Source: a virus (taxonomy: Duplodnaviria; Heunggongvirae; Uroviricota; Caudoviricetes). From it: a stretch of 40,663 nucleotides of DNA. How positions within the stretch are numbered: the first letter of the stretch is position 1; each line of letters starts with the position of its first letter. The notes below the pieces were generated by a model. That model was not told where the DNA came from and did not search any database. It worked only from the letters and a program-made list of their open reading frames with translations. This document shows, one piece after another, positions 1 to 40,663 of the stretch. Location: the IMG/VR virus record IMGVR_UViG_2802429245_000006. The stretch is one strand, 5' to 3'. The translations under genes and the position numbers were made by a program.

Positions 1-846
1 TCAGATGGCTGATAGTTGCCCCGGATAATGCTTCGCAACGATGTCATTTAGCCGATCAACCAGTTCTGGTTTTCTGAACGTGATATGCGCGGAGCCCTTC
101 TTAAAGTATCTGATGCTGAACATCTCATCTTCATAGTCCTCTTTACCCTGAACAGACTGGATGTGATCATCCAGACGAATAGTGATGTTTTCCCGGTTGT
201 CGGGGATCGGTTTGCCGCTGAACAGATGCAGCATTCTTTCCAGGTCGGCAAGTCGATCGGCCTGTGGGCCGTTGTTCAGATGAAATCCCCATCTGTCCCA
301 CCTCACCAGATTGTTGACGATAATTTTACTGCCAAATTTACAGGGGCAATTGTTTTTGTAATTCCAGCTCAATCCCCTGAAGACGTTGATCACCCCTCGC
401 TCAAACACTTCATCTTTGTTCTGGTGCAGTTGTTCAAATGTGCTCAGAATGTTCGCTTCACTGATTTCCGGAAAATTATCGTACTCCAGTGACCGGTACC
501 ATGTCTCACGGGCCTGCGCATCCATTAATGACAGCATCCCGGAACGTTGCATCAGGTCACGCCAGATTTCGCGATCGAGATTGCGGGTGATGGCTTTCAT
601 TGCCGTTTCAGGTTTTTCCATCAGCCAGCAACCGCAGCGAAAATCCTGTTTCATCGCCCAGTCCAGTGCGGTTTTACCGCCAATACTTTCTGTCATTGCT
701 GAGATTTCTGCCAGTTGCCGGGTAAGTGTGTCGATTTGCAGCAGCGTACTCTTTCGTACAGCCAGAATGTGGCGGATACTGGTTGAGCAGATAACGTCCG
801 TATGCCCGTTGACCACTTCCGGACGGGGGGCTGTGATTTCAGACAT
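1..846 (-). CDS. Conserved island-associated hypothetical protein (possibly DUF4942 family)
   Basis: Complete 281-aa ORF; stop at 1-3, ATG at 846 preceded by AAGGA. Sits at the toxin-distal end of the CP4-like module. Family name recalled, not verified. Confidence 0.55.
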   Translation of the reverse strand: MSEITAPRPEVVNGHTDVICSTSIRHILAVRKSTLLQIDTLTRQLAEISAMTESIGGKTALDWAMKQDFRCGCWLMEKPETAMKAITRNLDREIWRDLMQRSGMLSLMDAQARETWYRSLEYDNFPEISEANILSTFEQLHQNKDEVFERGVINVFRGLSWNYKNNCPCKFGSKIIVNNLVRWDRWGFHLNNGPQADRLADLERMLHLFSGKPIPDNRENITIRLDDHIQSVQGKEDYEDEMFSIRYFKKGSAHITFRKPELVDRLNDIVAKHYPGQLSAI

Positions 847-874
847 AATCGATATTCCTTTTTGCAGATAAATG

Positions 875-901
875 AAAACGCCAGCTCTGTTAAGGCTGGC
901 G
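875..901 (-). terminator. Putative intrinsic terminator/attenuator between yeeW-like gene and downstream gene
   Basis: Stem cgccagc/gctggcg (879-885 / 895-901) followed on the minus strand by a T-run (plus-strand A-run 875-878). Confidence 0.4.
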
Positions 902-930
902 TCAGGAGAATGAAGTCTGGTGAGTGATAT

Positions 931-1353
931 TCACCGGTTCTGGTGCAGAAGCTGCAGTTGGCGCAGGGTACGGATATCCTCCCTGGCCTGTTCAATACAG
1001 GGCAGCAGTGCTGCCGAATCCGTTTTATCCTCATCGTTGTCGAAAATAATTCCGGACTCACAGTCGATATTGTCCTGCAGCCACGCAATGAGGATATCCA
1101 GCGCTGTTTCAGTGGTTAATGGCATCACGCTCTGTATCACTGTATTGTCTTCCGGCAACTGATGAGGGCTGGCAGAAGTTGCCGGTGTTTCGGTAGCGTC
1201 ACGTTCATCCACCACGCGGAGTGAATAACCGTTTTCAGCGACTTTGTTAATCAGTTCAGCGAGCTTAATACCATCGACGTCAACGACAATGCGCCCCATG
1301 TTCAGTGCCTGCACGTTAACGCTGTCTGCCTCCAGCGTCAGGGCCAGTTTCAT
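931..1353 (-). CDS. YeeW-like hypothetical protein immediately downstream of cbtA
   Basis: 140-aa ORF; its ATG (1351-1353) overlaps the cbtA stop in an ATGA junction. Position matches yeeW in CP4-44-type islands. Confidence 0.5.
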   Translation of the reverse strand: MKLALTLEADSVNVQALNMGRIVVDVDGIKLAELINKVAENGYSLRVVDERDATETPATSASPHQLPEDNTVIQSVMPLTTETALDILIAWLQDNIDCESGIIFDNDEDKTDSAALLPCIEQAREDIRTLRQLQLLHQNR

Positions 1354-1727
1354 TGTTTCGCCTCCGGATGCTTCCCCTGGGTAATGCCATTTACCGTTCT
1401 GTAATTGTCGCGGGTCATCAGGCCTGTCGCCCGGCGGGCCCGGAGGATATCGATGCTGTTTATTAACTGAGAGTGGGTACAGGTGCTGAATCCCGGCTGG
1501 TCGGTACGTACCAGCGCGTATTTTTCAACGAGAAAGTTCACCGCATCACACAGTGAAATGCCAGCTTCAATATGCTGCTCAATCACACGTTCATCGGCGA
1601 ACGGTGTGTCATTCAGCGTGAGGCCGTAATGCTGGTCCAGCAGTCGGGTGAGCAGTGTCTGCCAGATTTCAACCGGAGACGGGCGTGAACCGGCCGCCTG
1701 CCCGGGTAATACAGGTAATGTTTTCAT
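1350..1727 (-). CDS. cbtA: CbtA/YeeV-family type IV toxin (cytoskeleton-targeting)
   Basis: Translation from the ATG at 1727 (MKTLPVLPGQAAGSRPSPVEIWQTLLTRLLDQHYGLTLNDTPFADERVIEQHIEAG...) closely matches my memory of YeeV/CbtA. The ORF-track frame extends 47 codons further upstream. Confidence 0.85.
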   Translation of the reverse strand: MKTLPVLPGQAAGSRPSPVEIWQTLLTRLLDQHYGLTLNDTPFADERVIEQHIEAGISLCDAVNFLVEKYALVRTDQPGFSTCTHSQLINSIDILRARRATGLMTRDNYRTVNGITQGKHPEAKQ

Positions 1728-1816
1728 ACTGAAGATTTTCCTGATATGCAGAGATGAGAAATGGGAAAGTGGTGTGGTGAAAGCACCTGGCCGGAGCAGA
1801 AGGTTATTCTGATTAT

Positions 1817-2185
1817 TTACTTTTTCGTTTCGGGCGTCGGATAAACAGCCATATAAACGTAGCCACAACTGCCGAGGGTGTCGGCTTCGCAGGTCAGCCC
1901 TTTTGCATACAGCGTGACGGTATGCTGATGGCGGGGATTCAGTTCACCGCTGGTGAGCATGAGTTCCAGTTGTTTCATCAGCAGCGGAAGGGCTTGGTCC
2001 AGGTGGTACGCATCCGCGTCGCTGAACCGGCCTCTGATACCGGCACGGTCGGCAAGGTAATGCAACTGGTTGTCTTCCTGCACCAGACGTGCCCCGAAAC
2101 AGGGCGTCACGGTGCAGGGTAGCCCCCACCAGGGGCGGTCGTTGTTGTCGTCGGGATAATTTGTTTCATGGAGCGTGTCTGACAC
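1817..2185 (-). CDS. cbeA: CbeA/YeeU-family antitoxin
   Basis: GTG start at 2183-2185 gives VSDTLHETNYPDDNNDRPWWGLPCTVTPCFGARLVQE..., 122 aa, matching the YeeU family. AAGGA lies upstream. Confidence 0.85.
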   Translation of the reverse strand: MSDTLHETNYPDDNNDRPWWGLPCTVTPCFGARLVQEDNQLHYLADRAGIRGRFSDADAYHLDQALPLLMKQLELMLTSGELNPRHQHTVTLYAKGLTCEADTLGSCGYVYMAVYPTPETKK

Positions 2186-2234
2186 GATAAAATCCTTACA
2201 GAAAATCGGTGAATGATAGTTTAACGATGACGAG

Positions 2235-2882
2235 TCAGCCGGCGCGCAGACCGGCTTCGGTGAAGGTGTATTCGTTGATGAGCAGGGCCTCATCCACAGC
2301 GGCGTCTGAGGTCAGCCAGTCGTACTCGTTTTCCAGTTGACGGTACAACCAGAAGGCCAGGTCGCGCAGGGCTTCGCTGACTGCGGCTTCCGCATCGGTT
2401 GTCATTATCTGACCAGTCGGACTGTTCCGGGTGACGGTGATATCCATGCTGTACGGATGGCAGTAACGTCCCCGGTGACTGATTTCAGCCTGTAACTGCC
2501 AGAAGTTACGCTTCTGTACCGACTGCAGGGCATCCGCGATACGATGAAGTTCACGGTCCTGTGGGGCATACTCCCGGATTCTCCTGGCTGTTGCTGACTG
2601 CCAGTGCCAGCGTCCTTCAAAACAGGCTCCGTCCCCCTGGCTGCAGAATCCGCTGAACCAGATGCACGGCTCTTCCATAAACCTGCCGTTGCTGAGCCGG
2701 AAAACGCGCTGGCGGAGGCTAATCCCGAAAATGTTACAGACCTCCCTGAAGTCTTCATACACGTTTTCATACCAGTTGCTGTCAGCATGATGCTGACGGT
2801 ACCAGTCGCGGGCTTTTTCCCGTGCAGCAGGGCAGGAAAGTTCATCCAGCGTATACACAGTGGTGGTGATAATGCTGCTCAT
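2235..2882 (-). CDS. Hypothetical protein, 215 aa, Trp/Cys-rich, function unknown
   Basis: ATG at 2880-2882 with AGGGGAT upstream. Fits exactly between the yeeT stop (2901) and the cbeA start. Not recognised by me. Confidence 0.6.
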   Translation of the reverse strand: MSSIITTTVYTLDELSCPAAREKARDWYRQHHADSNWYENVYEDFREVCNIFGISLRQRVFRLSNGRFMEEPCIWFSGFCSQGDGACFEGRWHWQSATARRIREYAPQDRELHRIADALQSVQKRNFWQLQAEISHRGRYCHPYSMDITVTRNSPTGQIMTTDAEAAVSEALRDLAFWLYRQLENEYDWLTSDAAVDEALLINEYTFTEAGLRAG

Positions 2883-2900
2883 CAGAATCCCCTTTCTGAT

Positions 2901-3122
2901 TCAGTTCAGGGTGACGCTCATCAGCCGGACATACGGACCAAAACTGTCCTTACGGCGTTCTGCAAACACGGCCAGCACACCGGGAATATCCTGCACTTCA
3001 CGACCGGTATACGCTTCAGCACTGCCGTGCCAGCGGTATTTGCCGGTACAGAACGGAAAAAGACGGGATGCCGGATGCTGACGGTGAATACGCATGGCTT
3101 CGCCACGGGTGATGATTTTCAT
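2901..3122 (-). CDS. yeeT: YeeT-family protein (DUF987)
   Basis: 73-aa translation MKIITRGEAMRIHRQHPASRLFPFCTGKYRWHGSAEAYTGREVQDIPGVLAVFAERRKDSFGPYVRLMSVTLN matches YeeT. Confidence 0.85.
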   Translation of the reverse strand: MKIITRGEAMRIHRQHPASRLFPFCTGKYRWHGSAEAYTGREVQDIPGVLAVFAERRKDSFGPYVRLMSVTLN

Positions 3123-3184
3123 AGTGGGATACCTCTGAAGACAGAAGATAAAAGTGAAAACAGGTGTGATGTGGTTGTGACGGG

Positions 3185-3661
3185 TTAAAGCAGACCATGT
3201 TCGGCAAAGGAGAAAACCTGGCTGCCACCGACTATCAGATGGTCCGGCACCCGGATATCCACCAGGCCCAGTGCCTGTACCAGACGTTCCGTGATAAGGC
3301 GGTCTGCCTTGCTGGGTGTGACTTCACCGGACGGGTGATTGTGTGCCAGCACCACAGCAGCGGCATTGTGATACAGGGCGCGTTTAATCACTTCCCGGGG
3401 ATGGACTTCCGTGCGGTTGATGGTGCCGGTGAAGAGGGTTTCACCGGCAATCAGCTGATTCTGGTTGTTCAGATACAGCACCCGGAACTCTTCACGCTCC
3501 AGTCCCGCCATGTTCAGAATCAGCCATTCTCGTGCCGCACGGGTGGAGGTGAAGGCCACGCCGGGTTCATGAAGATGGCGGTCCAGGGTTTTCAGGGCCC
3601 GTTGAATGAGGCTGAGCTCGCCGGGCGTCATCTCTCCGGGCAGAAAGGAAAGCTGTTGCAT
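3185..3661 (-). CDS. yeeS: RadC-like JAB/MPN-domain protein (YeeS/YfjY/YkfG family)
   Basis: From the ATG at 3661: MQQLSFLPGEMTPGELSLIQRALKTLDRHLHEPG... with the HNHPSG JAB motif. Confidence 0.85.
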   Translation of the reverse strand: MQQLSFLPGEMTPGELSLIQRALKTLDRHLHEPGVAFTSTRAAREWLILNMAGLEREEFRVLYLNNQNQLIAGETLFTGTINRTEVHPREVIKRALYHNAAAVVLAHNHPSGEVTPSKADRLITERLVQALGLVDIRVPDHLIVGGSQVFSFAEHGLL

Positions 3662-3676
3662 TGTACTTCTCTCCAT

Positions 3677-4150
3677 TCAGTCGATGATGCGCATAATGGC
3701 GCTGCATTCCGGATGCTGCAGGGCGTAATCCCGCAGCCGGTAATAATGGACCGTCATGGCATAACACTCCGTACGACAGGCATGATGACTGTACGTCATC
3801 AGACAGGCAGCAATGCCGGCAGCTTCCGGACTCATTTCAGCGCGGTTACCGTTCATGGCATTGAACAGTACCCATGTTTCGTCATCATCGTCATCCGGTT
3901 CGGGTGCTATAAATGCCCCGCCGTTGTTCAGGGTGTACAGATTCCAGATACCACCGCAGTAGTCTTCGCACAGACGGTCCATCCAGCCGAAGACACGGGG
4001 CTCCAGGGTCACCCACTGTGGAATGAGGCCAAAATGCTGCGGCCAGAAGCTGATGCGCTGTTCATCAGGGACTATGGTGGCAACCAGTTGTTGCAGGCCA
4101 GTCTCCGGTGCACAGGCCGAAGAGGTGGTGTTCTGAGACAATGTTTTCAT
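3677..4150 (-). CDS. klcA: KlcA/ArdB-type antirestriction protein (YfjX/YafX family)
   Basis: From the ATG at 4148-4150: MKTLSQNTTSS...FWPQHFGLIPQWVTLEPRVFGWMDRLCEDYCGGIWNLYTLNNGGAFIAPEPDDDDDETW..., characteristic of the family. Confidence 0.8.
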   Translation of the reverse strand: MKTLSQNTTSSACAPETGLQQLVATIVPDEQRISFWPQHFGLIPQWVTLEPRVFGWMDRLCEDYCGGIWNLYTLNNGGAFIAPEPDDDDDETWVLFNAMNGNRAEMSPEAAGIAACLMTYSHHACRTECYAMTVHYYRLRDYALQHPECSAIMRIID

Positions 4151-4243
4151 GTATGAAATCCTTGTAATGTGAATAAATGAGAGGGAGTAAAGGTCGGGAG
4201 CTGGCAACATCACGTTCATCACTGACCGTGAGACCCGGCAATA

Positions 4244-4489
4244 TCAGGGATGAATGATATTCGTCTGAAATTCCGGACAGCCGTACGCGTAACCGTTCCG
4301 GTCACAGACGGATGGCCAGATGCCATTGTCTGTACTCAGTCTGCACAGACTGAGTTCTCCGGGACGGTAAAGCAGACGGGTACACCAGGCGCACAGGTCA
4401 TCATCAGAAATGGAACGACACCCCAGCAGCGCCTCCGGGGCGTCGGGTGATTCTGGTACCTGAATCACGCCTTCAGAGACAGGCTGCAT
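4244..4489 (-). CDS. Small Cys-rich hypothetical protein (81 aa)
   Basis: ATG at 4487-4489 overlaps the stop of the upstream DUF932 gene (TGATG), suggesting translational coupling. No recognised family. Confidence 0.45.
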   Translation of the reverse strand: MQPVSEGVIQVPESPDAPEALLGCRSISDDDLCAWCTRLLYRPGELSLCRLSTDNGIWPSVCDRNGYAYGCPEFQTNIIHP

Positions 4490-5307
4490 CAGCGCATACT
4501 CTCCAGCAGCGTTTCTGCCATTACCCACAATGCGCGGTTGAGCTTAATATCGGTATCAATGCTGTGAATGGCACGGGTGTGGATACGTTTTCCTCTGGCA
4601 CTGCGACCGGAAATCCCGCCTTTCAGCATATTCTCCTGGATGGTCTGATAAGTACTCCACAGGTCCTTACCGTAATCCTCCCGGCGTCGTGGCGTCAGAA
4701 TGTCGGCGGTGGTGACGGGCTGATGTTCGTCACCATAACGGTAAGTCAGTGCCGCCTGTGCCAGCGCCTGGCGTGCCGGTGGCGGCAGGACCAGCGACTG
4801 CATGGCATCACGCTTTTCCTCAATCCGGTCAAAAACCCCCACCACTTCGTAAGCCCCTTCGATAACTTTCTCCACCACATTTCCCCGGTGTGGAACACGC
4901 ACTTCCCCCAGAGACTGACCGCAGACCAGGCCATTGGTACAAATGGCACGGAAATATCCGGGTAACATCTGGTAGCTGGATGAACCGTCATGGGAGTTGA
5001 GCAGAATAATTTCAGGCACATGCTGACCGGTTATCTGTCCGGCCCGCCGCAGGCGCAGCATGTGTTTTGTGTATCCCCGGCGGCCCGGGTCACGTACGCG
5101 GGTCTGGCAGGCAAAGAAGGGCTGAAAACCTTCCCGCTGCAGGCTTTCCAGCACGGTGATGGTGGGGATCCAGGTATAGTTCTCGCTTCTGGATGTGTGC
5201 TTATCTTCCCCGAATACGCTGGGGACGACCTGCATCAGTTCTTCACGAGTTAAGGGGCGGTCACGGCGTATCTGGTTCGCATAACCAAAACGACTGGCTA
5301 ATCGCAT
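4489..5307 (-). CDS. DUF932-family protein (YafZ-like)
   Basis: 272-aa translation MRLASRFGYANQIRRDRPLTREELMQVVPSVFGEDKHTSRSENYTWIPT... matches the YafZ family of CP4-type prophages. Confidence 0.8.
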   Translation of the reverse strand: MRLASRFGYANQIRRDRPLTREELMQVVPSVFGEDKHTSRSENYTWIPTITVLESLQREGFQPFFACQTRVRDPGRRGYTKHMLRLRRAGQITGQHVPEIILLNSHDGSSSYQMLPGYFRAICTNGLVCGQSLGEVRVPHRGNVVEKVIEGAYEVVGVFDRIEEKRDAMQSLVLPPPARQALAQAALTYRYGDEHQPVTTADILTPRRREDYGKDLWSTYQTIQENMLKGGISGRSARGKRIHTRAIHSIDTDIKLNRALWVMAETLLESMR

Positions 5308-5343
5308 GATTTATTCCTTATGAATGAGTTAGCGGTATAAATG

Positions 5344-5374
5344 AAAAAGCCGCGTCTCCCGGAGAAGACGCGGC
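5344..5374 (-). terminator. Intrinsic terminator downstream of the DUF905 gene
   Basis: Stem gccgcgtc/gacgcggc (5349-5356 / 5367-5374) followed on the minus strand by TTTTT (plus-strand 5344-5348). Confidence 0.5.
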
Positions 5375-5397
5375 CTGATGGGGGAAATGAATGACGT

Positions 5398-5622
5398 TTA
5401 TTGTCTGAGAAGCCCTTCACTGGCGAGCCGCGTATTAAGTTGTTTGCCGGCATCGGATTCAAAATTCCAGCACCGCCAGCGTAGCTGCCCTTCAGCATTA
5501 CGGATAACCAGCCGGAAATGCGTTCCCTGGTCATCTTCAGTAAACACATTGCGGTAAGCTGTTGTGACGGCAACCGCCTGTTCGCGTGAGAAAGGGCCTT
5601 CGGCAATAAACGTGATGTACAA
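5398..5622 (-). CDS. DUF905-family small protein (YkfF-like)
   Basis: 74-aa ORF with ...[49 protein letters not shown]..., resembling the DUF905 proteins of CP4-type islands. Confidence 0.65.
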
Positions 5623-5650
5623 CCCGGCATATCTGTTGCTCCCTGAAAGT

Positions 5651-5678
5651 AAAAAGCCCCGGTCATGATGACCGGGGC
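5651..5678 (-). terminator. Intrinsic terminator downstream of flu
   Basis: Near-perfect palindrome gccccggtcat/atgaccggggc (5656-5678) followed on the minus strand by TTTTT (plus-strand 5651-5655). Confidence 0.55.
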
Positions 5679-5700
5679 CTGAAGGGGAGTGACCTGATTA

Positions 5701-8550
5701 TCAGAAAGTCACATTCAGCGTGGCCTGACCGTTATAACCTTCAGCGCTGCTGCCGCTGACGCTGTGGGCATAACCGGCCTGAACGCCCAGGGTGATATTT
5801 TCCCGGACACGGGCTTCCAGTCCGGCCTGCAGGTCCAGTGACGTGCCATTCTGGGACGGTGAGAACGTCATGTTACTGCCGGCGGCGGCTGTACCCATGC
5901 TCATGTCACCCCGGGAGCTGAAAGTGCGGATAACAGAAGGCTGTACCCACCAGTTCACCGGCAGTTCACTCACACGGTGCTTTGCACTGTCGCGCAGAGT
6001 GTCACGGGATGAGGTGCCTTCGCCAAAGGTCATATCGTTGTGGCTGCCCAGACGGAAACCGGCACGCACATGTTGTGCACTGCCATGCCCGAACTTCACA
6101 TAACCGGCGTTATCCTGGCCGTCATCCAGGGAGAGTCCCTGCCAGGTGTACTGCAGTTGTGGCTCCAGCATCAGGTTGTCAGTGATACTGAAGGGCAGAC
6201 CGGTTTCCAGTGAGCCCAGCCAGCCCCAGCCCCGGGCGCGGAAGTCGTTATTGTCCGATGACGCTTTCATGCTGTGGCAGGTTCCCTGTGCCACAATGTC
6301 AGCCCACAGGCCGGAGGACGTGTGTACCAGATTCAGATATCCGCCCAGACTGCCGGCATCATCCCGGACCGTGCCGGCGCGGGAGCCGTCATCATCCTTA
6401 ACATCAACGGAAGAATGGCCTGCAGCACCATATACCCCTGTCGTCAGAGACATACCGGCCACCTCTGTTCTGAGCAGGTCACCCTCCAGACGGACGAAGC
6501 CATAGCTGCCGCTGCTTTCCGGCGTGGCCCCACGGGCAATACCACCGTTGTTATCGTGCCCGAGATGACCGCCCTGAATGCTGAGACGGACGCTGTTATT
6601 TTCACCGTTTACACCGGTCTGATGGCTGCGGGAGCCTGCCAGAATCCGGTCATAGTCCATTGCCTGTGTCAGCATGGATGTATACAGGGGGACTTCAGCA
6701 CGATAAGCATTTTCACTGCGCAGGTACCAGTCTTCATCGCTGTCACGGTTCAGGGTGTAGTTAAAGGCGCCGGCCTGAAGCGGGCGACTCAGGGCAAACG
6801 CACCTTCTTCTGTGGTGGCGCCATTCTGTGCATCCACAACCCGGATACCCTGTCCGGAGGTTGCCACCCCGAGGTTACTGTTTCCGACATTTGTAAACGC
6901 AAGCCAGGTTTTGCCGGTTGCCTGACCACCATTAATCACCAGCTGGTCAGAGGTATTGCTGCCATCAAGGCGAACACGCATATTGATGGTGCCACCCTGA
7001 CCGGTGAGGTTACTGGTTGTCAGTTTATGGAACGTTACCGGGGCGTTGCCTTTTGCAACAGCACGGCTCAGTACGGCGTCCGGTGTTGTCTGATTATCAA
7101 AGTAAATCTCCCCTGCGTTAACAATATCGCCGGTACTGACCACATCACCATTCAGTACCATGCTGGCGCCTTTACTGAGCTGTGTTCTGCCACTCAGACT
7201 TCCCCCGGCAGCCAGCGTCAGTGTTCCACGATATCCGACAGTGGTGTTACCGGCCTGTCCCCCGGCATTAACCGTAAAGCTGCCGCCATTTTCCAGTAGC
7301 AGGCCGCTGGCCTGACCGGATATGCCATCAATACTGAACTTACCGCTGGCATTGGTCCCCTCAACAGTGGCACCACTGTCTGCAATCAGGGCACCACCGG
7401 ATGTCATGGTGACACCTGTCGCCTTACCACCGGCAGACACTGCCAGGGTACCGCCGTCATCCACCAGGGTATTCTGTGCTGAATGGTTCTCCAGTACATC
7501 CAGACGACCGCCATTTTCCAGAACGACGTTATCTGCCATGCCATTTCCCACGGAGAAATGCCCCAGGCAGTTTGTGCCGGTGACAGTTGCAGCAGTACTG
7601 GTAACCAGTGCACCGCCCGTGTTCTGGGTGACTGCAGTGGCTTCCCCGCCGGCATGTACCCTCAGTTCACCGTTCTGATTTATGGTGGTGTTACCAACAG
7701 CACCACCTGCCTTAACAACCTGCCAGCCCCCCTCGTTAATTACCGTGTTCAGCGCAAGTCCGTCCTTGTGCACATACTGGTAACCGCCATTCAGTGTGGT
7801 ATTCAGGGCCCTTCCGTGTACCGACTGGTCACCACCTGCGTAAATGAGAGTGTCACGGGCTATCCCGGAAAATAAGATAATCTGCCGTCCATTTTTGTTG
7901 ATGGTGGTGGATTCTGCTGTTCCCTGGACCTTCTGCCCCGTGTACGAGTTGTCAGAATCCGGGCCGCCTTCTGCGCCGGTGTTGATGATGGTTCCTGTTG
8001 CCAGCCCGCCACTTTTAACGCTCTGGTAACCGTCGCGGTTGATAATTGTACCGGTGGCAACCCCGCCCTCATGAACCCACTGCTCGCCTCTGTTATTCAG
8101 CGTGGTGTTCACCGCCAGCCCGTTCAGGCTCTGTCCCCCGCCGTCACGAATAACCGTATCACTGGCTGTTCCCCCCTCCAGCACGACCTGACGACCATTT
8201 GTGGTGACAGTGGTGTTTCCGGCTATCCCGCCATTCTGTATCCATTGCCCACCGGTGTTTTCTTCACTGTCCGGCCCCAGTTCCAGCCCGGTACTGATGG
8301 TCATTCCGTTGGCCGTACCGAAGACAATCTGGTTGTCGTGATTTGTCAGTGTTCCGCCGCTCACGGTTTCTCCAGCCTGTACAACCGTGTCAGCAGCCAG
8401 TGCCGGGACTGAAGTGGCGGTGGCAAGAGACAGCGCCAGCGCCACGCCAGTACGTTTCCCCCGTGAGCGGGCCAGTTCGGAAGCCACCACCAGGGTGCCC
8501 GTAATGTGATTCCATACCAGCCTGTAGCTGGTGTTCAGATGTCGTTTCAT
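5701..8550 (-). CDS. flu: Antigen 43 (Ag43) self-associating autotransporter adhesin
   Basis: From the ATG at 8548-8550: MKRHLNTSYRLVWNHITGTLVVASELARSRGKRTGVALALSLA... with a repetitive passenger and the conserved beta-barrel C-terminus ...QATLNVTF; 949 aa. The ORF-track frame extends 25 codons upstream. Confidence 0.95.
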   Translation of the reverse strand: MKRHLNTSYRLVWNHITGTLVVASELARSRGKRTGVALALSLATATSVPALAADTVVQAGETVSGGTLTNHDNQIVFGTANGMTISTGLELGPDSEENTGGQWIQNGGIAGNTTVTTNGRQVVLEGGTASDTVIRDGGGQSLNGLAVNTTLNNRGEQWVHEGGVATGTIINRDGYQSVKSGGLATGTIINTGAEGGPDSDNSYTGQKVQGTAESTTINKNGRQIILFSGIARDTLIYAGGDQSVHGRALNTTLNGGYQYVHKDGLALNTVINEGGWQVVKAGGAVGNTTINQNGELRVHAGGEATAVTQNTGGALVTSTAATVTGTNCLGHFSVGNGMADNVVLENGGRLDVLENHSAQNTLVDDGGTLAVSAGGKATGVTMTSGGALIADSGATVEGTNASGKFSIDGISGQASGLLLENGGSFTVNAGGQAGNTTVGYRGTLTLAAGGSLSGRTQLSKGASMVLNGDVVSTGDIVNAGEIYFDNQTTPDAVLSRAVAKGNAPVTFHKLTTSNLTGQGGTINMRVRLDGSNTSDQLVINGGQATGKTWLAFTNVGNSNLGVATSGQGIRVVDAQNGATTEEGAFALSRPLQAGAFNYTLNRDSDEDWYLRSENAYRAEVPLYTSMLTQAMDYDRILAGSRSHQTGVNGENNSVRLSIQGGHLGHDNNGGIARGATPESSGSYGFVRLEGDLLRTEVAGMSLTTGVYGAAGHSSVDVKDDDGSRAGTVRDDAGSLGGYLNLVHTSSGLWADIVAQGTCHSMKASSDNNDFRARGWGWLGSLETGLPFSITDNLMLEPQLQYTWQGLSLDDGQDNAGYVKFGHGSAQHVRAGFRLGSHNDMTFGEGTSSRDTLRDSAKHRVSELPVNWWVQPSVIRTFSSRGDMSMGTAAAGSNMTFSPSQNGTSLDLQAGLEARVRENITLGVQAGYAHSVSGSSAEGYNGQATLNVTF

Positions 8551-8767
8551 CAGCTTTTCCTTACAGAGGGTGAATAAAAAAGCCGGTACCCACAAAAGTG
8601 GATACCGGCAGGTACAAAACAGCATGGTCAGATAAAGTGGTTTTTCCCGGACATAAATGCTTCCCCTCTCTCATCCGCCAGAGAAGTATCAGTCCGTTGT
8701 GTGCAATTCCGTTCTGCATGATGAAGAGATTCAGCTGCCTTTTCGCAGACCATTAACCACTATAAAC

Positions 8768-8803
8768 GATCGATAGCAACGATCGATACCTATTTTATCG
8801 ATC
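8768..8803. promoter_or_regulatory. agn43-type phase-variation switch: three clustered GATC sites (Dam methylation / OxyR operator)
   Basis: GATC at 8768, 8781 and 8800 inside a cgatcg-rich tract about 220-250 bp upstream of the flu start codon. Confidence 0.75.
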
Positions 8804-8922
8804 GTTTTATTCTATTAACAGCAAAGCAGTCACGCAAGAGAAACAGGAGGGGTATGAGGTGTTTGTGTCATGTTTTCAGTTGGTTAACGCAATGTAATCG
8901 GGTATTTCCCCTGGCAGACTGT

Positions 8923-9795
8923 TCAGAAGAAAATCCAGTTCCATACAGCGCGGGCAACAGAGACCACCGAGTCACGGACGGCACGCAGAACCGTGCGTGC
9001 AACAGAGGCAATACAGACGCTCTCCGCCGTGTCAAATATCCGGTCCACCGCACCGGTAAACTGTTCACGGGCCTGAGACCGGACAGATTCCGTGCGCAGT
9101 TCGTCCTGCAGGCGGGTCATCAGGGGACTGGCGGCATGGTCGGGAAGCGCTGTCATGAGCGCACTGACCAGCGTATCCAGTTCCCAGCCGGTGCGGGCCG
9201 ATACGGCAACAACAGGATGTACGGGCCGGAACAGACGGAATACCACCTCCGTTTTTTCGCGAATGTTCTGTGCCTGTGCGGGAGAAGGCTGAATGCCGGC
9301 CATATCCCATTCATGGCAGGGTTCGGTTTTGTCGGCCTGTGTCACCACAAACAGCACCTGCTGATGTCCCCGGTGCAGGATGTGTCGCCAGAAATACTCA
9401 TCCACAGACAGGGCACGGTCATCGGCTTTAATCAGCCACAGTACCAGGTCAAGTTCAGGCAGAATGTTACGGTACAGGGCTTCATACTCTGCATCCCTGT
9501 CCCGGCTCTCGCCCACCCCGGGCAGGTCAGTGATAATCATGCTGTGACCGTGGCCACTCAGACGGAAGCGCCGCACTTCCCGGGTGCCGGCGTGAACATC
9601 ACTGACCGGGGTGACCTCCCCCTGAAACAGCGCATTACAGAGTGAAGATTTACCGGCCCCGCTTTTCCCCATAATGCCAATCACGGGTTCGTGGCTGGTG
9701 AGTTTACGCAGATGTTCCAGGATGTGACGGGAAAGCGAATAAGGCAGGGAGGAGAGCGGTTTTTCAATTGCCTCAATGGCATCAGACGGATTCAT
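8923..9795 (-). CDS. yeeP: YeeP/YkfA/YfjP-family GTPase (50S ribosome-binding GTPase fold)
   Basis: From the ATG at 9793-9795: MNPSDAIEAIEKPL...; P-loop GIMGKSGAGKSS and DLPG motif. Appears intact at 290 aa. Confidence 0.85.
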   Translation of the reverse strand: MNPSDAIEAIEKPLSSLPYSLSRHILEHLRKLTSHEPVIGIMGKSGAGKSSLCNALFQGEVTPVSDVHAGTREVRRFRLSGHGHSMIITDLPGVGESRDRDAEYEALYRNILPELDLVLWLIKADDRALSVDEYFWRHILHRGHQQVLFVVTQADKTEPCHEWDMAGIQPSPAQAQNIREKTEVVFRLFRPVHPVVAVSARTGWELDTLVSALMTALPDHAASPLMTRLQDELRTESVRSQAREQFTGAVDRIFDTAESVCIASVARTVLRAVRDSVVSVARAVWNWIFF

Positions 9796-10125
9796 ATATG
9801 TATTCCCGGTGAAAAAAGACAAAACCCCGCGCACCGGAAAGGTGGCGGGGGATTCACGGAGATAATATCTGTCTGAAATTATTTAGGATGCAGGTATCTT
9901 CAGATAATCGCACCTCCAGAATTTTATTCTTAATAGTTGAATAGTGGTATTTGGTTTCCCTGAGAGAATATAAAGGTGAATCATGCTGTATTGAGTTTGA
10001 TTCTATTTGTACTGAGACAGGTATCTTCATGATTATAATCAAAAGTCGGGTGGATTGGTCTGGCGCTCATTATTTTTTCGAATAAACTCACTAATTATTG
10101 TAACAATCCCAAAGGAGATGATTTT

Positions 10126-10308
10126 ATGTATAATTGTGGTGAATCATATTCAGAATACGACATATCATTATCTGACGATGAAAACTATAACGATGACTAT
10201 TATCGTGAACGCCCGTGCCCGGGAGAAGTTTTCGGCTATGATAATACTGAGGATAATGATGAGGCGGCATCTGATTATGCATTAAAAATAAATGAAAACT
10301 CTGATTAA
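10126..10308 (+). CDS. Small highly acidic protein (60 aa), function unknown
   Basis: ATG at 10126 preceded by AAAGGAG at good spacing; about one third D/E plus many Tyr; lies in an AT-rich ORF-poor tract. Confidence 0.4.
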   Translation: MYNCGESYSEYDISLSDDENYNDDYYRERPCPGEVFGYDNTEDNDEAASDYALKINENSD

Positions 10309-10527
10309 GACGGGGGTAACTGATAATAAGACAATCAATGACAGATATTAATGAATGAACATAATCAGGCGCTCAATACTTGATTTAATCTGGGCGCCTG
10401 ATTAAAATCCGAGGTGACATATAATAATTTTCATCAAAATAGTTTTTATGTACTAACTAAGCAGGATTTAAACCTCTATTTCTGGGCATTTGTTATCACT
10501 TAATCCATTACTGCTCCTCCTTCAGCA

Positions 10528-11112
10528 TATGTCGTATCCGTTGAAGGATTTACGCATATCGGTAATGCCGGCACCCAGCCAGATGCGGGTACCTGACGGG
10601 AGTGAGATCATTGTCCCCTCCCGCTCAGTTCACGGAGCAACACTGTGAGCAGATCTGGTGAAGGATTTTCCAGCGTCATGTTACCGTGACGGAACTCCAC
10701 CTTGCAGGAGCTGGCACTGACAGTAGTCTGGGTGGATAAAGACGGAGTAAGAGCAGCCACCGGTTCTTGCGGCTCATCCGGCGTTATCTCCACAGGTAAT
10801 AATTCAACGCCAGTGTCAGAAGAGGTTGTTACCGGAAGACGCCGCGATATACGCCCTTCGTTTTGCCAAAGTCTGAGCCATTTGAAAATAACATTATCAT
10901 TGACGCCATTTTCTCGAGCAATCTGGGCCACACAAGCACCGGGTTGTGATGCCAGTTCAACCATACGAAGTTTGAATTCATTCGAATACTTTTTACGAGG
11001 TTCTTTTCGCCAGTCCTGTAATTCCATACTTAGATGTCCGTCTGTGTCAGATGGGCGTCTAAGTTACCAATTCTTGTCTAATGGCTACATACGGCGGTCG
11101 GTTTACGCTTAC
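10528..11112 (-). mobile_element. IS66-family remnant (terminal repeat, tnpA, 5' stub of tnpB)
   Basis: Minus-strand terminus GTAAGCGTAAACC ends at 11112. tnpA is followed by a tnpB start (MISLPSGTRIW...) overlapping the tnpA stop in ATGA at 10608-10611. tnpB homology ends near 10528. Confidence 0.65.
10608..11027 (-). CDS. tnpA: IS66-family accessory protein TnpA
   Basis: 139-aa ORF with ...YSNEFKLRMVELASQPGACVAQIARENGVNDNVIFKWLRLWQNEG..., the TnpA pattern recalled from IS66-family elements. Confidence 0.65.
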   Translation of the reverse strand: MELQDWRKEPRKKYSNEFKLRMVELASQPGACVAQIARENGVNDNVIFKWLRLWQNEGRISRRLPVTTSSDTGVELLPVEITPDEPQEPVAALTPSLSTQTTVSASSCKVEFRHGNMTLENPSPDLLTVLLRELSGRGQ

Positions 11113-11865
11113 CTTGTTCTGGAAAAGCTGGAGATGAAATGGTCTCCAGAGCAAATATCAGGATGGTTAAGGCGAACAAAACCACGTCAAAAAACGCTGC
11201 GAATATCACCTGAGACAATTTATAAAACGCTGTACTTTCGTAGCCGTGAAGCGCTACACCACCTGAATATACAGCATCTGCGACGGTCGCATAGCCTTCG
11301 CCATGGCAGGCGTCATACCCGCAAAGGCGAAAGAGGTACGATTAACATAGTGAACGGAACACCAATTCACGAACGTTCCCGAAATATCGATAACAGACGC
11401 TCTCTGGGGCATTGGGAGGGCGATTTAGTCTCAGGTACAAAAAACTCTCATATAGCCACACTTGTAGACCGAAAATCACGTTATACGATCATCCTTAGAC
11501 TCAGGGGCAAAGATTCTGTCTCAGTAAATCAGGCTCTTACCGACAAATTCCTGAGTTTACCGTCAGAACTCAGAAAATCACTGACATGGGACAGAGGAAT
11601 GGAACTGGCCAGACATCTAGAATTTACTGTCAGCACCGGCGTTAAAGTTTACTTCTGCGATCCTCAGAGTCCTTGGCAGCGGGGAACAAATGAGAACACA
11701 AATGGGCTAATTCGGCAGTACTTTCCTAAAAAGACATGTCTTGCCCAATATACTCAACATGAACTAGATCTGGTTGCTGCTCAGCTAAACAACAGACCGA
11801 GAAAGACACTGAAGTTCAAAACACCGAAAGAGATAATTGAAAGGGGTGTTGCATTGACAGATTGA
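11113..11865 (+). pseudogene. insI: IS30 transposase InsI, N-terminally truncated
   Basis: Translation ...LVLEKLEMKWSPEQISGWLRRTKPRQKTLRISPETIYKTLYF...[15 protein letters not shown] is the C-terminal two thirds of the IS30 transposase. The 387-aa ORF-track frame is a chimeric read-through. Confidence 0.85.
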
Positions 11866-11872
11866 ATCTACA
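11113..11872 (+). mobile_element. IS30 3' fragment, 5'-truncated by the IS66-family insertion
   Basis: Sequence from cttgttctggaaaagctggagatgaaatgg to the terminal ...attgacagattgaatctaca matches the IS30 right half and terminal repeat. Confidence 0.85.
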
Positions 11873-12207
11873 GTAGCCTTTTTTAATATTTCATTCTCCA
11901 TTTCAATGCGTTGTAGCTTTTTCCTCAGCTCACGTATTTCGATTTGTTCTGGTGTTATCGGAGAGGCTTTTGGTGTTTTGCCCTGACGCTCATCACGCAG
12001 TTGTTTGACCCATCTTGTCATTGTGGAAAGGCCAACATCCATAGCTTTGGCGGCATCTGCCACCGTGTAGTTCTGGTCAACAACCAGTTGAGCGGATTCG
12101 CGTTTAAACTCTGCGCTGAAATTTCTTTTTTTCATTGGAGCACCTGTGTTGTTCTGAGGTGAGCATATCACCTCTGTTCAGGTGGCCAAATTCAGTGTGC
12201 CACTTCA
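11873..12207 (-). mobile_element. IS911 5' fragment (left IR plus orfA codons 1-88), interrupted by IS30
   Basis: Minus-strand end TGAAGTGGCACACTGAATTTGGCCACCTGAACAGAGGTGATATGCTCACC... and orf[47 protein letters not shown]... stop matching IS911 after ...EILKKAT at the IS30 junction (11872/11873). Confidence 0.85.
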
Positions 12208-12541
12208 CTCGAACCCCAAGACCGGCAATGGAATCGCTTTGTAGAGCTAGAGTTAGTGCCGCATCCTCGTATTGAGCACAGCGAAGCGATTGAGCTAGAC
12301 TATGGCATGACGGGGGGCGCTCTAAAGGTTGAGATTAGAGCGGCCTCGGCAGGCTACTTACTCAGACAATGGAATGTGGATTGTTCTACCAACGCCACAC
12401 TCCAAGATGGTGGAGCTCAATTGTACTTAAAGAACAGAGCAACACTTTATGGAGTTAAAAACATCATGCTAGCTCCAGGGATTGAAAAAGAACTTGGTAA
12501 CTAATGCACAAAAACGAACTTGGCGCAGGGAATAAATTTTG

Positions 12542-15500
12542 ATGAAAATAATCGATAACCTTAACAACCTATTAGGTGACGAGCTTCAACAGACGCTGAC
12601 ACCGAATACAAAGTTAAAGATTGCTGCGTCTTGCTTTTCTATTTATGCGTATGAGGCTCTCAAAAAGGAGTTAGCGAAGATAGACTCACTTGAGTTCATC
12701 TTCACATCACCTACTTTTGTCGCAGATGAAGTTACCGATAAATTCAAAAAAGAAAAACGAGAGTTCTTTATTCCCAAAGCAGGGCGTGAACGCAGCCTTT
12801 ACGGAACTGACTTTGAAATACAGTTAAAGAACAAGCTCACTCAAAAGGCGATCGCCAAAGAGTGTGCAAACTGGATCAGAAAGAAAGCGACATTCAAATC
12901 AAACAAAACTGATTCTCCAATGCAGTCGTTTGTTGTGACGGAAGCACCTAGACAGCAAACAGAGACAATGAGTGCAGTTTTTGCTCCGGTTAGCGGGTTT
13001 ACGGCGGTTGATCTAGGGTATCAGCGAGGAAATGCTATTTCGAATTTTGTGCAAAAAATCGATGAGCCAAATTTCACAGCCCAGTACTTACAGTTATTCG
13101 ACCAAATTTGGAAAGACCCTGCGAAGCTTCAAGATGTTACTAAAACAATTTGCGAGCATATAGAGTCTGTCTACCAGGAAAACTCGCCTGAGAAAGTCTA
13201 TTTCATTATTTTGTATAACATTTTTAATGAGTTCCTTGATGATATTACAGAGGATGTATTACCAAATGATCGAACCGGCTATCAGGACACCTTGATTTGG
13301 AACAAGTTATTCAACTACCAAAAAGATGCCGCGACTGGGATTATCAATAAGTTAGAGACCTATAACGGCTGCATTCTGGCTGATAGTGTTGGTCTTGGTA
13401 AAACATTTACAGCGTTAGCTGTCATCAAGTATTACGAGCTCAGGAACAAGTCCGTACTTCTACTGTGTCCGAAAAAATTGGCAGATAACTGGCTCAACTT
13501 TAATCGAAACTTAAAGACAAATATCTTTGCTAAAGACCGTTTTAGTTACGATGTTTTGTGTCACACAGATTTGAGCCGAATCTCTGGCGAATCCTTCGGT
13601 ACTCCGTTGAATAGAATAAACTGGGGTAACTATGACTTGGTCGTCATTGATGAGTCGCATAACTTTAGAAATAACGATGCAGTGAAAGATCGAGAAACCC
13701 GATATCAGAAACTGATGAATAAAGTTATTCGGGCTGGCGTGAAAACCAAAGTCCTGATGCTATCAGCGACACCAGTGAATAATAGATTTACTGACCTGAG
13801 AAACCAGCTTGCGTTAGCTTATGAAGGCGAGTCGAGCAATCTCACAAAGCATCTTAAAACCACAAAAAGCGTAGAACAGATCTTCAACCAAGCACAAGCC
13901 GCATTTAACGCTTGGTCCAAACTCGACCCAGAGACGCGAACAGCTAAAGCCATACTCGATGCCTTAGATTTCGACTTTTTTGAACTGCTTGATAGCGTCA
14001 CTATCGCTCGCTCACGAAAGCACATCACAACATTCTACGACACAACAGATATTGGCCATTTCCCTGAACGTAACAAGCCAATCTCGTTTCATTGTCCGCT
14101 TACTACTCGTTCGGATGTAGTTAGCCTGAATGAGATCTTTGAACAGCTTAAGCTACTCAAACTATCTGTTTATGCGCCAGTGAGTTATATCCTCCCGAGT
14201 AGATTGAAGAAATATGAGGAGATGTATGACACGGAAGTTGAAGGCGGAAAAGGTAAGTTAAAGCAAAGCGACCGTGAAAAAAGTTTGGTTGCATTGATGA
14301 CAACGAACCTCCTAAAGCGTCTTGAGAGCTCCGTATACTCGTTCAGAAGCACCTTGCAATCTCTCCATGATAACCATGTTCGTGTTCTAGGTATTATCGA
14401 CGAATTCTATAAGCGAGACGGGCAAACCGAAGTGAGCAGTCTCGTTGAAGCGCTAGAGTCTATTGAAGCAGATGAAGACGATATGCCTTCTTATCACGAT
14501 ATGGAAATCGGTAACAAAATCAAAATTAAGCTAATGGATATGGATCTTCCATCCTGGCAGCAGGATTTAGATGGCGATTTGGAGCTGATCAAAGGGTTAC
14601 TAGATTCTGTTAGCAAAATTAAGCCAGAAGAAGATGCTAAGTTGCAGCATCTGAAATCACATATTGCTGCAAAAATAAATAATCCGATAAATCCTGGAAA
14701 CCGGAAAATCATCGTGTTCACGGCGTTTGCTGACACCGCTCAGTATCTGTACGAGCAGTTGTCACCTGTGATGTTAAGCGAGCATAGAATCCATACTGCG
14801 ATGATCACTGGTGGTGCCAGTTTACCTAAGACCACCTTAAAAACCGGACGAAAAGGTTACGACACACAAGAAGTGCTCACCTTGTTTTCTCCAGTTTCCA
14901 AATCGAAAGCCAGTGTATTACCTGACGAACCCGCTGAAATCGATTTGTTGATTGCTACAGACTGTATCTCTGAAGGGCAGAACTTACAGGATTGCGATTA
15001 CTTAATTAACTTTGATATTCATTGGAATCCAGTTCGGATTGTTCAGCGCTTTGGGCGTGTTGACCGTATTGGCTCGGCGAATAAATGTATTCAGTTAGTT
15101 AACTACTGGCCTGATATATCGCTGGATGAGTACATCAACTTAAAAGAACGTGTTGAAAGTCGAATGACGATTGTTGACGTAACAGCGACCGGTGATGACA
15201 ACGTTCTAAGTTGTCAAGCGAATGATGTGTCGTACCGTAAAGAGCAGTTAAAGAAACTACAAGAAGAAGTCATCGAGCTTGAAGATTTAAAAACGGGGGT
15301 TTCTATCACCGATCTAGGTCTAAACGAATTTCGAATGGACCTGCTAAATCTAATGAAACTCTACGGCGAACCAAGAAATGCACCAAGCGGCATGCATGCG
15401 GTGGTTGAGGCTAAGCCAGAATTAGGGTTATTGCCTGGCGTGGTGTTTGCGCTGAAAAACGTTAATAACAGTATCGATAGAGATCTGCAAAACAGGCTCC

Positions 15501-15874
15501 ACCCTTATTACCTTGTCTATGTATCGAATGAAGGGGACATCGTCGCTAATCATTTTGAGGTAAAGAGACTATTAGATTTAATCCGAAGTAGCTGTAAAGG
15601 TCAAACAGCACCGCTCAGTGAGATTTGTGCTTTATTTAATCGCTTAACGCAAGACGGTCGAGATATGCAGTGTTACTCTCACCTTCTAACAGATGCCATA
15701 AAAAGCATGGTTGAAGTTAAGGAAGAAAAAGATATTGATAGTTTGTTCAATGGTGGCGCTACCTCAGCTTTAGTGAATACATTTGCCGGGCTTGATGACT
15801 TTGAATTGCTGGCATTTATTGTGATCCAGCAAAAGCACCTGATGGAAAATAGTGCTCAGGATGAGGTTAGCTAG
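12542..15874 (+). CDS. SNF2-family helicase/ATPase with an unassigned ~250-aa N-terminal domain
   Basis: Motif I ADSVGLGKT, motif II VVIDESHNFRN, motif III LMLSATPVNN, C-terminal helicase motifs ...TDCISEGQNLQ... and QRFGRVDRIGS; 1110 aa from the ATG at 12542. Low-GC coding sequence. Confidence 0.85.
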   Translation: MKIIDNLNNLLGDELQQTLTPNTKLKIAASCFSIYAYEALKKELAKIDSLEFIFTSPTFVADEVTDKFKKEKREFFIPKAGRERSLYGTDFEIQLKNKLTQKAIAKECANWIRKKATFKSNKTDSPMQSFVVTEAPRQQTETMSAVFAPVSGFTAVDLGYQRGNAISNFVQKIDEPNFTAQYLQLFDQIWKDPAKLQDVTKTICEHIESVYQENSPEKVYFIILYNIFNEFLDDITEDVLPNDRTGYQDTLIWNKLFNYQKDAATGIINKLETYNGCILADSVGLGKTFTALAVIKYYELRNKSVLLLCPKKLADNWLNFNRNLKTNIFAKDRFSYDVLCHTDLSRISGESFGTPLNRINWGNYDLVVIDESHNFRNNDAVKDRETRYQKLMNKVIRAGVKTKVLMLSATPVNNRFTDLRNQLALAYEGESSNLTKHLKTTKSVEQIFNQAQAAFNAWSKLDPETRTAKAILDALDFDFFELLDSVTIARSRKHITTFYDTTDIGHFPERNKPISFHCPLTTRSDVVSLNEIFEQLKLLKLSVYAPVSYILPSRLKKYEEMYDTEVEGGKGKLKQSDREKSLVALMTTNLLKRLESSVYSFRSTLQSLHDNHVRVLGIIDEFYKRDGQTEVSSLVEALESIEADEDDMPSYHDMEIGNKIKIKLMDMDLPSWQQDLDGDLELIKGLLDSVSKIKPEEDAKLQHLKSHIAAKINNPINPGNRKIIVFTAFADTAQYLYEQLSPVMLSEHRIHTAMITGGASLPKTTLKTGRKGYDTQEVLTLFSPVSKSKASVLPDEPAEIDLLIATDCISEGQNLQDCDYLINFDIHWNPVRIVQRFGRVDRIGSANKCIQLVNYWPDISLDEYINLKERVESRMTIVDVTATGDDNVLSCQANDVSYRKEQLKKLQEEVIELEDLKTGVSITDLGLNEFRMDLLNLMKLYGEPRNAPSGMHAVVEAKPELGLLPGVVFALKNVNNSIDRDLQNRLHPYYLVYVSNEGDIVANHFEVKRLLDLIRSSCKGQTAPLSEICALFNRLTQDGRDMQCYSHLLTDAIKSMVEVKEEKDIDSLFNGGATSALVNTFAGLDDFELLAFIVIQQKHLMENSAQDEVS

Positions 15875-15877
15875 TTT

Positions 15878-16564
15878 ATGAACTCACCTTGGATATTTCC
15901 TGACAACGCAAAGTTCGGTCGAGTCGTGCCTAAGAACAAAATATATGAGCACAGCGCGGCAAGCACTGGGTTGAAGTCACTTTTTGTAGAGCAAGTAGAG
16001 CAAATCCTTTGGGCTTACAAGCTATCGCCTAGCACGCTGAATATTCCTCAAACCAGTGAGGTCAGTGAAATACAGGTTTTCAGTGTGAAGCTTAAAGGTG
16101 ACTCGATAGACGACAGCGTACTAAAAGCCATTGATTTGGCGATACCTTTTCCCATTCTATTTGAGGTATGGGAAGCTCGCGGTGAGCAAGGCCACTACGT
16201 TGCTTGCTATAAGCGTAAGGCAGAAAATGATCAGTCAAAATGGTTTTGTAGCCGCTATTTACGTTCAGAAACCTTCTATTCAAGTGATTCATTAGCAGTG
16301 ACTTCAGAAGTTTTGGGTTTGCCTACCGCTATCGATATGGCGGAGCTGTATCAAAAGCTTCTTACTCGCTTGTTACCCATACCCCAACGAGCCGCTGAGA
16401 GTATAGAAGAGGCTATTCAACGCCTGGAGGCAATTCAGGCATTGGAAAAGCAAATCTCGCAATATAAGAAGAAGGTTCATGCCGAGAAACAGTTTAACCG
16501 CAAGGTTGAGCTCAATAAGCAGTTAAAGAATTTAAGGTGCGAGCTTCAAGAGTTACTCGCATAA
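15878..16564 (+). CDS. Small accessory protein (DUF4391-like, with C-terminal coiled coil)
   Basis: 228-aa ORF starting 3 nt after the helicase stop. Family assignment is from recalled gene neighbourhoods, not a verified match. Confidence 0.55.
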   Translation: MNSPWIFPDNAKFGRVVPKNKIYEHSAASTGLKSLFVEQVEQILWAYKLSPSTLNIPQTSEVSEIQVFSVKLKGDSIDDSVLKAIDLAIPFPILFEVWEARGEQGHYVACYKRKAENDQSKWFCSRYLRSETFYSSDSLAVTSEVLGLPTAIDMAELYQKLLTRLLPIPQRAAESIEEAIQRLEAIQALEKQISQYKKKVHAEKQFNRKVELNKQLKNLRCELQELLA

Positions 16565-16637
16565 AGAATAAACAATTTCAATCAGTTAAATAGTGCCACA
16601 TGCTTTTTATGCAAGGCATCACGCAAAAGGTGAACAC

Positions 16638-18629
16638 ATGGACAAATTAAAGATGCACAGCCCCGACATGACGCAGCAAAACATAGAGAAAATTCAGGCG
16701 TTGTTTCCGAACTGTGTGACGGAATCAAGAGGAGCTAACGGAGAGCTAAAGTTAGTCATTGATTTTGACCAACTTAAACAAGAGCTATCAAATTCAATCG
16801 TTGAAGGCCCGCAAGAGCGCTATCAGCTGAACTGGCCCGGTAAGCGAGAAGCACTACTAACAGCGAATGCACCTATTGCCAAAACCTTAAGACCTTGTCG
16901 AGAAGAAAGTGTCAATTTTGACACCACTAAAAACCTCTTTATTGAAGGCGATAACCTTGATGCATTGAAACTGCTACAAGAGGCATATATTGGAAAAGTC
17001 AAATTAATATATATTGATCCACCTTATAACACCGGTAATGACTTTATATATGAAGACGATTTTTCTGAAAATGCAGAGAGCTTCTTAATAAAGTCCAACC
17101 AGAAAGATAGTGATGGTAATAAATTAGTAGCGAATACAGAAGCTAATGGCAGATTTCACTCGGATTGGCTAAGCATGATGTACTCACGTTTGAAATTGGC
17201 TCGTAATCTACTAAGTGATGAAGGAGCTGTGATTATCTCAATTGATGAGAATGAACACAGCAACATAGTGAAATTAGGTGGTCTTATATTTGGCGATGAA
17301 AACTTTTGTGGCGAAATAGTCTGGAAAAATAGTAGTAAAAATGACCAGAAATATGTCTCAATACAACACGAATACCTTGTTATATTTGTTAAATCAAAGC
17401 AAAACAATAAGGGGGATTGGGTTGAGAAAAAAGAAGGCCTAGACCAAATTTATCAAGCGTTTGATGGTTTTAAACGCAAACATGGCAATGACTGGGATGC
17501 AATACATGCAGATGCGCTTGAATGGTATAGGAGTTTCCCTGCATCCAATCCAATTTCATCAAGTAAACATTATAGCTGGATGGACGAGCGCGGTGTATAT
17601 TTCCCAGATAATATTTCAGGCCCAAACGATGGTCAGTATGTTTATGACGTCATCCATCCTGTGACTAACAAACCATGCAAAATGCCTTCTACAGGATGGC
17701 GCTATCCAGAATCAACGTTAATTGAAAGAATAGCTGATAATCGAGTGCACTTTGGAAAGGATCATAAAACTGTTCCAAACAATAAAACGTATCTAAAAGA
17801 TACTGAATATCAGAGCCTTACGAGCATGCGCTTCGTTGATGGTCGCAGCGCTTCTAAAAGGCTGCAAACCCTTTTCGGTGATAAAGTTTTTACAAACCCT
17901 AAAGATGAAATTTTATTAAAAGATTTATTTAAAGCAATTGGTGTATCAGAAAAAGATATAGTCCTTGATTTCTTTGCAGGTTCTGCATCGACGATACATG
18001 CTGTTTTTGAACTCAATAAAGAAACTGGCAGTAATTGTTCGTGTATCCTAGTGCAGCTTCCAGAAGATCTGAAAGAAATGTTAAAAACGGCTAAAGGTTC
18101 TGCTAAGAAAGTCACGCAGAACGCTATCAATTATTTGAAAAATAAAGGCCTACCACAAACAATTAGTGAAATTGCAAAAGAACGTATTCGACTTTCGGGG
18201 CAAAAGTATACCGAAGATTTCGATATTGGATTCCGAGTTCTCAAAGTAGATACCTCCAACATGGCGGATGTGTACTACTCTCCAGATCAAGTTACTCAGG
18301 GTTCGTTAGACTTATTGGTAGATAATATTAAAGCAGACCGCACTGATGAAGATTTACTTTTCCAGGTTCTACTTGATTGGGGCGTCGATTTAACCTTGCC
18401 AATTAGAAAAGAAACGATTCAAGGTAAATCGGTATTCTTTGTCGATGATGATGCACTGGTGGCCTGTTTTGATCTGCGCATAAATGAAGCTTTGATTAAA
18501 GAGTTAGCCACAAAAGAGCCACTTCGCGTAGTGTTCCGTGATGACGGCTTTGAGTCTGATGCAGTAAAAATCAATGCTGAGCAGATTTTCAAGCAAGTGT
18601 CGCCACATACTGAAGTTAAAGCGATATAA
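16638..18629 (+). CDS. mod: Type III Mod-like N6-adenine DNA methyltransferase (beta class)
   Basis: Catalytic motif [12 protein letters not shown] precedes AdoMet motif [12 protein letters not shown], the order typical of Type III Mod. ATG at 16638 with AAGGTG upstream; the ORF-track frame begins 15 codons earlier. Confidence 0.85.
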
Positions 18630-18638
18630 GGAGGGATC

Positions 18639-18728
18639 ATGACAAATTTTACCGGATTAAAATTTGCACACAGCCTTGTCGCAGACAAGGTGTGCCCGAA
18701 GTGTTGCGTACATGGAGGTGCGCAATGA
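18639..18728 (+). CDS. Possible 29-aa leader peptide (uORF) coupled to res
   Basis: ATG at 18639 is 4 nt after AGGAGG; translation [29 protein letters not shown]; its TGA overlaps the res ATG (ATGA at 18725-18728). Confidence 0.3.
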
Positions 18729-21700
18729 AACTTAAGTTCAAAGTCCAACCTTATCAAACTGTTGCCGTAGAGTCGGTTGTTGACTGCTTTGCGGGGCAAC
18801 CTAACACATCCGGCGTTACCTACCGAATCGACCCTGGCGTTGCCAAGGATAAGTTTGGCAATGCTGGTTGGGATATGAGCGACCAAGACGGTTTTAAAAA
18901 TGCAGAACTCGCGATCACTGAATCGCAGTTATTGCAAAATATTCATGGTGTTCAAAGTAGACAGAACCTCCCTGTTTCAGAAGCGTTAGTCAGCAATGCT
19001 AGCGCTAAGATTAATCTCGATGTTGAAATGGAAACCGGTACTGGTAAGACATATTGCTACATCAAAACCATCTTTGAGATGAATAAGCGCTATGGCTGGA
19101 GCAAATTTATTATCGTTGTGCCTAGCATCGCCATTCGTGAAGGTGTTTACAAGTCGCTGCAAATCACAGGTGAGCATTTTGCTCAGAATTACGACGGTAA
19201 AAAGGCCCGGTTCTTTATCTATAACTCGAAACAATTGCACCAGTTAGAGAGTTTTTCTTCTGACAGTGGCATCAATGTGATGGTCATTAATATTCAAGCC
19301 TTTAATGCTTCAGGAAAAGACAATAGACGTATTTATGAAGAGTTGGATGACTTTCAGTCTAGGCGTCCTATTGATGTTATTAGTGCAAACCGTCCAATCC
19401 TGATTTTGGATGAGCCACAAAAGATGGAAGGCAAGAAGACATTAGATGCCTTAGCCAAATTCAAACCACTGATGGTACTTCGATATTCGGCCACGCATAA
19501 GACAACACATAATAAAGTGCATCGCCTGGATGCGCTTGACGCTTATAACAATAAGCTGGTTAAGAAAATTGCCGTTCGTGGTATTTCAGTAAAAGGCTTG
19601 GCGGGAACGACAGCCTATCTATATTTGGAATCCATCGAGATCTCGAAAAAAATGCCAGTGGCTCGCATTGAGATCGAAGTTAAACAACAAAATGGTATTA
19701 AACGCATACCCAAGAAGGTTACTAAGGGCGATAATCTTTTTGATCTTAGCAATGGTCTGGACCAGTACCGTGACTTTGTGGTTACTGATGTCAACGCGAT
19801 TAACGACACGGTTGAATTCAAAAATGGCCATGTTTTAACCACGGGCGATGCGACGGGAGACGTGACCGAAGAGACCATTCGCCGAATACAGATCCGCGAG
19901 ACAATTAAAGCGCACCTTGAAAAAGAAAAAACACTTTTTAACCAGGGTATAAAGGTTCTCTCTCTCTTTTTTATTGACGAAGTCGCAAAGTATAGGGACT
20001 ACTCTCAAGCCGATGAAAAAGGTGATTATGCTCGCGTTTTTGAAGAAGAGTACTCCTTGCTTGTACAGGAATATCTTGATGAGTTGACTCTTTTACCGAG
20101 TGAGCAGACTGATGCCTATAAAGCCTATCTATCGGCCATTGAAGGCTCCAGAACGCATAATGGTTACTTCTCAATTGATAAGAAATCAAATCGTCTTCAG
20201 AACCCCGGCTTTAAAGTCCGTGGTGAAGATGCCGGGCTATCAGACGATGTAGATGCTTATGATTTGATTCTAAAAGATAAGGAAAAGTTACTTTCGTTTG
20301 AAGAGCCTACTCGGTTTATCTTTTCACATTCGGCCTTGCGCGAGGGGTGGGATAATCCAAACGTATTTGTCATGTGTATGTTAAAACACAGCGACAACAC
20401 TATCTCTCGTCGTCAAGAAGTTGGGCGTGGTTTACGTCTGGCCGTCAATAAACATGGTGACAGACAAGACCATCCGGCAACTGTGCATGAAATTAATGTT
20501 TTGTCGGTGATTGCAAGTGAAAGCTATAAAGACTTTGTCACGAATCTGCAAAAAGAGATCAGCGAGTCTCTCTCAGCGAGACCTAGAAAAGCAGATGAAG
20601 CTTATTTTACGGGTAAGACAATTACAACAGCTGATGGACCTGTAGAAGTAACACCTGTCATGGCTAAGCAAATTTATAAGTATTTGCTTAAAAATGATTA
20701 TACCAATGACGTTGACGATTCAATTGCGCCATCATTCCACCAGGCTAAGGCTAGTGGACAGTTAGCGCCAATGCCTGCTGAGTTAGAGCCTTACCGCGAG
20801 CAAATATTGACCCTGATTGACGGTGTTTATAGTGAAGCGCAATTGCCAGGTGTTGGTGATGATCGTAAACCTAAAAACAATCCGTTGAATGCTAATTTTG
20901 ATAAGAAAGAGTTTCAGGAGCTTTGGCACAAAATCAATCGCAAAGCGGTTTATAAGGTTGATTTTGATTCGTCTGAGTTGATTAAAAATTGTATTCGGGT
21001 ACTCAATAAAGAGCTTAAGGTAACGCCTCTTCAGTACACGATTCAAGATGGTGTTCAATTGGATGGCATTACCGACGAACAACTCAAAGCTGGACAAAGT
21101 TTCAAGGTGAAAAACACTGAGACTGAAACTCATCAATCGAGCATTCATTCTGCTGTTCGTTATGACTTGGTTGGTAAGTTGGCTGAAAATTGTGTGCTGA
21201 CTCGCAAAACAGTCGCCGAAATACTGATGGGTATAGAACCTGTAGTATTTGCACAATTTAAGCAGAACCCTGAGCATTTTCTCGCTGAGGCTTCACGCCT
21301 TGTGAAAGAGCAAAAGGCATCTGTGATCATCGAGAAGCTATCATATGATCCAACGAACGAATCTTATGATGTTGATATATTCACGGCAGAGCAAAAAATC
21401 ACTGATATGACAAAAGCCGTTAGTGGCGTTAATAAGCATATTTATGATTATGTTGTCGTTGATTCACAAGGCATTGAACGGGACTTTGTTACCGAGCTTG
21501 ATACAAGCAAAGAAGTCGTGGTTTATGCAAAACTGCCTCGTGGTTTTCTGATACCGACGCCTGTTGGCGACTACAACCCTGATTGGGCGATTTCTTTCAA
21601 AGAAGGAAGTGTTAAACACATTTACTTTATTGCAGAGACTAAAGGAACGATGTCTTCGCTTGAATTGCGTGGCATAGAAGATCGCAAGATTGAATGTGCT

Positions 21701-21802
21701 AGGAAATTCTTTGAAAAAATTAATGCAGAGATAACGAGTGAAAACGTCAAATATGATGTTGTAACGAGTTACTCGAAATTAATGGAAGTCATAAGCGGTT
21801 AG
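18725..21802 (+). CDS. res: Type III Res-like restriction subunit (helicase plus C-terminal PD-(D/E)xK nuclease)
   Basis: Walker [11 protein letters not shown], motif [13 protein letters not shown]-like RYSATHK, motif [12 protein letters not shown]-terminal ...NPDW...FIAETKG nuclease-like motif. ATG at 18725 with GGAGG upstream. Confidence 0.85.
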
Positions 21803-21823
21803 TTGTTTTCGTTTTTATATCGG

Positions 21824-21856
21824 GCTGTCAGTTCATCTGGCTGACAGCTCACTTTT
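21824..21856 (+). terminator. Putative intrinsic terminator after res
   Basis: Stem gctgtcag/ctgacagc (21824-21831 / 21841-21848) followed by a short T-rich tract. Confidence 0.4.
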
Positions 21857-22077
21857 AGTTACATAAAAATAATTGAAAAATTGAGTCAGCAGATTGAGTC
21901 TAAATGTCGCTCACTCATGCGGTTATATTTTAAGTATGGTTGTTGACATGACGGAGAAATAGCATGAATCCTGAAAAGTGAATCGCCACGGATAATTTAG
22001 ACACTTCCGAGCCGTTGATGGACTGACCCCACCTCGGTAGACGATCCTGCCCTATAGTTTGAGTATAGGGGGAGCAT

Positions 22078-22362
22078 ATGGGCACACCACGATTTACACC
22101 TGAATTTAAGGAAGAAGCCGTCCGACAGATAACGGAACGCGGTTATTCCGTTGCCGAAGTATCTGACCGTCTGGGCGTTTCTGCCCACAGCCTCTACAAG
22201 TGGCTACGGGCTATCAAACCGGATAACAGCGAGCAGCATGCCCGGGATTTACTGGAAGCCAAAAGCGAGATCCTGAAACTACGGGCGCAGCTAAAACGTA
22301 CCGAAGAAGAACGGGATATCCTGAAAAAGGCCGCGCGGTACTTTGCAAGGGAGCCCGACTGA
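22078..22362 (+). CDS. IS3-family transposase OrfA (HTH)
   Basis: 94-aa ORF MGTPRFTPEFKEEAVRQITERGYSVAEVSDRLGVSAHSLYKWLR... ending in a leucine-zipper-like region. Confidence 0.8.
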   Translation: MGTPRFTPEFKEEAVRQITERGYSVAEVSDRLGVSAHSLYKWLRAIKPDNSEQHARDLLEAKSEILKLRAQLKRTEEERDILKKAARYFAREPD

Positions 22363-22400
22363 AGTACCGCTTTATCAATGAGCACCGCACTGTATGGGGT

Positions 22401-23213
22401 GTGATGACAATGTGTCGGGTACTGGATGTCGCCCGGGCCGGGTTCTACGCGTGGCTGCATAACCCGGTCTCGGCACGTGATAAAGATAATCAGCGTCTGC
22501 TGACGCTTATCCGTGACTCCTATTCACTGAGCGGAGGCGTATACGGTTACCGGCGGGTTCATGGCGACCTGAACGAAATCGGGGAAACCTGCGGTAAAAA
22601 CCGGGTGGGCCGTATTATGCAACTGAACCGGATTAAAGCCGTGCGCGGCTATAAAGCGCCGCGTCGTATCGCTGGCAGACCTTCAGTGGTTGCCCCTAAT
22701 CGCGTGCAGCGGCAGTTTACTGTTGTCCGGGCCAATCAGGTCTGGGTCACCGACATTACTTATTTCCGCACCTGGCAGGGCTGGCTGTATCTGGCGGTGG
22801 TTATCGATCTCTTCGCCCGTAACGTGGTGGGCTGGTCGATGAAGCCCACTCTCTCACGCGAACTGGCGTTGGATGCACTGATGATGGCGGTCTGGCGACG
22901 TAAACCCGACGGCGAGGTCATCGTGCACTCAGACCAGGGAAGCCAGTACGGCAGTGACGACTGGCAGCGCTTCTGCCGGGCTAATAACCTGGTCCCGAGC
23001 ATGAGCCGGCGTGGCAACTGCTGGGATAATGCGGTGGCCGAATCGTTCTTCAGTTCACTGAAAAAAGAGCGCATCAGGAAGAGAATATACAAAACCCGGG
23101 ATCTAGCCCGGGCGGATATCTTCGATTACATTGAAGTGTTCTACAACCGGGCCCGGCGCCACAGTCACCTCGGCGGCGTCAGTCCGGAGGCCTTTGAACA
23201 GGCCTCGTCGTGA
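22401..23213 (+). CDS. IS3-family transposase OrfB (DDE integrase core), expressed by -1 frameshift from orfA
   Basis: The frame is open from about 22320; DDE-region motifs ...WVTDITYF...HSDQGSQY...CWDNAVAESFF... The annotated start is a GTG. Confidence 0.8.
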   Translation: MMTMCRVLDVARAGFYAWLHNPVSARDKDNQRLLTLIRDSYSLSGGVYGYRRVHGDLNEIGETCGKNRVGRIMQLNRIKAVRGYKAPRRIAGRPSVVAPNRVQRQFTVVRANQVWVTDITYFRTWQGWLYLAVVIDLFARNVVGWSMKPTLSRELALDALMMAVWRRKPDGEVIVHSDQGSQYGSDDWQRFCRANNLVPSMSRRGNCWDNAVAESFFSSLKKERIRKRIYKTRDLARADIFDYIEVFYNRARRHSHLGGVSPEAFEQASS

Positions 23214-23971
23214 GGACAGAATTTGTCTACGGGCGTGGGGTCAGTCCAGTGTATGTCTATTACCCAACTGTGAGAGATACTGAAATCACAACATTTGAAG
23301 AAACTCTGGATAACCTCCTACAACGCCGACGAGCATTGGCCAGAGATATGCTCTGCGCTACTCCCGATTTGAACTGTGCGGATTTTGAGACCATTTTGAA
23401 GGGAGCCTAACCGATATGAGCGGCAATACTACCAGTTGCCAAACCTGAAATAACACTTAGCTGTGATGATTCGCTATTACCTATCGATAGCTTCGGAAAA
23501 CATAAATTAAAAATGCCCAGAGGAGTACTATTATCGTTAGCATTACCCGAACGTCGTATTAACGGTTATTTATTGGTAAGTGCTACGTTCCATGGCAAGA
23601 GTTCATCAACAGGTTGGAAGGCCATTCCGGCAAAACTCTCAGTATATGGCGCAGATACCATTCAGACAGCAGGTCCCGCTCAGCCCGTACAGTAGAGCGC
23701 CGTTCACTACCGTAATCGCTACCGAAGAACACATTGATTGCCCCTCAATAATCCTGCTGTTAACATCAAAATTGTTGGTCGGGCTCGATTTATTTAATTG
23801 TGTAAACAGGGTCTCTCAGAGAAAGGCCCTTATGCATCACCTGACGTTAAAAGTCACTACACCCAAGATGACGTTCAAAGTGTCATAGTCCCCTGCGCTG
23901 AGGACAAAGCTACGCATTAACGACAAATCCACGCGATAACTTACGATAGTTCGGGCATAAGCCCCCGTAAT

Positions 23972-24535
23972 TCAGTTATGTCGTGGTCGGCCCCGGTTAC
24001 TTTTTTCGGGAAGCCTGCTACGGCCCAGAATAATACCGTGTTCTTTCTGATCCTGTTTAGCCAGGTAGCTGAGGGCGTAACGTAAGTCGTCTACCGCAGA
24101 CTTATCACTATAGTGAATCACGTGATCGATACACACAGGGTATTTGTCTTTAGCCCGGCAAAGGTGAAAATAACCATCCCCTTCCGTGATCCGCCTCCAG
24201 ATATCTCCCAGTTGCCTGGATATCTGATAAGAGTTCTTGTGACGTTGTCCATCCAGGTAGCCGATAAAATGAATATGAAGCCCTTTGTTTGGTGTATATT
24301 CCATAACCCAGTAATATCCCACCAACATCGTCTGGGTTTCGCTAAGTAAGCGGTATATTTCCATACACATACTGTGCTTACAGGAATGCCCGAAACTGGG
24401 CGTGTCTTTCCTGTAGGCAAAATCAATTCTGAAAGGTAACAGTTTAGAAAAACGTTGAAACAACCCCTCCATGTGTTCATTCACATCTTTCAGAATCGCG
24501 AAATTCATTTCGTAATTGGGATTGGCATTATACAT
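23972..24535 (-). CDS. yfjJ: YfjJ/YagK-family protein (inovirus Gp2-like)
   Basis: 187-aa ORF with ATG at 24535 and AAGGAC upstream; sequence and position next to a yfjI-like gene match the CP4-57 layout. Confidence 0.7.
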   Translation of the reverse strand: MYNANPNYEMNFAILKDVNEHMEGLFQRFSKLLPFRIDFAYRKDTPSFGHSCKHSMCMEIYRLLSETQTMLVGYYWVMEYTPNKGLHIHFIGYLDGQRHKNSYQISRQLGDIWRRITEGDGYFHLCRAKDKYPVCIDHVIHYSDKSAVDDLRYALSYLAKQDQKEHGIILGRSRLPEKSNRGRPRHN

Positions 24536-25411
24536 TTTATAGTCCTTACTTTATAAAACTCACAGGAAGAGGAAATTATGTAAATGCTGAGGGTACAGAA
24601 ACGTCGTACCACGGCATTAATAAACGAGGTAACCAGCAGTACAGACAACCTGATAAAACTGTTTGGTATTACCTCATTGCTGTAATGAGGTAATATATTC
24701 AGAATACAGTGAAACTCTCTTAAACTGAGGACCAGTACAAATTACAATGGTAAAAACATACCCCATAGAATTAACTTTAAGGAAACACCATTCAATCACT
24801 TAAAGGAAGTAATCTGACATTCACAAAAGTCAGTATCGGGTAGCTACAGGCAACACCGCTATTGATACTCCCGCACCATTAAGTAAAAACATCAACTCAG
24901 CTTAAGGCCTCTACAGATATTTAATCTCCACCATAAACAATAACGGAGCTATAACGTACGAACCAGACACACATTCAATGATTAACTTTCTCAATATTAC
25001 ACTATGAGTAAGTGACATAATTTAACATATAACTAAACAACATACACTACTCACTGATGTATATACATCACATACCTACAGACTAAGCAGAATGGTCAGC
25101 ATAAAGAGGAGCGACAATACGATAAAAAGAGATAAAACAATATAACAGATCACATAACTCCCACTAATAATACTAATTAACCTAAATTATTTATTGAACA
25201 CGAGAACAATGAGGGAACCTCCTCATCTAGGACTAAAGCCAGCAATATCCTGAGCAACACTCTATCCAATAGTAAATAATGGTTATACCAGTTATATTTG
25301 CTGACTGACCTGTACCAGAGTTCTGTAATACAACAACGCTGACATGGTAAAGGCATTAGTCTCCTCCGCAAGTAGCAGAGGAGACTATATGTTACTCAAC
25401 GATTAAGTCGT

Positions 25412-26845
25412 TCAGAGGTCAAAGTTAGGTGCGACATACCACGTTTTTCCCTCAATAACCGGTACAACTCTGTTTTGTTCATACAGTAAATCCAGTAACC
25501 AATTGATTTTATCCTTTTTCCGGAAACGGTTCGGACCACGCTGTAAAATGTCATTTTTTTTCATACAGGGGATCCCCTTCTCAATGCAATAGCTTTTTAT
25601 CCAGTTAAAAAGTTCAAGCTCCTCTGGAATGAGTCGCACAGGTACGGTCAGGGCAGAGTTTTCAAACGTTAACGGACTGGATAACCGAACATACTCATTA
25701 CCATACCATATTGCTAATTCTCTCGCCATTTCAGCAGTGTAGGGGGAAATGTCACCTTCCTCACCGCTAAAATGGTGAATAAGTCCTGCCAGTCTTGCCA
25801 TATACTCTGCATTTTTAGCAGCATATTCTCTGAAGTCTCTTAAAGGCCCCAGAACCGACATCTTCGATTCCACATCGTTGTAATAGTCCGTCCAGATTCT
25901 GGCTGCCTGAGGAGAAAAGTGAAGGCAACGCCGCTCTCCCCTCATCGCCAGGCTTTCATCAATGAGTTCATTTATCCTCTGTTCAAACAAATCCTGATAC
26001 TGTGATGAATAATTATCTCCGGTTATTATCCTTGTCCCCTGCGTTGATGTTGGTTGACACATCAAAAACCTTGCATGATGTCCCGACGTTTTCACAAGTT
26101 CTTTTTTTCGTGTACAAAAACCTTTGTGGTAAACATCAGGCTGAACCATCACCGATATCGTCAGTCTTGGTTCCTTCAAAAAAATTCCGGGAGATGATTT
26201 CCTGTCGATGAAAAGAGAACCACCATCCCACAAAGAGTTAAGTATTCCCAGTTTACTCATTGCCCGGCTGTCAAAAATTATCCCACCTTCACTGGATACA
26301 AGAGCAAAAGAGCGATTGCTATCAGAATAATATTTTAACATTCCCTCTATCGTTGTATCATTAAAAATTGTTCGATGTATCTGTGGTGGAACAGGACACT
26401 TATTCAGATGTGTTTTAAGCTCTGATTCTGTTGTCTTATAATCTTTACCGGCACGAATCTCTTTATGAAGTTTTGACTCCAGTGCTTTTTGTTTTTGCTC
26501 CCATATTTCCTTTTCTGTACTGTAATTCTCAACCAGTTTCGCGTATTCTTCCGCCAGGGCTTCATCCCTGAGATAAAATGCTTTCATAAACACTTTATCC
26601 ACGGTCGTTTTCCTTTCACCAGAATCAGCCAGAATCATAGAGTAAATATTAGAGGACCCACGTAAATTTCCTGGCCTGCACACATCAACCTGATTCTGAC
26701 AGGCAATTGACATCGCTGTTAATGCTGCAGTTATCGCCATAGCTATAGGTGTCTGTGTATTCTTTTGAGTTTCAATTATTGCATTTCTCGCCAGCGGTGG
26801 CATTGCATATATCGGACAAGGATTTTCTGGTGCAAGTAAGCACAT
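25412..26845 (-). CDS. yfjI: YfjI-like protein (DUF3987 family)
   Basis: Long ORF; ATG at 26845 with GAGG upstream is preferred over the ORF-track start at 26863. Position between alpA and yfjJ matches CP4-57. Confidence 0.7.
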   Translation of the reverse strand: MCLLAPENPCPIYAMPPLARNAIIETQKNTQTPIAMAITAALTAMSIACQNQVDVCRPGNLRGSSNIYSMILADSGERKTTVDKVFMKAFYLRDEALAEEYAKLVENYSTEKEIWEQKQKALESKLHKEIRAGKDYKTTESELKTHLNKCPVPPQIHRTIFNDTTIEGMLKYYSDSNRSFALVSSEGGIIFDSRAMSKLGILNSLWDGGSLFIDRKSSPGIFLKEPRLTISVMVQPDVYHKGFCTRKKELVKTSGHHARFLMCQPTSTQGTRIITGDNYSSQYQDLFEQRINELIDESLAMRGERRCLHFSPQAARIWTDYYNDVESKMSVLGPLRDFREYAAKNAEYMARLAGLIHHFSGEEGDISPYTAEMARELAIWYGNEYVRLSSPLTFENSALTVPVRLIPEELELFNWIKSYCIEKGIPCMKKNDILQRGPNRFRKKDKINWLLDLLYEQNRVVPVIEGKTWYVAPNFDL

Positions 26846-27420
26846 AAATGCCTCTCTTTTCATTAATGGGTTAGTAAAGTAGCAGCAACTCCCGCTATAA
26901 TAGCGAAAATAGCTGCTGTTCAGACCTAATGTTCTGAAAAATACAGAATATCTGTAGATCTGATGTTTAATAACCGATAAGGTTAATTCAGTTCAGACTG
27001 TGTTATTTACCACGAAATATCATTCATGTTTCTCATTCTTAACACCTCCTAAAATTATTTCACTAACACCTTCCCCCCGGTCTTTTTCCTTTCTCAGGAA
27101 TCAGCCAGAACCATAGTGTAAATATTAACGGGCCCACGTAAATTTCCGGAGCTGCACACGTCAATCTGATTCTGACAGGCAATTGACATCGCTGTTAATA
27201 ATGATGTTGTAGTCATAGCCAGAGATGCTTTTTCATTTTGTTGAGTTTCAATTATTGCATTTCCAGTCATTGATGGTTGCGCATATACTGGATACGGAGT
27301 ATCCGGTTTGATGTAAGACATAAATATTCCCTTTTTTCGTAATGACTTTCGGTTATAGCAGCTATTTCCGCTACAATAGCAACAATAGCTGCTATACAGA
27401 CTGGATATACTGAAAATACA
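26603..27420. repeat. Tandem imperfect direct duplication (~350 bp, roughly 75-80% identical) of the yfjI promoter-proximal and 5' coding region
   Basis: 26603-26940 aligns with 27076-27420 by eye (for example gacaggcaattgacatcgctgttaat and gagtttcaattattgcattt occur in both). Confidence 0.75.
27094..27321 (-). pseudogene. Truncated duplicate of the yfjI 5' end
   Basis: 75-aa ORF MSYIKPDTPYPVYAQPSMTGNAIIETQQNEKASLAMTTTSLLTAMSIACQNQIDVC... parallels the N-terminus of the full gene and ends inside the duplicated block. Confidence 0.6.
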
Positions 27421-27426
27421 AACAGT

Positions 27427-27654
27427 TCATCTGGTCTGTATCCAGCAGAGAAGGTCACTTAACAACCATCCGCAAGATTTCTTTCCGATAGACTTACGTG
27501 GTGGAAATTTTCCCTCCCGTTCAAGTTTCCACGCTTGCGTACGAGAAACTGACGTGATCTCATATCGTTCCTTTTCACGTACCAGTCTGTCGCATTCAAT
27601 CCCATAAGCTTTCAAAATGACCAGACGCTGTTCATCTGTTAATGGAAGCCACAT
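27427..27654 (-). CDS. alpA: AlpA-family phage transcriptional regulator (HTH)
   Basis: ATG at 27652-27654 with AGGAGGG upstream; ...ERYEITSVSRTQAWKLEREGKFPPRKSIGKKSCGWLLSDLLCWIQ resembles AlpA-type HTH proteins. Confidence 0.75.
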   Translation of the reverse strand: MWLPLTDEQRLVILKAYGIECDRLVREKERYEITSVSRTQAWKLEREGKFPPRKSIGKKSCGWLLSDLLCWIQTR

Positions 27655-28346
27655 ACTACCCTCCTGATATATCAATACTTTTTATTTCCGGCATGAGCAT
27701 GAAATGACTAAGTTTCCCGGATAAACAATGAGTGAAAGTCACTGTCATTCATCCAGCCAACACCTTGCAAATAAAATGTAATACTATGATTTTTATAGGT
27801 CAAAATACTGAATTACAATGTTAAAATGGCTTTTAATAGAAAAAATAAAGACATATAGAGCCAAATAAAAATAAACTACGACAAATAAAAACAAAAGATT
27901 AATATTAAAAATCCATTATGACGATTTTTATTGACTAAAATCAGGTTGGGATATATAAATAAATCCATGTAAAATTCAAACAAGGCATGGAGGAGTCGCA
28001 GGAAGGTGAAATATTTCCATCTAATTTGTGATAATCATCACAAAAATAAGCTACAACAAGCGGAGGAAAAGACAATCTGTTGCTGAACAGACAGAAGCAG
28101 GCTACGAATGATCGGAAAATGAAGCAAATACGCTTATACAGAAGACGCAGGGGTAACTGACGGAGACAATCACAATCAGGAGAAAATGATCGTAAATAAT
28201 GTATAAAATCTCAGGATATAAACAAATGTACACAAGCTATCCACGTAATCTGCGGCTGGCTCAGGATTAACGTTTCATTTCAGTGGACGACATCGATTCT
28301 GTCTGACAGTGGGCCAATATGTGGCAAGCAGAAAACTTCTGACATC

Positions 28347-29978
28347 ATGGTAACTCGGACAATGCAACAAAAGTATGATCGTGTTTTATCTGGCGAATCC
28401 CATCCATTCCCTGGCATATACGAGGCGGTTTCCGAACAACTCCTTTTGCTCATCTTTAAGGCTCGTCAGCTATATCAGAATCCAGAATATCGCCCCTGGT
28501 TTGAAGAACAGCACAGAGTTCTCTCTGCATTACGTGCTAATACAGAGCTCTTGAGAATATTTAGAGAACAAAGAAACGCGGAAGAACCAGAGCTTATTAT
28601 TAAAGAATCTACATTACCCCTACTCACTAATTCTAATCTTACAGATGCGCTTAATATTATGTGCCATTTATACAATGGTTTTGATGAAGGAAATATCAGT
28701 CTGAAAACCTGGGGGGCGATGCAAGAGGTACAGACAACATCAACCTTTATCAGCCCGGGACCGAGAACCTGGAAAACACCTGAACTGGCAAAGTTTGTAG
28801 GAGATGATTTATTTAATATTCTGACTGAATGTAAAGCCTGGAGTTCACCAATTCCAGCAGAAACCCGACAGGGCTATTGCCATCAGGATCTGTCTGTTGC
28901 ACACTCCTGCACCTCAGAGTTACTGGCACACCTGAATCAATACCATGAAATTGATGAATCAGCAATACTTGCCAGAGTTATTGGTATGACGGTTAACGGA
29001 TTCTACAAGAAAAATAATACAGACCTCCCAGAATGGCTATCCCCCTTTAAAGAGGAACATAAAATATTCAGAGATTGTCTGGAGCAAAAGACCGAGGATG
29101 TAATCAGACTGAAAGAACAACTGTTGAAAACAGGACGTTCAGAATTCGTGAATAATTTGTGTCGGGTCGCCAACTGGTATGAAATTAAGTCAATATACGA
29201 TGAATATGTCCGTCTTTATGCCAATGAAATCATTGGTTGGTTCAACAAAACCATGGAATATTTTAAACCAACAGATTTTATCCGATATACATGGAAATTC
29301 GCAACAGTTACTCCAGGTAAAGAGACAGAAACCAAGCATACAACTGCATGGGAAAAGGATTATTGCCAGATAACTATACAACGTGATGAACTTCTGAGAT
29401 TGATTCACACGAATACCCTTCAGGATGCAGTAATTTATCTTTGCCATTGTCTGCAGAAGAAATACAAGAAATCATCCCAAAATGAGATAGAGTTTCCAGG
29501 AATAAAACCTCCGGCATCAGAGAGTGAAATTAATATAACAGATAGTTTTGAATTTTATTCTCTCCTGGAGCTCAGTAAAGATAATGAGAGACGGCTGGAA
29601 ACATTTCAAAAATGGTATGAAAAAAATAAAGTTTTGTTAGAAAGTCATAAACAAAAACGAACAGAGAAGATTGACGTTGCCGTACGACTTGTAGGGCTGA
29701 AAGCCTATGATCTGCATGAAGGGATTCCGGATAGTCCAAAACGAAAAGTTAAAGATGGCATAAATGAAGACATCAAAGCCGATACCAGTTTACGCCTGCC
29801 AAAGACAAATATAAGTGATACGTCGCTAAACCGTTATCGCCGCACTGTTAAGGAGATTATCAATAACGAAATCGACGCATTCCTGTTGGAACAGAAGAAA
29901 AAAAATAAAAGATTTCCCTACAGTGAAGATAGAGATGTGATTCGACCTTTATGGGGAAAATGCCTGACCGGGCAGTAG
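28347..29978 (+). CDS. Hypothetical protein, 543 aa, low GC, function unknown
   Basis: Long clean ORF in AT-rich DNA, divergent from alpA; no motifs recognised. A second possible ATG lies at 28362. Confidence 0.6.
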   Translation: MVTRTMQQKYDRVLSGESHPFPGIYEAVSEQLLLLIFKARQLYQNPEYRPWFEEQHRVLSALRANTELLRIFREQRNAEEPELIIKESTLPLLTNSNLTDALNIMCHLYNGFDEGNISLKTWGAMQEVQTTSTFISPGPRTWKTPELAKFVGDDLFNILTECKAWSSPIPAETRQGYCHQDLSVAHSCTSELLAHLNQYHEIDESAILARVIGMTVNGFYKKNNTDLPEWLSPFKEEHKIFRDCLEQKTEDVIRLKEQLLKTGRSEFVNNLCRVANWYEIKSIYDEYVRLYANEIIGWFNKTMEYFKPTDFIRYTWKFATVTPGKETETKHTTAWEKDYCQITIQRDELLRLIHTNTLQDAVIYLCHCLQKKYKKSSQNEIEFPGIKPPASESEINITDSFEFYSLLELSKDNERRLETFQKWYEKNKVLLESHKQKRTEKIDVAVRLVGLKAYDLHEGIPDSPKRKVKDGINEDIKADTSLRLPKTNISDTSLNRYRRTVKEIINNEIDAFLLEQKKKNKRFPYSEDRDVIRPLWGKCLTGQ

Positions 29979-30064
29979 ATCACTGAGGGGATAACAGCCC
30001 GGTTATCCCCTGTTTGTTCTGCTTCAGGTTGCCAGAGCTCTAGGAACACGAGGCAATCGGCAAA

Positions 30065-30661
30065 TTATGCGGCTTTTCCATTAACAGATTCGGCCACAAG
30101 AACGACAGTGTGTTTGTTTCGCTCAGGATGTTCACTCCAGATTTCTGATTCCGGGATGCTTTCCCCGTCATAACTGATCCGTTCGCCATCAAACGGGTAA
30201 TACCGTGCGGAATCAGTATCTAAAATAAACACCTTCAGATTCGTTGAACGACGCGCAATATGCTGCCAGAGAGCTTTTCCTCCTTCATATTGCTCGTTAT
30301 CACTTAATAGTACAACGCCCGCTTTTGTGACTATCGTTTCATAAACAAACGTTGCAAGACCAACATCGCGTACAGCTCCATCGACAACAATCCCTTCAAT
30401 CTGAGCAACATCCTGTTCTTCCCAGAATTTCTGGACAAACACGCCTTCAAGTCGGGGACGACGCTGAAGCTCCAGAGTGGCAACAACCTTATGGCGAACA
30501 TCACCATCAATAACAGAAGGTGCAGCTTCGATTACCGCAGCAAACGGAGTCTTTGGATCCCAGATGATCTGGTAAAGCACGCCCTGAATAGTTACTCCAT
30601 CCAGTATCGAAAAACGACGGGCTACAGTAGCAGGGGAGTAAGACATTGGAATTACAGCCAT
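30065..30661 (-). CDS. Hypothetical protein, 198 aa, function unknown
   Basis: ATG at 30659-30661 with GAGGGG upstream; the ORF-track start at 30691 is a GTG without an RBS. Confidence 0.55.
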   Translation of the reverse strand: MAVIPMSYSPATVARRFSILDGVTIQGVLYQIIWDPKTPFAAVIEAAPSVIDGDVRHKVVATLELQRRPRLEGVFVQKFWEEQDVAQIEGIVVDGAVRDVGLATFVYETIVTKAGVVLLSDNEQYEGGKALWQHIARRSTNLKVFILDTDSARYYPFDGERISYDGESIPESEIWSEHPERNKHTVVLVAESVNGKAA

Positions 30662-30790
30662 TTTAGAATCCCCTCTGAGTAATACAGGCACGAAAATTTA
30701 CCTCAATAATTATAGTAAACAATACCAGAGCCAGGCGCATCAACAATACTCATCAATTGTACTCAAGTCGTACAACGATCAGGAACGCCC

Positions 30791-32107
30791 TCACCTTCTA
30801 CCAAACAGATTAACAACATTATTACCTGTCTGCTGTTGGTGGTTATTAACCCGGTCCTCCCAGATCTCAAGTGCTCTGCGTTTTTCTGGCAAATAATCGT
30901 ATCGATCATAATGTTTTGAACTGACATCGTTCAACGCATGATTTTGAATACGATCGCGGATTTCCTTACTGATTCCAGCTTCTCCCATTAACGTTTTACA
31001 GGTCCGACGTAAGTCACGTGCTGTAAAAATTTTAAAGTCAGGATTACAAGCCCGGAAATACATGATAGCGCGAGCCAGACTGTCCGTACGAACCGGACGC
31101 TTACCATTAGTCGAAAGCGGGAAAATGTAAGGGCTCGATTTTTCTTTTGTTAACTCCTGCACACAAGATAATTCCTGTAATGCTGATTCAGTCAACGGTA
31201 TCAAATGTTCTCGCTTATTTTTAGAGACATCCGCAGTCACCAGCAGCGTTTTTTGCTGAAAATCAACATCACACCACTGACTGGCGATCATTTCGAAGGG
31301 ACGTTGCCCCCCGGTATAGATACAGAATCGGATCAAATGTTGCATCAATAATCCAACGTTGGTTGCTTCAGCAAAATGTTCCATTAGAAAACGCAACTCT
31401 TCGAGTGTCAGCCAGGTGTCACCGACTTTTTCAGCAGATGACTGTTTCGGTATCACTGATACCGGATTGGCCTCCAGCCCAAAAGTAATCCCTACACTTG
31501 TGTTCATCGGATCGTTATCAGCTTTCAGACCATAGTTAAATGCAGCCATCAGGTAAGAACGGATCCGGTTAGAGTGAACCACTGCACCGCGCTGAATGAT
31601 CCCGGCCAGGATATGTTTAATCTGTCCGGAAGTCACATCTTTAGCTTTAGTCTCACGGGGGATCACTGTATAGCATTCATTTTCAAGGCGTTTCAGAACA
31701 TCCTGCCATGTTCTCTTATTATCAATTTTCATTTTGTTAACATAACCATGAATCAATGCTTCAAATGAGCCCTGTGATTGATGGAGTTGTATCCGCTGCT
31801 GTTCTGCAAGCTGTTGTCGCTCCAGTTCTGTCTGGGGATCCTTTCCTTCAATGAGCCAGGCACCATACTTTTTTGCCAGTTCATTCGCTGTAGCCAGTTT
31901 CATCTCAGGCCATATACCCAATTGAATGAATCTTTCTTTTTTCCCTTTTTCCACGTAATAGCGGAAATAGAAAATTTTGCTGCCAGAAGACTGAACTTTG
32001 ATGCCAAGTCGTCCAGTGCCACGTTGAGAACTGTTGCTCCAGACATAGAACGATGTCTTTTTTGCTTTCAATGCTCGGATAGCTGTTTCAGTTAGATTGA
32101 CGGCCAT
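30791..32107 (-). CDS. int: Tyrosine-type site-specific integrase (P4/CP4-like)
   Basis: 438 aa; C-terminal catalytic region with ...HALNDVSSKHYDRYDY... and ...RDLRRTCKTLM... typical of tyrosine recombinases; ATG at 32105-32107. Confidence 0.9.
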   Translation of the reverse strand: MAVNLTETAIRALKAKKTSFYVWSNSSQRGTGRLGIKVQSSGSKIFYFRYYVEKGKKERFIQLGIWPEMKLATANELAKKYGAWLIEGKDPQTELERQQLAEQQRIQLHQSQGSFEALIHGYVNKMKIDNKRTWQDVLKRLENECYTVIPRETKAKDVTSGQIKHILAGIIQRGAVVHSNRIRSYLMAAFNYGLKADNDPMNTSVGITFGLEANPVSVIPKQSSAEKVGDTWLTLEELRFLMEHFAEATNVGLLMQHLIRFCIYTGGQRPFEMIASQWCDVDFQQKTLLVTADVSKNKREHLIPLTESALQELSCVQELTKEKSSPYIFPLSTNGKRPVRTDSLARAIMYFRACNPDFKIFTARDLRRTCKTLMGEAGISKEIRDRIQNHALNDVSSKHYDRYDYLPEKRRALEIWEDRVNNHQQQTGNNVVNLFGRR

Positions 32108-32303
32108 AGAACCTCTTTTCTAAACCAGTAACAATCAAAATAACTCGTAAATTTGGGTCAGGTAATGGGTCAGGTAACGATCGTACAATGGAGAAAAAAC
32201 GGAACCAAGCGGAAACAGAAGCAATTACATAATTACTTGATTATAAACAATTAATAAAACAATTACGAACAAACCAAAACAATATAGAATGGACTTGCCT
32301 CAT

Positions 32304-32350
32304 GACTCATAATCGCTTGGTCGTTGGTTCAAACCCAACAGGGGCCACCA
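32304..32350 (+). other. tRNA-Ile(CAU) (ileX/ileY-like) 3' fragment: anticodon loop through CCA, no 5' half; putative att core
   Basis: GACTCATAATCGCTTGGTCGTTGGTTCAAACCCAACAGGGGCCACCA matches the 3' 47 nt of ileX as recalled, with compensatory T-stem changes. The preceding 29 nt do not form the acceptor/D arm. Confidence 0.7.
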
Positions 32351-32358
32351 TATCTATC

Positions 32359-32395
32359 AAGGGGTTACGTTAACAGCGTGACCCCTTCGTTTTTT
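32359..32395 (+). terminator. Intrinsic terminator immediately 3' of the tRNA fragment
   Basis: Stem aaggggttacg/cgtgacccctt with one mismatch, followed by TTTTTT at 32390-32395. Confidence 0.55.
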
Positions 32396-32906
32396 CTAGG
32401 ATACCTATAGGATACCGTGACAGAGTATAAGCAGGTATAAAAACAACAAGTTACGCAACATCATACCTGTCATGAAACTTTAACTATCCGACATGATAGC
32501 TGGTCGATGATCACGGATAATCCGTTATGTGGATCCCCATATCGGCATCAGACCCACCAGCGTGAAGCGTTTTTCATTTTTCGCGGGTATAAAAAATCGA
32601 TGGGGCTGGCAGTCCGGAAGACGTCAGGTCACAGGGATTTGACCCGCCCCTCCCTGTGCATGAGCACAATAAGTAACCGAAGGCGGAATTCCGCCCTCGG
32701 TACTCACATATGAGAAACGATATTTCTTCCACCGATACCCTTTATTTGGGTATCGCGAGTAAGCCCCAAAATCTGGGTGTTACTCTTACTACCCAAACTA
32801 CGGGTAGTTTCCGTAATTTCATGGTCGAGTTGCAGATCTGCAACTCACCCACCAGCGCAACGCTGAAAGCCAGTCAGTAAACTGGCTTCGGTCATTGTGC
32901 ACTACG

Positions 32907-33449
32907 TTACTTGTCTTTATCCGGCTGAAACTTATCAGGCACATTTCCGGTAGTTTCCATCAGATAATCGGACAGCATTCGCGGGATGTTTTCATCAAGT
33001 TTTGTGCATGCGTTACAGGCTCTGACAACTTCTTTTTTCAGGCCATCCAGCATGACGGGGGTCATCTGTGGGAAGCTCCTTTGCATAGTAAGCGGCAGGC
33101 TGTCCATGATTGATGAAATCTGACTCGCCAGTTTTGAAAGCGCGTACATGCAAAACTCTGTATCAATCACGTCACCGCGATCGCGCTCGTTTTTAAGTTC
33201 CTGCGCCTCCGCCTGTGCTGTCAGTAATCTGATCCTGACTCGTAAGAGTTCATCATCATCAATCTCGCCTTTGTCGTTTGTAAGCTGGCTAATTGCATTG
33301 TTAACCCTATTGTCTATCACGCTGGCAACATCATAAAACGCCTCACGGCCTTTACGTTCAACGGGAGTCACTCCCCACTTGTCGAATGCTGTAGCACTTA
33401 CCCGGCAGCTTTGCGCCATGGTTTTTTTGTTCATCAGGTGCGATTTCAT
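32907..33449 (-). CDS. Terminase small subunit, lambda Nu1-like
   Basis: ...LTAQAEAQELKNERDRGDVIDTEFCMYALSKLASQISSIMDSLPLTMQRSFPQM... parallels lambda Nu1 as recalled. Start uncertain: ATG at 33449 or 33434. Confidence 0.75.
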   Translation of the reverse strand: MKSHLMNKKTMAQSCRVSATAFDKWGVTPVERKGREAFYDVASVIDNRVNNAISQLTNDKGEIDDDELLRVRIRLLTAQAEAQELKNERDRGDVIDTEFCMYALSKLASQISSIMDSLPLTMQRSFPQMTPVMLDGLKKEVVRACNACTKLDENIPRMLSDYLMETTGNVPDKFQPDKDK

Positions 33450-33650
33450 CAATATCCCAACTTGGTCAAGGTTTCAGGTTGGTGTGTTGGTGTTATCTTT
33501 CCCTTTTTATTCATGGAGATAGAGCAAACAACAAAACCACCACCACCACCCTGAAAAAGCTCATAAATAGCGAAAAACCGCGAGGTCGCCGCCCCGTAGC
33601 CTACCGGATCGCCGGAAAGGACCCGCCAGCCAGAACGGGCCCTAATTTCA

Positions 33651-34034
33651 TCAACCAATCAACTTATAGCGACCATCCCGTGCATTGCGGCGTACACGCT
33701 CAATCTTGAGGCATAGCGCCGCATCTGGCTTTTTTGGGACAGGTACGCGGCAATATTCAGAAGCTCGAGGAATATTGTTTATCCAGTCGATCACTTCGCT
33801 TAAATACCAGGCCTTACGCCCTTCCGTAACCTGTACGCGTTCGGGGAACTCTCCGCGAGCCTCAAGGTTTAGCAATGTGCGACGGCTAAGGGTAGTAAGT
33901 TCCATCACCTGATTCATATCAACAAGGCGTTCACTTAAACGCATTTTGTCAGCAATAGCCTTTAATTCCTCTACTGCTGGATCCGGATACATCATTTCGG
34001 CAATTGGCTTAAGGTCATTGTAATGATTCTGCAT
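33651..34034 (-). CDS. HTH DNA-binding protein (AlpA/excisionase-like HTH with N-terminal extension), 127 aa
   Basis: ATG at 34034 with AGGGGGAT upstream; contains ...LTTLSRRTLLNLEARGEFPERVQV... HTH-like segment. Confidence 0.5.
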   Translation of the reverse strand: MQNHYNDLKPIAEMMYPDPAVEELKAIADKMRLSERLVDMNQVMELTTLSRRTLLNLEARGEFPERVQVTEGRKAWYLSEVIDWINNIPRASEYCRVPVPKKPDAALCLKIERVRRNARDGRYKLIG

Positions 34035-34045
34035 TGTATCCCCCT

Positions 34046-34387
34046 TTACACACGAGCCAGCGGCTGAACAGAAATACCTGAGCCAACAAACGCGGCAACC
34101 TTTGCCGACAGTTCTTTTACAGACTCAGGCCAGTTCAGAGCATCAACATTTAAAACACCTGTCTTATAAACCTGTGCCTGTGTTTTTTTCGCTGTGTCGA
34201 TTTGTACAGCGGAAACATAAACCGCTTTGCCTGCGCTCGTTCCATCCCATACCACTAGCGCACCAGTTGCATCTTCCTGCATCAGTGGCGTAAACGCAGG
34301 TATTACCCCTTTATTGGCTGAAAATATCCCCAGCGTAGTAACCAGTGCTTCAGTGCCAGACATGAGTTCAGTGTAATGAGTAGCCAT
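34046..34387 (-). CDS. Head decoration protein, lambda gpD-like
   Basis: 113 aa; ...PLMQEDATGALVVWDGTSAGKAV... parallels the gpD pattern PLMLD...LVAWDGT; strong RBS AAGGGGGAG. Confidence 0.65.
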   Translation of the reverse strand: MATHYTELMSGTEALVTTLGIFSANKGVIPAFTPLMQEDATGALVVWDGTSAGKAVYVSAVQIDTAKKTQAQVYKTGVLNVDALNWPESVKELSAKVAAFVGSGISVQPLARV

Positions 34388-34396
34388 TGCTCCCCC

Positions 34397-35443
34397 TTAG
34401 CCAATGCGAACGGTAACAAAACGATTGATGCGGGCCGGTATTGGCTGTGGTGCTGAATGTGTCTGCACATATTCAATAGCCGGATCACCAGGCACAATAT
34501 AGTTTTTCGGTGCAAGTTCGGCTTTAGTCAGCCCCATCCGAATTAGCTCCGGATCCTGAATACCGCCATAAGCGACAATCCCCTGAAGAGCCGTATTGCC
34601 AAGCACCATCAAATCAGGATCAAGGAAATATTTTTCAGTTCCGTCCTCGTCGGTATAACGCCCGCTGTAAACAACAATCGCAACATCGCCCATATACCCT
34701 TTAAAACTCACCGAATCACCAAGGTCTTTAAGGGCCGTTTCCAGTTCGGAATTAGAACCACGACGGGTATCCAGAGCCTCTTTTATCGCTCTGAATGAAC
34801 GGTATTTCTTCCATACATTACCGCCCATAATGATGATATTAGTGACGCCCTCACTAAATTCTGCGTAGCTCTCAATATCATCATTTGGATCAAAAGTTTC
34901 TTTATCCTTACCTGACCACTCAGCACCGCCAGACTGCGTGATAATATTTTGTGGTTTTATATTCCAGTCCAGTTCATAACGTTCAATACCATCGCCCTCA
35001 ATGATATTTTTCCCCGTTGTGATTGCCTGAACAGCAAGCCATTCAATACGTGCACGTATAGCTTTAGCCTGATTTACAATCGCCTGTTTAACTTTAATAT
35101 TACGCGCCCCAAAAGCATTGTATTGTTCAGGTGATACACCAGCAGGGCGCACAGCTAACTTATTTGGATCAATGCTGCTTTTCGGTTTCATATAGCCAGG
35201 GCGAATTGTTTTTGATTCGTATCCCTCATCTCGTGAAACTTTACTGCCCACCATAGGAGAGCAAAACGCCGCGATCGGGATATTTGGATCGTCGATCGTA
35301 TCAAGAATAATGTCTCTCGATTCAAACATTACCGAGCGAGTGAAAAACAAACTGGTAAACAACGCATTTAATTTTTTTTGCACATCTTCAGCATTAGCCA
35401 CCTGCACAAGCTGTGTAGGCGAATATAAATCAACCATACTCAT
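34397..35443 (-). CDS. Major capsid protein, lambda gpE-like
   Basis: From the ATG at 35443 (AAGAGG upstream): MSMVDLYSPTQLV... and a long block ...NIITQSGGAEWSGKDKETFDPNDDIESYA...DTRRGSNSELETALKDLGDSVSFKGYMGDVAIVVYSG... closely parallels lambda E. Confidence 0.85.
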   Translation of the reverse strand: MSMVDLYSPTQLVQVANAEDVQKKLNALFTSLFFTRSVMFESRDIILDTIDDPNIPIAAFCSPMVGSKVSRDEGYESKTIRPGYMKPKSSIDPNKLAVRPAGVSPEQYNAFGARNIKVKQAIVNQAKAIRARIEWLAVQAITTGKNIIEGDGIERYELDWNIKPQNIITQSGGAEWSGKDKETFDPNDDIESYAEFSEGVTNIIIMGGNVWKKYRSFRAIKEALDTRRGSNSELETALKDLGDSVSFKGYMGDVAIVVYSGRYTDEDGTEKYFLDPDLMVLGNTALQGIVAYGGIQDPELIRMGLTKAELAPKNYIVPGDPAIEYVQTHSAPQPIPARINRFVTVRIG

Positions 35444-35721
35444 CCTCTTTACATTCATTACAAATAATTGTGAATATATTCTATTACCGATGTCTGCTAT
35501 GCGAATACATGCAACCAAGTGCAATGTTGTATAAAATATGCCGTGACAACTTCAGTGCTGATAATTCGTGTTAATGTATTTACTTCCTTTGGTCGGGATT
35601 TATGTAGCATGCCGGAAAATCTATTTTTTTCCGGCATCTTTTTGTTTGCAGAATTTAAAACGGTATATTATCGCCGTACGGATCATCATTCCCCGACTGT
35701 TGTTTTGCCCTGTTCAGTGCG

Positions 35722-36078
35722 TCAGTGGCCTGCCCCTGCTGGCCTTTTTTTGCCGCCCGGTCGCGCCGTTCGCGCACTGATTACGCTGTCTGCGATAACC
35801 TGCCAGCCCTGCCGCGTTTCGCCGTTCTGGCCTGTCCACTGGCTTACCTGCATGTTACCCGCCACGCTCACCAGTTCGCCTTTGTGGTGTTTTGCCAGTG
35901 CGTCGGCCTGTCTGCCAAACGCCAGGACGGATAACCACATCGTCGCCGTTCCGTCATCTGCCTGGCTGCACGGAAGGGGGACCGCCATACTAGCCATCGC
36001 CATTTGTGTACCCTTGCTGGTGGTCTTTAACTGCGGGTCAGCCACCAGCCGTCCGTAAGCCGCTATCTGTGCTGTCAT
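35722..36078 (-). CDS. SSB-like OB-fold protein (118 aa)
   Basis: ...YGRLVADPQLKTTSKGTQMA...VSQWTGQNGETRQGWQVIADSV... resembles single-stranded DNA-binding proteins; start overlaps the upstream stop (ATGA). Confidence 0.5.
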   Translation of the reverse strand: MTAQIAAYGRLVADPQLKTTSKGTQMAMASMAVPLPCSQADDGTATMWLSVLAFGRQADALAKHHKGELVSVAGNMQVSQWTGQNGETRQGWQVIADSVISARTARPGGKKRPAGAGH

Positions 36079-36317
36079 GCTGTCTGCTCTCCGGTTTTAA
36101 CGTTGATGGTTGTTACCTGTTCCGCTTCGGCAATCTCCCGTTCTGTCATCGTGGCAAAGTTTGCAGCTGCCGTTGTCATGAATGCGCTAATCAGTTCGGG
36201 ATGTGCTTTCGCATATCCTTCCCCGGCGTTGCGGTCGATGATTTTTATCGCCACTCTCAGCCAGTGCTCTGTAAGGTCAATAGCGCGGTAGTGTGGTTGT
36301 TTGCGGTTTGCCTTCAT
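36075..36317 (-). CDS. Hypothetical protein (80 aa)
   Basis: ORF between the iteron array and the SSB-like gene; stop overlaps the SSB-like start. Confidence 0.4.
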   Translation of the reverse strand: MKANRKQPHYRAIDLTEHWLRVAIKIIDRNAGEGYAKAHPELISAFMTTAAANFATMTEREIAEAEQVTTINVKTGEQTA

Positions 36318-36356
36318 AGTTCAGATCTCAATTTTTCGTATATATATACAAAACAG

Positions 36357-36680
36357 TGCGGGTTATGCGGGTTAGCGGGTTAGCGGGTTATCTTCGCTTG
36401 CTAAGTATTTTTTATTCATTAATATCAATACATTACAAAATTAACTGTTTACTGTTTAGCCGTGGCGTAACCCGCAAAATGCTCAAAATAACCCGCAAAC
36501 GGGGTTTTTTCTGCGGGTTACGCGTGGCTGTTTGCTGTCACTTCCTGTTATTCATCTGCGGGTTATAATCGCACTTTTGTGGGTTATAACTGCCGTTTTG
36601 CGGGTTACGTGCGGGTTATTGATTTCCTTTTTATTCATGCAGTTAATGCACTTATACACAGAGTAACCCACATAACCCGC
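36357..36680. repeat. Iteron array: at least 13 copies of GCGGGTTA / TAACCCGC in both orientations (putative replication origin)
   Basis: Four tandem copies at 36357-36392 and dispersed copies at 36468, 36488, 36513, 36558, 36579, 36600, 36611, 36664 and 36673; adjacent AT-rich tatatata tract at 36340-36350; immediately downstream of the primase-helicase-like gene. Confidence 0.75.
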
Positions 36681-36703
36681 AACTTTTCACCTCACACAGG
36701 GGG

Positions 36704-38827
36704 TTAATCTTCTGCCTCAGGCTGGAACATCAGCACGTAAAAAACATGCTGCTTCCCCCCAATTTTGCCGAGAGCCTTTTTCTTGTAACGGCGATCGTTA
36801 CCCGCTTCCAGCATTCCGGCAGCACTCAACGCGCGGGCAAAGTGGGACGGGTTAAATCCCTGTGCGATCTCCCCCTCAAACACATGAGGAAACGTGTAAA
36901 AACGGAACTCATCATCTTCATTTCTGATACTCCCCTTTCTGTATCCGGCAAGGTCTTTAATCGGTAAATCACGTTCATCACTGTTTGGGTAAGGAAGGTA
37001 TCGACTGAACCCGAACGACGACAAAAACGCCTCAGCCTGTTCAACCATCTGTTTAAATTCCCTGTTACCCGTGCCGAACTCCTTCACCCAGGCATTAAAG
37101 TTATGCTGTATTGCGTCCCGGCATTCCTGCGCGGCCCAGCCAGTTACATGACCGGAAAGCACAAGCGCGGCCTCCAGTATGGCGAAACGCTCACCCACGC
37201 GGTGGACCTGCTCGCCGTAGCTCTCCGGTATCAGGTTGCGCCACCGTTCGCGGCATTCCCTTACCGTATCCTTTGCCTCCTGCTGGTGGCCTGCCAGCCA
37301 TTTAACCCACTCACGACCCGCTGCCCCGTGATTTTCTGTCCAGGCATCCTTTAACGCGTCTGCGTGCGCCTTTCCGGTGCTGTATTCGTGAAAGTGCGTG
37401 GCTTTTTCCATCGGAACGTTAAGCAGGCGGACAAGCTGCCCCGCTTTGACTTTTATCCCCTCCGTTTTGAGGAATGTCTCAACGTCCATTTCTCCGGTGC
37501 TGATTGCCACCGTGCGCCAGTGTTTTATCTCCCGGTTGCCGCCGTCCTTCGCCCCCTGTAATTTCCCGGAACCGTTAAACAACGTATAGGCTGACGTGGA
37601 CACCTCCCGCGCGTTTCCGGCCTGGCCTATTTCATCCAGGGGTAACAGCCCGTCGTTGTGCGCCTCTGCCTCGTTAGCGATACCTAACGCTGTGCCGTAC
37701 CAGGTCAGCCGTTGTGCGTCCGGCTCTCCCCATAAACTTGATGCGATGTTCTGCGTGGTGGTTTTCCCTGCCGATGACTGTTCGAAAAGATGTACCCCGA
37801 AGCCGTCAGCACCAACAAGGCCAATCAAAGGTGCTGCCAGTGACGTGGCAACACCCAGCATCATGGACGGATTGCCACCAGCCAGCCGCGCCACGCAGTC
37901 GCGCCAGCCCTCCGACGTACCCGCAACCGAATAGCCATTAACAGTGGCACTTTTTCCGGTAAACAGGATCGGTTTTTCAGAATCACCAATGATTGAGCCG
38001 TCCGGCATGATATACGCGCCAAAATGCCAGCCCGTTGTTGTGCTTAGCTGCCATTCCTCATGGCTTCCGCTTAACTGCATCCAGTCAGCCAGGATAGCCC
38101 TGTATTTGCCGTTTGTTGTCACGTTCAGCCCGTGATCTTTAAGCAACCGCCAGCCGTCACGGTCGCCAATGCCACCACACGGGATCGCCATTGTGATGAC
38201 TTCATGGTTTGCTAATTTTTTCCAGCGCATCACGCGGTAATGCTCTTTACCGATCGTCCCTGTTCCCAGTAGTTCAAGCGGAGAACATAACCACGTCTCA
38301 GGCCGGATAATTTCGCCTGACTGCTTATCCACTTTGGGCGTTACCCAGAAAACACCATCGACGCGACTTTCAACGCGGGGCTTTAATTCATCATCCTGAT
38401 AGCATGGCTCTTTTTTCTTTACAGGCAGTTCAACTACCTTTTTCTTTTCCGCCTGCTCTGCCCGTTCACGTTCCAGATATTCACGCCAGTTCTCCCGTTT
38501 CTGGCTGTGCATTCCTTCAGGGTAATAATCAGCATCCCTGACACCTGCCGCTGCCAGTTTCTGCCCGATGGTATTAACAAGCCCCGGACGCAATAACCCC
38601 GCCTGATAGAGACGCACGCGATAGCGTCCGTCCGGTACGATTTGCAGGTTGTCCAGTTCGGCAAGTTGTTGCTCTCCAAGCCAGACAGGAGGCACGTTAT
38701 CGCCAGCCAGTCGCCCGTCCTGTTCCTGCCACTGCTTCGCATGTGCCCACGCATCACTACCCGCAAAAATGATGACTTCCGTCATTTTGTCACGTGGCTG
38801 GTGTTTTAAATTTGGCGCTTTTTTCAT
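36704..38827 (-). CDS. Primase-helicase-like replication protein (P-loop ATPase, DUF927/P4-alpha-like)
   Basis: 707 aa from the ATG at 38827; Walker A-like FEQSSAGKTT and Walker B-like LLPLDEIG; position next to the iterons. Confidence 0.7.
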   Translation of the reverse strand: MKKAPNLKHQPRDKMTEVIIFAGSDAWAHAKQWQEQDGRLAGDNVPPVWLGEQQLAELDNLQIVPDGRYRVRLYQAGLLRPGLVNTIGQKLAAAGVRDADYYPEGMHSQKRENWREYLERERAEQAEKKKVVELPVKKKEPCYQDDELKPRVESRVDGVFWVTPKVDKQSGEIIRPETWLCSPLELLGTGTIGKEHYRVMRWKKLANHEVITMAIPCGGIGDRDGWRLLKDHGLNVTTNGKYRAILADWMQLSGSHEEWQLSTTTGWHFGAYIMPDGSIIGDSEKPILFTGKSATVNGYSVAGTSEGWRDCVARLAGGNPSMMLGVATSLAAPLIGLVGADGFGVHLFEQSSAGKTTTQNIASSLWGEPDAQRLTWYGTALGIANEAEAHNDGLLPLDEIGQAGNAREVSTSAYTLFNGSGKLQGAKDGGNREIKHWRTVAISTGEMDVETFLKTEGIKVKAGQLVRLLNVPMEKATHFHEYSTGKAHADALKDAWTENHGAAGREWVKWLAGHQQEAKDTVRECRERWRNLIPESYGEQVHRVGERFAILEAALVLSGHVTGWAAQECRDAIQHNFNAWVKEFGTGNREFKQMVEQAEAFLSSFGFSRYLPYPNSDERDLPIKDLAGYRKGSIRNEDDEFRFYTFPHVFEGEIAQGFNPSHFARALSAAGMLEAGNDRRYKKKALGKIGGKQHVFYVLMFQPEAED

Positions 38828-39123
38828 TTCTGCTCTCTCCACGCGGCAATCATGTTTTTCAGTTCCTGTAGTTTTTTATCCACATTCACACGTGACACAT
38901 GGTTATTTCTGGAAAGCGGGATTTCCCGCCTGAATCTGCTAATAAAGATCTCCACGTTCAGCGAACTATGAAATGAATAGCCATCACGAATAAAATACAC
39001 ACGGTCAAACATTATCGATTTTACTGTTACTCTGTTGCCGTTCTTATCCCGATAAATAGCGCCGGGGATAATTTTGGGATGTGCATAACCGCTGGCAGTC
39101 AAGCCAGATAAATACGTTCTCAT
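38824..39123 (-). CDS. Hypothetical protein (99 aa)
   Basis: ATG at 39123; stop overlaps the primase start (ATGA). Confidence 0.45.
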   Translation of the reverse strand: MRTYLSGLTASGYAHPKIIPGAIYRDKNGNRVTVKSIMFDRVYFIRDGYSFHSSLNVEIFISRFRREIPLSRNNHVSRVNVDKKLQELKNMIAAWREQK

Positions 39124-39129
39124 GATTAT

Positions 39130-39450
39130 TTATCCCCGATTTGAATCAGTATTCGCTTTCTTTATGGCATTTAATGCATCTGTGGCATTTTCAATGGTGC
39201 ACCGTAACGAAATATCAAAATGTCCAAGCATTGCCAGTAACAAACCGATATTACCCATATCAATGCGCATGGCCTTTTCGTCATAGTCCTCATTTTCTGA
39301 CGCATGCCACATCAGGCTACCAATTGACGCAACGGCCATTGATATATTGTCAGTCGCCCCATCCGCAGCGGAATAAACCTTTTTAGCAATATCATGCTCA
39401 CAGTTAAAATGCGGATTAATCAGGTACTGGTAATTTGACATATCAGGCAT
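39130..39450 (-). CDS. Hypothetical protein (106 aa)
   Basis: ORF in the same co-directional gene string; no family recognised. Confidence 0.45.
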   Translation of the reverse strand: MPDMSNYQYLINPHFNCEHDIAKKVYSAADGATDNISMAVASIGSLMWHASENEDYDEKAMRIDMGNIGLLLAMLGHFDISLRCTIENATDALNAIKKANTDSNRG

Positions 39451-39646
39451 GGCACACCCCCTGACGAATACGGGCGGCGAATACCATCACGCAGCCAGCC
39501 GGGGATTGCTGGCGTGCTTCCTGTTCGCTGGTGGCCACGATGGTAATCACACGCGGTTTTGCGGCGCTCAGGGCGATAAAACGCCAGGCGAATTTATTCA
39601 GGTTGTGCGAATCCCGCCCTTGCGGGTGTATGGTATGATTTCTCAT
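39443..39646 (-). CDS. Hypothetical small protein (67 aa)
   Basis: ATG at 39644-39646 with GAGGTA upstream; corresponds to the C-terminal part of the 334-aa ORF-track frame, which I consider spurious as a whole. Confidence 0.35.
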   Translation of the reverse strand: MRNHTIHPQGRDSHNLNKFAWRFIALSAAKPRVITIVATSEQEARQQSPAGCVMVFAARIRQGVCHA

Positions 39647-39742
39647 AGCTACCTCGATACTCTCGTTATCGTTGGTGGTTAGAAGCCCTGCGAGTGGTAA
39701 CGACACTTGCGGGGCTTTGTTTTTTGTTGCACTTACTGTTAA

Positions 39743-39786
39743 TGTACGTACGTAATATTGATGATAATAGGAGTTACGTACGTACA
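39743..39786. promoter_or_regulatory. Operator-like inverted repeat overlapping the RBS and start of the RHH gene
   Basis: TGTACGTACGTAA (39743-39755) and TTACGTACGTACA (39774-39786) are exact reverse complements, separated by 18 bp containing TAGGAG. Confidence 0.5.
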
Positions 39787-39977
39787 TGTCAACATTAAAG
39801 CGGGATAAATCACCACGCGGCGAGGGATGGTCGCCGACATTCCAGATACGAATTAGCAAAGAACTACGCCAGCAAGTAAACGAGGCAGCAACCGCCGATG
39901 GCCTAACCCTCGGCAATTGGTTTAAAGAATTAGCTCGTGCCGAACTAAAGCGACGTGGCATTGAACCTAAAGGCTGA
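39786..39977 (+). CDS. Ribbon-helix-helix (Arc/MetJ/CopG-like) putative repressor, 63 aa
   Basis: ...FQIRISKELRQQVNEAATADGLTLGNWFKELARAEL... has the beta-strand/helix pattern of RHH proteins; divergent from the satellite gene string. Confidence 0.5.
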   Translation: MSTLKRDKSPRGEGWSPTFQIRISKELRQQVNEAATADGLTLGNWFKELARAELKRRGIEPKG

Positions 39978-40453
39978 TGTATGACTGAAAAGCAGACCGA
40001 TAACAAACTTTCTCTACCAGAGAATAAACCAGCAGGCTTCTTACCAAGAAAAATCCTTGATGAGATCAAACGCCGCCAGCGGCGCAAGGCCAAAGAGCTG
40101 GAGTAACCATCACCAGCGCCGTGGTGCGGTGAACTGTGGCGCACAGGGTTACAGGTATCTACGATGACTGACAAATCATTAAAGAAATTATCCTCATCCA
40201 AGAAAAAACAACGCAAAAATGCGGTAAACGAACATGAACCGGAGAGATTCGCACCATGTGCGTTTATCCTTGAGAAGTACCTTAAAGAGTATTCTAGGAA
40301 AATACGCTCATTGCAGGCATGGCAGCGAATCGAGCCAGACTGATAGCATTGCCCACCAGCCAACAACCTGGTATTCTGGATATGCTCAAGTTTAGTGTTA
40401 TGCCACTGGCGGCCCTCTGCGGTCGCCTTTGTTTTATGTGCCATCACTCCCCC

Positions 40454-40663
40454 TTACACCGTCTGCGTTCTGCGAGTGGATGCAAGATAAGCATCGAGAT
40501 CAGTGCGCATATACAGCACTTTGCGCCCCAGCTTATGGAAAGGGATTTTTACCTTGCCAGTACAGGCCCAGTTCGCCAGCGTTTGATTGTTAACGCCAAG
40601 GTAGGCAGCAGCTTCAGCACGTGTAAGGCGGTCAGTTGATAAATCAGATTTCTTTAAATTCAT
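40454..40663 (-). CDS. AlpA/excisionase-family HTH protein (69 aa)
   Basis: ATG at the window edge (40661-40663); ...LTRAEAAAYLGVNNQTLANWACTGKVKIPFHKLGRKVLYMRTDLDAYL... is an excisionase/AlpA-like HTH. Confidence 0.65.
   Translation of the reverse strand: MNLKKSDLSTDRLTRAEAAAYLGVNNQTLANWACTGKVKIPFHKLGRKVLYMRTDLDAYLASTRRTQTV

Follow-up and report, generated by a model that had tools for sequence, protein, structure and literature searches.

A DUF8835 gene between yeeT and cbeA: a backbone gene of CP4-44-type islands deleted from K-12, and a possible establishment or anti-defence factor of mobile elements

The order of genes in the CP4-44 island of Escherichia coli K-12 serves as a natural reference for related islands. 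There, as the original prediction had it, yeeT is followed directly by cbeA across a 73-bp spacer. The 40,663-nt stretch of DNA analysed here as a whole (the window) holds a 215-codon open reading frame in this interval, which raises the questions of whether an additional gene was inserted into a conserved arrangement and what such a gene might do for the element that carries it. The original prediction had answered the former in the affirmative and had suggested an anti-defence or toxin-antitoxin-associated factor for the latter. Its description of a well-formed gene with a good ribosome-binding site between yeeT and cbeA was confirmed for start codon, length, stop codon and binding site alike (Table 1). 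The gene begins 18 nt from the stop of the DUF987/yeeT homologue (2901), ends 49 nt short of cbeA, whose GTG start is at 2185, and is present in a single copy in the window; its GC content of 56.5% agrees with the predicted compositional likeness to neighbouring genes (55-57.5%). The exact 215-aa protein is encoded on 144 public contigs and has a MULTISPECIES record at NCBI, and dN/dS among intact E. coli copies with 10-22% synonymous-site difference is 0.18-0.29. Because the exact protein recurs in this way, is accompanied by thousands of homologous clusters and evolves with a dN/dS of about 0.2, the frame is a real gene and no chance ORF.

Table 1. Features of the window with their positions, strands and the basis of each assignment
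Feature	Position	Strand	Basis
cbtA/yeeV-family toxin	1350..1727	(-)	Pfam PF06755, E 6e-58
cbeA/yeeU-family type IV antitoxin, directly downstream of the DUF8835 gene	1817..2185	(-)	Pfam PF06154, E 5.6e-53
215-aa DUF8835 gene	2235..2882	(-)	ORF, ATG start, TGA stop
RBS AAGGGG of the DUF8835 gene	2889..2894	(-)	6 nt 5' of ATG; read from sequence
DUF987/yeeT homologue, directly upstream of the DUF8835 gene	2901..3122	(-)	Pfam PF06174, E 1.5e-40
RadC-like JAB protein, yeeS homologue	3185..3676	(-)	Pfam PF04002, E 1.5e-44
KlcA/ArdB-type antirestriction protein	3677..4150	(-)	Pfam PF03230 (Antirestrict), E 1.5e-36
DUF932 protein	4489..5307	(-)	ORF; DUF932 CDS annotated there in closely related loci
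DUF3987 protein	25412-26863		
Tyrosine integrase	30791-32107		
Nu1-like small terminase	32907-33452		
Major capsid protein E	34397-35524		
DUF927 primase-like protein	36704-38842		

The surroundings of the gene are those of an island of the same type. The cbeA gene of the window has the length of the RefSeq CDS in a related locus (L001), and farther upstream, on the same strand, lie DUF905, an Ag43/Cah-type autotransporter, named after its annotated counterpart in near-identical loci, and a YeeP-like GTPase. Terminator-like hairpins were predicted on the minus strand solely at 5376-5347, 5680-5654 and 4445-4416. None was predicted from the antirestriction gene through cbtA, in the compact block that starts with DUF932, which makes a single transcription unit plausible, and the DUF8835 gene is probably co-transcribed with its neighbours. 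The island backbone reads DUF932, KlcA-like antirestriction, RadC, DUF987, DUF8835 gene, CbeA and CbtA, and the DUF8835 gene is an ancestral part of this backbone in the integrative islands of CP4-44/'yee' type found in Enterobacteriaceae. Two smaller features accompany this region. One is an ORF of 94 aa (4244-4528, (-)), rich in Cys and unmatched in Pfam, which separates DUF932 from the antirestriction gene, overlaps the former at its 3' end and encloses the hairpin at 4445-4416; related islands have a 53-aa gene in its place. The other is an Rfam IS102 RNA (RF00124, 69.8 bits) at 8569-8805 (-), where the long Ag43 ORF has its upstream end, a site roughly matching that of the sRNA gene isrC in K-12 CP4-44, just upstream of flu.

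Among 5426 complete E. coli genomes searched by megablast, 2828 contain some match to the gene and 1943 (36%) a full-length copy, defined as at least 80% of the gene covered, with up to eight matching places per genome and almost all of them chromosomal. The contiguous order DUF987-gene-CbeA (YeeU) is found in 1929 of the complete genomes, so that nearly every full-length copy is placed as in the window. The gene is not unusual in E. coli, and RefSeq already names its protein. It is a routine member of the module, though not a characterised one: a literature search on the family name, DUF8835, DUF987/DUF932 and yeeT/yeeU found no paper on the family.

Comparison of the short intervals with the intact locus shows that K-12, although its layout served as the reference, has the derived arrangement, reached via deletion. 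The K-12 CP4-44 spacer keeps the ribosome-binding site, the ATG and the first 22 nt of the DUF8835 gene (28/34 identical), and this gene start is fused to the final 28 nt ahead of cbeA (26/28 identical); strain RM9245 carries the same scar. A second scar type, present in O103 RM8385 and one O157:H7 strain, lacks the 5' 535 nt and keeps the last 113 coding nt together with the 3' spacer (154/162 and 137/162 identical). The corresponding intervals of CP4-57 and CP4-6 in K-12 (37 and 18 bp) hold no remnant of the gene, which is absent from all three K-12 CbtA-family loci. Two different remnants of one ORF show that the intact gene is ancestral and that the short intervals of K-12 and O103/O157 are deletion derivatives. 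What had been read as an insertion into a conserved interval is, as the retained gene pieces show, the undeleted form.

Other altered copies were also encountered. An E. ruysiae copy (L011:6001-6645, 92% identical) has two internal stops in translation and may be a pseudogene, its frame being provisional. In some E. coli the gene is fused in frame to CbeA (342-343 aa; ...GLRAG-LPEDFIV-SDKLHETN...), the stop codon and some of the spacer having been lost; these fusions (P0002, P0005, P0007-P0010, P0012-P0015 and others) are mostly singleton clusters, P0015 being found on 8 contigs. One such natural fusion was modelled with AlphaFold to look for docking between its two parts (pTM 0.61); the CbeA part has a pLDDT below 50, because the alignment is shallow there.

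The only library match of the protein is phrog_5162 ('unknown function'; E 6.5e-36, residues 3-211), and DNA 99.4% identical to the gene is annotated as DUF8835 in RefSeq, the name on which the DUF8835 assignment rests. Scans of the 215-aa protein against NCBIfam, PADLOC and a Pfam copy lacking the DUF8835 model gave no family match, and neither did a Pfam scan of 78 family members; the earlier statement that no motif could be recognised thus holds for these three libraries and gives way to the full-length match to phrog_5162. Judged from these matches, the gene is a typical and already catalogued member of DUF8835/PHROG 5162. Three RefSeq records (NZ_AP045770.1, NZ_CP104500.1 and NZ_CM192120.1) carry the misspelt name 'DUF8835 domain-containing pootine'.

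The family is large and conserved. It comprises 3611 homologous clusters at 90% identity, and a HMMER search of 50%-identity representatives returned 3471 sequences at E<=1e-3 and 413 at E<=1e-30. Family members are nearly all stand-alone proteins of 200-225 aa, and the extensions of eight longer ones (229-374 aa) contain no Pfam domain that would point to a fusion. They are acidic, with a median pI of 4.8 and a median net charge of -15. The window protein shows the family motifs FSGFxSQGDGAxFEG, YxH and NEYxF. Near-invariant positions in an alignment of 78 sequences are E14, L15, G53 and the loop G78-F-x-S-Q82-G-D84-G-A-x-F-x-G90, followed by Q123, Y140-x-H142, W178, Y180, L183, N203, F207 and G211. 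The predicted richness in Trp and Cys is correct for this copy, which has 8 Trp and 6 Cys, and does not extend to the family: just W27, W178 and, in part, C87 are kept among its members, and a Cys-cluster motif is therefore absent.

AlphaFold2, run from the family alignment, predicts a single alpha/beta domain with a pLDDT of 96.6 and a pTM of 0.89. A Foldseek search of this model against the PDB returned nothing at E<=0.001, phmmer found no match among PDB sequences, and a structure search of BFVD matched solely uncharacterised phage proteins. The modelled fold is accordingly one with no solved structural relative.

Outside the enterobacterial islands, nearly all of the 80 best-matching genome loci belong to Alphaproteobacteria (60-64% identity). 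The neighbours of the gene were clustered for 74 alphaproteobacterial loci, neighbouring ORFs being taken from a heuristic caller and Pfam being run on cluster representatives. Upstream, a 712-aa ParB_N protein is found in 49 of the 74 loci, ArdC in 25, RadC in 13, DUF2958 in 12, and DUF6878 and DUF6915 in 11 each, while a 185-aa protein with no assigned family occupies position -1 or -2 in 40. Downstream, a 1453-aa strawberry-notch helicase (AAA_34/Helicase_C_4) is present in 52 loci and stands directly next to the gene in 41 (of 72-74 alphaproteobacterial loci), followed in frequency by a Toprim/DUF7146 protein (34/74), DUF4326 (6/74) and TacA (4/74). SSB, DUF932 and KlcA-type antirestriction proteins also occur in conjugative-element loci, and within such elements the gene keeps company with genes for SSB, anti-restriction proteins, ParB, methyltransferases or helicases. 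A two-gene cassette formed with the upstream gene was considered and rejected, DUF987, DUF6878 and the 185-aa alphaproteobacterial family being mutually dissimilar. The window copy shares 56-64% identity (median 61%) with its alphaproteobacterial homologues, compared with about 36% for RadC and 37% for the antirestriction protein, and in 83 alphaproteobacterial loci there was no CbtA, CbeA, DUF987 or detectable DUF932 relative of the window's genes. More distant homologues are found in metagenomes, where three of five contigs are shorter than 2 kb.

Individual elements illustrate the variety of these arrangements. In Tistrella the order on one strand is DUF2958-ParB-DUF736-...-gene-two small ORFs-NikA-relaxase; the same contig (L003:1269-3742) carries a ubiquitination-like cassette (Multi_ubiq, Prok-E2_E, ThiF/JAB, BubE) a few kb upstream. 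Devosia has ArdC-...-gene-DUF4326-Antirestrict-helicase-Toprim, and a Thioclava plasmid DUF932-RadC-DUF6878-gene-DUF6088/AbiEii. Conjugative MOBP/MPF_T plasmids of Celeribacter and Pukyongiella read, on one strand, ParB-SSB-DUF932-RadC-DUF6878-...-gene-MbcA/RES-...-helicase-Toprim-...-relaxase-T4CP. In all three elements inspected for this purpose the gene lies upstream of the relaxase on the same strand, at 1.9 kb in Tistrella, 25 kb in Pukyongiella and 37 kb in Celeribacter, and placement in the leading region was judged from the position of the relaxase in these three. Such an orientation toward relaxase/oriT would fit leading-region genes encoded on the T-strand. Families of anti-restriction, methyltransferase, SSB and toxin-antitoxin proteins, along with uncharacterised ones, are reported to be over-represented in leading regions (PMC11541004).

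Phages form another part of the family's range. Homologues of 31-39% identity were found by tblastn in 64 GenBank phages, and a pattern scan of IMG/VR returned at least 470 contigs with homologues. Caulobacter jumbo phages carry the gene inside their 23.9-kb terminal repeat, surrounded by small hypothetical genes; in Pseudomonas phage PMBT3 it belongs to a hypervariable array of small same-strand genes near a cytosine methyltransferase. Neighbours in 79 viral loci are short, with a median of 105 aa; 74% of them are on the same strand, and nearly all are unrelated to each other (864 clusters from 1026 proteins), with no conserved partner gene. These phage gene arrays are early-looking. An annotation as 'RNA polymerase binding protein' in Acinetobacter phage CP14 was set aside, the record being implausible throughout, for example in its 60-aa 'DNA polymerase' genes.

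What the protein does may be approached from this distribution. The reading that we favour, tentatively and with somewhat less than even confidence, is that mobile elements use it as a stand-alone establishment or anti-defence factor; the genomic context makes an anti-defence role plausible. In such a scheme a stand-alone, acidic, single-domain alpha/beta protein, from a family carried on conjugative plasmids and integrative conjugative elements as well as on genomic islands and in lytic phages, would be made early from incoming mobile DNA and would act on a conserved host component. Its candidate acting surface would be formed by the near-invariant E14, the S-Q82-G-D84-G loop, Q123, H142 and N203. 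The E. coli islands would have inherited the gene together with KlcA, RadC and DUF932; it has since been lost repeatedly by deletion, K-12 included. The known families closest to this description are KlcA/ArdB, ArdA and ArdC. They and the DUF8835 protein share a niche, the gene adjoining a KlcA-type gene in E. coli and Devosia and lying near ArdC in 25 loci, and all are small, acidic, stand-alone proteins with homologues in phages too. The DUF8835 protein differs from them in having no Pfam match (PF03230, PF07275, PF08401) and no match to a solved structure; PADLOC and the known anti-restriction families likewise gave no match to the window protein. That the family as a whole constitutes a structurally new, previously unrecognised establishment or anti-defence class, directed at a host component conserved in Proteobacteria, is a bolder proposal which we hold to be somewhat less probable, though far from negligible. 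If it were true, conservation of the host target across Proteobacteria would account for the 61% identity between E. coli and Alphaproteobacteria.

The features that make the family attractive as a defence inhibitor can also be turned in another direction. A sequence conservation unusually high for a mobile-element accessory gene, the near-invariant polar residues E14, Q82, D84, Q123, H142 and N203, and a helicase gene in 52 of the 74 loci, directly downstream in 41, would all suit an enzyme or cofactor in the processing of transferred DNA, a partner of the strawberry-notch helicase/methyltransferase or of the ParB-like protein, rather than an inhibitor of defence. We regard this as unlikely, given that the DUF8835 gene occurs without the strawberry-notch helicase both in E. 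coli islands and in phages, that neither fold nor sequence was found to resemble any enzyme class, and that the eight longer members show no domain fusions. A far less probable view still is that the gene is, in E. coli, a decaying passenger that no longer has a function. Its repeated deletion, with at least two widespread scar types, the truncated and fused variants that are common in databases and the two internal stop codons of the E. ruysiae copy speak for decay; the low dN/dS among intact copies, the persistence of full-length copies in more than a third of genomes, at up to eight matching places each, and the strong family-wide conservation speak against it.

The remaining alternative concerns the company that the gene keeps in Enterobacteriaceae, where every copy inspected, including those of only 60-65% identity, lies in a CbeA/CbtA module. 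A third component or modulator of this type IV toxin-antitoxin module would explain such linkage, and several arrangements would agree with it: a divergent E. coli island has the order DUF987-gene-CbeA-76 aa-CbtA; a Salmonella island (L103:9094-11081) with a 60% identical homologue has DUF987-CbeA-CbeA-gene-CbtA, with the gene inside the pair; rare natural in-frame fusions to CbeA of 343 aa exist (e.g. P0010, P0015); and on Rhodobacterales plasmids and in some genomes AbiEi/AbiEii, MbcA/RES or TacA directly follow the gene. A toxin-antitoxin association was the alternative named in the original prediction, and it is also what the database name implies. The link to the pair is weak. K-12 CbtA-family pairs behave as two-gene systems, and all three of their loci are devoid of the DUF8835 gene. 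The 83 loci with a 56-64% identical homologue hold no CbtA and no CbeA, the homologues of lytic phages have no conserved partner, and directly downstream of the gene in the 74 alphaproteobacterial loci a toxin-antitoxin gene is seen in few cases (four TacA) against 41 for the helicase. With no resemblance to CbeA or to any antitoxin family added to this, we consider a role within the module quite improbable, less so than decay and more so than a part in DNA processing. Long co-residence on islands, together with the gathering of toxin-antitoxin cargo at the end of the leading-region operon, also fits the linkage and is the simpler account. As a separate observation, the antitoxin and toxin genes of the Salmonella island are about 650 bp apart with an unrelated coding sequence between them.

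The 'antitoxin' name borne by family members in databases deserves comment of its own, as neither sequence nor predicted structure nor gene context supports it. No antitoxin Pfam family matched the window protein or the 78 family members at E<=1, and hhalign of the family profile against the CbeA of the window gave a probability of 0.7%. In an ETEC proteomics table the same antitoxin phrase labels relB, which marks it as a generic label. UniRef gives one near-identical cluster member the name 'Antitoxin of the YeeV-YeeU toxin-antitoxin system', a label that looks carried over from the neighbouring gene. With CbeA/YeeU (PF06154) the protein shares adjacency on one strand in Enterobacteriaceae and an occasional in-frame fusion; it is, however, larger (215 vs 122 aa), has no sequence or profile similarity to it and belongs to a family that is widespread where CbeA/CbtA are missing. 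With antitoxins of the RelB/Phd/StbD type ('toxin-antitoxin stability system') it has the database name alone in common, being a 215-aa protein of one modelled alpha/beta domain that matches none of the small DNA-binding antitoxin domains, and most DUF8835 contexts contain no cognate toxin, so that obligate pairing with a toxin is not seen. Under the explanation favoured above, of which this forms a part and whose tentative standing it shares, the DUF8835 protein would be no antitoxin, and CbtA/CbeA would work without it.

For the window itself the result is mostly corrective, turning a supposed novelty into a routine, catalogued island gene. If the proposed establishment/anti-defence class proves true, its reach would be wider: thousands of 'antitoxin' annotations would be wrong, and a widespread new class would explain one of the many uncharacterised families of leading regions. 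The family may be worth experiment in any case, being very large and unusually conserved, with a confident model that has no solved relative, and lying among anti-restriction genes in conjugative elements and in early-looking arrays in phages.

Two further elements of the window lie apart from the island genes. On the plus strand, positions 12539-21802 encode an SNF2/ResIII helicase (1111 aa), a DUF4391 protein (228 aa), an N6/N4 DNA methylase (678 aa) and a ResIII helicase with RE_endonuc (1036 aa), flanked by transposase genes at 10702-11865 and 22401-23213; the four genes together resemble a restriction or defence cluster of a type III-like kind. A second mobile element extends over 25412-40447 and, by the genes listed for it in Table 1, resembles a P4-like satellite or a phage remnant.

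Follow-up and report, generated by a model that had tools for sequence, protein, structure and literature searches.

A scar of IS66-family, IS30, and IS911 fragments beside a type III restriction-modification cargo in a CP4-type island

Results

Setting and composition of the scar

The window (the whole stretch of 40,663 nucleotides analyzed here) carries a CP4-type island adjoining tRNA-Ile, mug, and rpoD, as judged from the PGAP annotation of the near-identical locus in GPEC996 and from SCEC020022. Just past a backbone GTPase gene and a conserved 60-aa ORF, positions 10537 to 12207 consist of three abutting insertion sequence (IS) fragments, which belong to the IS66 family, IS30, and IS911. 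The scar is an inert composite of three broken ISs that contains no complete element and encodes no working transposase. The sequence matches of its fragments were far beyond chance (E = 0). The initial annotation had described the fragments as physically nested, and alignment agreed with it exactly on both inner junctions (11112/11113 and 11872/11873) and on the right edge, the IS911 end at 12207; the family names were likewise borne out by nucleotide identity to PGAP-labelled copies and by profile scores. The left edge had been set at 10528 and has to be moved by 9 nt, to 10536/10537, as homology to intact IS66 elements starts at 10537. Two ORFs in this region were rejected as genes: the ORF at 10702–11865 (plus strand, 387 aa) is a read-through chimera running from antisense tnpA into the 3' part of IS30, and the ORF at 11785–12171 (minus strand, 128 aa) is one running from orfA into antisense IS30.

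The scar is ordinary, each of its pieces being already annotated in public genomes. The same 1.9-kb composite was found in 30 of 5426 complete E. coli genomes at 99.6–100% identity, and the PGAP annotation of those 30 genomes shows the same four pseudogene pieces. This recurrence bears on the possibility that repeated ISs were collapsed or mis-joined during assembly. IS-rich regions misassemble easily, and the window matches no complete RefSeq E. coli genome end to end; however, since the 30 genomes were sequenced independently and come from several countries and hosts, we consider an artefact very improbable indeed. GPEC996 was the closest genome around the scar, but it departs from the window in the backbone, carries an extra IS1, and is only 92–98% identical over parts of the cargo.

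The three IS fragments

The IS66-family stub lies on the minus strand at 10537–11112 and retains the terminal repeat, an intact tnpA, and 25 codons of tnpB. Its left end (11028–11112, minus strand) carries the GTAAGCG terminal repeat of the family, GTAAGCGTAAACCGACC..., which ends at 11112. An intact IS66-family element of 2526 bp in strain M160133, flanked by the 8-bp duplication AAATCACC, has exactly the same terminal 30 nt and is 98.1% identical to the stub as a whole; identity of the stub to a copy labelled ISEc23 by PGAP is 91%. The tnpA gene (10608–11027, minus strand) is an intact 139-aa ORF (PGAP accession WP_001685882.1) that scored 82.5 bits against the NCBIfam model for IS66 TnpA, NF047595 (cut-off 74), and also matched Pfam HTH_Tnp_1; SCEC020022 and LR-72 have a frameshift in this gene. 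The start of tnpB at 10611 overlaps the end of tnpA (ATGA), and the first 25 codons are kept (10537–10611, minus strand; translation MISLPSGTRIWLGAGITDMRKSFNG), three fewer than the approximately 28 codons initially annotated. Of these residues, 23 match the N-terminus of intact TnpB. The alignment begins at 10537, the window having A at 10536 where intact IS66 copies have G, and PGAP annotates a TnpB pseudogene over the same 75 nt in GPEC996. Neither tnpC nor the right end of the element is present in the scar. The GTAAGCG repeat, tnpA, the overlapping tnpB start, and the intact relative with its 8-bp duplication all identify the stub as a member of the IS66 family.

The middle fragment (11113–11872, plus strand) corresponds to nt 462–1221 of IS30 (1221 bp) and aligned without gaps to K-12 IS30A with two mismatches (99.7% identity). 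It contains the last 250 transposase codons at 11113–11865 and the right terminal repeat (IRR), ...GATTGAATCTACA, which ends at 11872; the translated part scored 249 bits against NF033563 (cut-off 80) and matched Pfam rve. Identity, IRR, and the DDE transposase profile thus all assign it to IS30. Nucleotides 1–461 of IS30 are missing from the scar. A 2-bp AC duplication surrounds IS30 in pMAR2 and K-12; in the window the left half of IS30 is missing. The putative target of the IS66-family element at IS30 nt 461/462 would read CTTGTTCT. The symmetry of the IS30 target site in IS911, judged by eye, was unimpressive (5 of 11 positions).

The third fragment (11873–12207, minus strand) is IS911 nt 1–335, comprising the left terminal repeat at 12207, a 72-nt leader, and part of orfA. 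As initially annotated, orfA is cut at codon 88: it starts at 12135 and keeps 87 codons plus 2 nt (12135–11873). The resulting 87-aa N-terminus scored 54 bits with Pfam HTH_Tnp_1 (cut-off 24). With neither the frameshift site nor orfB nor the right end present, a single end of the element remains, and no IS911 3' sequence (the insO-type half) was detected anywhere in 9800–12600. The fragment matches the IS911 5' parts of pMAR2 and pCUVM3.1 at all 335 positions; K-12 IS911A is 91% identical. The assignment to IS911 is based on this nucleotide identity and on the left terminal repeat, TGAAGTGGCACACTG..., which we take to be the canonical IS911 terminal repeat; the rest of the matching copies in pMAR2 and H229 is labelled "IS3-like element IS911 family" by PGAP.

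The defence cargo and its right-hand boundary

The first cargo gene, which is open from the IS911 end, is a 98-codon 3' fragment of a WYL/BrxR-type regulator gene (12208–12504, plus strand). PGAP names this stretch a WYL domain protein or a BrxR family regulator in plasmid homologues; the fragment itself had no profile match of its own in Pfam, PADLOC, and NCBIfam-type scans. The defence cargo at 12539–21802 (plus strand) encodes an HKD+Snf2 helicase, a DUF4391 protein, a type III methyltransferase, and a type III restriction endonuclease, according to PADLOC (C3a139, 1e-121; MTase_III, 1e-219; REase_III, E = 0) and to the PGAP names of the same genes in GPEC996. It is 96–99% identical to the plasmids pCUVM3.1 and p1919D62-2 up to position 21989.

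The right-hand IS boundary of the cargo (21978–23248, plus strand) consists of a 41-nt IS3-family end (21978–22018), whose matches fall under IS3-family transposase annotations, followed by a complete ISEc14-like element of the IS3 family (22019–23248, plus strand; ISEc14 family by PGAP) with 24-nt inverted repeats at 22019–22042 and 23225–23248. A zorD fragment lies to its right. The cargo and its flanks do not form a composite transposon. The two flanks differ, one being the IS911 stub with its left repeat facing the cargo and the other the ISEc14-like element, and p1919D62-2 carries the cargo without either flanking IS and pCUVM3.1 without the right-hand one.

Comparison with known arrangements

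The insN/insI1/insO arrangement of K-12, in which IS30A interrupts IS911A, has been described (PMC9333248), and the initial annotation had likened the IS911–IS30 junction of the window to it. The likeness holds for the insertion site. In CP4-6 of K-12, IS30A sits in orfA of IS911A immediately behind nt 335, flanked by an AC duplication, and leaves a 335-bp 5' stub, as in the window; the same AC dinucleotide (IS911 nt 334–335) was used, the junction sequence GGCTAC|IS30 is common to both, and both loci are CP4-type islands in which the ISs lie just past a GTPase gene (ykfA family). However, alignment showed that IS30 has the opposite orientation: IRR faces IS911 nt 335 in the window, whereas IRL does so in K-12. 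Furthermore, the IS911 isoforms differ by 9%, and CP4-6 has a complete IS30 and insO, whereas the window retains IS30 nt 462–1221 alone, without the insO-type half. CP4-6 also has no IS66 stub and sits at thrW, whereas islands of the window type are at tRNA-Ile. The likeness to K-12 therefore concerns the site and extends neither to orientation nor to descent.

Plasmid pMAR2 of EPEC E2348/69 carries the window type in unbroken form, with the same junction, orientation, and 335-bp IS911 stub. There, IS30 is complete and lies inside IS911 between 2-bp AC repeats, part of the IS911 3' half is kept past IS30 (429 nt aligned), and there is no IS66 stub. The other side of the scar has its counterparts in the O157:H7 islands (F8797, EDL933) and in ter-carrying islands, which share the backbone (GTPase gene and 60-aa ORF) at 95–96% identity and have the identical breakpoint between tnpB and the backbone, with tnpA kept. 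Their IS66 end adjoins an IS3-family fragment (O157) or vWA/ter genes, whereas in the window it adjoins IS30. Their stub is only 89–91% identical to that of the window, the O157 stub being nearest to ISEc23.

An IS66-family insertion into IS30 was found in uk_P46212, which carries a complete ISEc23 within IS30 in the same orientation as in the window and 2 bp from the site used there. Both IS30 halves are present, together with a 7–8-bp duplication. This ISEc23 is a 91% isoform that meets IS30 at nt 464 instead of 462, and its neighbourhood (a sat island and IS600) is different; the comparison identifies the insertion as an independent event.

Frequencies of the junctions

Junctions were counted with 200-nt junction-spanning queries against 5426 complete E. 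coli genomes. The junction between tnpB and the backbone (10536/10537) was present in 781 genomes at 88–100% identity; to its right, three different neighbours occur at the IS66 end. About 720 of these genomes have a neighbour other than that of the window, namely the IS3-family fragment of the O157:H7-type islands (561 genomes) or the vWA/ter operon (157 genomes). Because this junction is common to varied neighbours, the outermost truncation is the oldest event and not the last. The initial annotation had implied that the IS66 layer is the youngest; its junction with the backbone is instead the one that is shared most widely and has diverged most.

This result weighs on the simplest history that could be read from the nested fragments, in which IS911 inserted beside the cargo, IS30 into IS911, and IS66 into IS30, before a single deletion from tnpB to the backbone stripped away the remainder of IS66 together with the left side of IS30 and the right side of IS911. 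The fragments are indeed physically nested with both inner junctions exactly at IS termini, and uk_P46212 demonstrates, with both halves present, an IS66-family insertion at almost the same place in IS30. Nevertheless, a breakpoint found in 781 genomes, about 720 of them with another neighbour at the IS66 end, cannot be a late and private event of this locus.

The IS911(335)–IS30 junction was frequent in both orientations: the IRR type of the window was found in 1210 genomes and the IRL type of K-12 in 1032, the latter type in two IS911 isoforms. IS30 has therefore inserted at the AC dinucleotide of IS911 repeatedly, which fits its known preference for specific hot spots (PMC9333248). The IS66-end–IS30 junction was much rarer (39 genomes); about 32 have the exact junction at nt 462 (100% identity), and three other matches are of the uk_P46212 type, at nt 464, 2 bp away. 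None of the genomes searched had an intact IS66 element at IS30 nt 461/462 flanked by the two halves of IS30.

The use of one IS911 site in both orientations, and the coincidence of each variable boundary with an IS terminus, might also be explained by the transposases themselves, if deletions or inversions adjacent to IS ends, or the targeting of inverted repeats and dimer chemistry of IS30, had given rise to the junctions at the left ends of IS66 and IS911. IS30 makes junctions between inverted repeats that lead to deletions and inversions and has a dual target specificity (PMC9333248), which counts in favour of this explanation, and it would account for breakpoints at IS termini and for the inverted IS30 of pCUVM3.1 relative to the window. 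On the other hand, the IS66 and IS911 stubs are one-ended and have no transposase gene, and the IS30 sequence flanking the IS66 end resembles an ordinary insertion site.

Mosaic structure of the IS66 stub

The IS66 stub is, as read from alignments, a mosaic with a breakpoint near 10655. Nine of its 11 mismatches to the intact M160133 copy, the one intact reference used in the test, cluster in 10566–10653, and none of 300 permutations was as extreme. On the left of the breakpoint, 10537–10655 matches the stub carried by strain 25-06685 at 95.8% identity and the intact copy at 92.4%; since backbone identity to 25-06685 is 96.3%, this segment is at backbone level. On the right, 10656–11112 is 99.6% identical to the intact copy compared with 89.4% to the 25-06685 stub and 88–91% to other stubs. 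Two intact IS66 isoforms compared with each other had no similar clustering of differences, as read from the table of variable sites rather than computed.

The mosaic most likely reflects homologous recombination of a resident stub with an intact IS66 copy located within an IS30. Alternatively, the interior of the stub may have been gene-converted while its flank stayed in place, which would yield the same mosaic. A mosaic stub also speaks against serial insertion at this locus followed by a single deletion, and the identity steps within the stub and at about 9800 are signatures of homologous exchange rather than of transposase activity.

Probable cargo exchange at the IS911 end

SCEC020022 and LR-72 have the same scar (99.6–99.8% identity), followed at the position equivalent to 12207/12208 by a type I restriction-modification (RM) system. 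This junction between the IS911 end and type I RM genes occurs in 35 genomes, including all listed genomes with the scar except GPEC996. In the window and GPEC996, the IS911 end adjoins a type III RM cassette that plasmids carry as well, and the exact junction with the truncated regulator gene (brxR') was found only in GPEC996, pCUVM3.1, and the CPww7 plasmid. The comparison of the locus in related strains thus recovered the same scar with different flanking cargo. A lineage with the identical scar and other cargo indicates that IS911 was not simply inserted beside the present cargo here, and taken with the preceding evidence it leaves the in situ succession of insertions unlikely. Likewise, the presence of the identical IS911-end–brxR' junction on plasmids means that this junction was inherited and not made at the locus, and on the whole of the evidence, rearrangement by transposases has a rather low probability.

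Near-identity of the window to the type I RM lineage is confined to 9800–12207, and the IS30 part is identical to that lineage. In the IS911 stub, the window has the plasmid allele at the one SNP (12053 G), and it is on this single SNP that the placement of a crossover within IS911 is based. In pCUVM3.1, IS30 is complete, has the K-12 orientation, and is inverted relative to the window, so that the homology it shares with the scar is the 335-bp IS911 stub alone. The initial annotation had proposed that the defence operon sits in a recombination hotspot, and DNA right of the IS911 end does vary among strains with an identical scar; it is the combination of these cargo-side findings that upholds the idea. 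As far as these alignments go, the IS stubs of the scar are likely to be the crossover substrates for cargo exchange. The regulator gene is truncated also in the IS-free plasmid copies, and any repression exerted by its product has probably been lost. In the IS-free plasmid p1919D62-2, the cargo boundary falls within 3 nt of the IS911 end, a coincidence that the recombination model leaves unexplained.

Discussion

We suggest that the scar was, on balance, built by recombination between IS copies rather than by three insertions and one deletion on the spot. The history would start with an island backbone (GTPase gene and 60-aa ORF) that has long carried an IS66 stub cut in tnpB at 10536/10537, as the islands with other neighbours show. 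Elsewhere, IS30 has entered IS911 at the AC dinucleotide (nt 334–335) recurrently and in either orientation, as is seen on other replicons, the IRR-facing orientation being the one relevant here. An ISEc23-like IS66-family element may then have entered such an IS30 at nt 461/462. From the mosaicism of the stub, we infer that a crossover near 10655 between this element and the resident stub would have joined the backbone, the stub, IS30 (462–1221), and IS911 (335–1), without carrying over the left portion of IS30 or the right portion of IS911. In a second exchange, the 335-bp IS911 stub could have served as the homology through which the type I RM cargo of the sister lineage was replaced by the cassette comprising the IS911 end, brxR', and the type III RM genes, a cassette that plasmids also carry.

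By itself, the scar serves no function; it is neither a gene nor a regulator. An Rfam scan of 9500–13000 gave no family at the gathering score. A promoter and terminator scan of 10200–12700 found four promoter-like sites compared with 3.8 expected and no terminator, and there was no promoter-like site between the IS911 end and the helicase gene; the scan thus offers no evidence that the scar drives or insulates the operon. The scar can instead be understood as portable homology that would both mark and promote the exchange of cargo.

Degenerate pile-ups of ISs at the borders of variable regions are common in E. coli islands, and the K-12 map has shown the IS911–IS30 pair for decades. What the exact junctions add is a marker. 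They define an island lineage, represented by 30 complete genomes, and indicate that in the window the type III RM/helicase cassette took the place of a type I RM system, and that the IS911 junction of the cassette is common to pig-associated plasmids. They also carry a caution: at hot spots, similar-looking IS-in-IS junctions such as IS30 in IS911 and IS66 in IS30 come about independently, and their orientation and position at the base level should therefore be checked before they are called identical by descent.

IS30 was found at one IS911 dinucleotide in both orientations and in at least two isoforms, and IS66-family elements have entered IS30 within 2 bp and in the same orientation at least twice. 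On this basis, we tentatively raise the possibility, which we hold to be a minor one, that nested IS scars are convergent and modular, with their stubs serving as adapters for the exchange of whole defence cassettes between CP4-type islands and plasmids through homologous recombination. If this were true, dead IS ends, namely the 576-bp IS66 stub (781 genomes) and the 335-bp IS911 stub, would together constitute a cassette-exchange system.

The IS scar and its island

In the window, the leftmost piece of the IS scar is an IS66-family stub (10537-11112), homologues of which occur in the comparison loci L005 and L006. A stub with an identical tnpB breakpoint is a conserved landmark of CP4-type islands and is found in 781 of the 5426 complete E. 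coli genomes, those of O157:H7 among them. The tnpA ORF is intact in the window, in GPEC996, in one O157:H7 island and in strain 25-06685, these copies having an identity of only 87-91%; the tnpA copies of SCEC020022 and LR-72 carry a frameshift.

Left of the scar lies an ORF of 974 aa (5701-8625, minus strand), which is absent from GPEC996 and whose position is taken by an Ag43/Cah autotransporter gene in related islands. Over 7400-8400, the identity to SCEC020022 falls to 65-85%, which indicates that the island backbone is itself mosaic.

The defence cargo

First in the cargo is the 3' part, 98 codons long, of a gene for a WYL/BrxR-type regulator (12208-12504, plus strand), the reading frame of which is open from the IS911 end onward. 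In p1919D62-2, an IS-free plasmid, the homology boundary lies within 3 nt of the point where cargo and IS911 end meet (L011 13990-14010); the sequences compared are TCACTGAACCCC and TCACTCGAACCCC.

The four-gene cassette (12539-21802) encodes an HKD+Snf2 helicase, a DUF4391 protein, and a type III methyltransferase and restriction endonuclease; other E. coli strains carry it on plasmids. In its central stretch (17186-18226), the methyltransferase gene has an identity of only 84-88% to the other copies or does not align, and the flanks of this stretch are 96-99% identical, a pattern that resembles an exchange of the target-recognition region.

At the right edge of the cargo, a second IS scar (21978-23500) consists of a 41-nt IS3-family end, a complete ISEc14-like element with 24-nt inverted repeats (22019-22042 and 23225-23248), and, from 23249, a zorD fragment, apparently the remnant of a former Zorya system. 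In GPEC996, the ISEc14-like element contains an additional IS1.

Insertion sites in IS911 and IS30

IS30 occupies one and the same AC dinucleotide of IS911 in either orientation (1210 versus 1032 genomes) and in two IS911 isoforms that are 9% apart. Junctions at this site lie at 11872/11873 in the window and at L003 8541/8542, L010 15765/15766 and L012 3600/3601 in comparison loci. Plasmid pCUVM3.1 shares the IS911::brxR' junction with the window, but its IS30 has the opposite orientation.

Two sister genomes show additional IS nesting: the IS30 end and the IS911 stub of LR-72 have an ISEc22 element between them (L009 7859-10323), and in Res13-Lact-PEB01-20 an ISEc23 element lies outside a complete IS30, 34 bp away (L008 7101-7134).

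IS30 was itself hit by the IS66-family element at nt 462 in the window (11112/11113), and in uk_P46212 ISEc23 is inserted at nt 464 (L007 4569-7100). These insertions are independent events, 2 bp apart and in identical orientation, which suggests that IS30 contains a favoured target.

Follow-up and report, generated by a model that had tools for sequence, protein, structure and literature searches.

In textbooks, Type III restriction-modification enzymes are machines made of two subunits, and the way they communicate over long distances, through sliding triggered by ATP, has been well studied. Within the 40,663-nucleotide stretch of DNA analyzed here (hereafter the window), genes for a Type III methyltransferase (Mod) and nuclease-helicase (Res) are preceded on the same strand by genes for an SNF2-type ATPase and a small DUF4391 protein. 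Are these two genes part of the restriction system or merely its neighbors? The question reaches beyond one locus: a deeply conserved Type III form with a second motor, of the SNF2 type, and a partner lacking any fold match, extending from Bacteria into Archaea, implies that part of the in-cell working of Type III systems is missing from the textbook picture. Mobile elements that spread antibiotic resistance also carry the cassette (SXT/R391 ICEs, phage-plasmids, Listeria and Enterococcus plasmids), it occurs in such workhorse strains as E. coli CFT073, and it offers a simple, tractable entry to the wider question of why an SNF2 ATPase accompanies the methyltransferase in DISARM, BREX type 3, ARMADA and Hma. 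Of the four genes, current defence-finding tools will recognize the Mod/Res half only; the helicase comes out as an isolated candidate, and DUF4391 gets no annotation.

Gene content and boundaries of the locus

As described in an earlier note made from the sequence, positions 12542-21802 hold four intact co-directional genes, in the order SNF2 ATPase, DUF4391, Mod and Res (Table 1). The HMM searches proposed there (Pfam, PADLOC) returned the predicted family for each protein, and every motif quoted was found: GLGKT (residue 284), DESH (370) and SAT (408) in the helicase, followed by QRFGR (835); DPPY (motif IV, residue 127), then the target recognition domain (TRD), then the FxGS motif (motif I, DFFAGS, 446) in Mod; and ETGTGKT (105), DEPQ (229) and the ExK-bearing PD...ETK (952-973) in Res, which also has an SAT motif. 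Helicase and DUF4391 genes are indeed 3 nt apart (stop 15874, ATG 15878).

Table 1. Features of the four-gene locus and its flanks (window coordinates).
Feature	Position	Strand	Basis or remark
Left boundary IS remnants	10702..12171	.	rve-domain ORF 10702-11865 (Pfam rve); IS3/IS110-like fragment up to ~12216
brxR (WYL-type) regulator gene, 3' remnant	12211..12504	+	Last 97 codons only; N-terminus removed at IS junction
SNF2-family ATPase ("helicase-related protein"), 1110 aa	12542..15874	+	Pfam SNF2-rel_dom + Helicase_C; PADLOC
DUF4391 protein, 228 aa	15878..16564	+	Pfam PF14335, E = 6.5e-55
Type III Mod methyltransferase, 663 aa, beta-class	16638..18629	+	PADLOC MTase_III PDLC03634; N6_N4_Mtase
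29-codon uORF in 86-bp insertion	18639..18728	+	Sequence; alignment with three relatives
Type III Res, 1025 aa	18725..21802	+	PADLOC REase_III PDLC03647; ResIII + RE_endonuc
Intrinsic terminator closing the operon	21822..21850	+	12-bp stem (6 GC pairs), then T run
Right boundary IS3-family element	22078..23213	+	orfA 22078-22362, orfB 22401-23213; HTH_21, rve, rve_2, rve_3

The SNF2 N-lobe and Helicase_C domains of the first protein score above the Pfam gathering cut-offs, with motifs I, II (DExH), III and VI intact, and the PDB relatives of this core are RapA, SMARCA5, CHD1L and Rad54. The protein is identical (100%) to the helicase of plasmid pHNAH968 and ~72% identical across proteobacterial classes; a dN/dS of ~0.05, with every ATPase motif kept, indicates very strong purifying selection. 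Beyond the core lie a conserved N-terminal domain (residues ~1-250) and a C-terminal region (~860-1110), neither with a recognizable fold. Pfam searches (E ≤ 10) with the isolated N-terminal, middle and C-terminal segments gave no match, and a profile search of the N-domain against PDB sequences recovered the start of the SNF2 core only. The AF2 model of the N-terminal 255 residues reached a pLDDT of 36 from a shallow alignment of homologues 72-82% identical. Over its full length the helicase matches the PADLOC profile PDLC01075, "C3a139 HKD+Snf2" (1.7e-121), as does a Bacillus homologue. This is a candidate label. Residues 1-250 contain neither HxK(x)4D (the first His is at 205) nor a Pfam PLD match, so that an active HKD nuclease is not supported; the domain could yet adopt a degenerate PLD fold.

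DUF4391 matches PF14335 with 187 bits (gathering cut-off 29.9) over positions 3-232 of 232. In its predicted architecture (AF2 model, pLDDT 73.7), an alpha/beta N-domain is followed by a disordered loop and, at the C-terminus, a helical hairpin. PADLOC and NCBIfam hold no model for it, Foldseek against PDB and BFVD found nothing at E ≤ 0.001, and a profile search against PDB sequences gave no match. Domain and profile searches detected no effector domain (nuclease, toxin, NADase) in either DUF4391 or the helicase; the terminal domains of the helicase or the DUF4391 N-domain may nevertheless hide a nuclease or sensor. DUF4391 diverges much faster than its neighbors (~44% identity vs 68-72%; dN/dS 0.2 vs 0.04-0.05). 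Positive selection was rejected, as dN/dS is only ~0.2 and dS is raised too, a combination pointing to recombination around the Mod TRD. No paper in the indexed literature addresses DUF4391; the term occurs there in two papers, once as a typo for DUF7941 and once as a lone entry in a table of comparative genomics.

The Type III assignment of the last two genes draws on the Mod motif order with its variable TRD, the ATPase and nuclease motifs of Res and the position of mod before res. Mod matches PDLC03634 over its full length (729 bits, 1.6e-219), and its alignment is conserved at both ends and hypervariable at the centre, where the TRD lies. Res scores 1163 bits against PDLC03647, carries Pfam ResIII and RE_endonuc and is homologous to EcoP15I Res (4zcf_C, 8e-75); its close homologues are labelled "type III restriction-modification system endonuclease" in RefSeq. 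The score against the NCBIfam equivalog PRK15483 (401.5 bits, cut-off 564) marks a divergent Res subfamily, not a different fold.

The operon is closed by a strong terminator beginning 20 nt past the res stop, and no terminator-like site was found on the + strand within the four genes. Upstream, the brxR remnant corresponds, with 98% identity, to residues 215-311 of a 311-aa BrxR encoded ahead of the same cassette in a V. cholerae SXT ICE; a WYL pseudogene truncated in a similar way is found on E. coli phage-plasmids. The suggested bracketing by IS elements was borne out by rve-domain ORFs on both sides (10702-11865 and 22401-23213). Many E. coli records contain fragments of IS3/IS110 transposases that match positions 12000-12216, and on the right homology to plasmid-borne cassettes stops at ~21989. 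The claim that the locus is more AT-rich than its surroundings holds in part: GC content over 10-22 kb is 0.37-0.44, lower than on the left (0.53-0.58) and in the IS3 element (0.56), but genes of the island between 24 and 30 kb are equally AT-rich.

Conservation, spread and known relatives

Synteny was assessed in 80 species-representative genomes, one per species, found through DUF4391, with counts taken over sufficiently long loci. The helicase gene lies upstream of DUF4391 in 78 of 78 loci, directly so in 77 (the remaining locus has a ~310-nt gap), while Mod (73/73) and Res (51/51) always follow downstream, in the same order and on the same strand. The same gene order persists at a DUF4391 identity of 23-39% in Enterococcus, Lactococcus, Listeria, Mycolicibacterium, Paraburkholderia and Methanomethylovorans plasmids, and thus spans Firmicutes, an actinobacterium, betaproteobacteria and an archaeal plasmid. 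Pairwise-distance matrices are correlated (helicase-DUF4391, 0.90; helicase-Res, 0.88; DUF4391-Res, 0.85), indicating that the cassette proteins have co-diversified and that the arrangement is no chance neighborhood. The earlier note had named a lack of co-conservation of the first two genes with Mod and Res as the result that would speak against a common system; what was found, in the 80-species set and in distant phyla alike, is the reverse (r = 0.85-0.90).

At ~18 of the 80 loci, 2-6 kb of other defence genes lie between DUF4391 and mod, and insertions between mod and res also occur. Some Res of the same subfamily stand alone with a Mod, without helicase. One such standalone pair adjoins an IS. 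A distant relative of the helicase in Planktothrix has a different partner and no Mod/Res. In a sister variant lacking DUF4391, in which Mod and Res belong to the same HMM families, a non-orthologous DrmD-type SNF2 protein (706 bits) sits at the same position, which argues that this Mod/Res clade needs an SNF2 motor.

The proposal that the locus is horizontally acquired cargo was corroborated: the ~9.8-kb cassette recurs at ~97% identity on phage-plasmids, SXT ICEs and a second E. coli chromosome. Its carriers include SXT/R391 ICEs (in the SXT ICE it occupies hotspot 5), SSU5-like phage-plasmids and chromosomal islands, one of them in E. coli CFT073, and it is almost always found on transmissible elements (ICE, phage-plasmid, conjugative plasmids, islands). 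Elsewhere a BrxR or a small HTH regulator precedes it; in the window and on phage-plasmids the regulator is truncated, with all four genes still intact. The islands that bear the cassette also carry antirestriction genes. The cassette genes are listed in papers on ICEs, and no name for the four-gene arrangement was found in the literature.

With classical Type III systems (EcoP15I, EcoP1I) the locus shares the order mod before res, a beta-class Mod with central TRD and a Res combining SF2 and PD-ExK domains. In contrast, those systems lack the two strictly co-conserved upstream genes and the BrxR or small HTH regulator, and P1-type Res aligns to the window Res over only 52-73% of its length, P1-type systems forming a separate two-gene group. 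An unexplained "third" helicase-like ATPase has been described in hundreds of Type III systems, among them Eco86II and BspHIV (Murray et al. 2021; PMC8259958). In these three-gene m4C systems the extra ATPase lies immediately 5' of mod, and the Mods have "FGG" in motif I; in one such system the ATPase was dispensable for methylation, Mod alone giving full methylation, and the fraction with nuclease activity did not contain it (PMC8259958). Eco86II hemimethylates an asymmetric site and, ATP-dependently, cleaves DNA ~25 bp 3' of one member of a pair of unmethylated sites in inverse orientation (PMC8259958). An SF2/SNF2-like ATPase 5' of mod, co-localized with Mod and Res, is thus common to both types. 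The paper names no DUF4391, however, and motif I differs: all DUF4391-linked Mods checked read DFF(A/S/C)GS, whereas a DUF4391-less, DrmD-type Rhizobium variant has DFFGGS and the Eco86II type "FGG". In E. coli NCTC86 Eco86II was not found at leuX, and NCTC86 was not among the helicase matches listed, so that the comparison with the cassette is confined to motif I.

DISARM class 1 (DrmD + DrmMI + DrmA/B/C) likewise places an SNF2 ATPase beside an amino-methyltransferase in methylation-based defence, and the earlier note had been reminded of it. The core components DrmA, DrmB and DrmC are missing from the locus, which consists of four genes flanked by IS elements without a DUF1998 or PLD domain; its nuclease is a Type III Res, and DUF4391 is no DISARM component. 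The likeness is a reasonable lead. The same Mod/Res clade does pair with a true DrmD-type SNF2 protein and can adjoin DrmA-DrmB, as on one Bacillus plasmid, where these lie directly upstream of the four genes. The window helicase itself, on the other hand, was rejected as DrmD, scoring 152.5 bits against an NCBIfam DISARM_DrmD cut-off of 610, and the PADLOC DrmD match covers residues 575-857 only.

The combination of an SNF2 motor with a methyltransferase recurs in BREX type 3 (BrxHII + PglXI), ARMADA (ArmA + ArmB), Hma (HmaA + HmaB) and DUF499-centred BR systems (PMC12839542, PMC12458937, PMC11232893). These differ in their methyltransferases (PglX-like or m5C) and partners (PglZ, BrxC/DUF499, YprA helicase, HmaC), their similarity to the cassette is limited to part of the helicase core, and none has DUF4391 or a Type III Res. 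No PglX-type methyltransferase, PglZ, BrxC (DUF499) or YprA-type helicase was found among the four proteins, the brxR remnant being the only shared part. BR systems and ARMADA were rejected as the identity of the locus because their core components differ.

Candidate roles of the SNF2-DUF4391 pair

Taken together, the locus is probably one integrated, mobile and expanded restriction-modification system of Type III, where SNF2 and DUF4391 would form a dedicated accessory module coupled to Mod-Res. Conservation suggests that the SNF2 ATPase and its inseparable DUF4391 partner belong to this Mod/Res clade, not to a neighboring system, and tight or overlapping gene junctions with a single terminator also count towards integration, as does the strong purifying selection on the helicase. 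The setting speaks for defence: hotspot 5 of the SXT ICE, BrxR upstream and, in many genomes, further defence genes embedded in the operon. The activity of the related three-gene system without its extra ATPase (PMC8259958) points to an accessory rather than a core role. Against integration count the standalone Mod-Res pairs, the defence genes separating DUF4391 from mod and the foldless domains of helicase and DUF4391. Homology makes Mod in all likelihood a beta-class amino-methyltransferase that forms dimers, has a swappable TRD and marks host DNA at a short asymmetric site. By equally strong homology, Res joins an EcoP15I-like SF2 ATP switch to a PD-ExK nuclease, binds Mod and cuts unmarked DNA.

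In the proposed mechanism, the SNF2 protein would be a catalytically active translocase on double-stranded DNA, and DUF4391, probably via its helical hairpin, would link it either with DNA or with the machinery of Mod and Res. The pair could thereby render invading DNA accessible or processable in vivo for the diffusion-dependent Type III reaction, possibly by removing proteins bound to that DNA or by powering communication between sites; the roadblock-clearing idea derives from the known behavior of SNF2 enzymes and from Type III sliding. The core enzyme would cut and methylate in vitro without the pair, yet the cell would never keep that core without a motor. Expression would normally be gated by the upstream BrxR/HTH regulator, truncated here.

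Alternatively, two independent systems may travel together: a self-sufficient Type III enzyme and a separate SNF2/DUF4391 module that serves defence or maintenance and has a target of its own. In its favor, a related Mod methylates alone and a Mod + Res fraction cuts without the extra ATPase (PMC8259958), PADLOC treats the helicase family as a candidate of its own ("HKD+Snf2"), and the interposed defence genes (2-6 kb, ~18/80 loci), the helicase-less Mod-Res pairs and the Planktothrix relative all show the halves apart. We nevertheless consider it unlikely: synteny is perfect over 80 species, across phyla and domains; helicase and Res have co-diversified (r = 0.88); no effector domain is detectable in helicase or DUF4391; mod and res, certain partners, are themselves split by insertions; and another SNF2 family can take the helicase's place. 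A guard against anti-restriction, in which the pair would sense or remove Type III inhibitors (DNA mimics, DNA-coating proteins) or trigger a backup when Mod-Res is blocked, would fit the fast divergence of DUF4391, as expected of a protein contacting variable invader factors, and the presence of the cassette in islands with antirestriction genes, on mobile elements that meet each other. SNF2 enzymes such as RapA and Mot1-type remodelers do strip proteins off DNA. The dN/dS of DUF4391 is still well below 1, however, the raised dS speaks for recombination around the Mod TRD, and searches revealed neither a sensor nor an effector domain, leaving this guard role quite improbable.

Least probable of all is self-protection, with the pair coordinating methylation and restriction on entry into a new host, or evicting Mod-Res from host DNA against autoimmunity. 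Such control would suit a cassette nearly always found on transmissible elements, with the helicase as first operon gene and dedicated regulators (BrxR or small HTH) upstream. Yet P1-type elements with classical Type III systems manage establishment without an SNF2/DUF4391 pair. The four genes also remain intact where the regulator is truncated, here and on phage-plasmids, and Mod alone fully methylates in the related system (PMC8259958). 

A bolder reading, which we hold only tentatively, would make the pair the functional heart of a distinct, ancient restriction class bridging classical Type III and DISARM: restriction in vivo would need the DUF4391-recruited motor, the motor would alter the cutting rules (e.g., for protein-coated, single-site or Type III-resistant DNA), and DUF4391 would be a new fold acting as adaptor, sensor or cryptic nuclease.

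The mod-res junction

The mod gene lies directly upstream of res in a single operon (mod stop 18629, res ATG 18725). The uORF reported between them is real (18639-18728). Both gene starts required revision. Mod most likely begins at ATG 16638 and not at GTG 16593, as all relatives begin MDKLKMH; Res from ATG 18725 has 1025 aa, the same as its relatives, and the 18692 start was discarded. The mod-res spacer is 9 nt in relatives; in the window, 86 bp have been inserted after the mod stop/SD and ahead of the res ATG. This insertion is absent in three aligned relatives and present in only one other E. coli record, and was thus rejected as a mobile repeat. A Pfam search with the uORF gave no match. 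The uORF stop and the res start codon share an ATGA overlap, and a GGAGG 8 nt upstream of res is also supplied by the insertion.

Genes of the cassette and their surroundings

Scanning the window for ORFs revealed four intact, co-directional genes situated between two IS elements, encoding an SNF2 helicase, a DUF4391 protein and the Mod and Res subunits of a restriction-modification (R-M) system of Type III. The four-gene operon described in the earlier note is thereby confirmed, and its interpretation as a composite defence operon is supported. All motifs quoted at the time were recovered, namely GLGKT, DESH and SAT in the helicase (which also has QRFGR), DPPY followed by DFFAGS in Mod, and ETGTGKT, DEPQ and PD...ETK in Res. 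Mod and Res matched the PADLOC models MTase_III PDLC03634 and REase_III PDLC03647 over their full length (729 and 1163 bits, respectively), and EcoP15I Res (4zcf_C) is a direct homologue of the window Res (8e-75). The helicase matched the PADLOC candidate PDLC01075 'C3a139 HKD+Snf2' over its full length (1.7e-121); matches to the DrmD, BrxH, HmaA, DpdE and ZorD models were confined to the helicase core. The DUF4391 protein had no match among PADLOC or NCBIfam models. A terminator with a 12-bp stem is located 20 nt 3' of res, and no terminator-like site was found on the + strand inside the four genes, nor a good sigma-70 match upstream of them.

Features of the window, with the starts of mod and res as aligned with relatives given second
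Feature	Position	Strand	Remarks
Ag43/AIDA-type autotransporter	5701-8625		in CP4-57-like island
BrxR remnant	12211-12504		C-terminal 97 residues, 98% identical to full-length V. cholerae SXT ICE BrxR
SNF2 helicase gene	12542-15874	+	1110 aa; Pfam SNF2-rel_dom and Helicase_C
DUF4391 gene	15878-16564	+	228 aa; DUF4391, E = 6.5e-55
mod	16593/16638-18629	+	N6_N4_Mtase; aligned start ATG 16638 (MDKLKMH...)
res	18692/18725-21802	+	ResIII and RE_endonuc; 1025 aa from aligned start ATG 18725
Weak YagK/YfjJ-like match	23972-24535		in CP4-57-like island
DUF3987 gene	25412-26863
543-aa ORF	28347-29978	+	between DUF3987 gene and integrase; in a strongly AT-rich, AT-skewed stretch (GC 0.38, AT skew 0.22)
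Tyrosine integrase	30791-32107
Major capsid protein E	34397-35524		phage- or satellite-like block after integrase
DUF927 primase-like protein	36704-38842		phage- or satellite-like block after integrase

The uORF said to bridge mod and res is real (18639-18728, 29 codons, its stop overlapping the res ATG) and exists only because the window copy carries an 86-bp insertion separating the mod stop/Shine-Dalgarno from the res ATG (within 18630-18724). Close relatives lack this insertion, their junction reading TAA-GGAGGGAGC-ATG. It supplies a new GGAGG upstream of res, and the sole other E. coli record containing it is a plasmid of strain ET300 (94% identical). At the other end, a remnant is left of the gene encoding BrxR, the WYL-type regulator found upstream of the cassette in a V. 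cholerae SXT ICE, indicating that the regulator was severed at the IS junction. As far as its proteins go, the window copy, with all four ORFs intact, looks functional; it has, though, lost most of brxR, and its mod-res junction is unusual.

GC content is 0.37-0.44 across 10-22 kb, compared to 0.53-0.58 on the left side. The proposed AT-richness of the locus relative to its flanks consequently holds for the left flank but not for the island genes at 24-30 kb, which are equally AT-rich. The 543-aa ORF gave no Pfam or PHROG match and, the integrase notwithstanding, no tRNA gene was found in the entire window.

Conservation and divergence of the four genes

A DUF4391 profile scan, limited to one genome per species, confirmed 301 loci, the best 80 of which (DUF4391 identity 42-91%) were retained and their ORFs searched with the four window proteins. 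These 80 loci span alpha-, beta-, gamma- and deltaproteobacteria, Myxococcota, Planctomycetota, Bdellovibrionales and one Clostridiaceae MAG. Among them, the helicase gene is directly upstream of DUF4391 in 78 of the 78 loci with upstream sequence, Mod lies downstream of DUF4391 in 73 out of 73, and Res follows in all 51 with at least 9 kb, strand and order being constant throughout. In 69 of the 80 the complete set of four can be seen; contig ends truncate the others. At DUF4391 identities of 23-39%, annotations read small HTH regulator, 'helicase-related protein', DUF4391, site-specific methyltransferase and Res, an order seen on Enterococcus, Lactococcus, Paraburkholderia and Mycolicibacterium plasmids and on the archaeal plasmid pMETHO01; Listeria plasmids share it, but with a short, 185-aa DUF4391-like ORF. 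The helicase and DUF4391 genes are therefore co-conserved with mod and res, both in the best 80 loci and on distant plasmids. The family itself is large, 2620 clusters at 50% identity matching the DUF4391 profile at E <= 1e-3.

Pairwise-distance matrices from 50 loci correlated strongly for helicase-DUF4391 (0.90), helicase-Res (0.88) and DUF4391-Res (0.85), and at 0.68-0.75 with the conserved parts of Mod. By this measure, the four genes have co-diversified. Identity to distant proteobacterial loci is about 72% for the helicase, 68% for Res, 49% for Mod and 44% for DUF4391. Comparison of close relatives gives dN/dS values of ~0.05 (helicase), ~0.04 (Res) and ~0.2 (DUF4391), and dS climbs from the outer genes toward the target-recognition domain (TRD) of Mod. 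This pattern agrees with an exchange of alleles that has mod as its centre and reaches into DUF4391; positive selection on DUF4391 is disfavoured by the dS gradient and its dN/dS. For a defence gene, the helicase is under remarkably tight constraint, its N- and C-terminal regions of no assigned family included.

The structure model of the DUF4391 protein (pLDDT 73.7), combined with the alignment, predicts an alpha/beta domain spanning residues ~10-130, in which FGRxxPKxKIYEH, E64/Q66, D86, E96 and YKR are invariant; a disordered loop (133-152) comes next and leads into a long helical hairpin at the C-terminus, with invariant EKQFNRK. In Listeria monocytogenes plasmid pCFSAN004330 (L094, one of the loci fetched from relatives' genomes, 7508-8065), its relatives and some Enterococcus plasmids, the 185-aa gene in the DUF4391 position, annotated 'hypothetical', aligns to the N-terminal domain only (query residues 7-117), and the hairpin may be dispensable or replaced there. 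Two DUF4391 cluster representatives (P0351 and P0248) have unusual architectures: in one, of 729 aa, DUF4391 is joined to the SNF2 helicase's N-terminal half, and in the other, of 720 aa, DUF4391 precedes ~500 residues that gave no Pfam match. Each could be a deletion, a gene-call artefact or a true fusion. The N-terminal ~250 residues of the helicase are kept across the range from E. coli to Enterococcus, with FS..A, G88, N97, K115, F153, G159 and N164 invariant, and contain no HxK motif; searches with this region gave no match, and its predicted structure has a pLDDT of 36. A nuclease or sensor function is neither assigned to nor excluded for this domain or the DUF4391 protein.

Mobility and variant architectures

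A block of ~9.8 kb (window ~12211-21989) is found in nine E. coli genomes at ~97% identity, the divergent stretch being the Mod TRD. Most copies adjoin repA on ~110-130-kb plasmids with dnaE and other phage-type replication genes, which we read as SSU5-like phage-plasmids; one lies in a chromosomal island sharing the window's neighbours. The window helicase is identical in protein sequence (100%) to that of plasmid pHNAH968. The phage-plasmid copies carry a truncated WYL/BrxR pseudogene (L001 2954-3250) whose length is close to that of the window's 97-codon remnant, so that the cassette, lacking its regulator, seems to have been transferred as one unit between phage-plasmids and chromosomal islands. 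Altogether, the module is present in 87 of 5426 complete E. coli genomes, in at least three divergent lineages: the window type, the CFT073/83972 type adjoining a tRNA-Leu gene near ahr and idnK (leuX site), and the NCTC11121 type (L101 6721-17119). In the latter, an IS3 is inserted between helicase and DUF4391, the only separation of this pair seen; no gene is inserted between them in the best 80 of the 301 loci.

DUF4391 homologues with 85-92% identity occur in Vibrio, Proteus, Providencia, Morganella, Shewanella, Salinivibrio and Marinomonas. The order in V. cholerae is BrxR-helicase-DUF4391-Mod-Res-Mrr, flanked by the rumAB side and traI. This site is SXT/R391 hotspot 5, where phage defence is reportedly always carried (bioRxiv 10.1101/2020.12.16.423150). 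The SXT/R391 literature records the cassette descriptively, as in hotspot 5 of ICEMprChn1, listed as a helicase (3333 bp), a hypothetical gene (687 bp), a methyltransferase, a Type III R subunit and a restriction endonuclease (PMC5122569).

Several loci depart from this arrangement. Rhizobium sp. NLR16a plasmid p7 (L092 2648-11976) encodes an HTH protein, an SNF2 protein (949 aa), Mod, DUF262 and Res, without DUF4391. Its Mod and Res belong to the same HMM families as those of the window (607 and 973 bits), Mod motif I is DFFGGS, and the SNF2 protein is a true DrmD-type helicase (PADLOC DrmD, 706 bits). The published three-gene m4C Type III systems are probably of this architecture. On Bacillus cereus plasmid pMRY14-0045_1 (L090 1-11970, L095 10908-15001), DrmA and DrmB (DUF1998) directly precede helicase-DUF4391-Mod-Res, with no DrmC annotated nearby, and the locus may be a hybrid with DISARM. 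Some Mod-Res pairs of the window's Res subfamily lack a helicase. Finally, the two spacers flanking mod (DUF4391-mod and mod-res) each contain other co-directional defence genes in about 18 of the best 80 loci (including L016, L026, L038, L039, L045, L047, L051, L053, L058, L070 and L071). Among the products are OLD-type AAA_15/TOPRIM with DUF2130, SIR2 with HerA, UvrD-like helicases, an S8 peptidase, Fic, Schlafen/AlbA_2 with HATPase_c_4, and a 581-aa protein without Pfam match. The operon serves other defences as a docking site; Type I R-M loci likewise host other defence genes. Taken together, these variants suggest that the window's Mod/Res clade habitually partners an SNF2 motor, that two unrelated SNF2 lineages were recruited to it, and that DUF4391 partners one of these lineages specifically.

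On Planktothrix agardhii plasmid p3 (L097 7653-13235), a distant helicase relative (29% identity) has a hypothetical protein of 711 aa after it in the place of DUF4391-Mod-Res; this pair may be the separate two-gene 'HKD+Snf2' candidate behind the PADLOC label.

Relation to known systems and proposed function

The cassette is not a categorically new system, but a widespread, unnamed Type III R-M variant. Its nearest real prior art is the work of Murray et al. 2021 (PMC8259958) on the m4C-type Type III systems Eco86II and BspHIV, in which, as in 'many homologous putative systems', a third helicase-like ATPase is encoded immediately 5' of mod. It is co-localised in >500 genomes, dispensable for methylation and absent from the active Eco86II nuclease fraction, and its function was reported as unknown. 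Motif I of these Mods is 'FGG', whereas all DUF4391-linked Mods examined have DFF(A/S/C)GS and the DrmD-type variant has DFFGGS. From these differences in motif I and gene position, we infer that the published cases are probably a DUF4391-less sister form. For the window Mod, DFFAGS would point to m6A, with m4C possible. DISARM class 1, BREX type 3, ARMADA, Hma and BR systems also combine SNF2 proteins with methyltransferases, but have other partners.

The best-supported reading is that the locus is a single, mobile, expanded Type III R-M system. Judging from homology, Mod and Res would, with high confidence, perform the standard Type III functions. Synteny, co-diversification and substitution by another SNF2 protein argue, with moderate to high confidence, that the helicase-DUF4391 pair is an integral accessory module. 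The helicase-less Mod-Res pairs and the genes wedged between DUF4391 and mod would be in line with two independent systems merely travelling together, an explanation made unlikely by the four-gene synteny and the helicase-Res correlation.

Within a single system, the most plausible, if tentative, role of the pair is to act as a dsDNA translocase powered by ATP and anchored by DUF4391, a motor that might aid the Type III reaction, which depends on diffusion, when real invading DNA is attacked in vivo. That the pair serves instead as an anti-anti-restriction guard appears quite improbable, and control of establishment or autoimmunity would be more surprising still. As half of the variant's conserved genes have no known function, the cassette offers a tractable way into the unexplained SNF2-methyltransferase partnership of bacterial defence. 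'DUF4391' occurs in indexed papers as one typo and one bare table row, with no functional study; the row lists it as enriched in Actinomyces strains non-permissive for TM7x.

Follow-up and report, generated by a model that had tools for sequence, protein, structure and literature searches.

A degenerate PLD-fold domain at the N-terminus of an SNF2 ATPase encoded in a four-gene Type III restriction-modification operon

The first 200 residues of an SNF2-family ATPase that is encoded together with a DUF4391 protein and a Type III Mod/Res pair are modelled as a domain of the phospholipase D (PLD) type, and the identity of this domain as a degenerate HKD nuclease domain is well supported. Fusions of PLD domains with helicases are known nuclease effectors of phage defence; in the protein described here the nuclease half appears to have been switched off. 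This presumably dead half is nearly unchanged across many bacterial phyla, always in the company of DUF4391 and a complete Type III pair. The new element, as far as the sequences indicate, is that one particular and very widespread SNF2 clade, linked to Type III restriction, carries an HKD domain that has been inactivated. In itself, the identification is sound and of a rather ordinary kind. Recognizing the domain as a pseudo-nuclease explains why it escapes Pfam and would assign the cutting of DNA to Res. It raises the question of what the SNF2 protein and DUF4391 contribute to Type III restriction.

Genetic setting and gene map

The window, that is, the whole stretch of 40,663 nucleotides that was analysed (IMG/VR virus record IMGVR_UViG_2802429245_000006), contains a low-GC island at 10-22 kb, with a GC content of 0.40-0.44 as compared to approximately 0.55 in the flanks. 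The island is embedded in a chromosomal region of E. coli, with a CP4-like island carrying Ag43/Cah on its left and a P4-like integrative element on its right. The genes for the SNF2 protein, the DUF4391 protein, Mod, and Res, four in number and all on the + strand, are flanked by two IS clusters. These genes, and the gene remnant that precedes them, are the following:

12202..12504, + strand: 3' remnant of a gene for a WYL/BrxR-type regulator, severed by the IS cluster at 10608-12171
12542..15874, + strand: gene for the SNF2-family ATPase, 1110 aa plus stop codon (ORF, start codon and ribosome-binding site, Pfam, PADLOC)
15878..16564, + strand: DUF4391 gene, 228 aa (Pfam PF14335, E 6.5e-55)
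16638..18629, + strand: gene for the Type III methyltransferase Mod, with a DPPY motif (PADLOC MTase_III, E 1.6e-219; Pfam N6_N4_Mtase)
18725..21802, + strand: gene for the Type III Res subunit, with an SF2 ATPase and a C-terminal PD-(D/E)xK endonuclease (NPDW...AETKG)

The last two genes, which are adjacent and co-oriented, have the properties of a Type III restriction-modification system: Mod is of the beta class (N6A) and has a target-recognition domain, and Res combines an SF2 ATPase with a PD-(D/E)xK nuclease. The ORF of Mod opens at GTG 16593, and comparison with a RefSeq homologue suggests that ATG 16638 is the probable start codon. That of Res opens at 18692, and its alignment to the family profiles begins at residue 12; Res was matched by PADLOC REase_III (1163 bits), NCBIfam PRK15483 (E 7e-120), and Pfam RE_endonuc (E 1.5e-33). 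The DUF4391 gene starts only 3 nt past the SNF2 stop codon. In its product, an alpha/beta part at the N-terminus is followed by a coiled coil at the C-terminus (EKQFNRKVELN); a DUF4391 profile found no relative among the PDB sequences, only coiled-coil noise.

A regulator remnant identical to the one in the window is annotated in RefSeq as 'WYL domain-containing protein, missing N-terminus'. Elsewhere, namely on other E. coli plasmids and at the loci L008 and L011, the position of the remnant is taken by complete BrxR or WYL genes; one E. coli plasmid with an intact cassette, BrxR included, is NZ_CP101514.1. The genes upstream of the cassette differ between loci and include WYL/BrxR genes, genes for small HTH proteins, and others.

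Start, layout, and extent of the N-terminal region of the SNF2 protein

The SNF2 ORF opens at TTG 12539, and an AGGGAA ribosome-binding site is located 10 nt upstream of ATG 12542. A RefSeq CDS of 1110 aa, annotated in an E. coli plasmid with 99% identity, begins at the same codon. ATG 12542 is therefore taken as the true start codon, so that residues 1-263 correspond to the interval 12542-13330. The protein is composed of a predicted dead PLD domain, a helical linker, the SNF2 core, and an unassigned C-terminal region. The following features were located along the gene:

12542..13141, + strand: degenerate PLD/HKD-fold domain, predicted to be catalytically dead (residues 1-200)
12710..12886, + strand: clade-specific basic element, a loop followed by a long helix (residues 57-115)
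12914..12943, + strand: former HxK strand, SPMQSFVVTE (residues 125-134; alignments, entropy)
12983..13048, + strand: counterpart of GSSNFTxAGL..NxELN, APVSGFTAVDLGYQRGNAISNF (residues 148-169; alignments, entropy)
13142..13303, + strand: conserved helical linker to the SNF2 N-lobe (residues 201-254; model, conservation)
13304..15181, + strand: SNF2 ATPase core with motifs I, II, III, and VI intact (residues 255-880)
15182..15871, + strand: C-terminal region with no match to a Pfam family (residues 881-1110)

The SNF2/ResIII core begins at approximately residue 255, as judged by Pfam (SNF2-rel_dom, ResIII, Helicase_C). With motifs I (Walker A, GLGKT 284-288), II (DExH, here DESH 370), III (SATP 408), and VI (QRFGRVDRIG 835) present and with SNF2-rel_dom and Helicase_C scoring above threshold, the protein is a member of the SNF2 family. 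The preliminary description had placed about 250 residues in front of motif I, which is close enough: there are some 255 residues ahead of the helicase core and 283 ahead of motif I itself.

When used alone, the N-terminal region had no significant match in Pfam, NCBIfam, or PADLOC. Its 33-sequence profile retrieved nothing from the PDB sequences at E<=10, and phmmer with the full-length SNF2 protein found nothing in them before approximately residue 250. The matches to ZW10_C2 (E 0.15), SecA_SW, and PADLOC 'Specificity_I' (E 0.0017) were rejected as noise, being far below threshold and inconsistent between members. In the protein databases, the region has 2764 homologues at E<=1e-3, the best 120 being 64-78% identical, and 2048 clusters at 50% identity were counted. 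Conservation of this extent greatly exceeds what chance would produce, in agreement with the earlier remark that the region is well conserved. Many of the database entries are 255-320 aa long, which would suggest that the domain also exists as a stand-alone protein. This idea was abandoned: the one such entry that was examined, P0017 from a complete genome, has been cut by an IS3 element, and the others are mostly from short contigs.

Fold of residues 1-200

Structure prediction was based on an alignment of 33 diverse homologues with 35-78% identity; a model made by AlphaFold on 23 close homologues (65-78% identity) had a pLDDT of 39 and was not used. With the 33 sequences, the N-terminal region was modelled at a pLDDT of 77 and a pTM of 0.69, with 122 residues above 90, and low confidence was confined to residues 61-93 and 211-261. 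In a comparison of this model with known structures, the highest score was obtained for SauUSI (13.8), followed by the DUF1669 domain of FAM83B (12.1), NgoAVII (12.1), vaccinia F13 (11.9), NucT (11.7), BfiI (11.1), Zucchini (11.0), Nuc (10.8), and TrmB/TrmBL2 (~10), while the first unrelated fold appeared at 3.7. Foldseek searches of the PDB and of viral models had the same outcome. Because the two comparisons agree, residues 1-200 are assigned the PLD fold; as modelled, they form a PLD alpha/beta sandwich domain and belong to this superfamily at the level of the fold.

The interpretation in the preliminary description, which held that the region is not a canonical PLD nuclease, is partly supported. 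The catalytic signature is indeed absent, but the structure model and the hhalign alignment described below assign the PLD fold to the domain.

Homology to HKD-intact SNF2 proteins and loss of the active site

When plasmids were searched by tblastn with the full SNF2 protein, Nostoc, Halalkalicoccus, and Haloferax volcanii pHV4 were found to encode distant SNF2 relatives (25-27% identity). The N-termini of these relatives contain HxK...GSSN...NxELN and exceed the threshold of Pfam PLDc_2, with 43-45 bits. Using hhalign, the 33-sequence profile was aligned to the three HKD-intact N-termini, a reference profile of three sequences only, at a probability of 97.0% (E 8.4e-11) over 209 columns. The PADLOC model PDLC01075 ('HKD+Snf2') matches the full protein with an E-value of 8.4e-122, residues 1-1096 aligning with positions 1-947 of a profile of 948; the N-terminal region on its own is not matched by this model. 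Homology to the HKD-SNF2 lineage thus extends over the full length and includes the PLD N-terminus, the linker, and the SNF2 core.

The signature of active PLD enzymes, HxK(x)4D(x)6G(S/G)xN together with NxE, could not be found in the domain. According to the hhalign and MAFFT alignments, the catalytic residues have been replaced as follows: H by M127, K by S129, N of GSxN by G152, and E of NxE by I166. The register of the former HxK is shifted by one between hhalign (Q128, F130) and MAFFT (M127, S129); H and K are absent from positions 127-130 in all of the 33 diverse members. Structural residues of the segment, namely F153, T154, L158, G159, G163, and N164, have been retained. The strand at 125-134 is the least conserved segment, with an entropy of 2.23 bits, and the residues at the former catalytic positions vary between members (M/I/L, S/Q/P/G, G/D/E, and V/A/I). 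That no HxK signature can be seen, as was noted before, is correct: residues 1-261 contain a single histidine (H206) and no HxK, and the HxK strings in 172 homologues of the whole region are only at scattered, non-homologous positions. From these alignments, the domain does not appear to possess the functional nuclease active site of the HKD-SNF2 lineage.

As a consequence of the loss of the HKD residues, the domain is missed by the Pfam family models. PLDc_2 (PF13091, gathering threshold 27 bits) does not match the SNF2 protein of the window and hits one of the 33 members below threshold (17.5 bits, E 0.0039), over the HKD half of the model.

Where conservation now lies

The N-terminal domain is under strong purifying selection. 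In a comparison of 80 genomes from many phyla, identity was 64-77% for the N-terminal region and 66-82% for the ATPase part. Judging from the alignments, selection has shifted from the former active site to a new surface. Conservation within the domain is highest in the helix at 90-115 (1.18 bits), in which E92, L95, and W111 are invariant. This helix is part of a basic element (residues 57-115) that is longer than its equivalent in the HKD relatives and consists of a loop with the motif REFxIPK..RE.SLYG, followed by the helix FEIxLxNxLTQxAIAxECAxW. The loop has a pLDDT of 41-50 in the model (residues 61-93), and the helix is modelled at 90-115. The pI of the element is 9.3-9.7, whereas the remainder of the domain is acidic (pI 4.4-5.1). 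Part of the loop at 57-89 is deleted in the Paraburkholderia homologue, so that this loop is not essential everywhere.

The linker at 201-254, which the HKD relatives also have, carries the motifs DVT, YxENxPE, LYNIF, and LPN..TG..IW (1.3-1.5 bits) and is modelled with helices at 200-213 and 216-236. The stretch from 200 to 261 is likewise among the best-conserved parts of the region.

Distribution of the four-gene cassette

A pattern scan of a collection with one genome per species identified at least 595 relatives among the 600 matches listed. In the 80 of these at least 595 loci that were examined in detail, SNF2, DUF4391, Mod, and Res follow one another in this order wherever there is sufficient downstream DNA. 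The same four genes in the same order are present on plasmids of Listeria (51% identity), B. cereus (44%), and Paraburkholderia (40%); the B. cereus cassette is located directly downstream of drmA and a DUF1998 gene. The HKD-intact relatives adjoin genes for Eco57I/MmeI/PglX-like methylases, and neither DUF4391 nor Type III genes are located in their vicinity. The SNF2 protein belongs to a very widespread four-gene variant of Type III restriction-modification.

Two further observations concern the variation within the cassette. DUF4391 reaches 34-49% identity in comparisons that give 64-77% for the N-terminal domain. The target-recognition domain of Mod has been swapped between otherwise identical cassettes, and the N-terminal domain is 100% identical in these.

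The literature on DUF4391, on SNF2 proteins with Type III systems, and on HKD with Snf2 yielded no account of the four-gene cassette. The searchable literature contained no genuine mention of DUF4391, the one recent mention being a slip for DUF7941. The protein is annotated only as 'helicase-related protein', and in PADLOC the family is present only as a CRISPR type III accessory.

Proposed role of the domain

The explanation that we favour, and consider reasonably probable, is that the pseudo-nuclease has been retained as a non-catalytic scaffold, with cleavage delegated to Res, in the four-gene Type III operon. The ancestor would have been an HKD-SNF2 nuclease-translocase that acted beside large PglX/Eco57I-like methylases, and in the present lineage the protein is locked into an operon of SNF2, DUF4391, Type III Mod, and Type III Res. 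In this operon, Res, with its own intact PD-(D/E)xK motif, would do the cutting, and the PLD module would no longer cut DNA; with cleavage supplied by Res, the HKD residues would have become dispensable. The domain would then have been kept for the non-catalytic properties of the PLD fold. PLD domains with a single HKD motif, such as those of Nuc, BfiI, and SauUSI, work as homodimers formed across the active-site face, and pseudo-PLD domains such as FAM83 DUF1669 are docking modules. As single-HKD PLD domains are obligate dimers, the most likely role of the domain would be that of a platform that pairs two SNF2 motors. Docking of DNA, or of a partner protein (DUF4391 or Mod2Res, for example), may in addition occur through the basic loop and helix at 57-115 and would couple the ATP-driven translocase to the Type III enzyme.

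A more far-reaching proposal, to which we assign a small chance, is that the dead PLD domain and the basic helix form a coupling device that dimerises SNF2 and DUF4391 or docks them onto Mod2Res, in a distinct four-component class of Type III systems. ATP-driven translocation or looping would then replace or supplement the passive one-dimensional diffusion of the classical Type III enzymes. If this were the case, the rules of site orientation could be changed or evasion by phages could be overcome, and the SNF2 protein with its dead PLD domain, together with DUF4391, would be essential parts of a new restriction-modification subtype and not hitch-hikers.

Among the alternatives to the scaffold, a pure protein-protein adaptor that mainly binds DUF4391 or Mod2Res, with neither dimerisation nor DNA contact, is unlikely but retains some credibility. 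The degree of identity of DUF4391 (34-49%), set against that of the N-terminal domain (64-77%), is a poor fit to a tightly co-evolving interface, and the conserved element is so strongly basic that it would suit nucleic acid at least equally well.

The preliminary description had suggested a module for the sensing of DNA modification. In a broader form, the pocket of the former active site would bind modified DNA or a small-molecule or nucleotide ligand and gate the SNF2 ATPase, which would resemble the sugar-binding PLD-like domain of TrmB. The pocket region, however, is the least conserved part of the domain, with conservation concentrated elsewhere, and the specificity of a Type III system resides in the target-recognition domain of Mod, which is swapped while the N-terminal domain stays identical. 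Moreover, no similarity to known readers of modified bases was found by Pfam, by the PDB profile search, or by the structure comparison. A sensing function has thus been weakened to the point of being improbable.

A persisting nuclease or phosphodiesterase activity of the domain, by way of non-canonical catalytic residues, is very improbable. The PLD fold has been kept, as has the GFT..LG..GN segment that forms the pocket, and the protein of B. cereus, a distant member, retains a lysine at the K position, but none of the four replacements of catalytic residues could serve as a nucleophile or general acid. The replacements vary between members and the former HxK strand is the least conserved one; the sole histidine of residues 1-261 lies outside the core of the fold, and Res already provides a nuclease. 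Equally little weight is given to an evolutionary relic needed only for the folding or stability of the SNF2 protein: the catalytic residues have gone and constraint on the active-site strand has been relaxed, but across phyla the conservation of the domain nearly equals that of the ATPase core, it has a clade-specific insertion rich in invariant residues (E92, L95, N97, C108, W111) that would not be expected of a decaying relic, no full-length member of the family was seen without it, and the short entry examined is an IS-truncated pseudogene.

Relation to known systems

The protein has its overall design, with an N-terminal PLD fold, a helical linker, and an SNF2 ATPase, in common with the HKD-SNF2 proteins, with which it also shares the N-terminal [IV]DN motif and the LYxxF motif of the linker. 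The HKD-SNF2 proteins have kept HxK, GSSN, and NxE and pass the PLDc_2 threshold, whereas in the present clade all three motifs have been lost and the PLDc_2 threshold is not reached. The partners differ as well: PglX/Eco57I-type methylases accompany the HKD-SNF2 proteins, as opposed to DUF4391 and Type III Mod and Res for the clade described here. CDD cd09178 (PLDc_N_Snf2_like) also belongs with the HKD-SNF2 proteins. The combination of PLD and SNF2 had been recognized before as 'HKD+Snf2', C3a139 (Shah et al. 2018; PMC6546367). An effector composed of an HKD-endoDNase and Swi2/Snf2 has been described in Type-2 BREX-related systems, and the methylase context of the HKD-intact relatives resembles that of these effectors (PMC12839542).

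SauUSI, an ATP-dependent Type IV restriction enzyme (PDB 7CLG), gave the best structural match at a sequence identity of 10-12%. Its active HKD site arises through dimerisation. It combines a non-SNF2 helicase with a target-recognition domain of its own, whereas the domain studied here is predicted to be dead and operates beside separate Mod and Res genes. The pseudo-PLD domains of FAM83 (DUF1669; 5LZK, 4URJ) and of TrmB/TrmBL2 are also 10-12% identical; their inactivations are unrelated to the present one and independent of it. These domains are eukaryotic or archaeal and are not fused to a helicase, and those of TrmB/TrmBL2 are associated with sugar or DNA.

The best NCBIfam match of the ATPase part is DrmD of DISARM class 1 (E 1.6e-44), and both DrmD and ArmA of ARMADA resemble the present protein in being SNF2 ATPases that are encoded with an (adenine) methylase in a defence operon. 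An identity as DrmD was rejected, as the scores were 152 bits against a cut-off of 610 and 100 against 950 (NCBIfam NF038317/NF038318). DrmA, DrmB, and DrmC are absent from the window and the cassette. Membership of DISARM or ARMADA was dismissed on the basis of the scores and of gene content, DUF4391 and a Type III Res being parts of neither system. ArmA has been described as RapA-like (PMC13463889), and BrxHII, another RapA-like SNF2 protein, as having a Tudor N-terminus (PMC12839542). By these descriptions, neither of the two carries a PLD domain, unlike the SNF2 protein of the window.

As in the classical Type III enzymes EcoP15I and StyLTI, Mod and Res have intact methylase, ATPase, and PD-(D/E)xK motifs. 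The classical systems consist of mod and res only, whereas here the genes for the SNF2 protein and DUF4391 are also conserved, upstream of mod and res, at 595 or more genomic places.

Comparison of the cassette genes with plasmid counterparts

The SNF2, DUF4391 and Res proteins of the window are 97-100 % identical to their counterparts on E. coli plasmids, whereas near-identity of the Type III Mod protein to its E. coli plasmid counterpart is confined to both ends. When Mod of the window (16638-18629) was compared with that of L001 (13439-15361), one of the loci from other genomes and plasmids (L001-L088), the central part (approximately residues 240-560) was only 20-25 % identical. This divergence looks like a swapped target-recognition domain, and the two Mod proteins would thus probably differ in recognition sequence.

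Two further parts of the cassette proteins were delimited:

15182-15871 (+), C-terminal region of SNF2, residues 881-1110 (~230 aa), following the helicase C-lobe
15878-16564 (+), DUF4391 gene, encoding an N-terminal α/β part and a C-terminal coiled coil

A family assignment was sought for SNF2 residues 881-1110 and none was obtained. These C-terminal residues are conserved across the family and could form a second module that binds a partner or DNA. DUF4391 has no sequence relative in the PDB and is effectively missing from the literature; its mention in one preprint is a slip for DUF7941. The coiled coil of DUF4391 carries a conserved EKQFNRKVELN motif.

Variant and broken copies of the SNF2 gene

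A SNF2 homologue with 40 % identity is encoded on a Paraburkholderia plasmid (L087, 8001-11246). Most of the REFxIPK..RE.SLYG loop (residues ~60-85 of the window protein) is missing from it and the helix that follows is retained, so that at least one lineage can dispense with the loop. Database proteins of ~260-320 aa could be taken for the N-terminal domain as a stand-alone protein, a reading that fails in at least one case, in Alicycliphilus denitrificans:

L088 8001-8789, remnant of the SNF2 gene truncated by an IS3 element

The SNF2 match in L003 (Oceanimonas) contains a break, which suggests a frameshift in this gene.

Additional genes in and around the cassettes

In 21 of 60 loci, among them L002-L004, L009, L020, L022, L024 and L040, Mod and Res are separated by additional genes; DUF4391 and Mod are separated in this way in 16 of 68, among them L007, L008, L014, L025, L029 and L048. 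Among the products of these genes, a 552-aa Schlafen AlbA_2 + HATPase_c_4 protein recurs in 13 loci; a 900-aa UvrD-like helicase, an AAA_21 ATPase and an OLD-family AAA_15 + TOPRIM nuclease are likewise recurrent. On the B. cereus plasmid pMRY14-0105_1 (L086, 3143-16876), drmA and a DUF1998 (drmB-like) gene are followed immediately, on the same strand, by the four-gene cassette. Parts of DISARM may have been combined with the cassette into a hybrid here, or the genes may simply be tightly clustered in a defence island.

Flanks of the cassette in the window

The gene usually ahead of the cassette encodes a WYL/BrxR-type regulator. In the window it has been disrupted by stacked IS fragments, and a C-terminal remnant is left:

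10608-12171, IS cluster: IS66-family orfA (piece), IS30, IS3-family orfA (piece)
12202-12504, WYL/BrxR-type regulator remnant, C-terminal part only

As the regulator is cut by this pile-up, the operon may be deregulated or transcribed from an IS promoter. On the right flank (23000-40663), low-GC stretches match a P4-like integrative element common to many E. coli chromosomes, which carries genes for an integrase, YfjI and a primase, inovirus Gp2-like genes, and a ClpP-like prohead protease/capsid fusion.

Follow-up and report, generated by a model that had tools for sequence, protein, structure and literature searches.

A 29-codon reading frame that ends on the start of res in a Type III restriction-modification operon as a probable by-product of an 86-bp hairpin-rich insertion

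Translational coupling through an overlap of stop and start codons (AUGA) occurs in bacterial operons, with trpB-trpA and trpE-trpD as examples. The leader peptides and upstream open reading frames (uORFs) of ermC, cat, tnaC and secM depend on conserved arrest peptides and on alternative structures. Intercistronic stem-loops of the enterobacterial REP, BIME and ERIC types are short, transcribed and members of dispersed multi-copy families, and the stabilisation of upstream cistrons by REP-type stem-loops, as in malE-malF, is an established mechanism. Some restriction-modification systems are also of concern here. In Cfr9I, a hairpin restricts the start of translation of the restriction endonuclease and is relieved by translation of the upstream methylase gene (Lubys et al. 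1994, as cited in PMC12707154). For EcoP1I and EcoP15I, a post-transcriptional delay of Res is described, with a mechanism that is uncharacterised (Redaschi & Bickle 1996, via PMC12707154).

We analysed a window of 40,663 nucleotides, the whole stretch of DNA in IMG/VR record IMGVR_UViG_2802429245_000006, in which a preliminary description had pointed to a Cys-rich 29-codon uORF with a strong ribosome-binding site (RBS), ending on the start codon of res. It had proposed that this uORF could couple Res translation to translation near mod, as a plausible safety device against premature expression of the nuclease. Our comparison with related loci indicates that the uORF probably arose by accident, when an 86-bp hairpin-rich insertion entered a Type III operon at the start codon of res. 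The features on which the argument rests are collected in Table 1.

Table 1. Features of the mod-res junction and of the gene cluster around it, in window coordinates
Feature	Position	Strand	Description
HKD/SNF2 helicase	12539-15874		four-gene cluster
DUF4391 protein	15878-16564		four-gene cluster
mod, Type III N6-adenine methyltransferase	16593..18629	+	Pfam N6_N4_Mtase 2.9e-28; PADLOC MTase_III 1.6e-219
AGGAGG	18629..18634	+	overlaps mod stop; native res Shine-Dalgarno sequence in insertion-less relatives, now serving the uORF
uORF	18639..18728	+	29 codons; ATG is the former res ATG; TGA overlaps present res ATG; three alleles compared
Insertion, 86 bp	18639..18724	+	derived and junction-specific; boundaries ambiguous by 4 nt; from alignment with insertion-less relatives
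Hairpin 1	18640..18668	+	perfect 9-bp A/U-rich stem (18643-18651 / 18658-18666) with 2 outer pairs; invariant in 3 alleles
Hairpin 2	18669..18694	+	7-bp perfect upper stem (18674-18680 / 18684-18690), loop GCA; about -15 kcal/mol
Hairpin 3	18703..18726	+	9-bp stem with two G.U pairs (18703-18711 / 18718-26); -12 to -13.6 kcal/mol
GGAGG, second Shine-Dalgarno sequence	18714..18718	+	insertion-borne; 6 nt 5' of res ATG; invariant in all alleles
res, Type III restriction endonuclease	18725..21802	+	1025 aa, intact; Pfam ResIII and RE_endonuc; PADLOC REase_III E=0; 80 homologues
First ~129 nt of res	18725..18853	+	part of recombination tract; 13 synonymous differences, then 0 over the remaining 2,950 nt

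The operon is of Type III, in that a Mod protein of the MTase_III class adjoins a Res protein with helicase and endonuclease domains. The mod coordinates in Table 1 are those of the longest ORF; gene callers applied to identical contigs give a product of 663 aa. The centre of mod (17073-18225) is unalignable between alleles that are otherwise 94-98% identical, with Mod lengths of 625, 640, 655 and 663 aa. This centre is presumably the target-recognition region, and the pattern in the alignments looks like swapping of mod target-recognition domains between alleles.

The cluster lies within an E. coli-like chromosomal island and is bracketed by transposase genes (10702-11865, 22078-23213), with an ORF of the rve-domain (integrase-core) type upstream and IS3-family orfA/orfB about 280 bp past the res stop; the downstream IS3 copy is common to contigs with and without the insert. 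The island is mosaic (window 5701-8625, 25412-26863, 30791-32107, 36704-38842) and carries genes for an AIDA/Ag43-type autotransporter, a DUF3987 (YfjI-like) protein, a tyrosine integrase with an arm-binding domain and a DUF927 protein. In the E. coli matches to positions 24000-40663, the annotated genes include those for capsid and terminase, an indication that this part is a satellite or prophage remnant. No tRNA gene was found in the window. Res itself is 98-99% identical in Shewanella, Salinivibrio and Celerinatantimonas and 66-76% identical over Alpha-, Beta-, Gamma- and Deltaproteobacteria, Bacteroidota, Planctomycetes, Spirochaetes, Lentisphaerae and Melainabacteria; this combination of high conservation and wide phyletic spread points to extensive horizontal transfer.

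The initiation signals and the overlap named in the preliminary description are present in the sequence. AGGAGG is followed by a 4-nt spacer, GATC, and by the ATG at 18639, and the frame of 29 codons ends in a TGA (18726-18728) that overlaps the res ATG (18725-18727) as ATGA. The AGGAGG shares base 18629 with the mod stop codon TAA (18627-18629). That description omitted the second, res-proximal Shine-Dalgarno (SD) sequence, GGAGG. The assignment of the res start to 18725 is backed by 80 homologues, nearly all of which start with MKLKFK(V/T/I)Q at the equivalent codon. The uORF has two features of coupled gene pairs, namely a credible initiation site and a stop codon overlapping the downstream start (ATGA in three of three alleles). 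In shuffled inserts of the same composition, the frame of the old ATG is open across 28 codons in 20% of cases, and an open frame with its TGA on the res ATG is expected by chance at about 7% (20% multiplied by 1/3 for the length class), so the geometry alone needs no selection. On the minus strand, a 155-aa ORF with a TTG start (18419-18886) spans both the mod-res junction and the insert; it is probably spurious, since in alleles that lack the 86 bp its frame would be shifted.

A megablast search with the junction against complete E. coli genomes returned 10 relatives, nine of which gave a split alignment that lacks about 86 bases. In the alignment of these nine, the mod TAA is followed by GGAGGGAGC and at once by the res ATG, with a gap of 9 nt; among the E. 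coli relatives, the 86 extra bases with ATGA at each side are found in the window and in one plasmid (ET300). Because ATGA flanks both ends, the exact boundaries of the insertion cannot be placed more closely than Table 1 states. The sequence TAAGGAGGGA(G/T)C followed by ATG stands immediately 5' of res in loci L002-L004 and L006-L009. One of these, from Celerinatantimonas (L007), has the left flank exactly as in the window, TAAGGAGGGATC, and then the res ATG at once.

The wider sample comprised 80 loci with Res homologues of 66-99% identity from many phyla, 51 of them with mod directly upstream and 50 with a measurable gap. The distance from the mod stop to the res ATG is 8-14 nt in 48 of these 50, against 95 nt in the window; the two exceptions are L042, with 26 nt, and L080, for which 41 nt was computed and about 23 nt results if its true ATG, read from the sequence, is taken. 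None of the 80 loci contains the insert or a comparable spacer, the gap being at most 26 nt where mod lies directly upstream. The spacers of L042 (2968-3000) and L080 (~2960-3000) are thus moderately lengthened. That of L042, 26 nt long, has a small hairpin of its own (CCTCGG-A-CCGAGG) and may go back to a separate small insertion at the mod-res junction. In distant Res homologues without an adjacent mod, three to five tandem 11-nt units stand just 5' of the res ATG (3001 in the numbering of these loci), as in L053 (~2939-2993), L064 (~2928-2960) and L077 (~2929-2983), for example TGCAGAAAGAA five times, TTGCAGAGAGC three times and GCCGAATAAAC five times. The 11-nt period is constant between genomes and the sequence of the unit differs; looser repeats of a similar kind were seen by eye in L025, L031, L039, L065 and L081.

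Judged by these alignments, the short mod-res junction is ancestral and the 86 bp are a derived insertion. The opposite polarity, an ancestral insertion deleted in the relatives, was rejected, as the short junction is shared by outgroups from many phyla. Without the insertion, which parted res from its native RBS and ATG, there would be no uORF, and the RBS and start of the uORF are, on the same alignments, the stranded start signals of res. They thus need no special explanation: the RBS is indeed strong, with its AGGAGG, but it is the native res initiation site of the insertion-less relatives.

The sequence just inside res bears on the origin of the inserted DNA. Codons 2 and 3 (18728..18733, plus strand) read AAACTT versus AAGTTA, three synonymous differences that are fully linked to the insertion. 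These two codons are the only adjacent flanking sites with full linkage, to which res nt 114 (window 18838) is added further downstream. AAACTT probably belonged to the inserted or converted DNA, and its linkage to the insert suggests that the incoming DNA brought its own SD-ATG-Lys-Leu segment. The source may be an unsampled homologue of res; no donor of the 86 bp was found in the collections searched.

With the insert, the 95-nt junction and k-mers taken from the hairpins as queries, we searched genomes, plasmids, phages, viral contigs and metagenomes. Among 5,426 E. coli genomes the insert was found in ET300 only, among IMG/VR viral contigs in one contig of 107 kb, and in the metagenome collection in three contigs, in each case at the mod-res junction. 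It was absent from 72,556 plasmids (all PLSDB plasmids that carry the operon lack it), from 50,697 phages and from 185,579 species genomes. A blastn-short search of the window and of 85 other loci for a second copy gave only chance matches of 11-14 nt. Altogether the insert was seen as three alleles from at least 12 independent assemblies or contigs: that of the window, L086 and L089; that of L001, L005 and L087; and that of L088, which was retrieved with a 21-mer from hairpin 2 and is therefore subject to ascertainment bias.

Several identities for the inserted DNA were considered and rejected. A dispersed repeat of the REP, BIME, ERIC, MITE or PATE kind was set aside, as every match in every collection was the same junction. 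The 3' end of the insert, GGTGCGCA, resembles a XerC arm by eye, and no acceptable XerD arm was found at a spacing of 6-8 nt, which argues against an Xer/dif-like site. Group II intron domain V, attC and IS ends were rejected on inspection against consensus sequences. As a candidate operator for a DNA-binding regulator, the palindrome CCTTGTC-N3-GACAAGG has no second copy in the window, where only chance matches with three mismatches were found.

The exact Res protein of the window is widespread, being listed in 671 index blocks. We read 25 contigs with identical Res, of which about 12 carry the insert together with a mod of 663 aa and about 13 have the 9-nt junction with a mod of 625 aa. From res nt 129 to the end of the gene, and further into the IS3 element, the insertion-less contigs match the window at every nucleotide; their first 129 nt of res show 13 synonymous differences from it, and the 3' end of their mod is GPEC996-like. 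From these alignments, a recombination breakpoint lies near res nt 129 and the state of the junction travels with the exchange of mod cassettes by homologous recombination, which accounts for the insertion-bearing alleles being non-monophyletic in their flanks. A recent clade of single origin was rejected on the same lack of monophyly. Because identical Res occurs on about 13 of the 25 contigs without the insert, the insert is, on this comparison, not required. Full-length res of 1025 aa is intact in the window, L086, L087 and L088, and ET300 alone among the insertion-bearing copies has it frameshifted. Inactivation of res was observed in two plasmid copies of the system: it is annotated as frameshifted in the ET300 plasmid (L001, NZ_CP100974) and is truncated, with the C-terminus missing, in pCUVM3.1 (L004, NZ_CP116971), where the annotation places an ISApl1 transposase inside the region of the match.

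Frame and ATGA overlap persist in each of the three insert alleles, but the peptide is not conserved. Six sites vary in the insert, falling on codon positions 1, 2, 3, 1, 2 and 3, and the substitutions comprise five non-synonymous changes (H11N, S12I, C22G, H25Q/L) and one synonymous. For comparison, res of the window and of L001 differ in 74 synonymous and 9 non-synonymous codons, so that the ratio of non-synonymous to synonymous changes is 5:1 in the uORF and 9:74 in res (Fisher p = 2.6e-4). The label "Cys-rich" fits the window allele, which has three Cys in 29 residues arranged as CxxCC, but the motif is CxxGC in the other two alleles, with C19 and C23 retained. The peptide is absent as a called protein from a collection of 15 billion proteins. 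By these counts the uORF peptide is without purifying selection and its sequence is not conserved. It shows neither the purifying selection nor the presence across homologous loci that mark a conserved leader peptide or small protein; among related loci, the frame is kept only within the small insertion-bearing subgroup.

At the RNA level, the insert folds into three predicted hairpins that are kept in all insert alleles. The lower stem of hairpin 2 consists of 4 bp across a bulge, and the L088 allele breaks only the terminal pair of this hairpin (18669) and alters the bulge (18673). In the predicted fold of hairpin 3, which is stable on the sense strand only, the new res SD lies mostly in the loop, with the spacer and the AU of the res AUG in the 3' arm. 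Against dinucleotide shuffles, the fold of the insert has z = -3.3 to -3.7, and its predicted free energy is lower by 4-7 kcal/mol in the sense orientation than in the antisense. The statistics of substitution rest on six variable sites in three alleles. Five of the six sites are in unpaired positions, which make up 23 of 86 (P = 0.006, or 0.012 without the 21-mer used for retrieval). Divergence of the insert is 3.5-5.8%, versus 9-13% at fourfold sites of res (P ~0.01-0.02, or 0.07-0.09 without the L088-retrieval 21-mer). Among 34 predicted pairs, no compensatory change was found in the three alleles available. The res SD (GGAGG) is predicted to be unpaired with a probability of 0.5-0.75, and the mean unpaired fraction over the res RBS region is predicted at 0.43-0.53 with the insertion versus 0.41-0.51 in relatives without it. 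Rfam 15 gave no match overlapping 18630-18730 even at E<=10; no terminator-like site was found in 18300-19000, with no T-run after any of the three hairpins, and no promoter was found inside the insert. The stability of the fold, the low divergence and the distribution of substitutions hint at constraint on the insert at the nucleotide or RNA level. Since conservation falls on the stem-loops and not on the codons, any selected role is more likely to be at the RNA level than in the peptide.

Five other explanations have to be weighed. The uORF might encode a functional small Cys-containing protein, such as a metal-binding or regulatory micropeptide; it has a strong RBS, it is open in all alleles and two of its Cys residues are retained. 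Its substitutions nevertheless include the radical changes C22G, H25L, S12I and H11N, its variable sites are spread evenly over the codon positions, it occurs in no protein collection and most relatives lack it. The 5:1 ratio, the lost CxxCC and the want of a called protein make a functional Cys-rich peptide very unlikely, and we give this explanation hardly any credence. The insert could also be a miniature mobile element (MITE, REP/BIME-like or IS200/IS605-derived) targeting ATGA, which would suit its small size, its several hairpins and the 4-nt direct repeats of ATGA at both ends. The repeat, on the other side, amounts to no more than the res ATG with the initial A of the Lys codon after it; on inspection the ends, CAAATTTTACC... 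and ...GGAGGTGCGCA, show no inverted repeat, hairpins 1 and 3 at the two ends are unrelated, and the window, genomes, plasmids, phages and metagenomes searched hold no second copy. We regard a mobile origin of this kind as quite improbable.

That the uORF is a selected device, relaying mod-proximal translation to res so that the nuclease comes after Mod or in proportion to it and a naive host is protected, would fit the retention of frame and overlap in three alleles, intact res in three of four independent insertion-bearing lineages and the lower divergence of the insert than of res fourfold sites. In the modelled hairpin 3, the spacer and some of the res AUG are base-paired, a structure that ribosomes arriving from upstream would unfold; a translational delay of Res for EcoP1I/EcoP15I and a hairpin-gated endonuclease start for Cfr9I are on record (PMC12707154). 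We nevertheless consider such a device unlikely. The system evidently persists without it in almost all relatives and in about half of the identical-Res contigs, an arrangement of the coupling type already existed in the ancestral 9-nt junction, where the SD overlaps the mod stop, res has its own strong SD that is predicted to be largely unpaired, and with only six substitutions an open frame is expected by chance. A variant in which the 86-nt module is a selected, recombinationally portable "plug-in" that retunes or delays Res relative to Mod and spreads with mod specificity cassettes seems to us improbable as well. A structured RNA as the functional unit, with the uORF incidental and the stem-loops serving as a barrier to 3' exonucleases, as a processing site or as a modulator of res initiation, is a possibility that we would entertain only tentatively. 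The fold beats its shuffles and is more stable in the sense orientation, the stems are invariant while substitutions gather in loops and linkers, the G.U pairs of hairpin 3 form only in sense-strand RNA, and stabilisation of upstream cistrons by REP-type stem-loops (malE-malF) would offer a precedent by analogy. Set against this are the lack of covariation among the three alleles, of any Rfam match and of a U-tract, terminator-like or promoter-like site, together with the confinement of the element to one locus, which leaves it without support at the level of a family, and its dispensability in about half of the identical-Res contigs.

We return to the uORF as a probable accident of the insertion. 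The alignments show that the insertion displaced res by 86 nt in the downstream direction, and that the old AGGAGG and ATG now head a 29-codon frame running through the insert. For translation, the following course of events can be proposed. Ribosomes would keep loading at the old RBS, which is the working res RBS in relatives, would melt hairpins 1-3 while translating the relay ORF and would terminate on the res AUG (AUGA), where re-initiation is possible; other ribosomes could bypass this relay by initiating at the new SD, in the loop of hairpin 3. In this way Res would still be made, possibly at a mildly retuned level, which would account for the finding that three diverged alleles tolerate the insertion with res intact. 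On this model, the uORF is most likely translated as an incidental relay that keeps res translatable. The lower divergence of the insert and the avoidance of stems by substitutions hint at selection, which a purely accidental origin would leave unexplained.

As to the proposed function, coupling of Res translation through the uORF is partly borne out. The relay is plausible because the coupling geometry is kept in every insertion-bearing sequence seen; any gating of it by structure would be hypothetical, as the RBS has a similar predicted accessibility in junctions of both kinds. The idea of a dedicated, conserved safety device is not supported: the arrangement is a by-product of the insertion, nine of 10 E. 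coli relatives and about half of the identical-Res contigs lack it, and the peptide is unconserved. It is an ordinary by-product of a lineage-specific indel.

The locus teaches that a strong RBS, a short ORF and an ATGA overlap, for all their textbook look, can be a scar; here, an insertion stranded the start signals of the gene itself. It also provides a natural experiment, in which E. coli lineages with nucleotide-identical res exist with and without an 86-nt structured spacer, and these paired lineages would allow the influence of intercistronic structure and of relay ORFs on the Res:Mod ratio of a Type III system to be measured. In addition, the locus displays recombination on a fine scale, with a breakpoint about 129 nt into res and swapping of mod cassettes.

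Compared with known systems, the junction shares with trpB-trpA and trpE-trpD an upstream ORF with a strong SD, a UGA overlapping the AUG and an internal SD a few nucleotides before the downstream start, but what stands here in the place of an upstream gene is a 29-codon frame read through a recent insertion. Like the uORFs of ermC, cat, tnaC and secM, it is a short ORF directly 5' of a gene with RNA hairpins around the downstream RBS; unlike them, it has no conserved peptide and shows no evident scheme of alternative pairing. The insert resembles REP, BIME and ERIC elements as a short hairpin-forming sequence between operon cistrons that is present or absent between strains, but it is confined to a single locus and no similarity to these elements was detected in E. 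coli genomes. With EcoP1I and EcoP15I the locus has in common a Type III mod-res operon, theirs being one with post-transcriptional control of Res output; neither of the two is known to contain the insert, and the Res studied here comes from a helicase-DUF4391-mod-res cluster. As in Cfr9I, a methylase gene lies upstream and a stem-loop, here a predicted one, stands at the initiation region of the nuclease, which upstream ribosomes would open. In contrast to that Type II system, the present one is of Type III, has a relay uORF between the methylase and nuclease genes, and carries the SD in the loop, where it is predicted to be mostly accessible. By analogy, the arrangement would work like ordinary coupling by stop/start overlap, and what it most resembles is the hairpin-gated coupling of methylase to nuclease in Cfr9I.

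Follow-up and report, generated by a model that had tools for sequence, protein, structure and literature searches.

In the window, by which we mean the whole stretch of 40,663 nucleotides that was analysed, the alpA→yfjI junction of a CP4-57-like integrative island underwent an ancient partial tandem duplication with a period of 476 bp. Each copy of the junction contains a dyad of roughly 38 nt, and both dyads are members of a conserved hairpin-forming palindrome family, GCTA-N5-GCTA / 2–4-nt loop / TAGC-N5'-TAGC, that accompanies yfjI (DUF3987) genes throughout Proteobacteria. The distal copy of the junction is a decaying pseudogene. We consider it highly probable that the duplication, the pseudogene and the conserved element are jointly explained correctly, and we interpret the function of the palindrome more tentatively: the dyad is more likely to serve the replication module as a cis-acting site than to be an operator for AlpA, and it may act as an origin-type site.

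The duplication itself is ordinary: it is old, widespread and pseudogene-creating, and annotation pipelines already flag it. In many Proteobacteria the palindrome, conserved in both sequence and structure, is a mark of the alpA-yfjI module in islands of the CP4-57-like and PICI-like kinds; these islands bear defence systems and adhesins and are mobilised through AlpA. The palindrome would provide a simple sequence marker for locating such modules and, should it prove to be an origin or a gate for read-through, the induction and replication of the islands would become directly testable. In addition, the reading of the dyad as an AlpA operator, an attractive lead that appears to be wrong, is removed.

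Structure and history of the duplicated junction

All of the genes at this junction lie on the minus strand. In that orientation, the tyrosine integrase of the island (30791–32107, from the annotation of strain 14EC033 and Pfam) and alpA (27427–27654) precede a yfjI' fragment, the full-length yfjI (25412–26845) and its downstream partner gene (23972–24535). The alpA-family gene, taken from the list of open reading frames, encodes 75 amino acids of family PF05930 (Pfam Phage_AlpA, E = 4e-13), and in strain 14EC033, which is identical, its PGAP name is 'helix-turn-helix transcriptional regulator'. YfjI, with 477 amino acids from the PGAP start, is a DUF3987 protein (Pfam, E = 5e-85) and a predicted AAA+ helicase which is assigned to the PHROG 'DNA helicase'. 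Its AlphaFold model (pLDDT 87.3) shows a predicted MCM-like AAA+ helicase fold, the top Foldseek matches being nearly all MCM replicative helicases at low TM-scores of at most 0.38, and comparison with PDB sequences gave no significant match. Longer YfjI homologues carry fused primase domains. The partner gene, identified from the list of open reading frames and the 14EC033 annotation, belongs to the YfjJ or 'inovirus-type Gp2' family; its matches to the Pfam families REP_ORF2-G2P and YagK_YfjJ_C are weak and fall below the gathering cut-off.

The preliminary description of this region had reported two direct blocks of about 350 bp, 75–80% identical by eye, and alignment bears this out. The direct repeats, at 26574–26945 and 27050–27420, are offset by 476 bp and are about 77% identical, a similarity that is highly significant. 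A repeat search resolved them into a 295-nt block (26574–26868 against 27050–27344, 75% identical) and a 61-nt block (26880–26940 against 27356–27416, 79% identical), both with a start-to-start distance of 476, and a gapped local alignment unites the two blocks with a score of 297, as against 21.5 ± 2.3 (maximum 31) for 200 shuffles. The repeat copies are adjacent and colinear, with a single constant offset. The duplicated unit comprises the leader, one dyad, a ribosome-binding site and some 90 yfjI codons; in copy A, the proximal block (26574–26945, minus strand), these are the leader, dyad A, the Shine-Dalgarno sequence and the first 90 or so codons of the intact gene. Earlier, the duplication was thought to include the promoter and the 5' end of yfjI; the 5' end and leader are indeed duplicated, but no promoter is detectable within the unit. 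Nor is it a clean tandem repeat, since the copies are separated by a 104-nt spacer (26946–27049) without counterpart in the unit or in alpA, and the event is old.

Copy B occupies the higher coordinates, 27050–27420, and it is transcriptionally upstream because all genes here are on the minus strand. The truncated ORF of 75 codons that had been attributed to the upstream copy is present at 27094–27321 and forms part of a yfjI' pseudogene fragment extending over 27050–27321 on the minus strand: past the TGA stop, in-frame similarity to yfjI continues for about 14 further codons, to position 27050. The ORF covers only positions 2–45 of the Pfam DUF3987 profile and PGAP already flags the copy as a pseudogene ('DUF3987, missing C-terminus'). 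In other lineages its length varies between 38 and 75 aa, with indels, and all 24 matches in the protein database are short (52–94 aa).

The spacer resembles neither alpA nor the repeat unit. We rejected an origin as a degraded 3' end of alpA, as none of the four types of alpA gene aligned significantly with it. It contains a GGAGG motif (27045–27049) and an 8-codon mini-ORF, MRNMNDISW (27007–27036), and it is nearly invariant in five lineages. The spacer was found in 1338 of 5426 complete E. coli genomes and is 90–95% identical in 1007 records whose copy B is only about 83% identical, while a copy-B query was matched in 1401 of the 5426; the duplication is common, occurring in about 1340–1400 of these genomes. 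Nissle 1917, O157:H7 and 14EC033 are examples of strains that bear the island.

B copies of different lineages are 83–99% identical to each other, A copies and single-copy forms are 87–99% identical among themselves, and identity between A and B is 73–81%, with A and B forming separate clades. Single-copy versions, for which a comparison with other strains had been suggested, occur in K-12 CP4-57 and in strains 08_3449 and 12690, and the rare single-copy forms of the window's own lineage nest within the A clade. This clade pattern points to one old duplication event, the single-copy forms of the window's lineage being secondary deletions. Alternatively, and improbably in our judgement, copy B and the spacer could be the remnant of another yfjI allele left after the insertion of a new yfjI cassette. 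Such a recombination scar would be consistent with the 19–27% divergence of A from B and their separate clades, with a spacer that has no homologue in the repeat unit and with the shuffling of junction modules, both AlpA types occurring with both YfjI types. However, neither the 5426 E. coli genomes nor the protein database yielded a full-length gene whose 5' end is of the B type, and the blocks are colinear at one constant offset. This alternative bears solely on the origin of the repeat and would fit whatever function the dyad has.

The palindromes and their association with yfjI

Both copies retain a dyad, as the first description stated. Dyad A, the proximal palindrome, lies at 26880–26917 on the minus strand, with the sequence AGCAGCTATTTTCGCTA-TTA-TAGCGGGAGTTGCTGCT, and was identified by repeat search, folding and a covariance model (51.8 bits). 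Dyad B, the distal palindrome, lies at 27354–27396 on the same strand, with the sequence AGCAGCTATTGTTGCTA-TTG-TAGCGGAAATAGCTGCT (covariance model 55.7 bits, E = 6e-17), and ends about 70 nt past the alpA stop. The core pattern GCTATTNNNGCNATTNTAGCGG occurs twice in the 40.6-kb window, at the two dyads only, with 0.10 occurrences expected. Single-strand folds of the two leaders are more stable than those of shuffles, at -31.2 kcal/mol (z = -3.85) and -38.4 kcal/mol (z = -5.72), and the mismatches within the dyads, three in A and two in B, are all G·U-compatible on the minus, mRNA-sense strand, with no A·C. Directly 5' of dyad B and spanning the alpA stop codon there is a further imperfect inverted repeat, hp1 (27394–27441, minus strand), with 19-nt arms that are 79% complementary. 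It is present in the minimum-free-energy fold and shows one compensatory change relative to strain 08_3449, AUACAGAC/GUCUGUAU against AUUCAGAC/GUCUGAAU.

In every variant one frame stays open through the dyad, and the region could in principle code for a small hydrophobic peptide (AAIVAIVAEIAAI…). This we regard as a negligible prospect and rejected: neither a start codon nor a Shine-Dalgarno sequence is conserved, stop codons interrupt the frame directly upstream in copy A and in K-12, and the residues after the dyad are not conserved. The frame is open because the palindrome itself is rich in GCT and ATT.

Within the palindrome family the GCTA boxes are near-invariant, and N5 and the outer flanks change compensatorily, the N5 pairs observed being TTTCC/GGAAA, TCCCC/GGGGA, CTCCT/AGGAG, TACCT/AGGTA and TTTTT/AAAAA. 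The covariation score of the outer stem is 0.249, as against 0.142 ± 0.012 for shuffles (0 of 500 as high), and sliding the pairing lowers it to at most 0.155. The core carried by E. coli is also kept in Pseudomonas, Thiotrichales and Burkholderiaceae, with YfjI proteins just 31–43% identical. The hosts bearing the palindrome include Enterobacterales, Pseudomonas, Dechloromonas and others, and in these it was always found no further than about 1.5 kb from a yfjI gene. The four GCTA/TAGC boxes are phased at 9 bp; extra boxes occur beyond the paired part in loci L037 and L065, L083 and L089 show expansion of the 9-nt unit, and the Pseudomonas locus L180 carries two natural palindromes 408 bp apart. 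At locus L060 an unrelated palindrome, forming a hairpin of similar size, takes the same position as the dyad, and in Stenotrophomonas (L063) a different hairpin lies 7 nt before alpA.

Loci carrying the element were gathered by scans with DNA patterns, and the pattern itself biases the matches selected in this way. For 39 elements the locus has a yfjI match, and every one of them lies less than 2 kb from that gene, 28 within 200 nt upstream, eight further upstream and three downstream. The far-upstream elements of Pseudomonas are located upstream of alpA, and the covariance model placed two elements, in Serratia and Budvicia, immediately past the yfjI stop. In all the enterobacterial loci the dyad lies 20–60 nt after the alpA stop and 45–55 nt before the yfjI start, and the same arrangement of element and yfjI recurs in plasmid-borne islands. 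For six DUF3987 loci chosen without this bias, four have no palindrome upstream of yfjI; in two of the four the covariance model places one just downstream of yfjI, and in the other two none. A scan of genome contigs with a single YfjI protein yielded no confirmed relative, and a generalised pattern applied to viral contigs gave mostly chance matches, only L206 and L260 being true members.

No Rfam family or published description of the element was found. Across the window the sole Rfam match is IS102 RNA, away from the dyads; the dyads themselves draw nothing but hairpin look-alikes that score no more than 22.8 bits, below the gathering scores of 35–130. Mimicry of a cos- or pac-like site of a helper phage was rejected, the core being unmatched in 50,697 phage records.

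Candidate functions of the palindrome

Our preferred reading, to which we give somewhat less than an even chance, is that the palindrome serves the island's replication module as a site of origin type that forms a hairpin. As a cis-acting DNA site of that module, its array of short head-to-head boxes would be able to extrude or fold as a hairpin, the predicted MCM-like AAA+ helicase YfjI would be loaded there and the neighbouring YfjJ/G2P-like or MobA-like protein might join it. On that view the duplication would incidentally have given the window island a pair of such sites, spaced 476 bp apart. In favour of an origin, short repeated boxes are arrayed next to a predicted helicase gene, the element is linked to yfjI whatever its position (upstream of yfjI or alpA, or downstream), and the 9-bp phasing of boxes, the extra boxes, the expansion of the unit and the double palindrome of L180 are all iteron-like traits. 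Against it, the L060 YfjI, which is 53% identical to that of K-12 over its whole length, adjoins an unrelated palindrome and a 32%-identical Pseudomonas YfjI adjoins the same core, such that site specificity does not track YfjI; the low Foldseek TM-scores and the four of six unbiased DUF3987 loci without an upstream palindrome weigh in the same direction. Moreover, K-12 CP4-57 is excised on AlpA overexpression and cured colonies are readily isolated (PMC10107115), a ready curing that gives no sign of stable autonomous replication. Finally, the location of the element inside the probable alpA-yfjI transcript of Enterobacterales, together with its G·U-compatible mismatches, would fit a role in RNA.

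Such a role is a close rival of the origin-type site, albeit doubtful in its own right. The dyad would act as a stable stem-loop without a U-tract in the alpA-yfjI transcript, at the 3' end of the alpA mRNA and just upstream of a zone of Rho-dependent termination, and yfjI would be expressed only when termination is overcome, possibly with AlpA as the antiterminator as in P. aeruginosa, where it is a processive antiterminator (PMC7969949); the duplication would have placed two gates in series. Stable stem-loops devoid of U-tracts stand just before Rho-dependent 3' ends, and rut sites follow directly (PMC6061677); the stem-loops after alpA are of this stable kind (fold z of -3.9 and -5.7), followed in each case by a modest excess of C over G of +3 to +8 percentage points. 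K-12 yfjI is listed, in general terms only, among prophage genes with the strongest upstream Rho-dependent terminators (PMC9160355), and in PICIs AlpA switches on downstream genes (PMC6092414). The dyad lies between the alpA stop and the yfjI start in all enterobacterial loci, with no promoter detectable there. For the duplicated unit, a sigma-70 scan gave 8 sites against 7.1 expected, and none of them falls between alpA and the start codon of either copy. At L060 the same position is taken by a different hairpin of similar size, and another precedes alpA in L063. The window dyads themselves, with G·U and no A·C mismatches on the sense strand, also accord with a transcript structure. However, a gate of this kind leaves unexplained the near-invariant GCTA boxes shared by E. 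coli and distant Pseudomonas, the boxes beyond the paired region and the occurrence of the element in divergent intergenic regions 5' of alpA. The strand on which the mismatches are wobble-compatible (G·T) is sense in the window and K-12 families but antisense to the genes in L073, L183, L033 and L112, in what is a pattern-biased sample. Neither dyad has a U-tract or receives a terminator call (the tails are ACUUUACUAACC and AUAACCGAAAGU), and an intrinsic terminator or a promoter within the unit was rejected, with nothing above chance. The text supplements of a Term-seq study (PMC7815308) contain no yfjI or alpA entries, and an NAD-cap study lists yfjI RNA without a 5' coordinate.

The proposal, made at the outset, that the dyad is a binding site for AlpA has not fared well. 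A double-stranded site at which AlpA or another island regulator controls a yfjI promoter would suit a palindrome that adjoins alpA in most loci, and AlpA-family proteins do bind DNA and activate island genes (PMC6092414, PMC7969949). It is nevertheless unlikely, and markedly more so than the two readings above, because AlpA type and dyad sequence are uncoupled in both directions: the AlpA proteins of the window and of K-12 can hardly be aligned (31% over 29 aa), yet the same core stands beside both, and the L060 AlpA is 66% identical to K-12 AlpA, yet an unrelated palindrome adjoins its gene. The P. aeruginosa AlpA-binding element (ABE), GGGACG-N5-GGTA (PMC7969949), is unmatched at up to two mismatches over 26500–28400, and ABE-like matches window-wide are at chance level. 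No promoter call adjoins the dyads, and an ABE-like site was rejected there on both sequence and promoter context. Furthermore, a protein site needs no compensatory changes in N5 and the flanks, the element also occurs 3' of yfjI without a neighbouring alpA, and 36–46 bp is long for an operator.

Returning to the origin-type site, a wider generalisation is possible though rather doubtful. The palindromes may be the initiation sites of a widespread and uncharacterised replication module of AlpA-controlled islands and satellites, ranging from Enterobacterales to Pseudomonas and Betaproteobacteria, and consisting of MCM-like YfjI/DUF3987, a small G2P-like or MobA-like protein and the GCTA-box palindrome. 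If so, the duplicated junction present in about a quarter of E. coli genomes would provide a pair of initiation sites, an arrangement loosely comparable to that of ori and crr in phage P4.

Comparison with known systems

K-12 CP4-57 (intA-yfjH-alpA-yfjI-yfjJ) shares the module order alpA-yfjI-yfjJ with the window and carries the same palindrome core between its alpA and yfjI. Its junction is single-copy, with a 128-bp gap, whereas that of the window is duplicated, its AlpA is barely alignable with the window protein and its YfjI is only 43% identical. Unlike the window dyads, that of K-12 has no outer AGCAGC/GCTGCT stem and contains a bulge of one base.

The protective stem-loops described for Rho-dependent 3' ends (Dar & Sorek 2018, PMC6061677) resemble the window dyads in being stable, U-tract-less and located directly after a gene, but they have no conserved sequence, whereas the window palindromes are conserved. 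The antitermination system of P. aeruginosa AlpA (PMC7969949) likewise has an AlpA-family gene just upstream, as in the window, but there the ABE lies inside a promoter and is accompanied by an intrinsic terminator, neither of which was found at the window dyads.

Gram-negative PICIs, organised as int-alpA-pri/rep-ori, have an integrase, an AlpA activator and a replication gene directly after alpA (PMC6092414, PMC11773190). In the window int, alpA and the replication gene are co-oriented, and DUF3987 serves as a marker of satellite primases and helicases (PMC10803314). In contrast to PICIs, the candidate site of the window family is a hairpin-forming palindrome that is usually 5' of the helicase gene.

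Origins used by AAA+/SF3 initiator helicases, such as SV40 site II, the papillomavirus E1 binding site and HSV oriS, consist of short head-to-head boxes in a palindrome beside the helicase gene, on which the helicases assemble as double hexamers. The window family shares the head-to-head boxes next to a predicted helicase gene, and the YfjI model resembles MCM. It differs in spacing its boxes at 9 bp and in that the pairing of the arms is itself under selection, a property more typical of hairpin or cruciform origins.

The duplicated yfjI junction

The genes around the duplicated junction form an array on the minus strand and, in order of transcription, they encode an integrase (30791-32107), two unknown ORFs, an AlpA-family protein (27427-27654), a 75-codon ORF (27094-27321), the DUF3987 protein YfjI (25412-26845) and a YfjJ/'inovirus Gp2'-type protein (23972-24535). 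Beyond the integrase, a second satellite- or phage-like element (32907-40447) carries genes for a major capsid protein E (34397-35524) and a DUF927 primase/helicase-type protein (36704-38842). At 12539-21802 the island carries what resembles a restriction or defence cluster, with genes for an SNF2-family helicase (1111 aa), a DUF4391 protein, an N6/N4 DNA methylase and a ResIII helicase of 1036 aa that includes an endonuclease domain. The 5' end of an AIDA/Ag43-type autotransporter gene (5701-8625) has a match to IS102 RNA (8569-8805; Rfam RF00124, 69.8 bits), and two transposase (rve) ORFs (10702-11865 and 22401-23213) show that the island abounds in IS elements.

A repeat search yielded two colinear direct-repeat blocks with a single offset of 476 bp, one of 295 nt (75% identity) and one of 61 nt (79%), and confirmed both dyads where the preliminary description had placed them (26880-26917 and 27354-27396, minus strand). 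Gapped local alignment merges the blocks (27420-27050 against 26945-26574) with a score of 297, compared with 21.5 ± 2.3 for 200 shuffles, and the direct duplication of the yfjI 5' region is therefore real. It is not a clean tandem, since the colinear repeats are separated by a spacer (26946-27049) with no similarity to alpA or to the repeat unit. The proposal that the promoter was duplicated is unsupported because prediction gave neither a sigma-70-like promoter nor an intrinsic terminator in the stretches from alpA to the two start codons. Directly 3' of the alpA stop (27408-27427), AACTGTTTGTATTTTCAGTA has the CTG-N10-CAG frame of a LexA box around an AT-rich centre, and may be a chance match because the spacing differs in lineage MLI106K4 and in the yfjI-proximal copy.

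The truncated ORF reported for the upstream, distal copy was confirmed; it has its own ATG, 75 codons and a TGA, and in-frame similarity to yfjI continues for about 14 codons further. In strain 14EC033 the identical sequence is labelled by PGAP as 'DUF3987 domain-containing protein, incomplete, missing C-terminus'. Across lineages having the duplication the ORF extends over 38, 49, 65 or 75 codons, with 10- and 12-nt indels, and database proteins resembling it are only 52-94 aa long, so that the distal copy is a decaying pseudogene. A 33-nt stretch, TTAACAGCGATGTCAATTGCCTGTCAGAATCAG (27166-27198 and 26690-26722), is identical in both copies, compared with about 75% identity overall, and in three of four other aligned lineages, while MLI106K4 shows two substitutions. 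The N-terminal motif best conserved in YfjI, LTAMSIACQNQ, is encoded here, and retention of the stretch even in the pseudogene suggests gene conversion or a role at the DNA level; the only promoter-like matches common to both copies, which are weak (9 of 12), fall within the same stretch. The spacer is better conserved than the pseudogene (90-95% identity in 1007 records versus about 83%) and carries, at 27007-27049 on the minus strand, a strong Shine-Dalgarno sequence GGAGG followed by N8, ATG and an 8-codon ORF, MRNMNDISW, which five diverged lineages preserve intact, the differences being one synonymous substitution and a stop altered from TAA to TGA.

Among 5426 complete E. coli genomes, 1401 matched the distal copy, nearly all at two places, and the 104-nt spacer, exclusive to the duplicated form, was found in 1338. 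The duplicated architecture is present in Nissle 1917, UTI89 and O157:H7, while more distant relatives, including K-12 CP4-57, are single-copy. Distal copies (83-99% pairwise identity) and proximal copies (87-99%) form separate clades, with 73-81% identity between them, and the few single-copy members of this lineage (strains 08_3449 and 12690, and contig L139) group inside the proximal clade. This pattern argues for one old duplication, after which recombination between the repeats would occasionally have removed one copy. The duplication itself is real but ordinary, ancient and accompanied by a pseudogene.

A conserved palindrome family

Both leaders fold significantly better than shuffled sequences, and alignment of the copies to single-copy relatives revealed a core, GCTATTTCCGCCATTAATAGCGGAATAGC, shared with K-12 despite YfjI being 43% identical and AlpA barely alignable. 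Elsewhere in the window the core pattern is absent. Pattern scans of one genome per species, metagenomes and viral contigs located it in Escherichia, Citrobacter, Enterobacter, Serratia, Dickeya, Erwinia, Rahnella, several Pseudomonas, one Thiotrichales MAG and one Burkholderiaceae MAG. At non-enteric loci the palindrome is perfect over up to 46 bp, with flanks that differ by locus and retain complementarity (GCAAGGCT/AGCCTTGC, CCGCCCCCT/AGGGGGCGG, AAACCT/AGGTTT and AAGCAC/GTGCTT). In a 36-sequence alignment, 10 of 22 pairs were changed on both sides, and the covariation score was 0.249 against 0.142 ± 0.012 in shuffles (0/500 as high) and at most 0.155 when the pairing was slid. Further loci, reached via protein rather than pattern, show compensatory changes in the inner part as well: TCCCC/GGGGA and CTCCT/AGGAG in Pseudomonas (L180), TACCT/AGGTA in Dechloromonas and TTTTT/AAAAA at a third locus (L206). 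Since flanks and inner part both vary in this way, the sequences define a family, GCTA-N5-GCTA / loop / TAGC-N5'-TAGC, in which the boxes hardly vary and the spacers vary but remain paired. No such family is present in Rfam, no phage record carries the core and a literature search found no published description; both dyads belong to this deeply conserved and hitherto undescribed family of palindromes, a feature of the AlpA-YfjI module.

In some strains the symmetry is broken by extra units; two gut metagenome contigs (L083:555-583 and L089:3973-4001) carry the distal dyad with one or two additional tandem 9-nt units, GCTATTGTC.

Genomic position and candidate protein partners

At palindrome loci with a yfjI match, the palindrome always lies within about 1.5 kb of that gene. 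In Enterobacterales it occurs between alpA and yfjI, whichever of two barely alignable AlpA types and three YfjI types is present, and likewise in plasmid-borne islands. The Pseudomonas palindromes are 200-900 bp upstream, in a divergent intergenic region that precedes alpA, while in Serratia fonticola, Budvicia and contig L146 it is found 13-150 nt past the yfjI stop and, at locus L065, 1.2 kb downstream. One intergenic region upstream of alpA-yfjI, in Pseudomonas sp. PvP027, contains two different family palindromes 408 bp apart (L180:629-660 and 1036-1069), a naturally occurring pair of sites that has no connection with the E. coli duplication.

The suggestion that the dyad is an AlpA site is not borne out. 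The AlpA types of the window and K-12 match only over 29 C-terminal residues and both flank the same core. An Enterobacter kobei-type island (L060) encodes an AlpA 66% identical to that of K-12, but beside an unrelated palindrome with a 16-bp stem at the same alpA-yfjI position (TATCAGTCGTGATGCC-GTTT-GGCATCACAACTGATA, 1424-1459). Moreover, ABE, the AlpA binding motif of P. aeruginosa (PMC7969949), had no match near the dyads with up to two mismatches. This mismatch in both directions, with the absence of ABE, makes AlpA an unlikely specificity partner. YfjI identity does not follow the core either, the YfjI of the E. kobei-type island being 53% identical to that of K-12 over its full length, and it is chiefly this uncoupling that weakens any model with a cognate protein.

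A possible origin-type site or RNA gate

Selection for arm pairing implies that the palindrome acts, in part or wholly, as a cruciform or a folded strand. The near-invariance of the boxes, the occurrence of additional ones beyond the paired part (L065 and the Burkholderiaceae locus L037) and the expansion of the 9-nt unit point to sequence-specific recognition by a protein. The palindrome stays beside the helicase module whatever its position relative to transcription, and the simplest reading, held tentatively and at somewhat less than even chances, is an origin-type site of the YfjI module. A close rival, to which we give slightly lower odds, is an RNA stem-loop gate. It would accommodate the constant location of the palindrome behind alpA in enteric islands, the G·U pairs that the window dyads form on the sense strand and the substitute hairpin of the E. 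kobei-type island, and it accords with the inclusion of K-12 yfjI among prophage genes preceded by a strong Rho-dependent terminator (PMC9160355), with what is known of how Rho-dependent 3' ends are built (PMC6061677) and with the antiterminator activity of P. aeruginosa AlpA (PMC7969949). However, it leaves the conserved boxes and variable positions unexplained, and the strand evidence is inconsistent between lineages.

With regard to the proposed origin-type site, YfjI is a predicted helicase (PHROG), and its longer homologues contain fused Toprim or Prim-Pol primase domains. The protein encoded next to it is G2P/YfjJ-like or, in Stenotrophomonas, of the MobA/MobL type; at the Burkholderiaceae locus a 49%-identical MobA-like ORF adjoins the palindrome, with no yfjI in the sequence available there. 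A PDB sequence search with YfjI yielded nothing. For its high-confidence AlphaFold model (pLDDT 87.3) nearly all top Foldseek matches were MCM replicative helicases, at low TM-scores (≤0.38), the closest solved folds being MCM2-7 and archaeal MCM subunits.

Follow-up and report, generated by a model that had tools for sequence, protein, structure and literature searches.

In the familiar arrangements at leuX (intB) and ssrA (intA), the integrase gene adjoins the intact tRNA gene and is co-oriented with it. In the passages of the Islander description considered here, an island is defined by an integrase gene inside it and by the correct relative orientation of the displaced fragment and the tDNA, and no requirement is set there on which end holds the integrase gene (PMC4383910). 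The same source reports 125 arrays of at least two among 3919 islands and places 2083 of the 3919 islands in an anticodon-centred class (PMC4383910). According to the TIGER study, a second element can enter either of the restored cores (PMC7192596). The ileX gene is known as a site of integrative elements and of the LAA island (PMC7067040, PMC7545054), and ileY/ileX is listed as the site of phage 186 (PMC3448106). PICI attachment sites, in turn, are stated not to be used by temperate phages (PMC6092414).

Here we analysed a stretch of 40,663 nucleotides from a Caudoviricetes record (IMGVR_UViG_2802429245_000006; hereafter the window) in which part of a tRNA-Ile gene lies between an integrase gene and a phage satellite. 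We consider this fragment very probably to be the middle recombination site of two independent elements, a CP4-like island and an EcCICFT073-like satellite, arranged in tandem at E. coli ileX.

The ileX fragment and its two neighbours

A 47-nt core, GACTCATAATCGCTTGGTCGTTGGTTCAAACCCAACAGGGGCCACCA, occupies window positions 32304-32350 on the plus strand and corresponds to the stretch from the anticodon loop to CCA of the tRNA-Ile(CAU) gene ileX. It occurs once in the window, with a chance expectation of 0 at up to 3 mismatches. Alignment with K-12 and with the junctions of five comparator genomes showed that the core is identical to the ileX allele of element-carrying genomes and agrees with K-12 ileX at 43 of 47 positions, from tRNA position 30 in the anticodon stem through CCA. 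The four differences from K-12 comprise a compensatory T-stem pair (C50:G64 to T:A) and a change of GT to AC in the T loop. The bases to the left of the core (..ggacttgcctcat) bear no relation to ileX, and the 5' half is absent. ARAGORN found no tRNA gene in the whole window and calls intact ileX in comparator loci L002 (FDAARGOS_1262), L006 and L007; Rfam gave no tRNA match in the window either, including a permissive search of 32100-32900. The preliminary description, made from the letters alone, had recognised only a 3' half running from the anticodon loop to CCA and had named an overlooked complete gene as the finding that would overturn it. The 3' half is confirmed, and no complete gene exists at this place. 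Lacking a complete cloverleaf, the core is not a functional tRNA gene. A second copy of the core was searched for within the window and not found, since the expected outer copies fall just beyond both window ends. A weak Rfam match to the Plastid-ycf2 5' UTR at 32297-32348 on the minus strand (20.4 bits, E = 0.18) probably reflects the overlap of that leader with antisense trnI-CAU and has no functional meaning here. On the side of the island and at the core, the window contains the following features:

1-846, minus strand: DUF4942-family gene, the first of the left island (tRNA-Ile followed by DUF4942 in many genomes)
30791-32107, minus strand: tyrosine integrase of 438 aa with P4-type architecture (Pfam Arm-DNA-bind_3, 1.4e-14; Phage_integrase, 1.4e-10; Phage_int_M)
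32108-32303, no strand: island P arm, from the integrase start codon to the core; the same arm abuts the native core and nfeF in island-only genomes
32155-32165 and 32167-32177, plus strand: two tandem GGGTCAGGTAA repeats, putative arm-type sites for the island integrase, in a block that recurs in the other arm
32304-32350, plus strand: core with the variant T arm, a single exact match; putative island attR core and satellite attL core

The left island is CP4-like, measures 34-78 kb in complete E. coli genomes and ends in the integrase at 30791-32107. This integrase starts 196 bp to the left of the core and points away from it, in good agreement with the roughly 200 bp and the opposite orientation first described. 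Each feature named in that description is borne out. The repeat-containing block TTGGGTCAGGTAATGGGTCAGGTAA lies at 32153-32177, and the same 25-nt block is present just past the intact-ileX island terminator in GPEC996. In GPEC996, to which window positions 1-2210 are 98.8% identical, a co-oriented intact ileX ends 99 nt short of the counterpart of window position 1; A36 is arranged alike. Hence, the left end of the window lies just within the left island, and its right end within the satellite.

The island carries several IS fragments and a varied cargo. At 12539-21802 lies a module encoding a large helicase, a DUF4391 protein, a DNA methyltransferase and a type III restriction endonuclease; several large E. 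coli plasmids have the same module at ~97% identity. An Ag43-like autotransporter ORF (5701-8625, minus strand), an Rfam match to the IS102 sRNA (8569-8805, minus strand, 69.8 bits) and a GTPase-family ORF (8854-9645) lie in 5701-9645, a CP4-44-like flu/yeeP module inside the island. Two genes at 28347-30691, coding for 543 aa (plus strand) and 208 aa (minus strand) and having no Pfam match, are kept beside the island integrase in A36, GPEC996, PEC41 and 14EC033.

The satellite, ~10.5 kb long and EcCICFT073-like, starts at the core fragment. Its features in the window are listed below; the last four were assigned by Pfam and by PGAP annotation of near-identical loci.

32351-32906, no strand: satellite P' arm, the non-coding left end, contiguous with intact ileX in 55 genomes
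32359-32395, plus strand: satellite-borne intrinsic terminator; the same sequence lies 3' of intact ileX in FDAARGOS_1262 (L002, 12048 onward)
32397-32418, plus strand: TAGGATACCTATAGGATACCGT, in which AGGATACC occurs twice (32398-32405 and 32409-32416); candidate arm-type sites of the satellite integrase
32676-32701, minus strand: terminator downstream of the terS-like gene, within the satellite P' arm
32907-33452, minus strand: Nu1-like small-terminase protein of 181 aa (Pfam Phage_Nu1, 9.8e-23)
33651-34034, minus strand: AlpA-family HTH protein
34046-34387, minus strand: lambda gpD-like decoration protein
34397-35524, minus strand: gpE-like capsid protein
36704-38842, minus strand: DUF927 primase

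The gene content of a PICI (int, alpA, pri-rep and packaging/capsid genes) was found with Pfam and PGAP in the window, L001 and L002; the satellite has neither tail nor lysis genes. The Nu1 match covers the C-terminal part only (profile positions 77-161 of 164), and the protein is possibly Rpp-like. In FDAARGOS_1262 (L002) the same 22-nt block, TAGGATACCTATAGGATACCGT, and an inverted copy of it adjoin the satellite integrase. In several genomes a further ~530 bp, including a small ORF of 94 aa, separates the satellite terminator from the terS-like gene; this segment is missing from the satellite of the window (L002 12048-13130 compared with window 32351-32906).

The ileX locus in comparator genomes

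When 3 kb around the fragment were used as a query, the matching chromosomal region was the ileX locus, an integration hot spot flanked by mug and nfeF (yqjH). In complete genomes this locus was found in the following arrangements:

Empty site (K-12): mug and a native-T-arm ileX, followed by the native terminator and, 53 bp from the tRNA, by nfeF
Satellite only (FDAARGOS_1262): an intact ileX carrying the variant T arm, then the terminator and downstream sequence of the window and an element of ~10.5 kb
Satellite only, right end (FDAARGOS_1262): a displaced core of 46 nt beside nfeF, its T arm and terminator being those native to E. coli
Island only (14EC033): integrase (minus strand) and 196-bp arm as in the window, joined to a core of native type and from there to the native terminator and nfeF
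Island only, far end (SCEC020023, PCN061, 74-2): a variant-T-arm ileX, then the island terminator (a third type) and the DUF4942 gene
Tandem as in the window (A36, GPEC996, PEC41): island, fragment and satellite in this order

The comparison with an empty site that had been proposed at the outset is provided by K-12, which shows an uninterrupted attB in the order mug-ileX-nfeF. The satellite of FDAARGOS_1262 encodes, in order, a Nu1-like small terminase, an AlpA-like HTH protein, gpD-like decoration and gpE-like capsid proteins, SSB, a primase, an Icd-like protein, an HTH protein and the integrase (minus strand). We used 14EC033 for the attR side only, its left flank stopping short of ileX and appearing rearranged.

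We counted these junctions in 5426 complete E. coli genomes. The hybrid junction (island arm, core, satellite arm) is present in 3 genomes, intact ileX joined to the satellite arm in 55, and the island arm joined to the native ileX downstream flank in 352. Each element is thus found without the other, so that island and satellite are independent and individually common, and their pairing is rare. A query of ileX with the island P' arm gave 5283 genomes at 80% coverage, which is non-discriminating because 176 of its 276 nt are conserved mug-side flank and tRNA; only the matches at 100% were used.

These counts bear on the reading that survives best among the alternatives, namely a single composite element made up of island and satellite, in which the fragment would be an internal attP or what is left of one. 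The two parts are indeed contiguous in the window and in three complete genomes, and one IMG/VR provirus call (L094) crosses their junction. However, the parts occur alone at ileX in 55 and 352 genomes and as a pair in 3, and each has its own bounding cores. Their integrases are at most distantly related: both the island enzyme and the satellite enzyme (taken from L002) carry the P4-family domains PF13356 (Arm-DNA-bind_3) and PF00589, but they share only 21% identity over 147 aa. Moreover, the arm repeats of the two elements differ, and either element has its own set on both of its arms. A site with the island P arm on one side and the satellite P' arm on the other is the attP of neither element, nor of a composite. 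We therefore regard a composite element as very improbable.

The junctions in the comparators favour the tandem arrangement and support the earlier suggestion that the fragment is an integrase identity segment acting as an att repeat. Three roles had been offered for it. Two of them apply together, since the fragment is at once the island's attR-type repeat and the satellite's att site (attL); the remaining one, an attP inside a single larger element, falls away, each element being found alone at ileX with its own integrase, arm repeats and flanking cores.

T-arm alleles, terminators and predicted recombination at the shared core

The variant T arm, GTTGGTTCAAACCCAAC, is carried by the attP of both elements. 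Wherever the native E. coli allele occurs at these junctions, it belongs to the copy displaced towards nfeF, and every variant copy is supplied by an element; the exception is GPEC996, which has a native T arm at the middle site. Hence, the variant is element-borne, as the preliminary description had proposed from the compensatory T-stem differences; that proposal was right, and it is the pattern of alleles across the junctions that bears it out. An intact tRNA with the variant T arm was found in 93 stretches from species representatives across Enterobacterales, among them Klebsiella, Kluyvera, Kosakonia, Citrobacter, Serratia, Dickeya and Edwardsiella, and a mug homologue lies near the variant-T-arm ileX at 60 of the 80 loci retrieved. 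The variant is thus the ordinary ileX allele of many Enterobacterales, the allele of E. coli itself being the unusual one. Several Klebsiella prophages share the 45-nt core, as do more than 120 contigs of IMG/VR, many with a length of ~33 kb. Judging from these alignments, elements that insert at ileX overwrite both the T arm and the terminator of E. coli, the T arm with the pan-enterobacterial allele.

We suggest the following sequence of events. Each element would bring a tyrosine integrase together with an attP in which the 3' part of ileX, anticodon loop to CCA, is duplicated. On entering the gene, it would regenerate a full ileX at the left end, with the 3' half and the terminator of the element itself, and would displace the previous 3' half to the right end, beside the integrase of the element. 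Two elements in line would then leave three cores: an intact ileX, the copy at 32304-32350 and the original E. coli 3' half. The left copy is predicted to be an intact ileX with the variant T arm, followed by the terminator tatacaacaaagggttagc, ~100 bp to the left of window position 1. The right copy, ACTCATAATCGCTTGGTCGCTGGTTCAAGTCCAGCAGGGGCCACCA, is expected beside nfeF, past the satellite integrase and roughly 2 kb beyond window position 40663. In the genome of the window, an intact ileX on the left and the satellite integrase with the third core on the right are thus predicted from comparators that are 94-99% identical.

Lying between the island P arm on one side and the satellite P' arm with its terminator on the other, the middle copy should be the attR of the island and the attL of the satellite, and by its junctions it would serve as both at once. 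Excision of the island would pair the far-left site with the middle site, and excision of the satellite the middle site with the far-right one. As the arm sites are element-specific, each integrase should excise its own element only. The identity block begins at tRNA position 30 for the island and at position 31 for the satellite; together with the first base that distinguishes the alleles, this would place the crossover between tRNA positions 31 and 49, and no more narrowly. Insertion of the satellite first (the island entering the regenerated ileX) and of the island first (the satellite entering the island attR) predict identical sequences, so that the order cannot be told from them. In GPEC996 the middle copy (L004 13307-13351; L221 2139-2183) combines a native T arm with the satellite-type terminator, and the far-right copy is native as well, unlike the window, A36 and PEC41, where the middle copy has the variant T arm. 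One fixed crossover in the anticodon loop between the attP and attB versions of the other genomes does not explain the middle copy of GPEC996, which would need gene conversion among the three repeats or a variant of the satellite attP.

The terminator at 32359-32395 begins eight bases past the core and consists of a 13-bp stem (32359-32387) followed by CGTTTTTTC. Its predicted folding energy is -19.3 kcal/mol (z = -5.7), and none of 200 shuffled sequences was as stable. The native ileX terminator (aaaggctgacg...cgtcagccttttt) differs from that of the window and stays beside nfeF, and a third terminator (aaagggttagc...gctaaccctttt) is island-borne. By its position in the comparators, the terminator of the window is the replacement that the satellite brings for the native one, ending the ileX transcript in satellite-only genomes. 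The preliminary description had credited the fragment with a terminator of its own; the terminator is real, but it belongs to the satellite's version of ileX and does not serve the fragment.

A strong terminator behind the fragment might also suggest that the two together yield a functional small RNA, such as a tRNA-half-like transcript, with a role beyond that of a DNA site. However, we found no promoter-like site on the plus strand in 31900-32303 and no match to an RNA family, and the intact ileX transcript of satellite-only genomes fully accounts for the terminator, which makes this possibility still more remote than a composite element. Least credible of all is a decayed copy of ileX that lost its 5' half by deletion or unrelated insertion and has no role in site-specific recombination: the 5' half is missing and the left island does hold several IS fragments, but the break falls at the identical nucleotide in the anticodon loop in all island carriers, whether nfeF or the satellite follows, the left neighbour is the conserved island P arm with its repeats and no IS end, and an intact ileX stands at the other end of the island.

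If the fragment is the middle site of a tandem, the satellite attL would carry the island P arm, with putative sites for a foreign integrase, in place of a chromosomal B arm. One may ask whether such a hybrid site couples the two elements functionally, by cross-gated excision or by packaging of the adjacent island, which seems to us an outside chance. With such coupling, binding of the island integrase or excisionase could gate excision of the satellite, and vice versa; another possibility is that in situ replication of the satellite could carry the adjacent 32-kb island and its restriction/defence cargo into phage particles.

Comparison with described islands, phages and satellites

Like P4/CP4-57-type islands, the left island has yfjI- and yfjJ-like genes and an AlpA-type HTH, its integrase combines Arm-DNA-bind_3 with a tyrosine recombinase catalytic domain, and the target is the 3' part of a tRNA gene. 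The divergent orientation of the integrase had been put forward as an anomaly against such islands. It is not one: in either element int is placed on the anticodon side of attP, and after integration the gene therefore lies at the end of the displaced fragment and points inward. In contrast to leuX-intB and ssrA-intA, the integrase genes of both elements are therefore far from the intact tRNA gene and read away from the displaced fragment. The arrangement is a mirror image of those two, with int on the opposite side of attP yet still adjacent to it.

Phage 186 is similar in that it uses the same target tRNA gene family (PMC3448106). Unlike the satellite it is a complete P2-like phage, and the likeness concerns the family of the target tRNA. 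The satellite resembles EcCICFT073-type PICIs in its size of ~10.5 kb, in int, an AlpA-type regulator, a primase and a small-terminase-like gene, in a capsid homologue followed by a head-decoration homologue, and in the absence of tail and lysis genes (PMC6092414). It differs from EcCICFT073 in having ileX as its attachment site, and the likeness is one of gene content; when EcCICFT073 was looked for in the CFT073 chromosome at 1.39-1.488 Mb, only the icd lambdoid prophage was found there. If the listed site of phage 186 holds, the attachment site of the satellite is shared with prophages, in contrast to what has been stated for PICIs (PMC6092414). The ileX gene is a landing site shared by at least two kinds of element, a CP4-like island and a PICI-type satellite, to which the literature adds phage 186.

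The main value of the fragment lies in annotation, as it marks precisely where one mobile element meets another, the two having been merged by a provirus caller. The IMG/VR provirus UViG_2802429246_000010 (L094) corresponds to window 28347-40663 at 100% identity and spans both elements, taking in the island integrase, two island cargo genes and the satellite. Since this call merges the satellite with the integrase of the neighbouring island, the fragment is useful for drawing element boundaries.

Tandem arrays at tRNA genes are textbook knowledge, and a junction of island and satellite is therefore ordinary; a shared att junction is an already known kind of feature and leaves the current understanding of tRNA-targeted integration unchanged. 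As with displaced fragments in Islander, the identity block of 47 nt runs through CCA (43/47 against K-12 ileX), and the parts of a tandem array were seen in the comparators A36, GPEC996, PEC41, FDAARGOS_1262 and 14EC033. In common with the arrays of Islander and TIGER, the locus in the comparators has a regenerated tDNA at one end, co-oriented displaced 3' fragments and an integrase and a fragment per unit, and its identity block would belong to the anticodon-centred class (PMC4383910, PMC7192596). Overall, we find no difference in kind from these arrays; what sets the locus apart is the pairing of a CP4-like island with an EcCICFT073-like satellite, which is rare (3/5426).

Follow-up and report, generated by a model that had tools for sequence, protein, structure and literature searches.

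A capsid-encoding, satellite-like locus is very probably the larger part of a TerS-type Gram-negative PICI at ileX

Positions 32351-40663 of the window (the whole 40,663-nucleotide stretch of viral DNA that was analysed) encode homologues of the lambda capsid, decoration and small terminase proteins, with no large terminase (TerL), portal or protease beside them. The locus raises the question of what kind of element carries such a set, and whether it builds its own shell. We conclude that it very probably represents the bulk of a Gram-negative phage-inducible chromosomal island (PICI, a type of E. coli phage satellite that is well described) of 11.3 kb, lying in the 3' end of the ileX tRNA-Ile gene, and we are equally confident in placing it in the TerS-encoding branch of the EcCICFT073/EcCIIHE3034 lineage. 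The initial annotation had read the region as a satellite of lambda-like helpers that carries its own packaging-specificity protein, and both points are supported, the latter by TerS; its further proposals of a new family and a self-supplied shell fare differently, as described below.

The packaging and capsid genes follow one another on the minus strand in the order MCP, decoration, AlpA-like, cos, terS, as described initially. The major capsid protein homologue (MCP; lambda E family, 34397..35437, minus strand, 346 aa, Pfam Phage_cap_E E=3.6e-41) aligns with lambda E over its full length at 42% identity (E=9e-86), and the head decoration protein homologue of the lambda D family (34046..34387, minus strand, Pfam HDPD E=2.3e-15) is 40% identical to lambda D. 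The Nu1-family small terminase (TerS; 32907..33449, minus strand, 180 aa, Pfam Phage_Nu1 E=9.8e-23, PHROG 57 E=6e-52) shares 37% identity with lambda Nu1 across residues 7-167 of 181, including the C-terminal TerL-binding region. These Pfam, PHROG and lambda matches are far beyond chance. TerL, portal and protease are absent from 32351-40663, where 12 other genes take up the entire 8.3 kb (Pfam, PHROG), and the largest ORFs scanned at 1-30000 belong to an unrelated island. The near-identical strains A36 and CFSAN018748 also lack them just beyond the window, so that the refuting condition named initially, with the missing genes contiguous outside it, is not borne out in these strains. Short or overlapping junctions had been reported and are present (gaps of 9 and 11 nt, overlaps of 4 nt). 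The minus-strand orientation claimed for all genes holds for most of them, the small ORFs at 39786-39977 and 39981-40106 both being on the plus strand. That terS comes last, in a departure from lambda, depends on how the prophage is linearised; read from cos, the order cosQ, cosN, cosB, terS is that of lambda.

The left boundary is formed by a 3' fragment of tRNA-Ile (ileX, anticodon CAU; 32303..32350, plus strand, exact unique match), which constitutes the left att repeat and the point where the PICI abuts a second, tandemly integrated island. No intact tRNA is detected by ARAGORN anywhere in the window. At locus L007, an annotated tRNA-Ile has this sequence as its 3' end, and a second copy lies 11,289 bp away beside nfeF; the PICI is present there as a solo copy at tRNA-Ile/nfeF between att repeats of 47-65 nt. 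The AGGATACC direct repeats adjoining att (32398..32440, plus strand) recur near both element ends in L007 (repeat family D3) and are candidate integrase arm-type sites, judging from their sequence and position. At the other side, the window end cuts the element, and approximately 2.9 kb (hypothetical gene, int, attR) are absent. Strain A36, 99.1% identical over 30700-40663, has beyond 40663 a hypothetical gene followed by a tyrosine integrase gene, with nothing else before chromosomal nfeF, and CFSAN018748 is arranged alike. The recombinase of 473 aa is located 0.9 kb past the window end in these strains. The integrase and second att copy sought beyond 40663 are found only in near-identical strains, outside the window itself, which counts somewhat against the assignment made here.

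The remaining genes are those of a replicating, regulated island. The integrase-proximal gene encodes an HTH_17 (MerR/excisionase-type) regulator (40454..40663, minus strand, Pfam HTH_17 E=1.2e-11) with its start codon at the window end; in A36 and CFSAN018748, the hypothetical gene and then int follow. The two small divergent ORFs (63 and 41 aa; 39786..40106, plus strand) are annotated in A36 and show a weak HicB-like match; the other PICIs have a divergent pair of small ORFs at the same position. They are followed by a 67-aa homologue of the Icd-like cell-division inhibitor (39443..39646, minus strand; A36 RefSeq annotation, 89% identical to the EcCICFT073 protein), a hypothetical protein of 106 aa (39130..39450, minus strand, PHROG 15327 E=2e-71), and a DUF4222 protein (38824..39123, minus strand) found at the same position in EcCICFT073 and EcCIIHE3034. 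The primase/replicase (36704..38827, minus strand, 707 aa) is of the DUF927 type (Pfam E=3.7e-47; PHROG 1139 DNA primase E=6e-180), and its N-terminus is 50% identical to EcCICFT073 Pri. Immediately 3' of the primase lies a replication origin (36358..36680) in which 13 TAACCCRC iterons, some in each orientation, surround an AT-rich core; 13 of the 14 matches in the window fall within it, with 2.1 expected for the whole window. Published PICIs likewise have their origin immediately 3' of the primase (PMC6092414). Beyond the origin are a conserved PICI hypothetical protein of 80 aa (36075..36317, minus strand, PHROG 1231), shared with EcCICFT073 and EcCIIHE3034 at 89% identity, and ssb (35655..36078, minus strand; Pfam SSB). 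Alignment to the intact L007 gene reveals a frameshift in the window copy, an A7 run replacing A6 at about 35745-35751, which throws the acidic C-terminal tail out of frame; ssb is annotated as frameshifted in A36 too. With this lesion and its place within a tandem island array, the copy in the window may be partly decayed. A second AlpA-family HTH protein (33651..34034, minus strand, 127 aa, Pfam Phage_AlpA E=1.4e-8, PHROG 2790 E=1.8e-48; PDB 8c3t AlpA E=1.6e-10) occupies a variable slot, which in EcCICFT073 and EcCIIHE3034 is taken by a hypothetical protein of 137 aa.

The PICI assignment rests on synteny and homology with published EcCICFT073 and EcCIIHE3034 and on the gene content, since the element has precisely the core set by which SatelliteFinder defines PICIs, namely integrase, regulator, primase-replicase, capsid homologue and terS (PMC10085698). 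The element has the size expected of Gram-negative PICIs (about 8-15 kb), lies between att repeats at a defined chromosomal site, and carries a tyrosine integrase at one end. It has an AlpA/MerR-type regulator by int, genes that run nearly all in one direction with the two small ORFs as exceptions, and a primase-replicase with its iteron origin. The packaging module comprises MCP, decoration protein, Nu1-type TerS and a lambda-type cos, and the components foreign to PICIs (tail, lysis, portal, protease, TerL) are found in no ORF of the element or its flanks. Capsid, decoration and TerS genes without TerL, portal and protease are the standard make-up of Proteobacterial PICIs, already known and catalogued by SatelliteFinder. 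The description of Gram-negative PICIs dates from 2018 (Fillol-Salom et al. 2018, ISME J; PMC6092414), 21 of 29 reference GN-PICIs have a capsid gene (PMC10111431), and the EcCIIHE3034 order of MCP, decoration, X, cos, TerS matches that seen here. The suggestion of an undescribed satellite family thus fails: because PICIs normally carry lambda-like capsid, decoration and small-terminase genes, the combination is an ordinary one and matters little as a discovery. The cos-terS module is present in 759 of 5426 complete E. coli genomes (approximately 1 in 7).

The closest relatives, EcCIIHE3034 and EcCI18098, share the arrangement int, HTH, Icd-like, DUF4222, primase, hypothetical protein, ssb, MCP, decoration, X, cos, TerS. 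Compared with EcCIIHE3034, the cos-terS DNA is 88% identical, and TerS, ssb, the 80-aa protein and the Icd-like protein are 87, 87, 89 and 87% identical. The two differ from the window element in integrating at cspD-clpS instead of the ileX tRNA, with integrases only 23% identical to its own and unrelated at any useful level. The DUF927-type primase of the window is homologous to theirs at the N-terminus only, the MCP and decoration alleles are just ~54% identical, and their slot before cos encodes a 137-aa hypothetical protein rather than an AlpA-like one. EcCIIHE3034 also lacks the additional SfIV-type cos2 described below. EcCICFT073, the Rpp-type prototype of Gram-negative PICIs, resembles the element in its architecture, in the position of the lambda-identical cosQ/cosN and in its homologous c1499/c1500 genes, but has a 144-aa RppA in place of the full-length TerS. 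RppA has no TerL-binding tail and acts by hijacking the helper TerS. Both EcCICFT073 cos sites carry the lambda cosN, whereas the second cos of the window element comes from another phage family. The cf-PICIs (EcCIEDL933 type) share the PICI-type left half (int, alpA, primase), a capsid protein and TerS, but beyond these they have genes for portal, protease, head-tail connectors, HNH and TerL and assemble small capsids of their own. Membership of that group was rejected, as portal, prohead protease, head-tail adaptor/connector and TerL were not found in the element or beyond the window. More distant parallels exist with SaPIs: in pac SaPIs a satellite-encoded TerS redirects the helper TerL, as may happen here, cos SaPIs carry a copy of the helper cos site, and SaPIbov5 encodes an MCP homologue (Ccm). 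SaPIs nevertheless belong to another phylum and have no sequence relationship to the element, the pac SaPIs use pac rather than cos, and capsid-size redirection is not shown for E. coli PICIs.

Two other identities can be weighed against a PICI. A decayed lambdoid prophage might by chance have kept E, D and Nu1, and the membership of all three proteins in lambda families together with the frameshifted ssb would suit such a remnant. We consider this very unlikely, because the gene order differs from that of lambda, none of the proteins exceeds 48% identity to a phage protein, and the genes form a compact 11.3-kb unit between att repeats with its own int, regulator, primase and ori. Moreover, hundreds of genomes share this architecture, as do PICIs that have been mobilised in experiments. 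A P4-like satellite exploiting P2-type helpers is the least probable reading of all. P4-like elements do likewise have a tyrosine integrase beside a tRNA, a regulator of the AlpA family, an Icd-like gene and a large primase, but among the hallmarks of that group (Sid, Psu, Delta, Epsilon (Ash), alpha primase, P2-type cos) no family is matched, homologues of Sid, Psu, Delta and Epsilon being found in no ORF. The cos is of the lambda type rather than the P2/P4 type, and P4 does not carry the lambda-family MCP, D and Nu1 genes present here.

Within the PICI, the packaging module combines a lambda-identical cleavage site with a divergent recognition region. The cosN GGGCGGCGACCT (33583..33594, minus strand, single exact match in the window) is identical to the lambda cohesive end, and the cosQ-like GGGTCCTTTCCGG (33612..33624, minus strand) has the same sequence and the same spacing to cosN as the lambda right end; both sit directly upstream of terS. 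Among lambda, EcCICFT073, EcCIIHE3034 and the window, positions +1 to +34 of cos are invariant except for T/G at +18. Beyond +45, agreement with lambda falls to 40 of 105 positions. This cosB-equivalent (33450..33582, minus strand), identified by sequence comparison, is not lambda-like; it contains (GGT)4, the TTGTTGTTT motif, which resembles N15 R3 (bp 48-60), and a CCAAC/GTTGG inverted repeat, and is 88% identical to EcCIIHE3034. It is the putative binding site of TerS, whose DNA-binding domain is closest to N15 gp1 (47.5% identity for the protein, compared with 87% for EcCIIHE3034 TerS). The alignment of TerS to Nu1 extends across the C-terminal LDExIPxxLSxY region, and by homology TerS is predicted to bind both cosB and the helper TerL. 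Rpp-type packaging, with proteins of 139-154 aa that lack the TerL-binding tail and are encoded downstream of cos, was rejected, the protein being 180 aa and collinear with Nu1 to its C-terminus. BLAST yields no match between TerS and RppA, and a PDB search with TerS did not retrieve RppC. A full-length N15-like TerS beside a lambda-identical cosN is in keeping with a published proposal that derives Rpp from a TerS of this kind.

The shell is a separate matter. The MCP is 54-55% identical to its EcCICFT073 (c1499) and EcCIIHE3034 counterparts, the decoration protein is 54% identical to EcCICFT073 c1500, and with a best phage match of 41.8% the MCP forms a lineage distinct from every sequenced phage. 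It differs from the L007 copy by 14 synonymous and only 1 non-synonymous change and is under strong purifying selection. From such facts one could argue that the E-like and D-like proteins form island-specific capsids, with the helper giving portal, protease/scaffold, TerL and tails, which would place the element between PICI and cf-PICI: the MCP is full-length and co-diverges with the cognate decoration protein kept beside it, its lineage stands apart from all sequenced phages, and it is under strong purifying selection. We regard this as improbable. In EcCICFT073, deletion of the capsid and decoration homologues left transfer and interference unaffected, and all packaged DNA was phage-sized (PMC6092414); scaffold, portal and protease, which the capsid-making cf-PICIs encode, are not encoded by the island. 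The initial proposal that the element supplies its own shell accordingly finds no support, and for this conserved pair, which is under purifying selection, an own shell is not expected. The two proteins might act only with another, natural helper.

For the PICI with helper-derived capsids, the following cycle can be proposed from the published PICI model. A lambda-like helper phage would induce the regulator, after which the island would excise and replicate from its own ori as concatemers. TerS would bind the island-specific cosB through its divergent, N15-like winged-helix domain, and its conserved Nu1 C-terminus would recruit the helper large terminase (gpA type). This terminase would nick the lambda-identical cosN, and island multimers would enter helper capsids with helper tails; four copies would amount to 45 kb, a lambda-sized fill. 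Helper-dependent induction, packaging, high-frequency transfer and helper interference were shown for EcCICFT073, not for the TerS-type EcCIIHE3034 and EcCI18098 (PMC6092414). For these two, no transfer followed mitomycin C induction of resident prophages (PMC6092414), which counts against the model. Among PICIs of the TerS type, the element is a clean representative.

Downstream of terS lies a second cos region, cos2 (32572..32654, minus strand), unrelated to the lambda-type cos1 and of the type found in SfIV/ST64B/phiP27-like HNH-cos phages. It matches the ends of the ST64B and SfIV records at 95-100% identity, and an O157:H7 prophage has the same sequence between its HNH and P27-TerS genes. 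For SfIV, with its record linearised at cos (PMC3851460), the alignment of cos2 runs unbroken over the end/start junction, with 36 bp from the right end and 47 bp from the left end (81 of 83 positions identical). This identity suggests that the element is usable by two helper families, HNH-cos phages probably being able to package the island as well. We tentatively entertain that in the ileX PICI lineage two packaging sites are functional and derive from unrelated terminase systems. In such a scheme, cos1 would be served by the N15-like TerS of the island and cos2 by the P27-family TerS, TerL and HNH. If both sites work, one island would be mobilisable by two different helper-phage families, and the heterologous second cos suggests a simple route by which a satellite may widen its helper range.

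The element occupying the minus strand of the window from 32351 to 40663 is compact, its genes overlapping or separated by short gaps. It encodes a major capsid protein (MCP) homologue of the lambda E family (34397-35437; PF03864, E = 3.6e-41), a head decoration protein of the lambda D family (34046-34387; PF02924, E = 2.3e-15) and a Nu1-family small terminase, TerS (32907-33449; PF07471, E = 9.8e-23; PHROG 57, E = 6e-52). Direct BLASTP aligns the MCP with lambda E over its full length (42% identity, E = 9e-86), the decoration protein with lambda D (40% identity) and TerS with lambda Nu1 across residues 7-167 of 181 (37% identity), so these three gene calls of the initial annotation are correct. 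The TerS-Nu1 homology rests on BLASTP and Pfam; PDB sequence searches with TerS and the AlpA-like protein returned no Nu1 or RppC match. Also on the minus strand are a DUF927 primase (36704-38827; Pfam and PHROG), an SSB (35655-36078; Pfam), a DUF4222 protein (38824-39123; Pfam) and an AlpA-family protein (33651-34034; Pfam and PHROG). No ORF of the element matches a large terminase (TerL), portal or protease. PADLOC identifies no defence system among its unassigned ORFs, and yields just two marginal matches (E about 0.003-0.005), to the AlpA-like protein. This 127-residue HTH protein is encoded between the decoration gene and cos, as a second regulator within the packaging module; the same slot in the islands EcCICFT073 and EcCIIHE3034 holds an unrelated 137-residue hypothetical protein. 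The ssb gene is frameshifted by an A7 homopolymer at 35745-35751, versus A6 in the intact gene of strain CFSAN018748; as a result the acidic C-terminus of the protein (DDPYGDNIPF) is no longer read in frame. The annotation of strain A36 records this frameshift as well, and the A7 run reflects either a decayed gene or an artefact of sequencing.

Gene order and sequence agree with published Gram-negative phage-inducible chromosomal islands (PICIs). EcCICFT073, the Rpp-type prototype, is arranged as int, HTH, Icd-like, small ORFs, DUF4222, primase, a hypothetical gene, SSB, PerC regulator, a second hypothetical gene, MCP (c1499), decoration (c1500), the 137-residue hypothetical protein, cos and RppA. 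EcCIIHE3034 (coordinates from Table S1, PMC6092414) has the same order, but its last gene is annotated as "terminase small subunit". TerS of the window is 87% identical to this protein and has no match to RppA of EcCICFT073. Protein identity to the two islands is 54-55% for the MCP, 54% for the decoration protein, 79-87% for SSB, 89% for an 80-residue hypothetical protein, 87-89% for the Icd-like protein and about 50% for the N-terminal 230 residues of the primase. The capsid, decoration and terminase combination, which the initial annotation had not recognised as a described satellite family, is canonical for PICIs in view of this synteny and of the published core gene set. Integrase, regulator, primase-replicase, capsid-morphogenesis gene and small terminase are the five PICI core components (PMC10085698), and a major capsid gene is found in 21 of 29 reference Gram-negative PICIs (PMC10111431). 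The element belongs to a family that is abundant and already described, and does not depart from the known kind. Of 5426 complete E. coli genomes, 759 carry its module of terS and the adjoining cos at ≥80% coverage, and 395 carry its MCP-decoration allele. The element was also weighed as a prophage remnant, a capsid-forming PICI and a P4-like satellite, and each of these readings was rejected. The integration site, ileX, is absent from those listed in the 2018 reference table (PMC6092414), and the allele combination differs from that of the named islands; despite this the element is otherwise ordinary, and its interest is limited to a second, heterologous cos and to what the capsid genes do.

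The boundaries were established from related chromosomes. Among complete E. coli genomes searched with megablast, strain A36 is 99.1% identical to all of 30700-40663, and beyond the equivalent of 40663 it carries only a gene for a 238-residue hypothetical protein, a 473-residue tyrosine integrase and then chromosomal nfeF. In CFSAN018748 the element stands alone, with an intact tRNA-Ile gene (ileX) on one side and nfeF on the other. Imperfect direct repeats of the tRNA 3′ end mark its two boundaries, at a distance of 11,289 bp from each other. Based on these flanks, TerL, portal and protease genes are absent just outside the window as well as within it. The att site was found by eye and then confirmed against the CFSAN018748 copy. 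The window retains just a 3′ tRNA fragment (32303-32350), and ARAGORN finds no intact tRNA in it, because this tRNA-Ile site has also received a second island in tandem, whose integrase lies at 30791-32107. Compared with native ileX (17291-17355 in the CFSAN018748 locus), the island-supplied 3′ end carries paired changes that preserve the T-stem (GTTGG...CCAAC versus GCTGG...CCAGC), and the T-loop is also different, which makes the reconstituted tRNA a variant form.

Directly 3′ of the primase, the usual position of a PICI origin, 13 TAACCCRC iterons in both orientations surround an AT-rich core (36358-36680), with 2.1 expected in the whole window. A lambda-type cos lies directly upstream of terS. 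Its cosN, GGGCGGCGACCT (33583-33594), has exactly the sequence of the lambda cohesive end, with no second copy in the window, and GGGTCCTTTCCGG (33612-33624) matches lambda cosQ in both sequence and spacing. From cos +13 to +34, lambda, EcCICFT073, EcCIIHE3034 and the window are identical except for one T/G difference at +18. Beyond about +45, cosB is not lambda-like (40/105 identities) and is 88% identical to EcCIIHE3034; the region contains (GGT)4 followed by TTGTTGTTT. The closest phage TerS is N15 gp1 (47.5% identity), and the predicted recognition regions of the two proteins are much alike. N15 has a single R3 site at bp 48-60 (PMC9026076), of sequence GAGGTTGTTGTTT. We infer from these comparisons that the TerS/cosB pair is probably N15-like in specificity, with cosN and cosQ fitting lambda-type large terminases. 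The TerS C-terminus aligns with the TerL-binding tail of Nu1 (LDExIPxxLSxY), which Rpp proteins lack. At the R3-equivalent position of cos (33535-33550 in the window), the top strand of the TerS-type islands reads (GGT)4. In the Rpp-type EcCICFT073 the repeat is present as its reverse complement, (ACC)4, and sits a few bp farther on (about 27610-27622 of its locus).

A second cos-like segment lies between terS and att. Nucleotides 32572-32654 share 95-100% identity with the terminal sequences of the ST64B and SfIV phage records, and the SfIV record is stated to be opened at cos (PMC3851460). When the SfIV ends are joined, the segment aligns without a break across the junction (81/83 identical; 36 bp of the right end and 47 bp of the left). 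An O157:H7 prophage has this sequence as the whole intergenic region between an HNH endonuclease and a P27-family TerS. By sequence, then, it is a predicted cos region of the SfIV/ST64B/phiP27 type, from phages with HNH and P27-family TerS proteins. The CFSAN018748 island carries it too (6234-6357), EcCICFT073 and EcCIIHE3034 lack it, and in 86 complete genomes it occurs in linkage with terS. The two cos sites known to function in EcCICFT073 are both lambda-type (PMC6092414); a second site belonging to a different terminase family may allow two families of helper to mobilise the island. The segment is part of a strongly folding minus-strand region (32560-32760, -79.8 kcal/mol, z = -5.2 versus shuffled controls). 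An Rfam scan of 30000-40663 gave no match, so the fold is not a known RNA, and it is explained as a phage cos region. The GGCGGAATTCCGCC hairpin just upstream could be a terminator of the terS operon.

Att sites, regulators, a replicon, cos and TerS are all present in the sequence. On the EcCICFT073 model (PMC6092414, PMC6739421, PMC9026076), a helper would induce expression of the regulator, and the island would excise and replicate as concatemers. Its own TerS would then recognise the island cosB and helper TerL would be recruited, after which cosN would be nicked and the island DNA packaged into helper capsids. Four island copies amount to 45 kb, a lambda-sized fill, and EcCICFT073 DNA in particles is phage-sized (PMC6092414). 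The initial annotation instead proposed that the MCP and decoration proteins build the island's own capsid shell. Both have their nearest relatives among other PICI alleles (54%); identity to phage proteins does not exceed 42%. Two island copies of the MCP gene differ by 14 synonymous and 1 non-synonymous changes (dN/dS about 0.02), and the gene is therefore maintained by selection. However, deletion of either homologous gene in EcCICFT073 changed neither interference nor transfer (PMC6092414), and genes for a scaffold, portal or protease are missing from the island. A separate shell is thus unsupported, though one might conceivably form with a natural helper.

The tandem neighbour (1-32302) is larger than the PICI and, from a scan of the largest ORFs in the rest of the window, is an unrelated genomic island. 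It encodes a DUF4942 protein (1-846), an Ag43/AIDA-type autotransporter (5701-8625), a transposase (10702-11865) and a DUF3987 protein (25412-26863). Its cluster of SNF2 helicase, DUF4391, N6 methylase and ResIII endonuclease genes (12539-21802) looks like a restriction or defence system.
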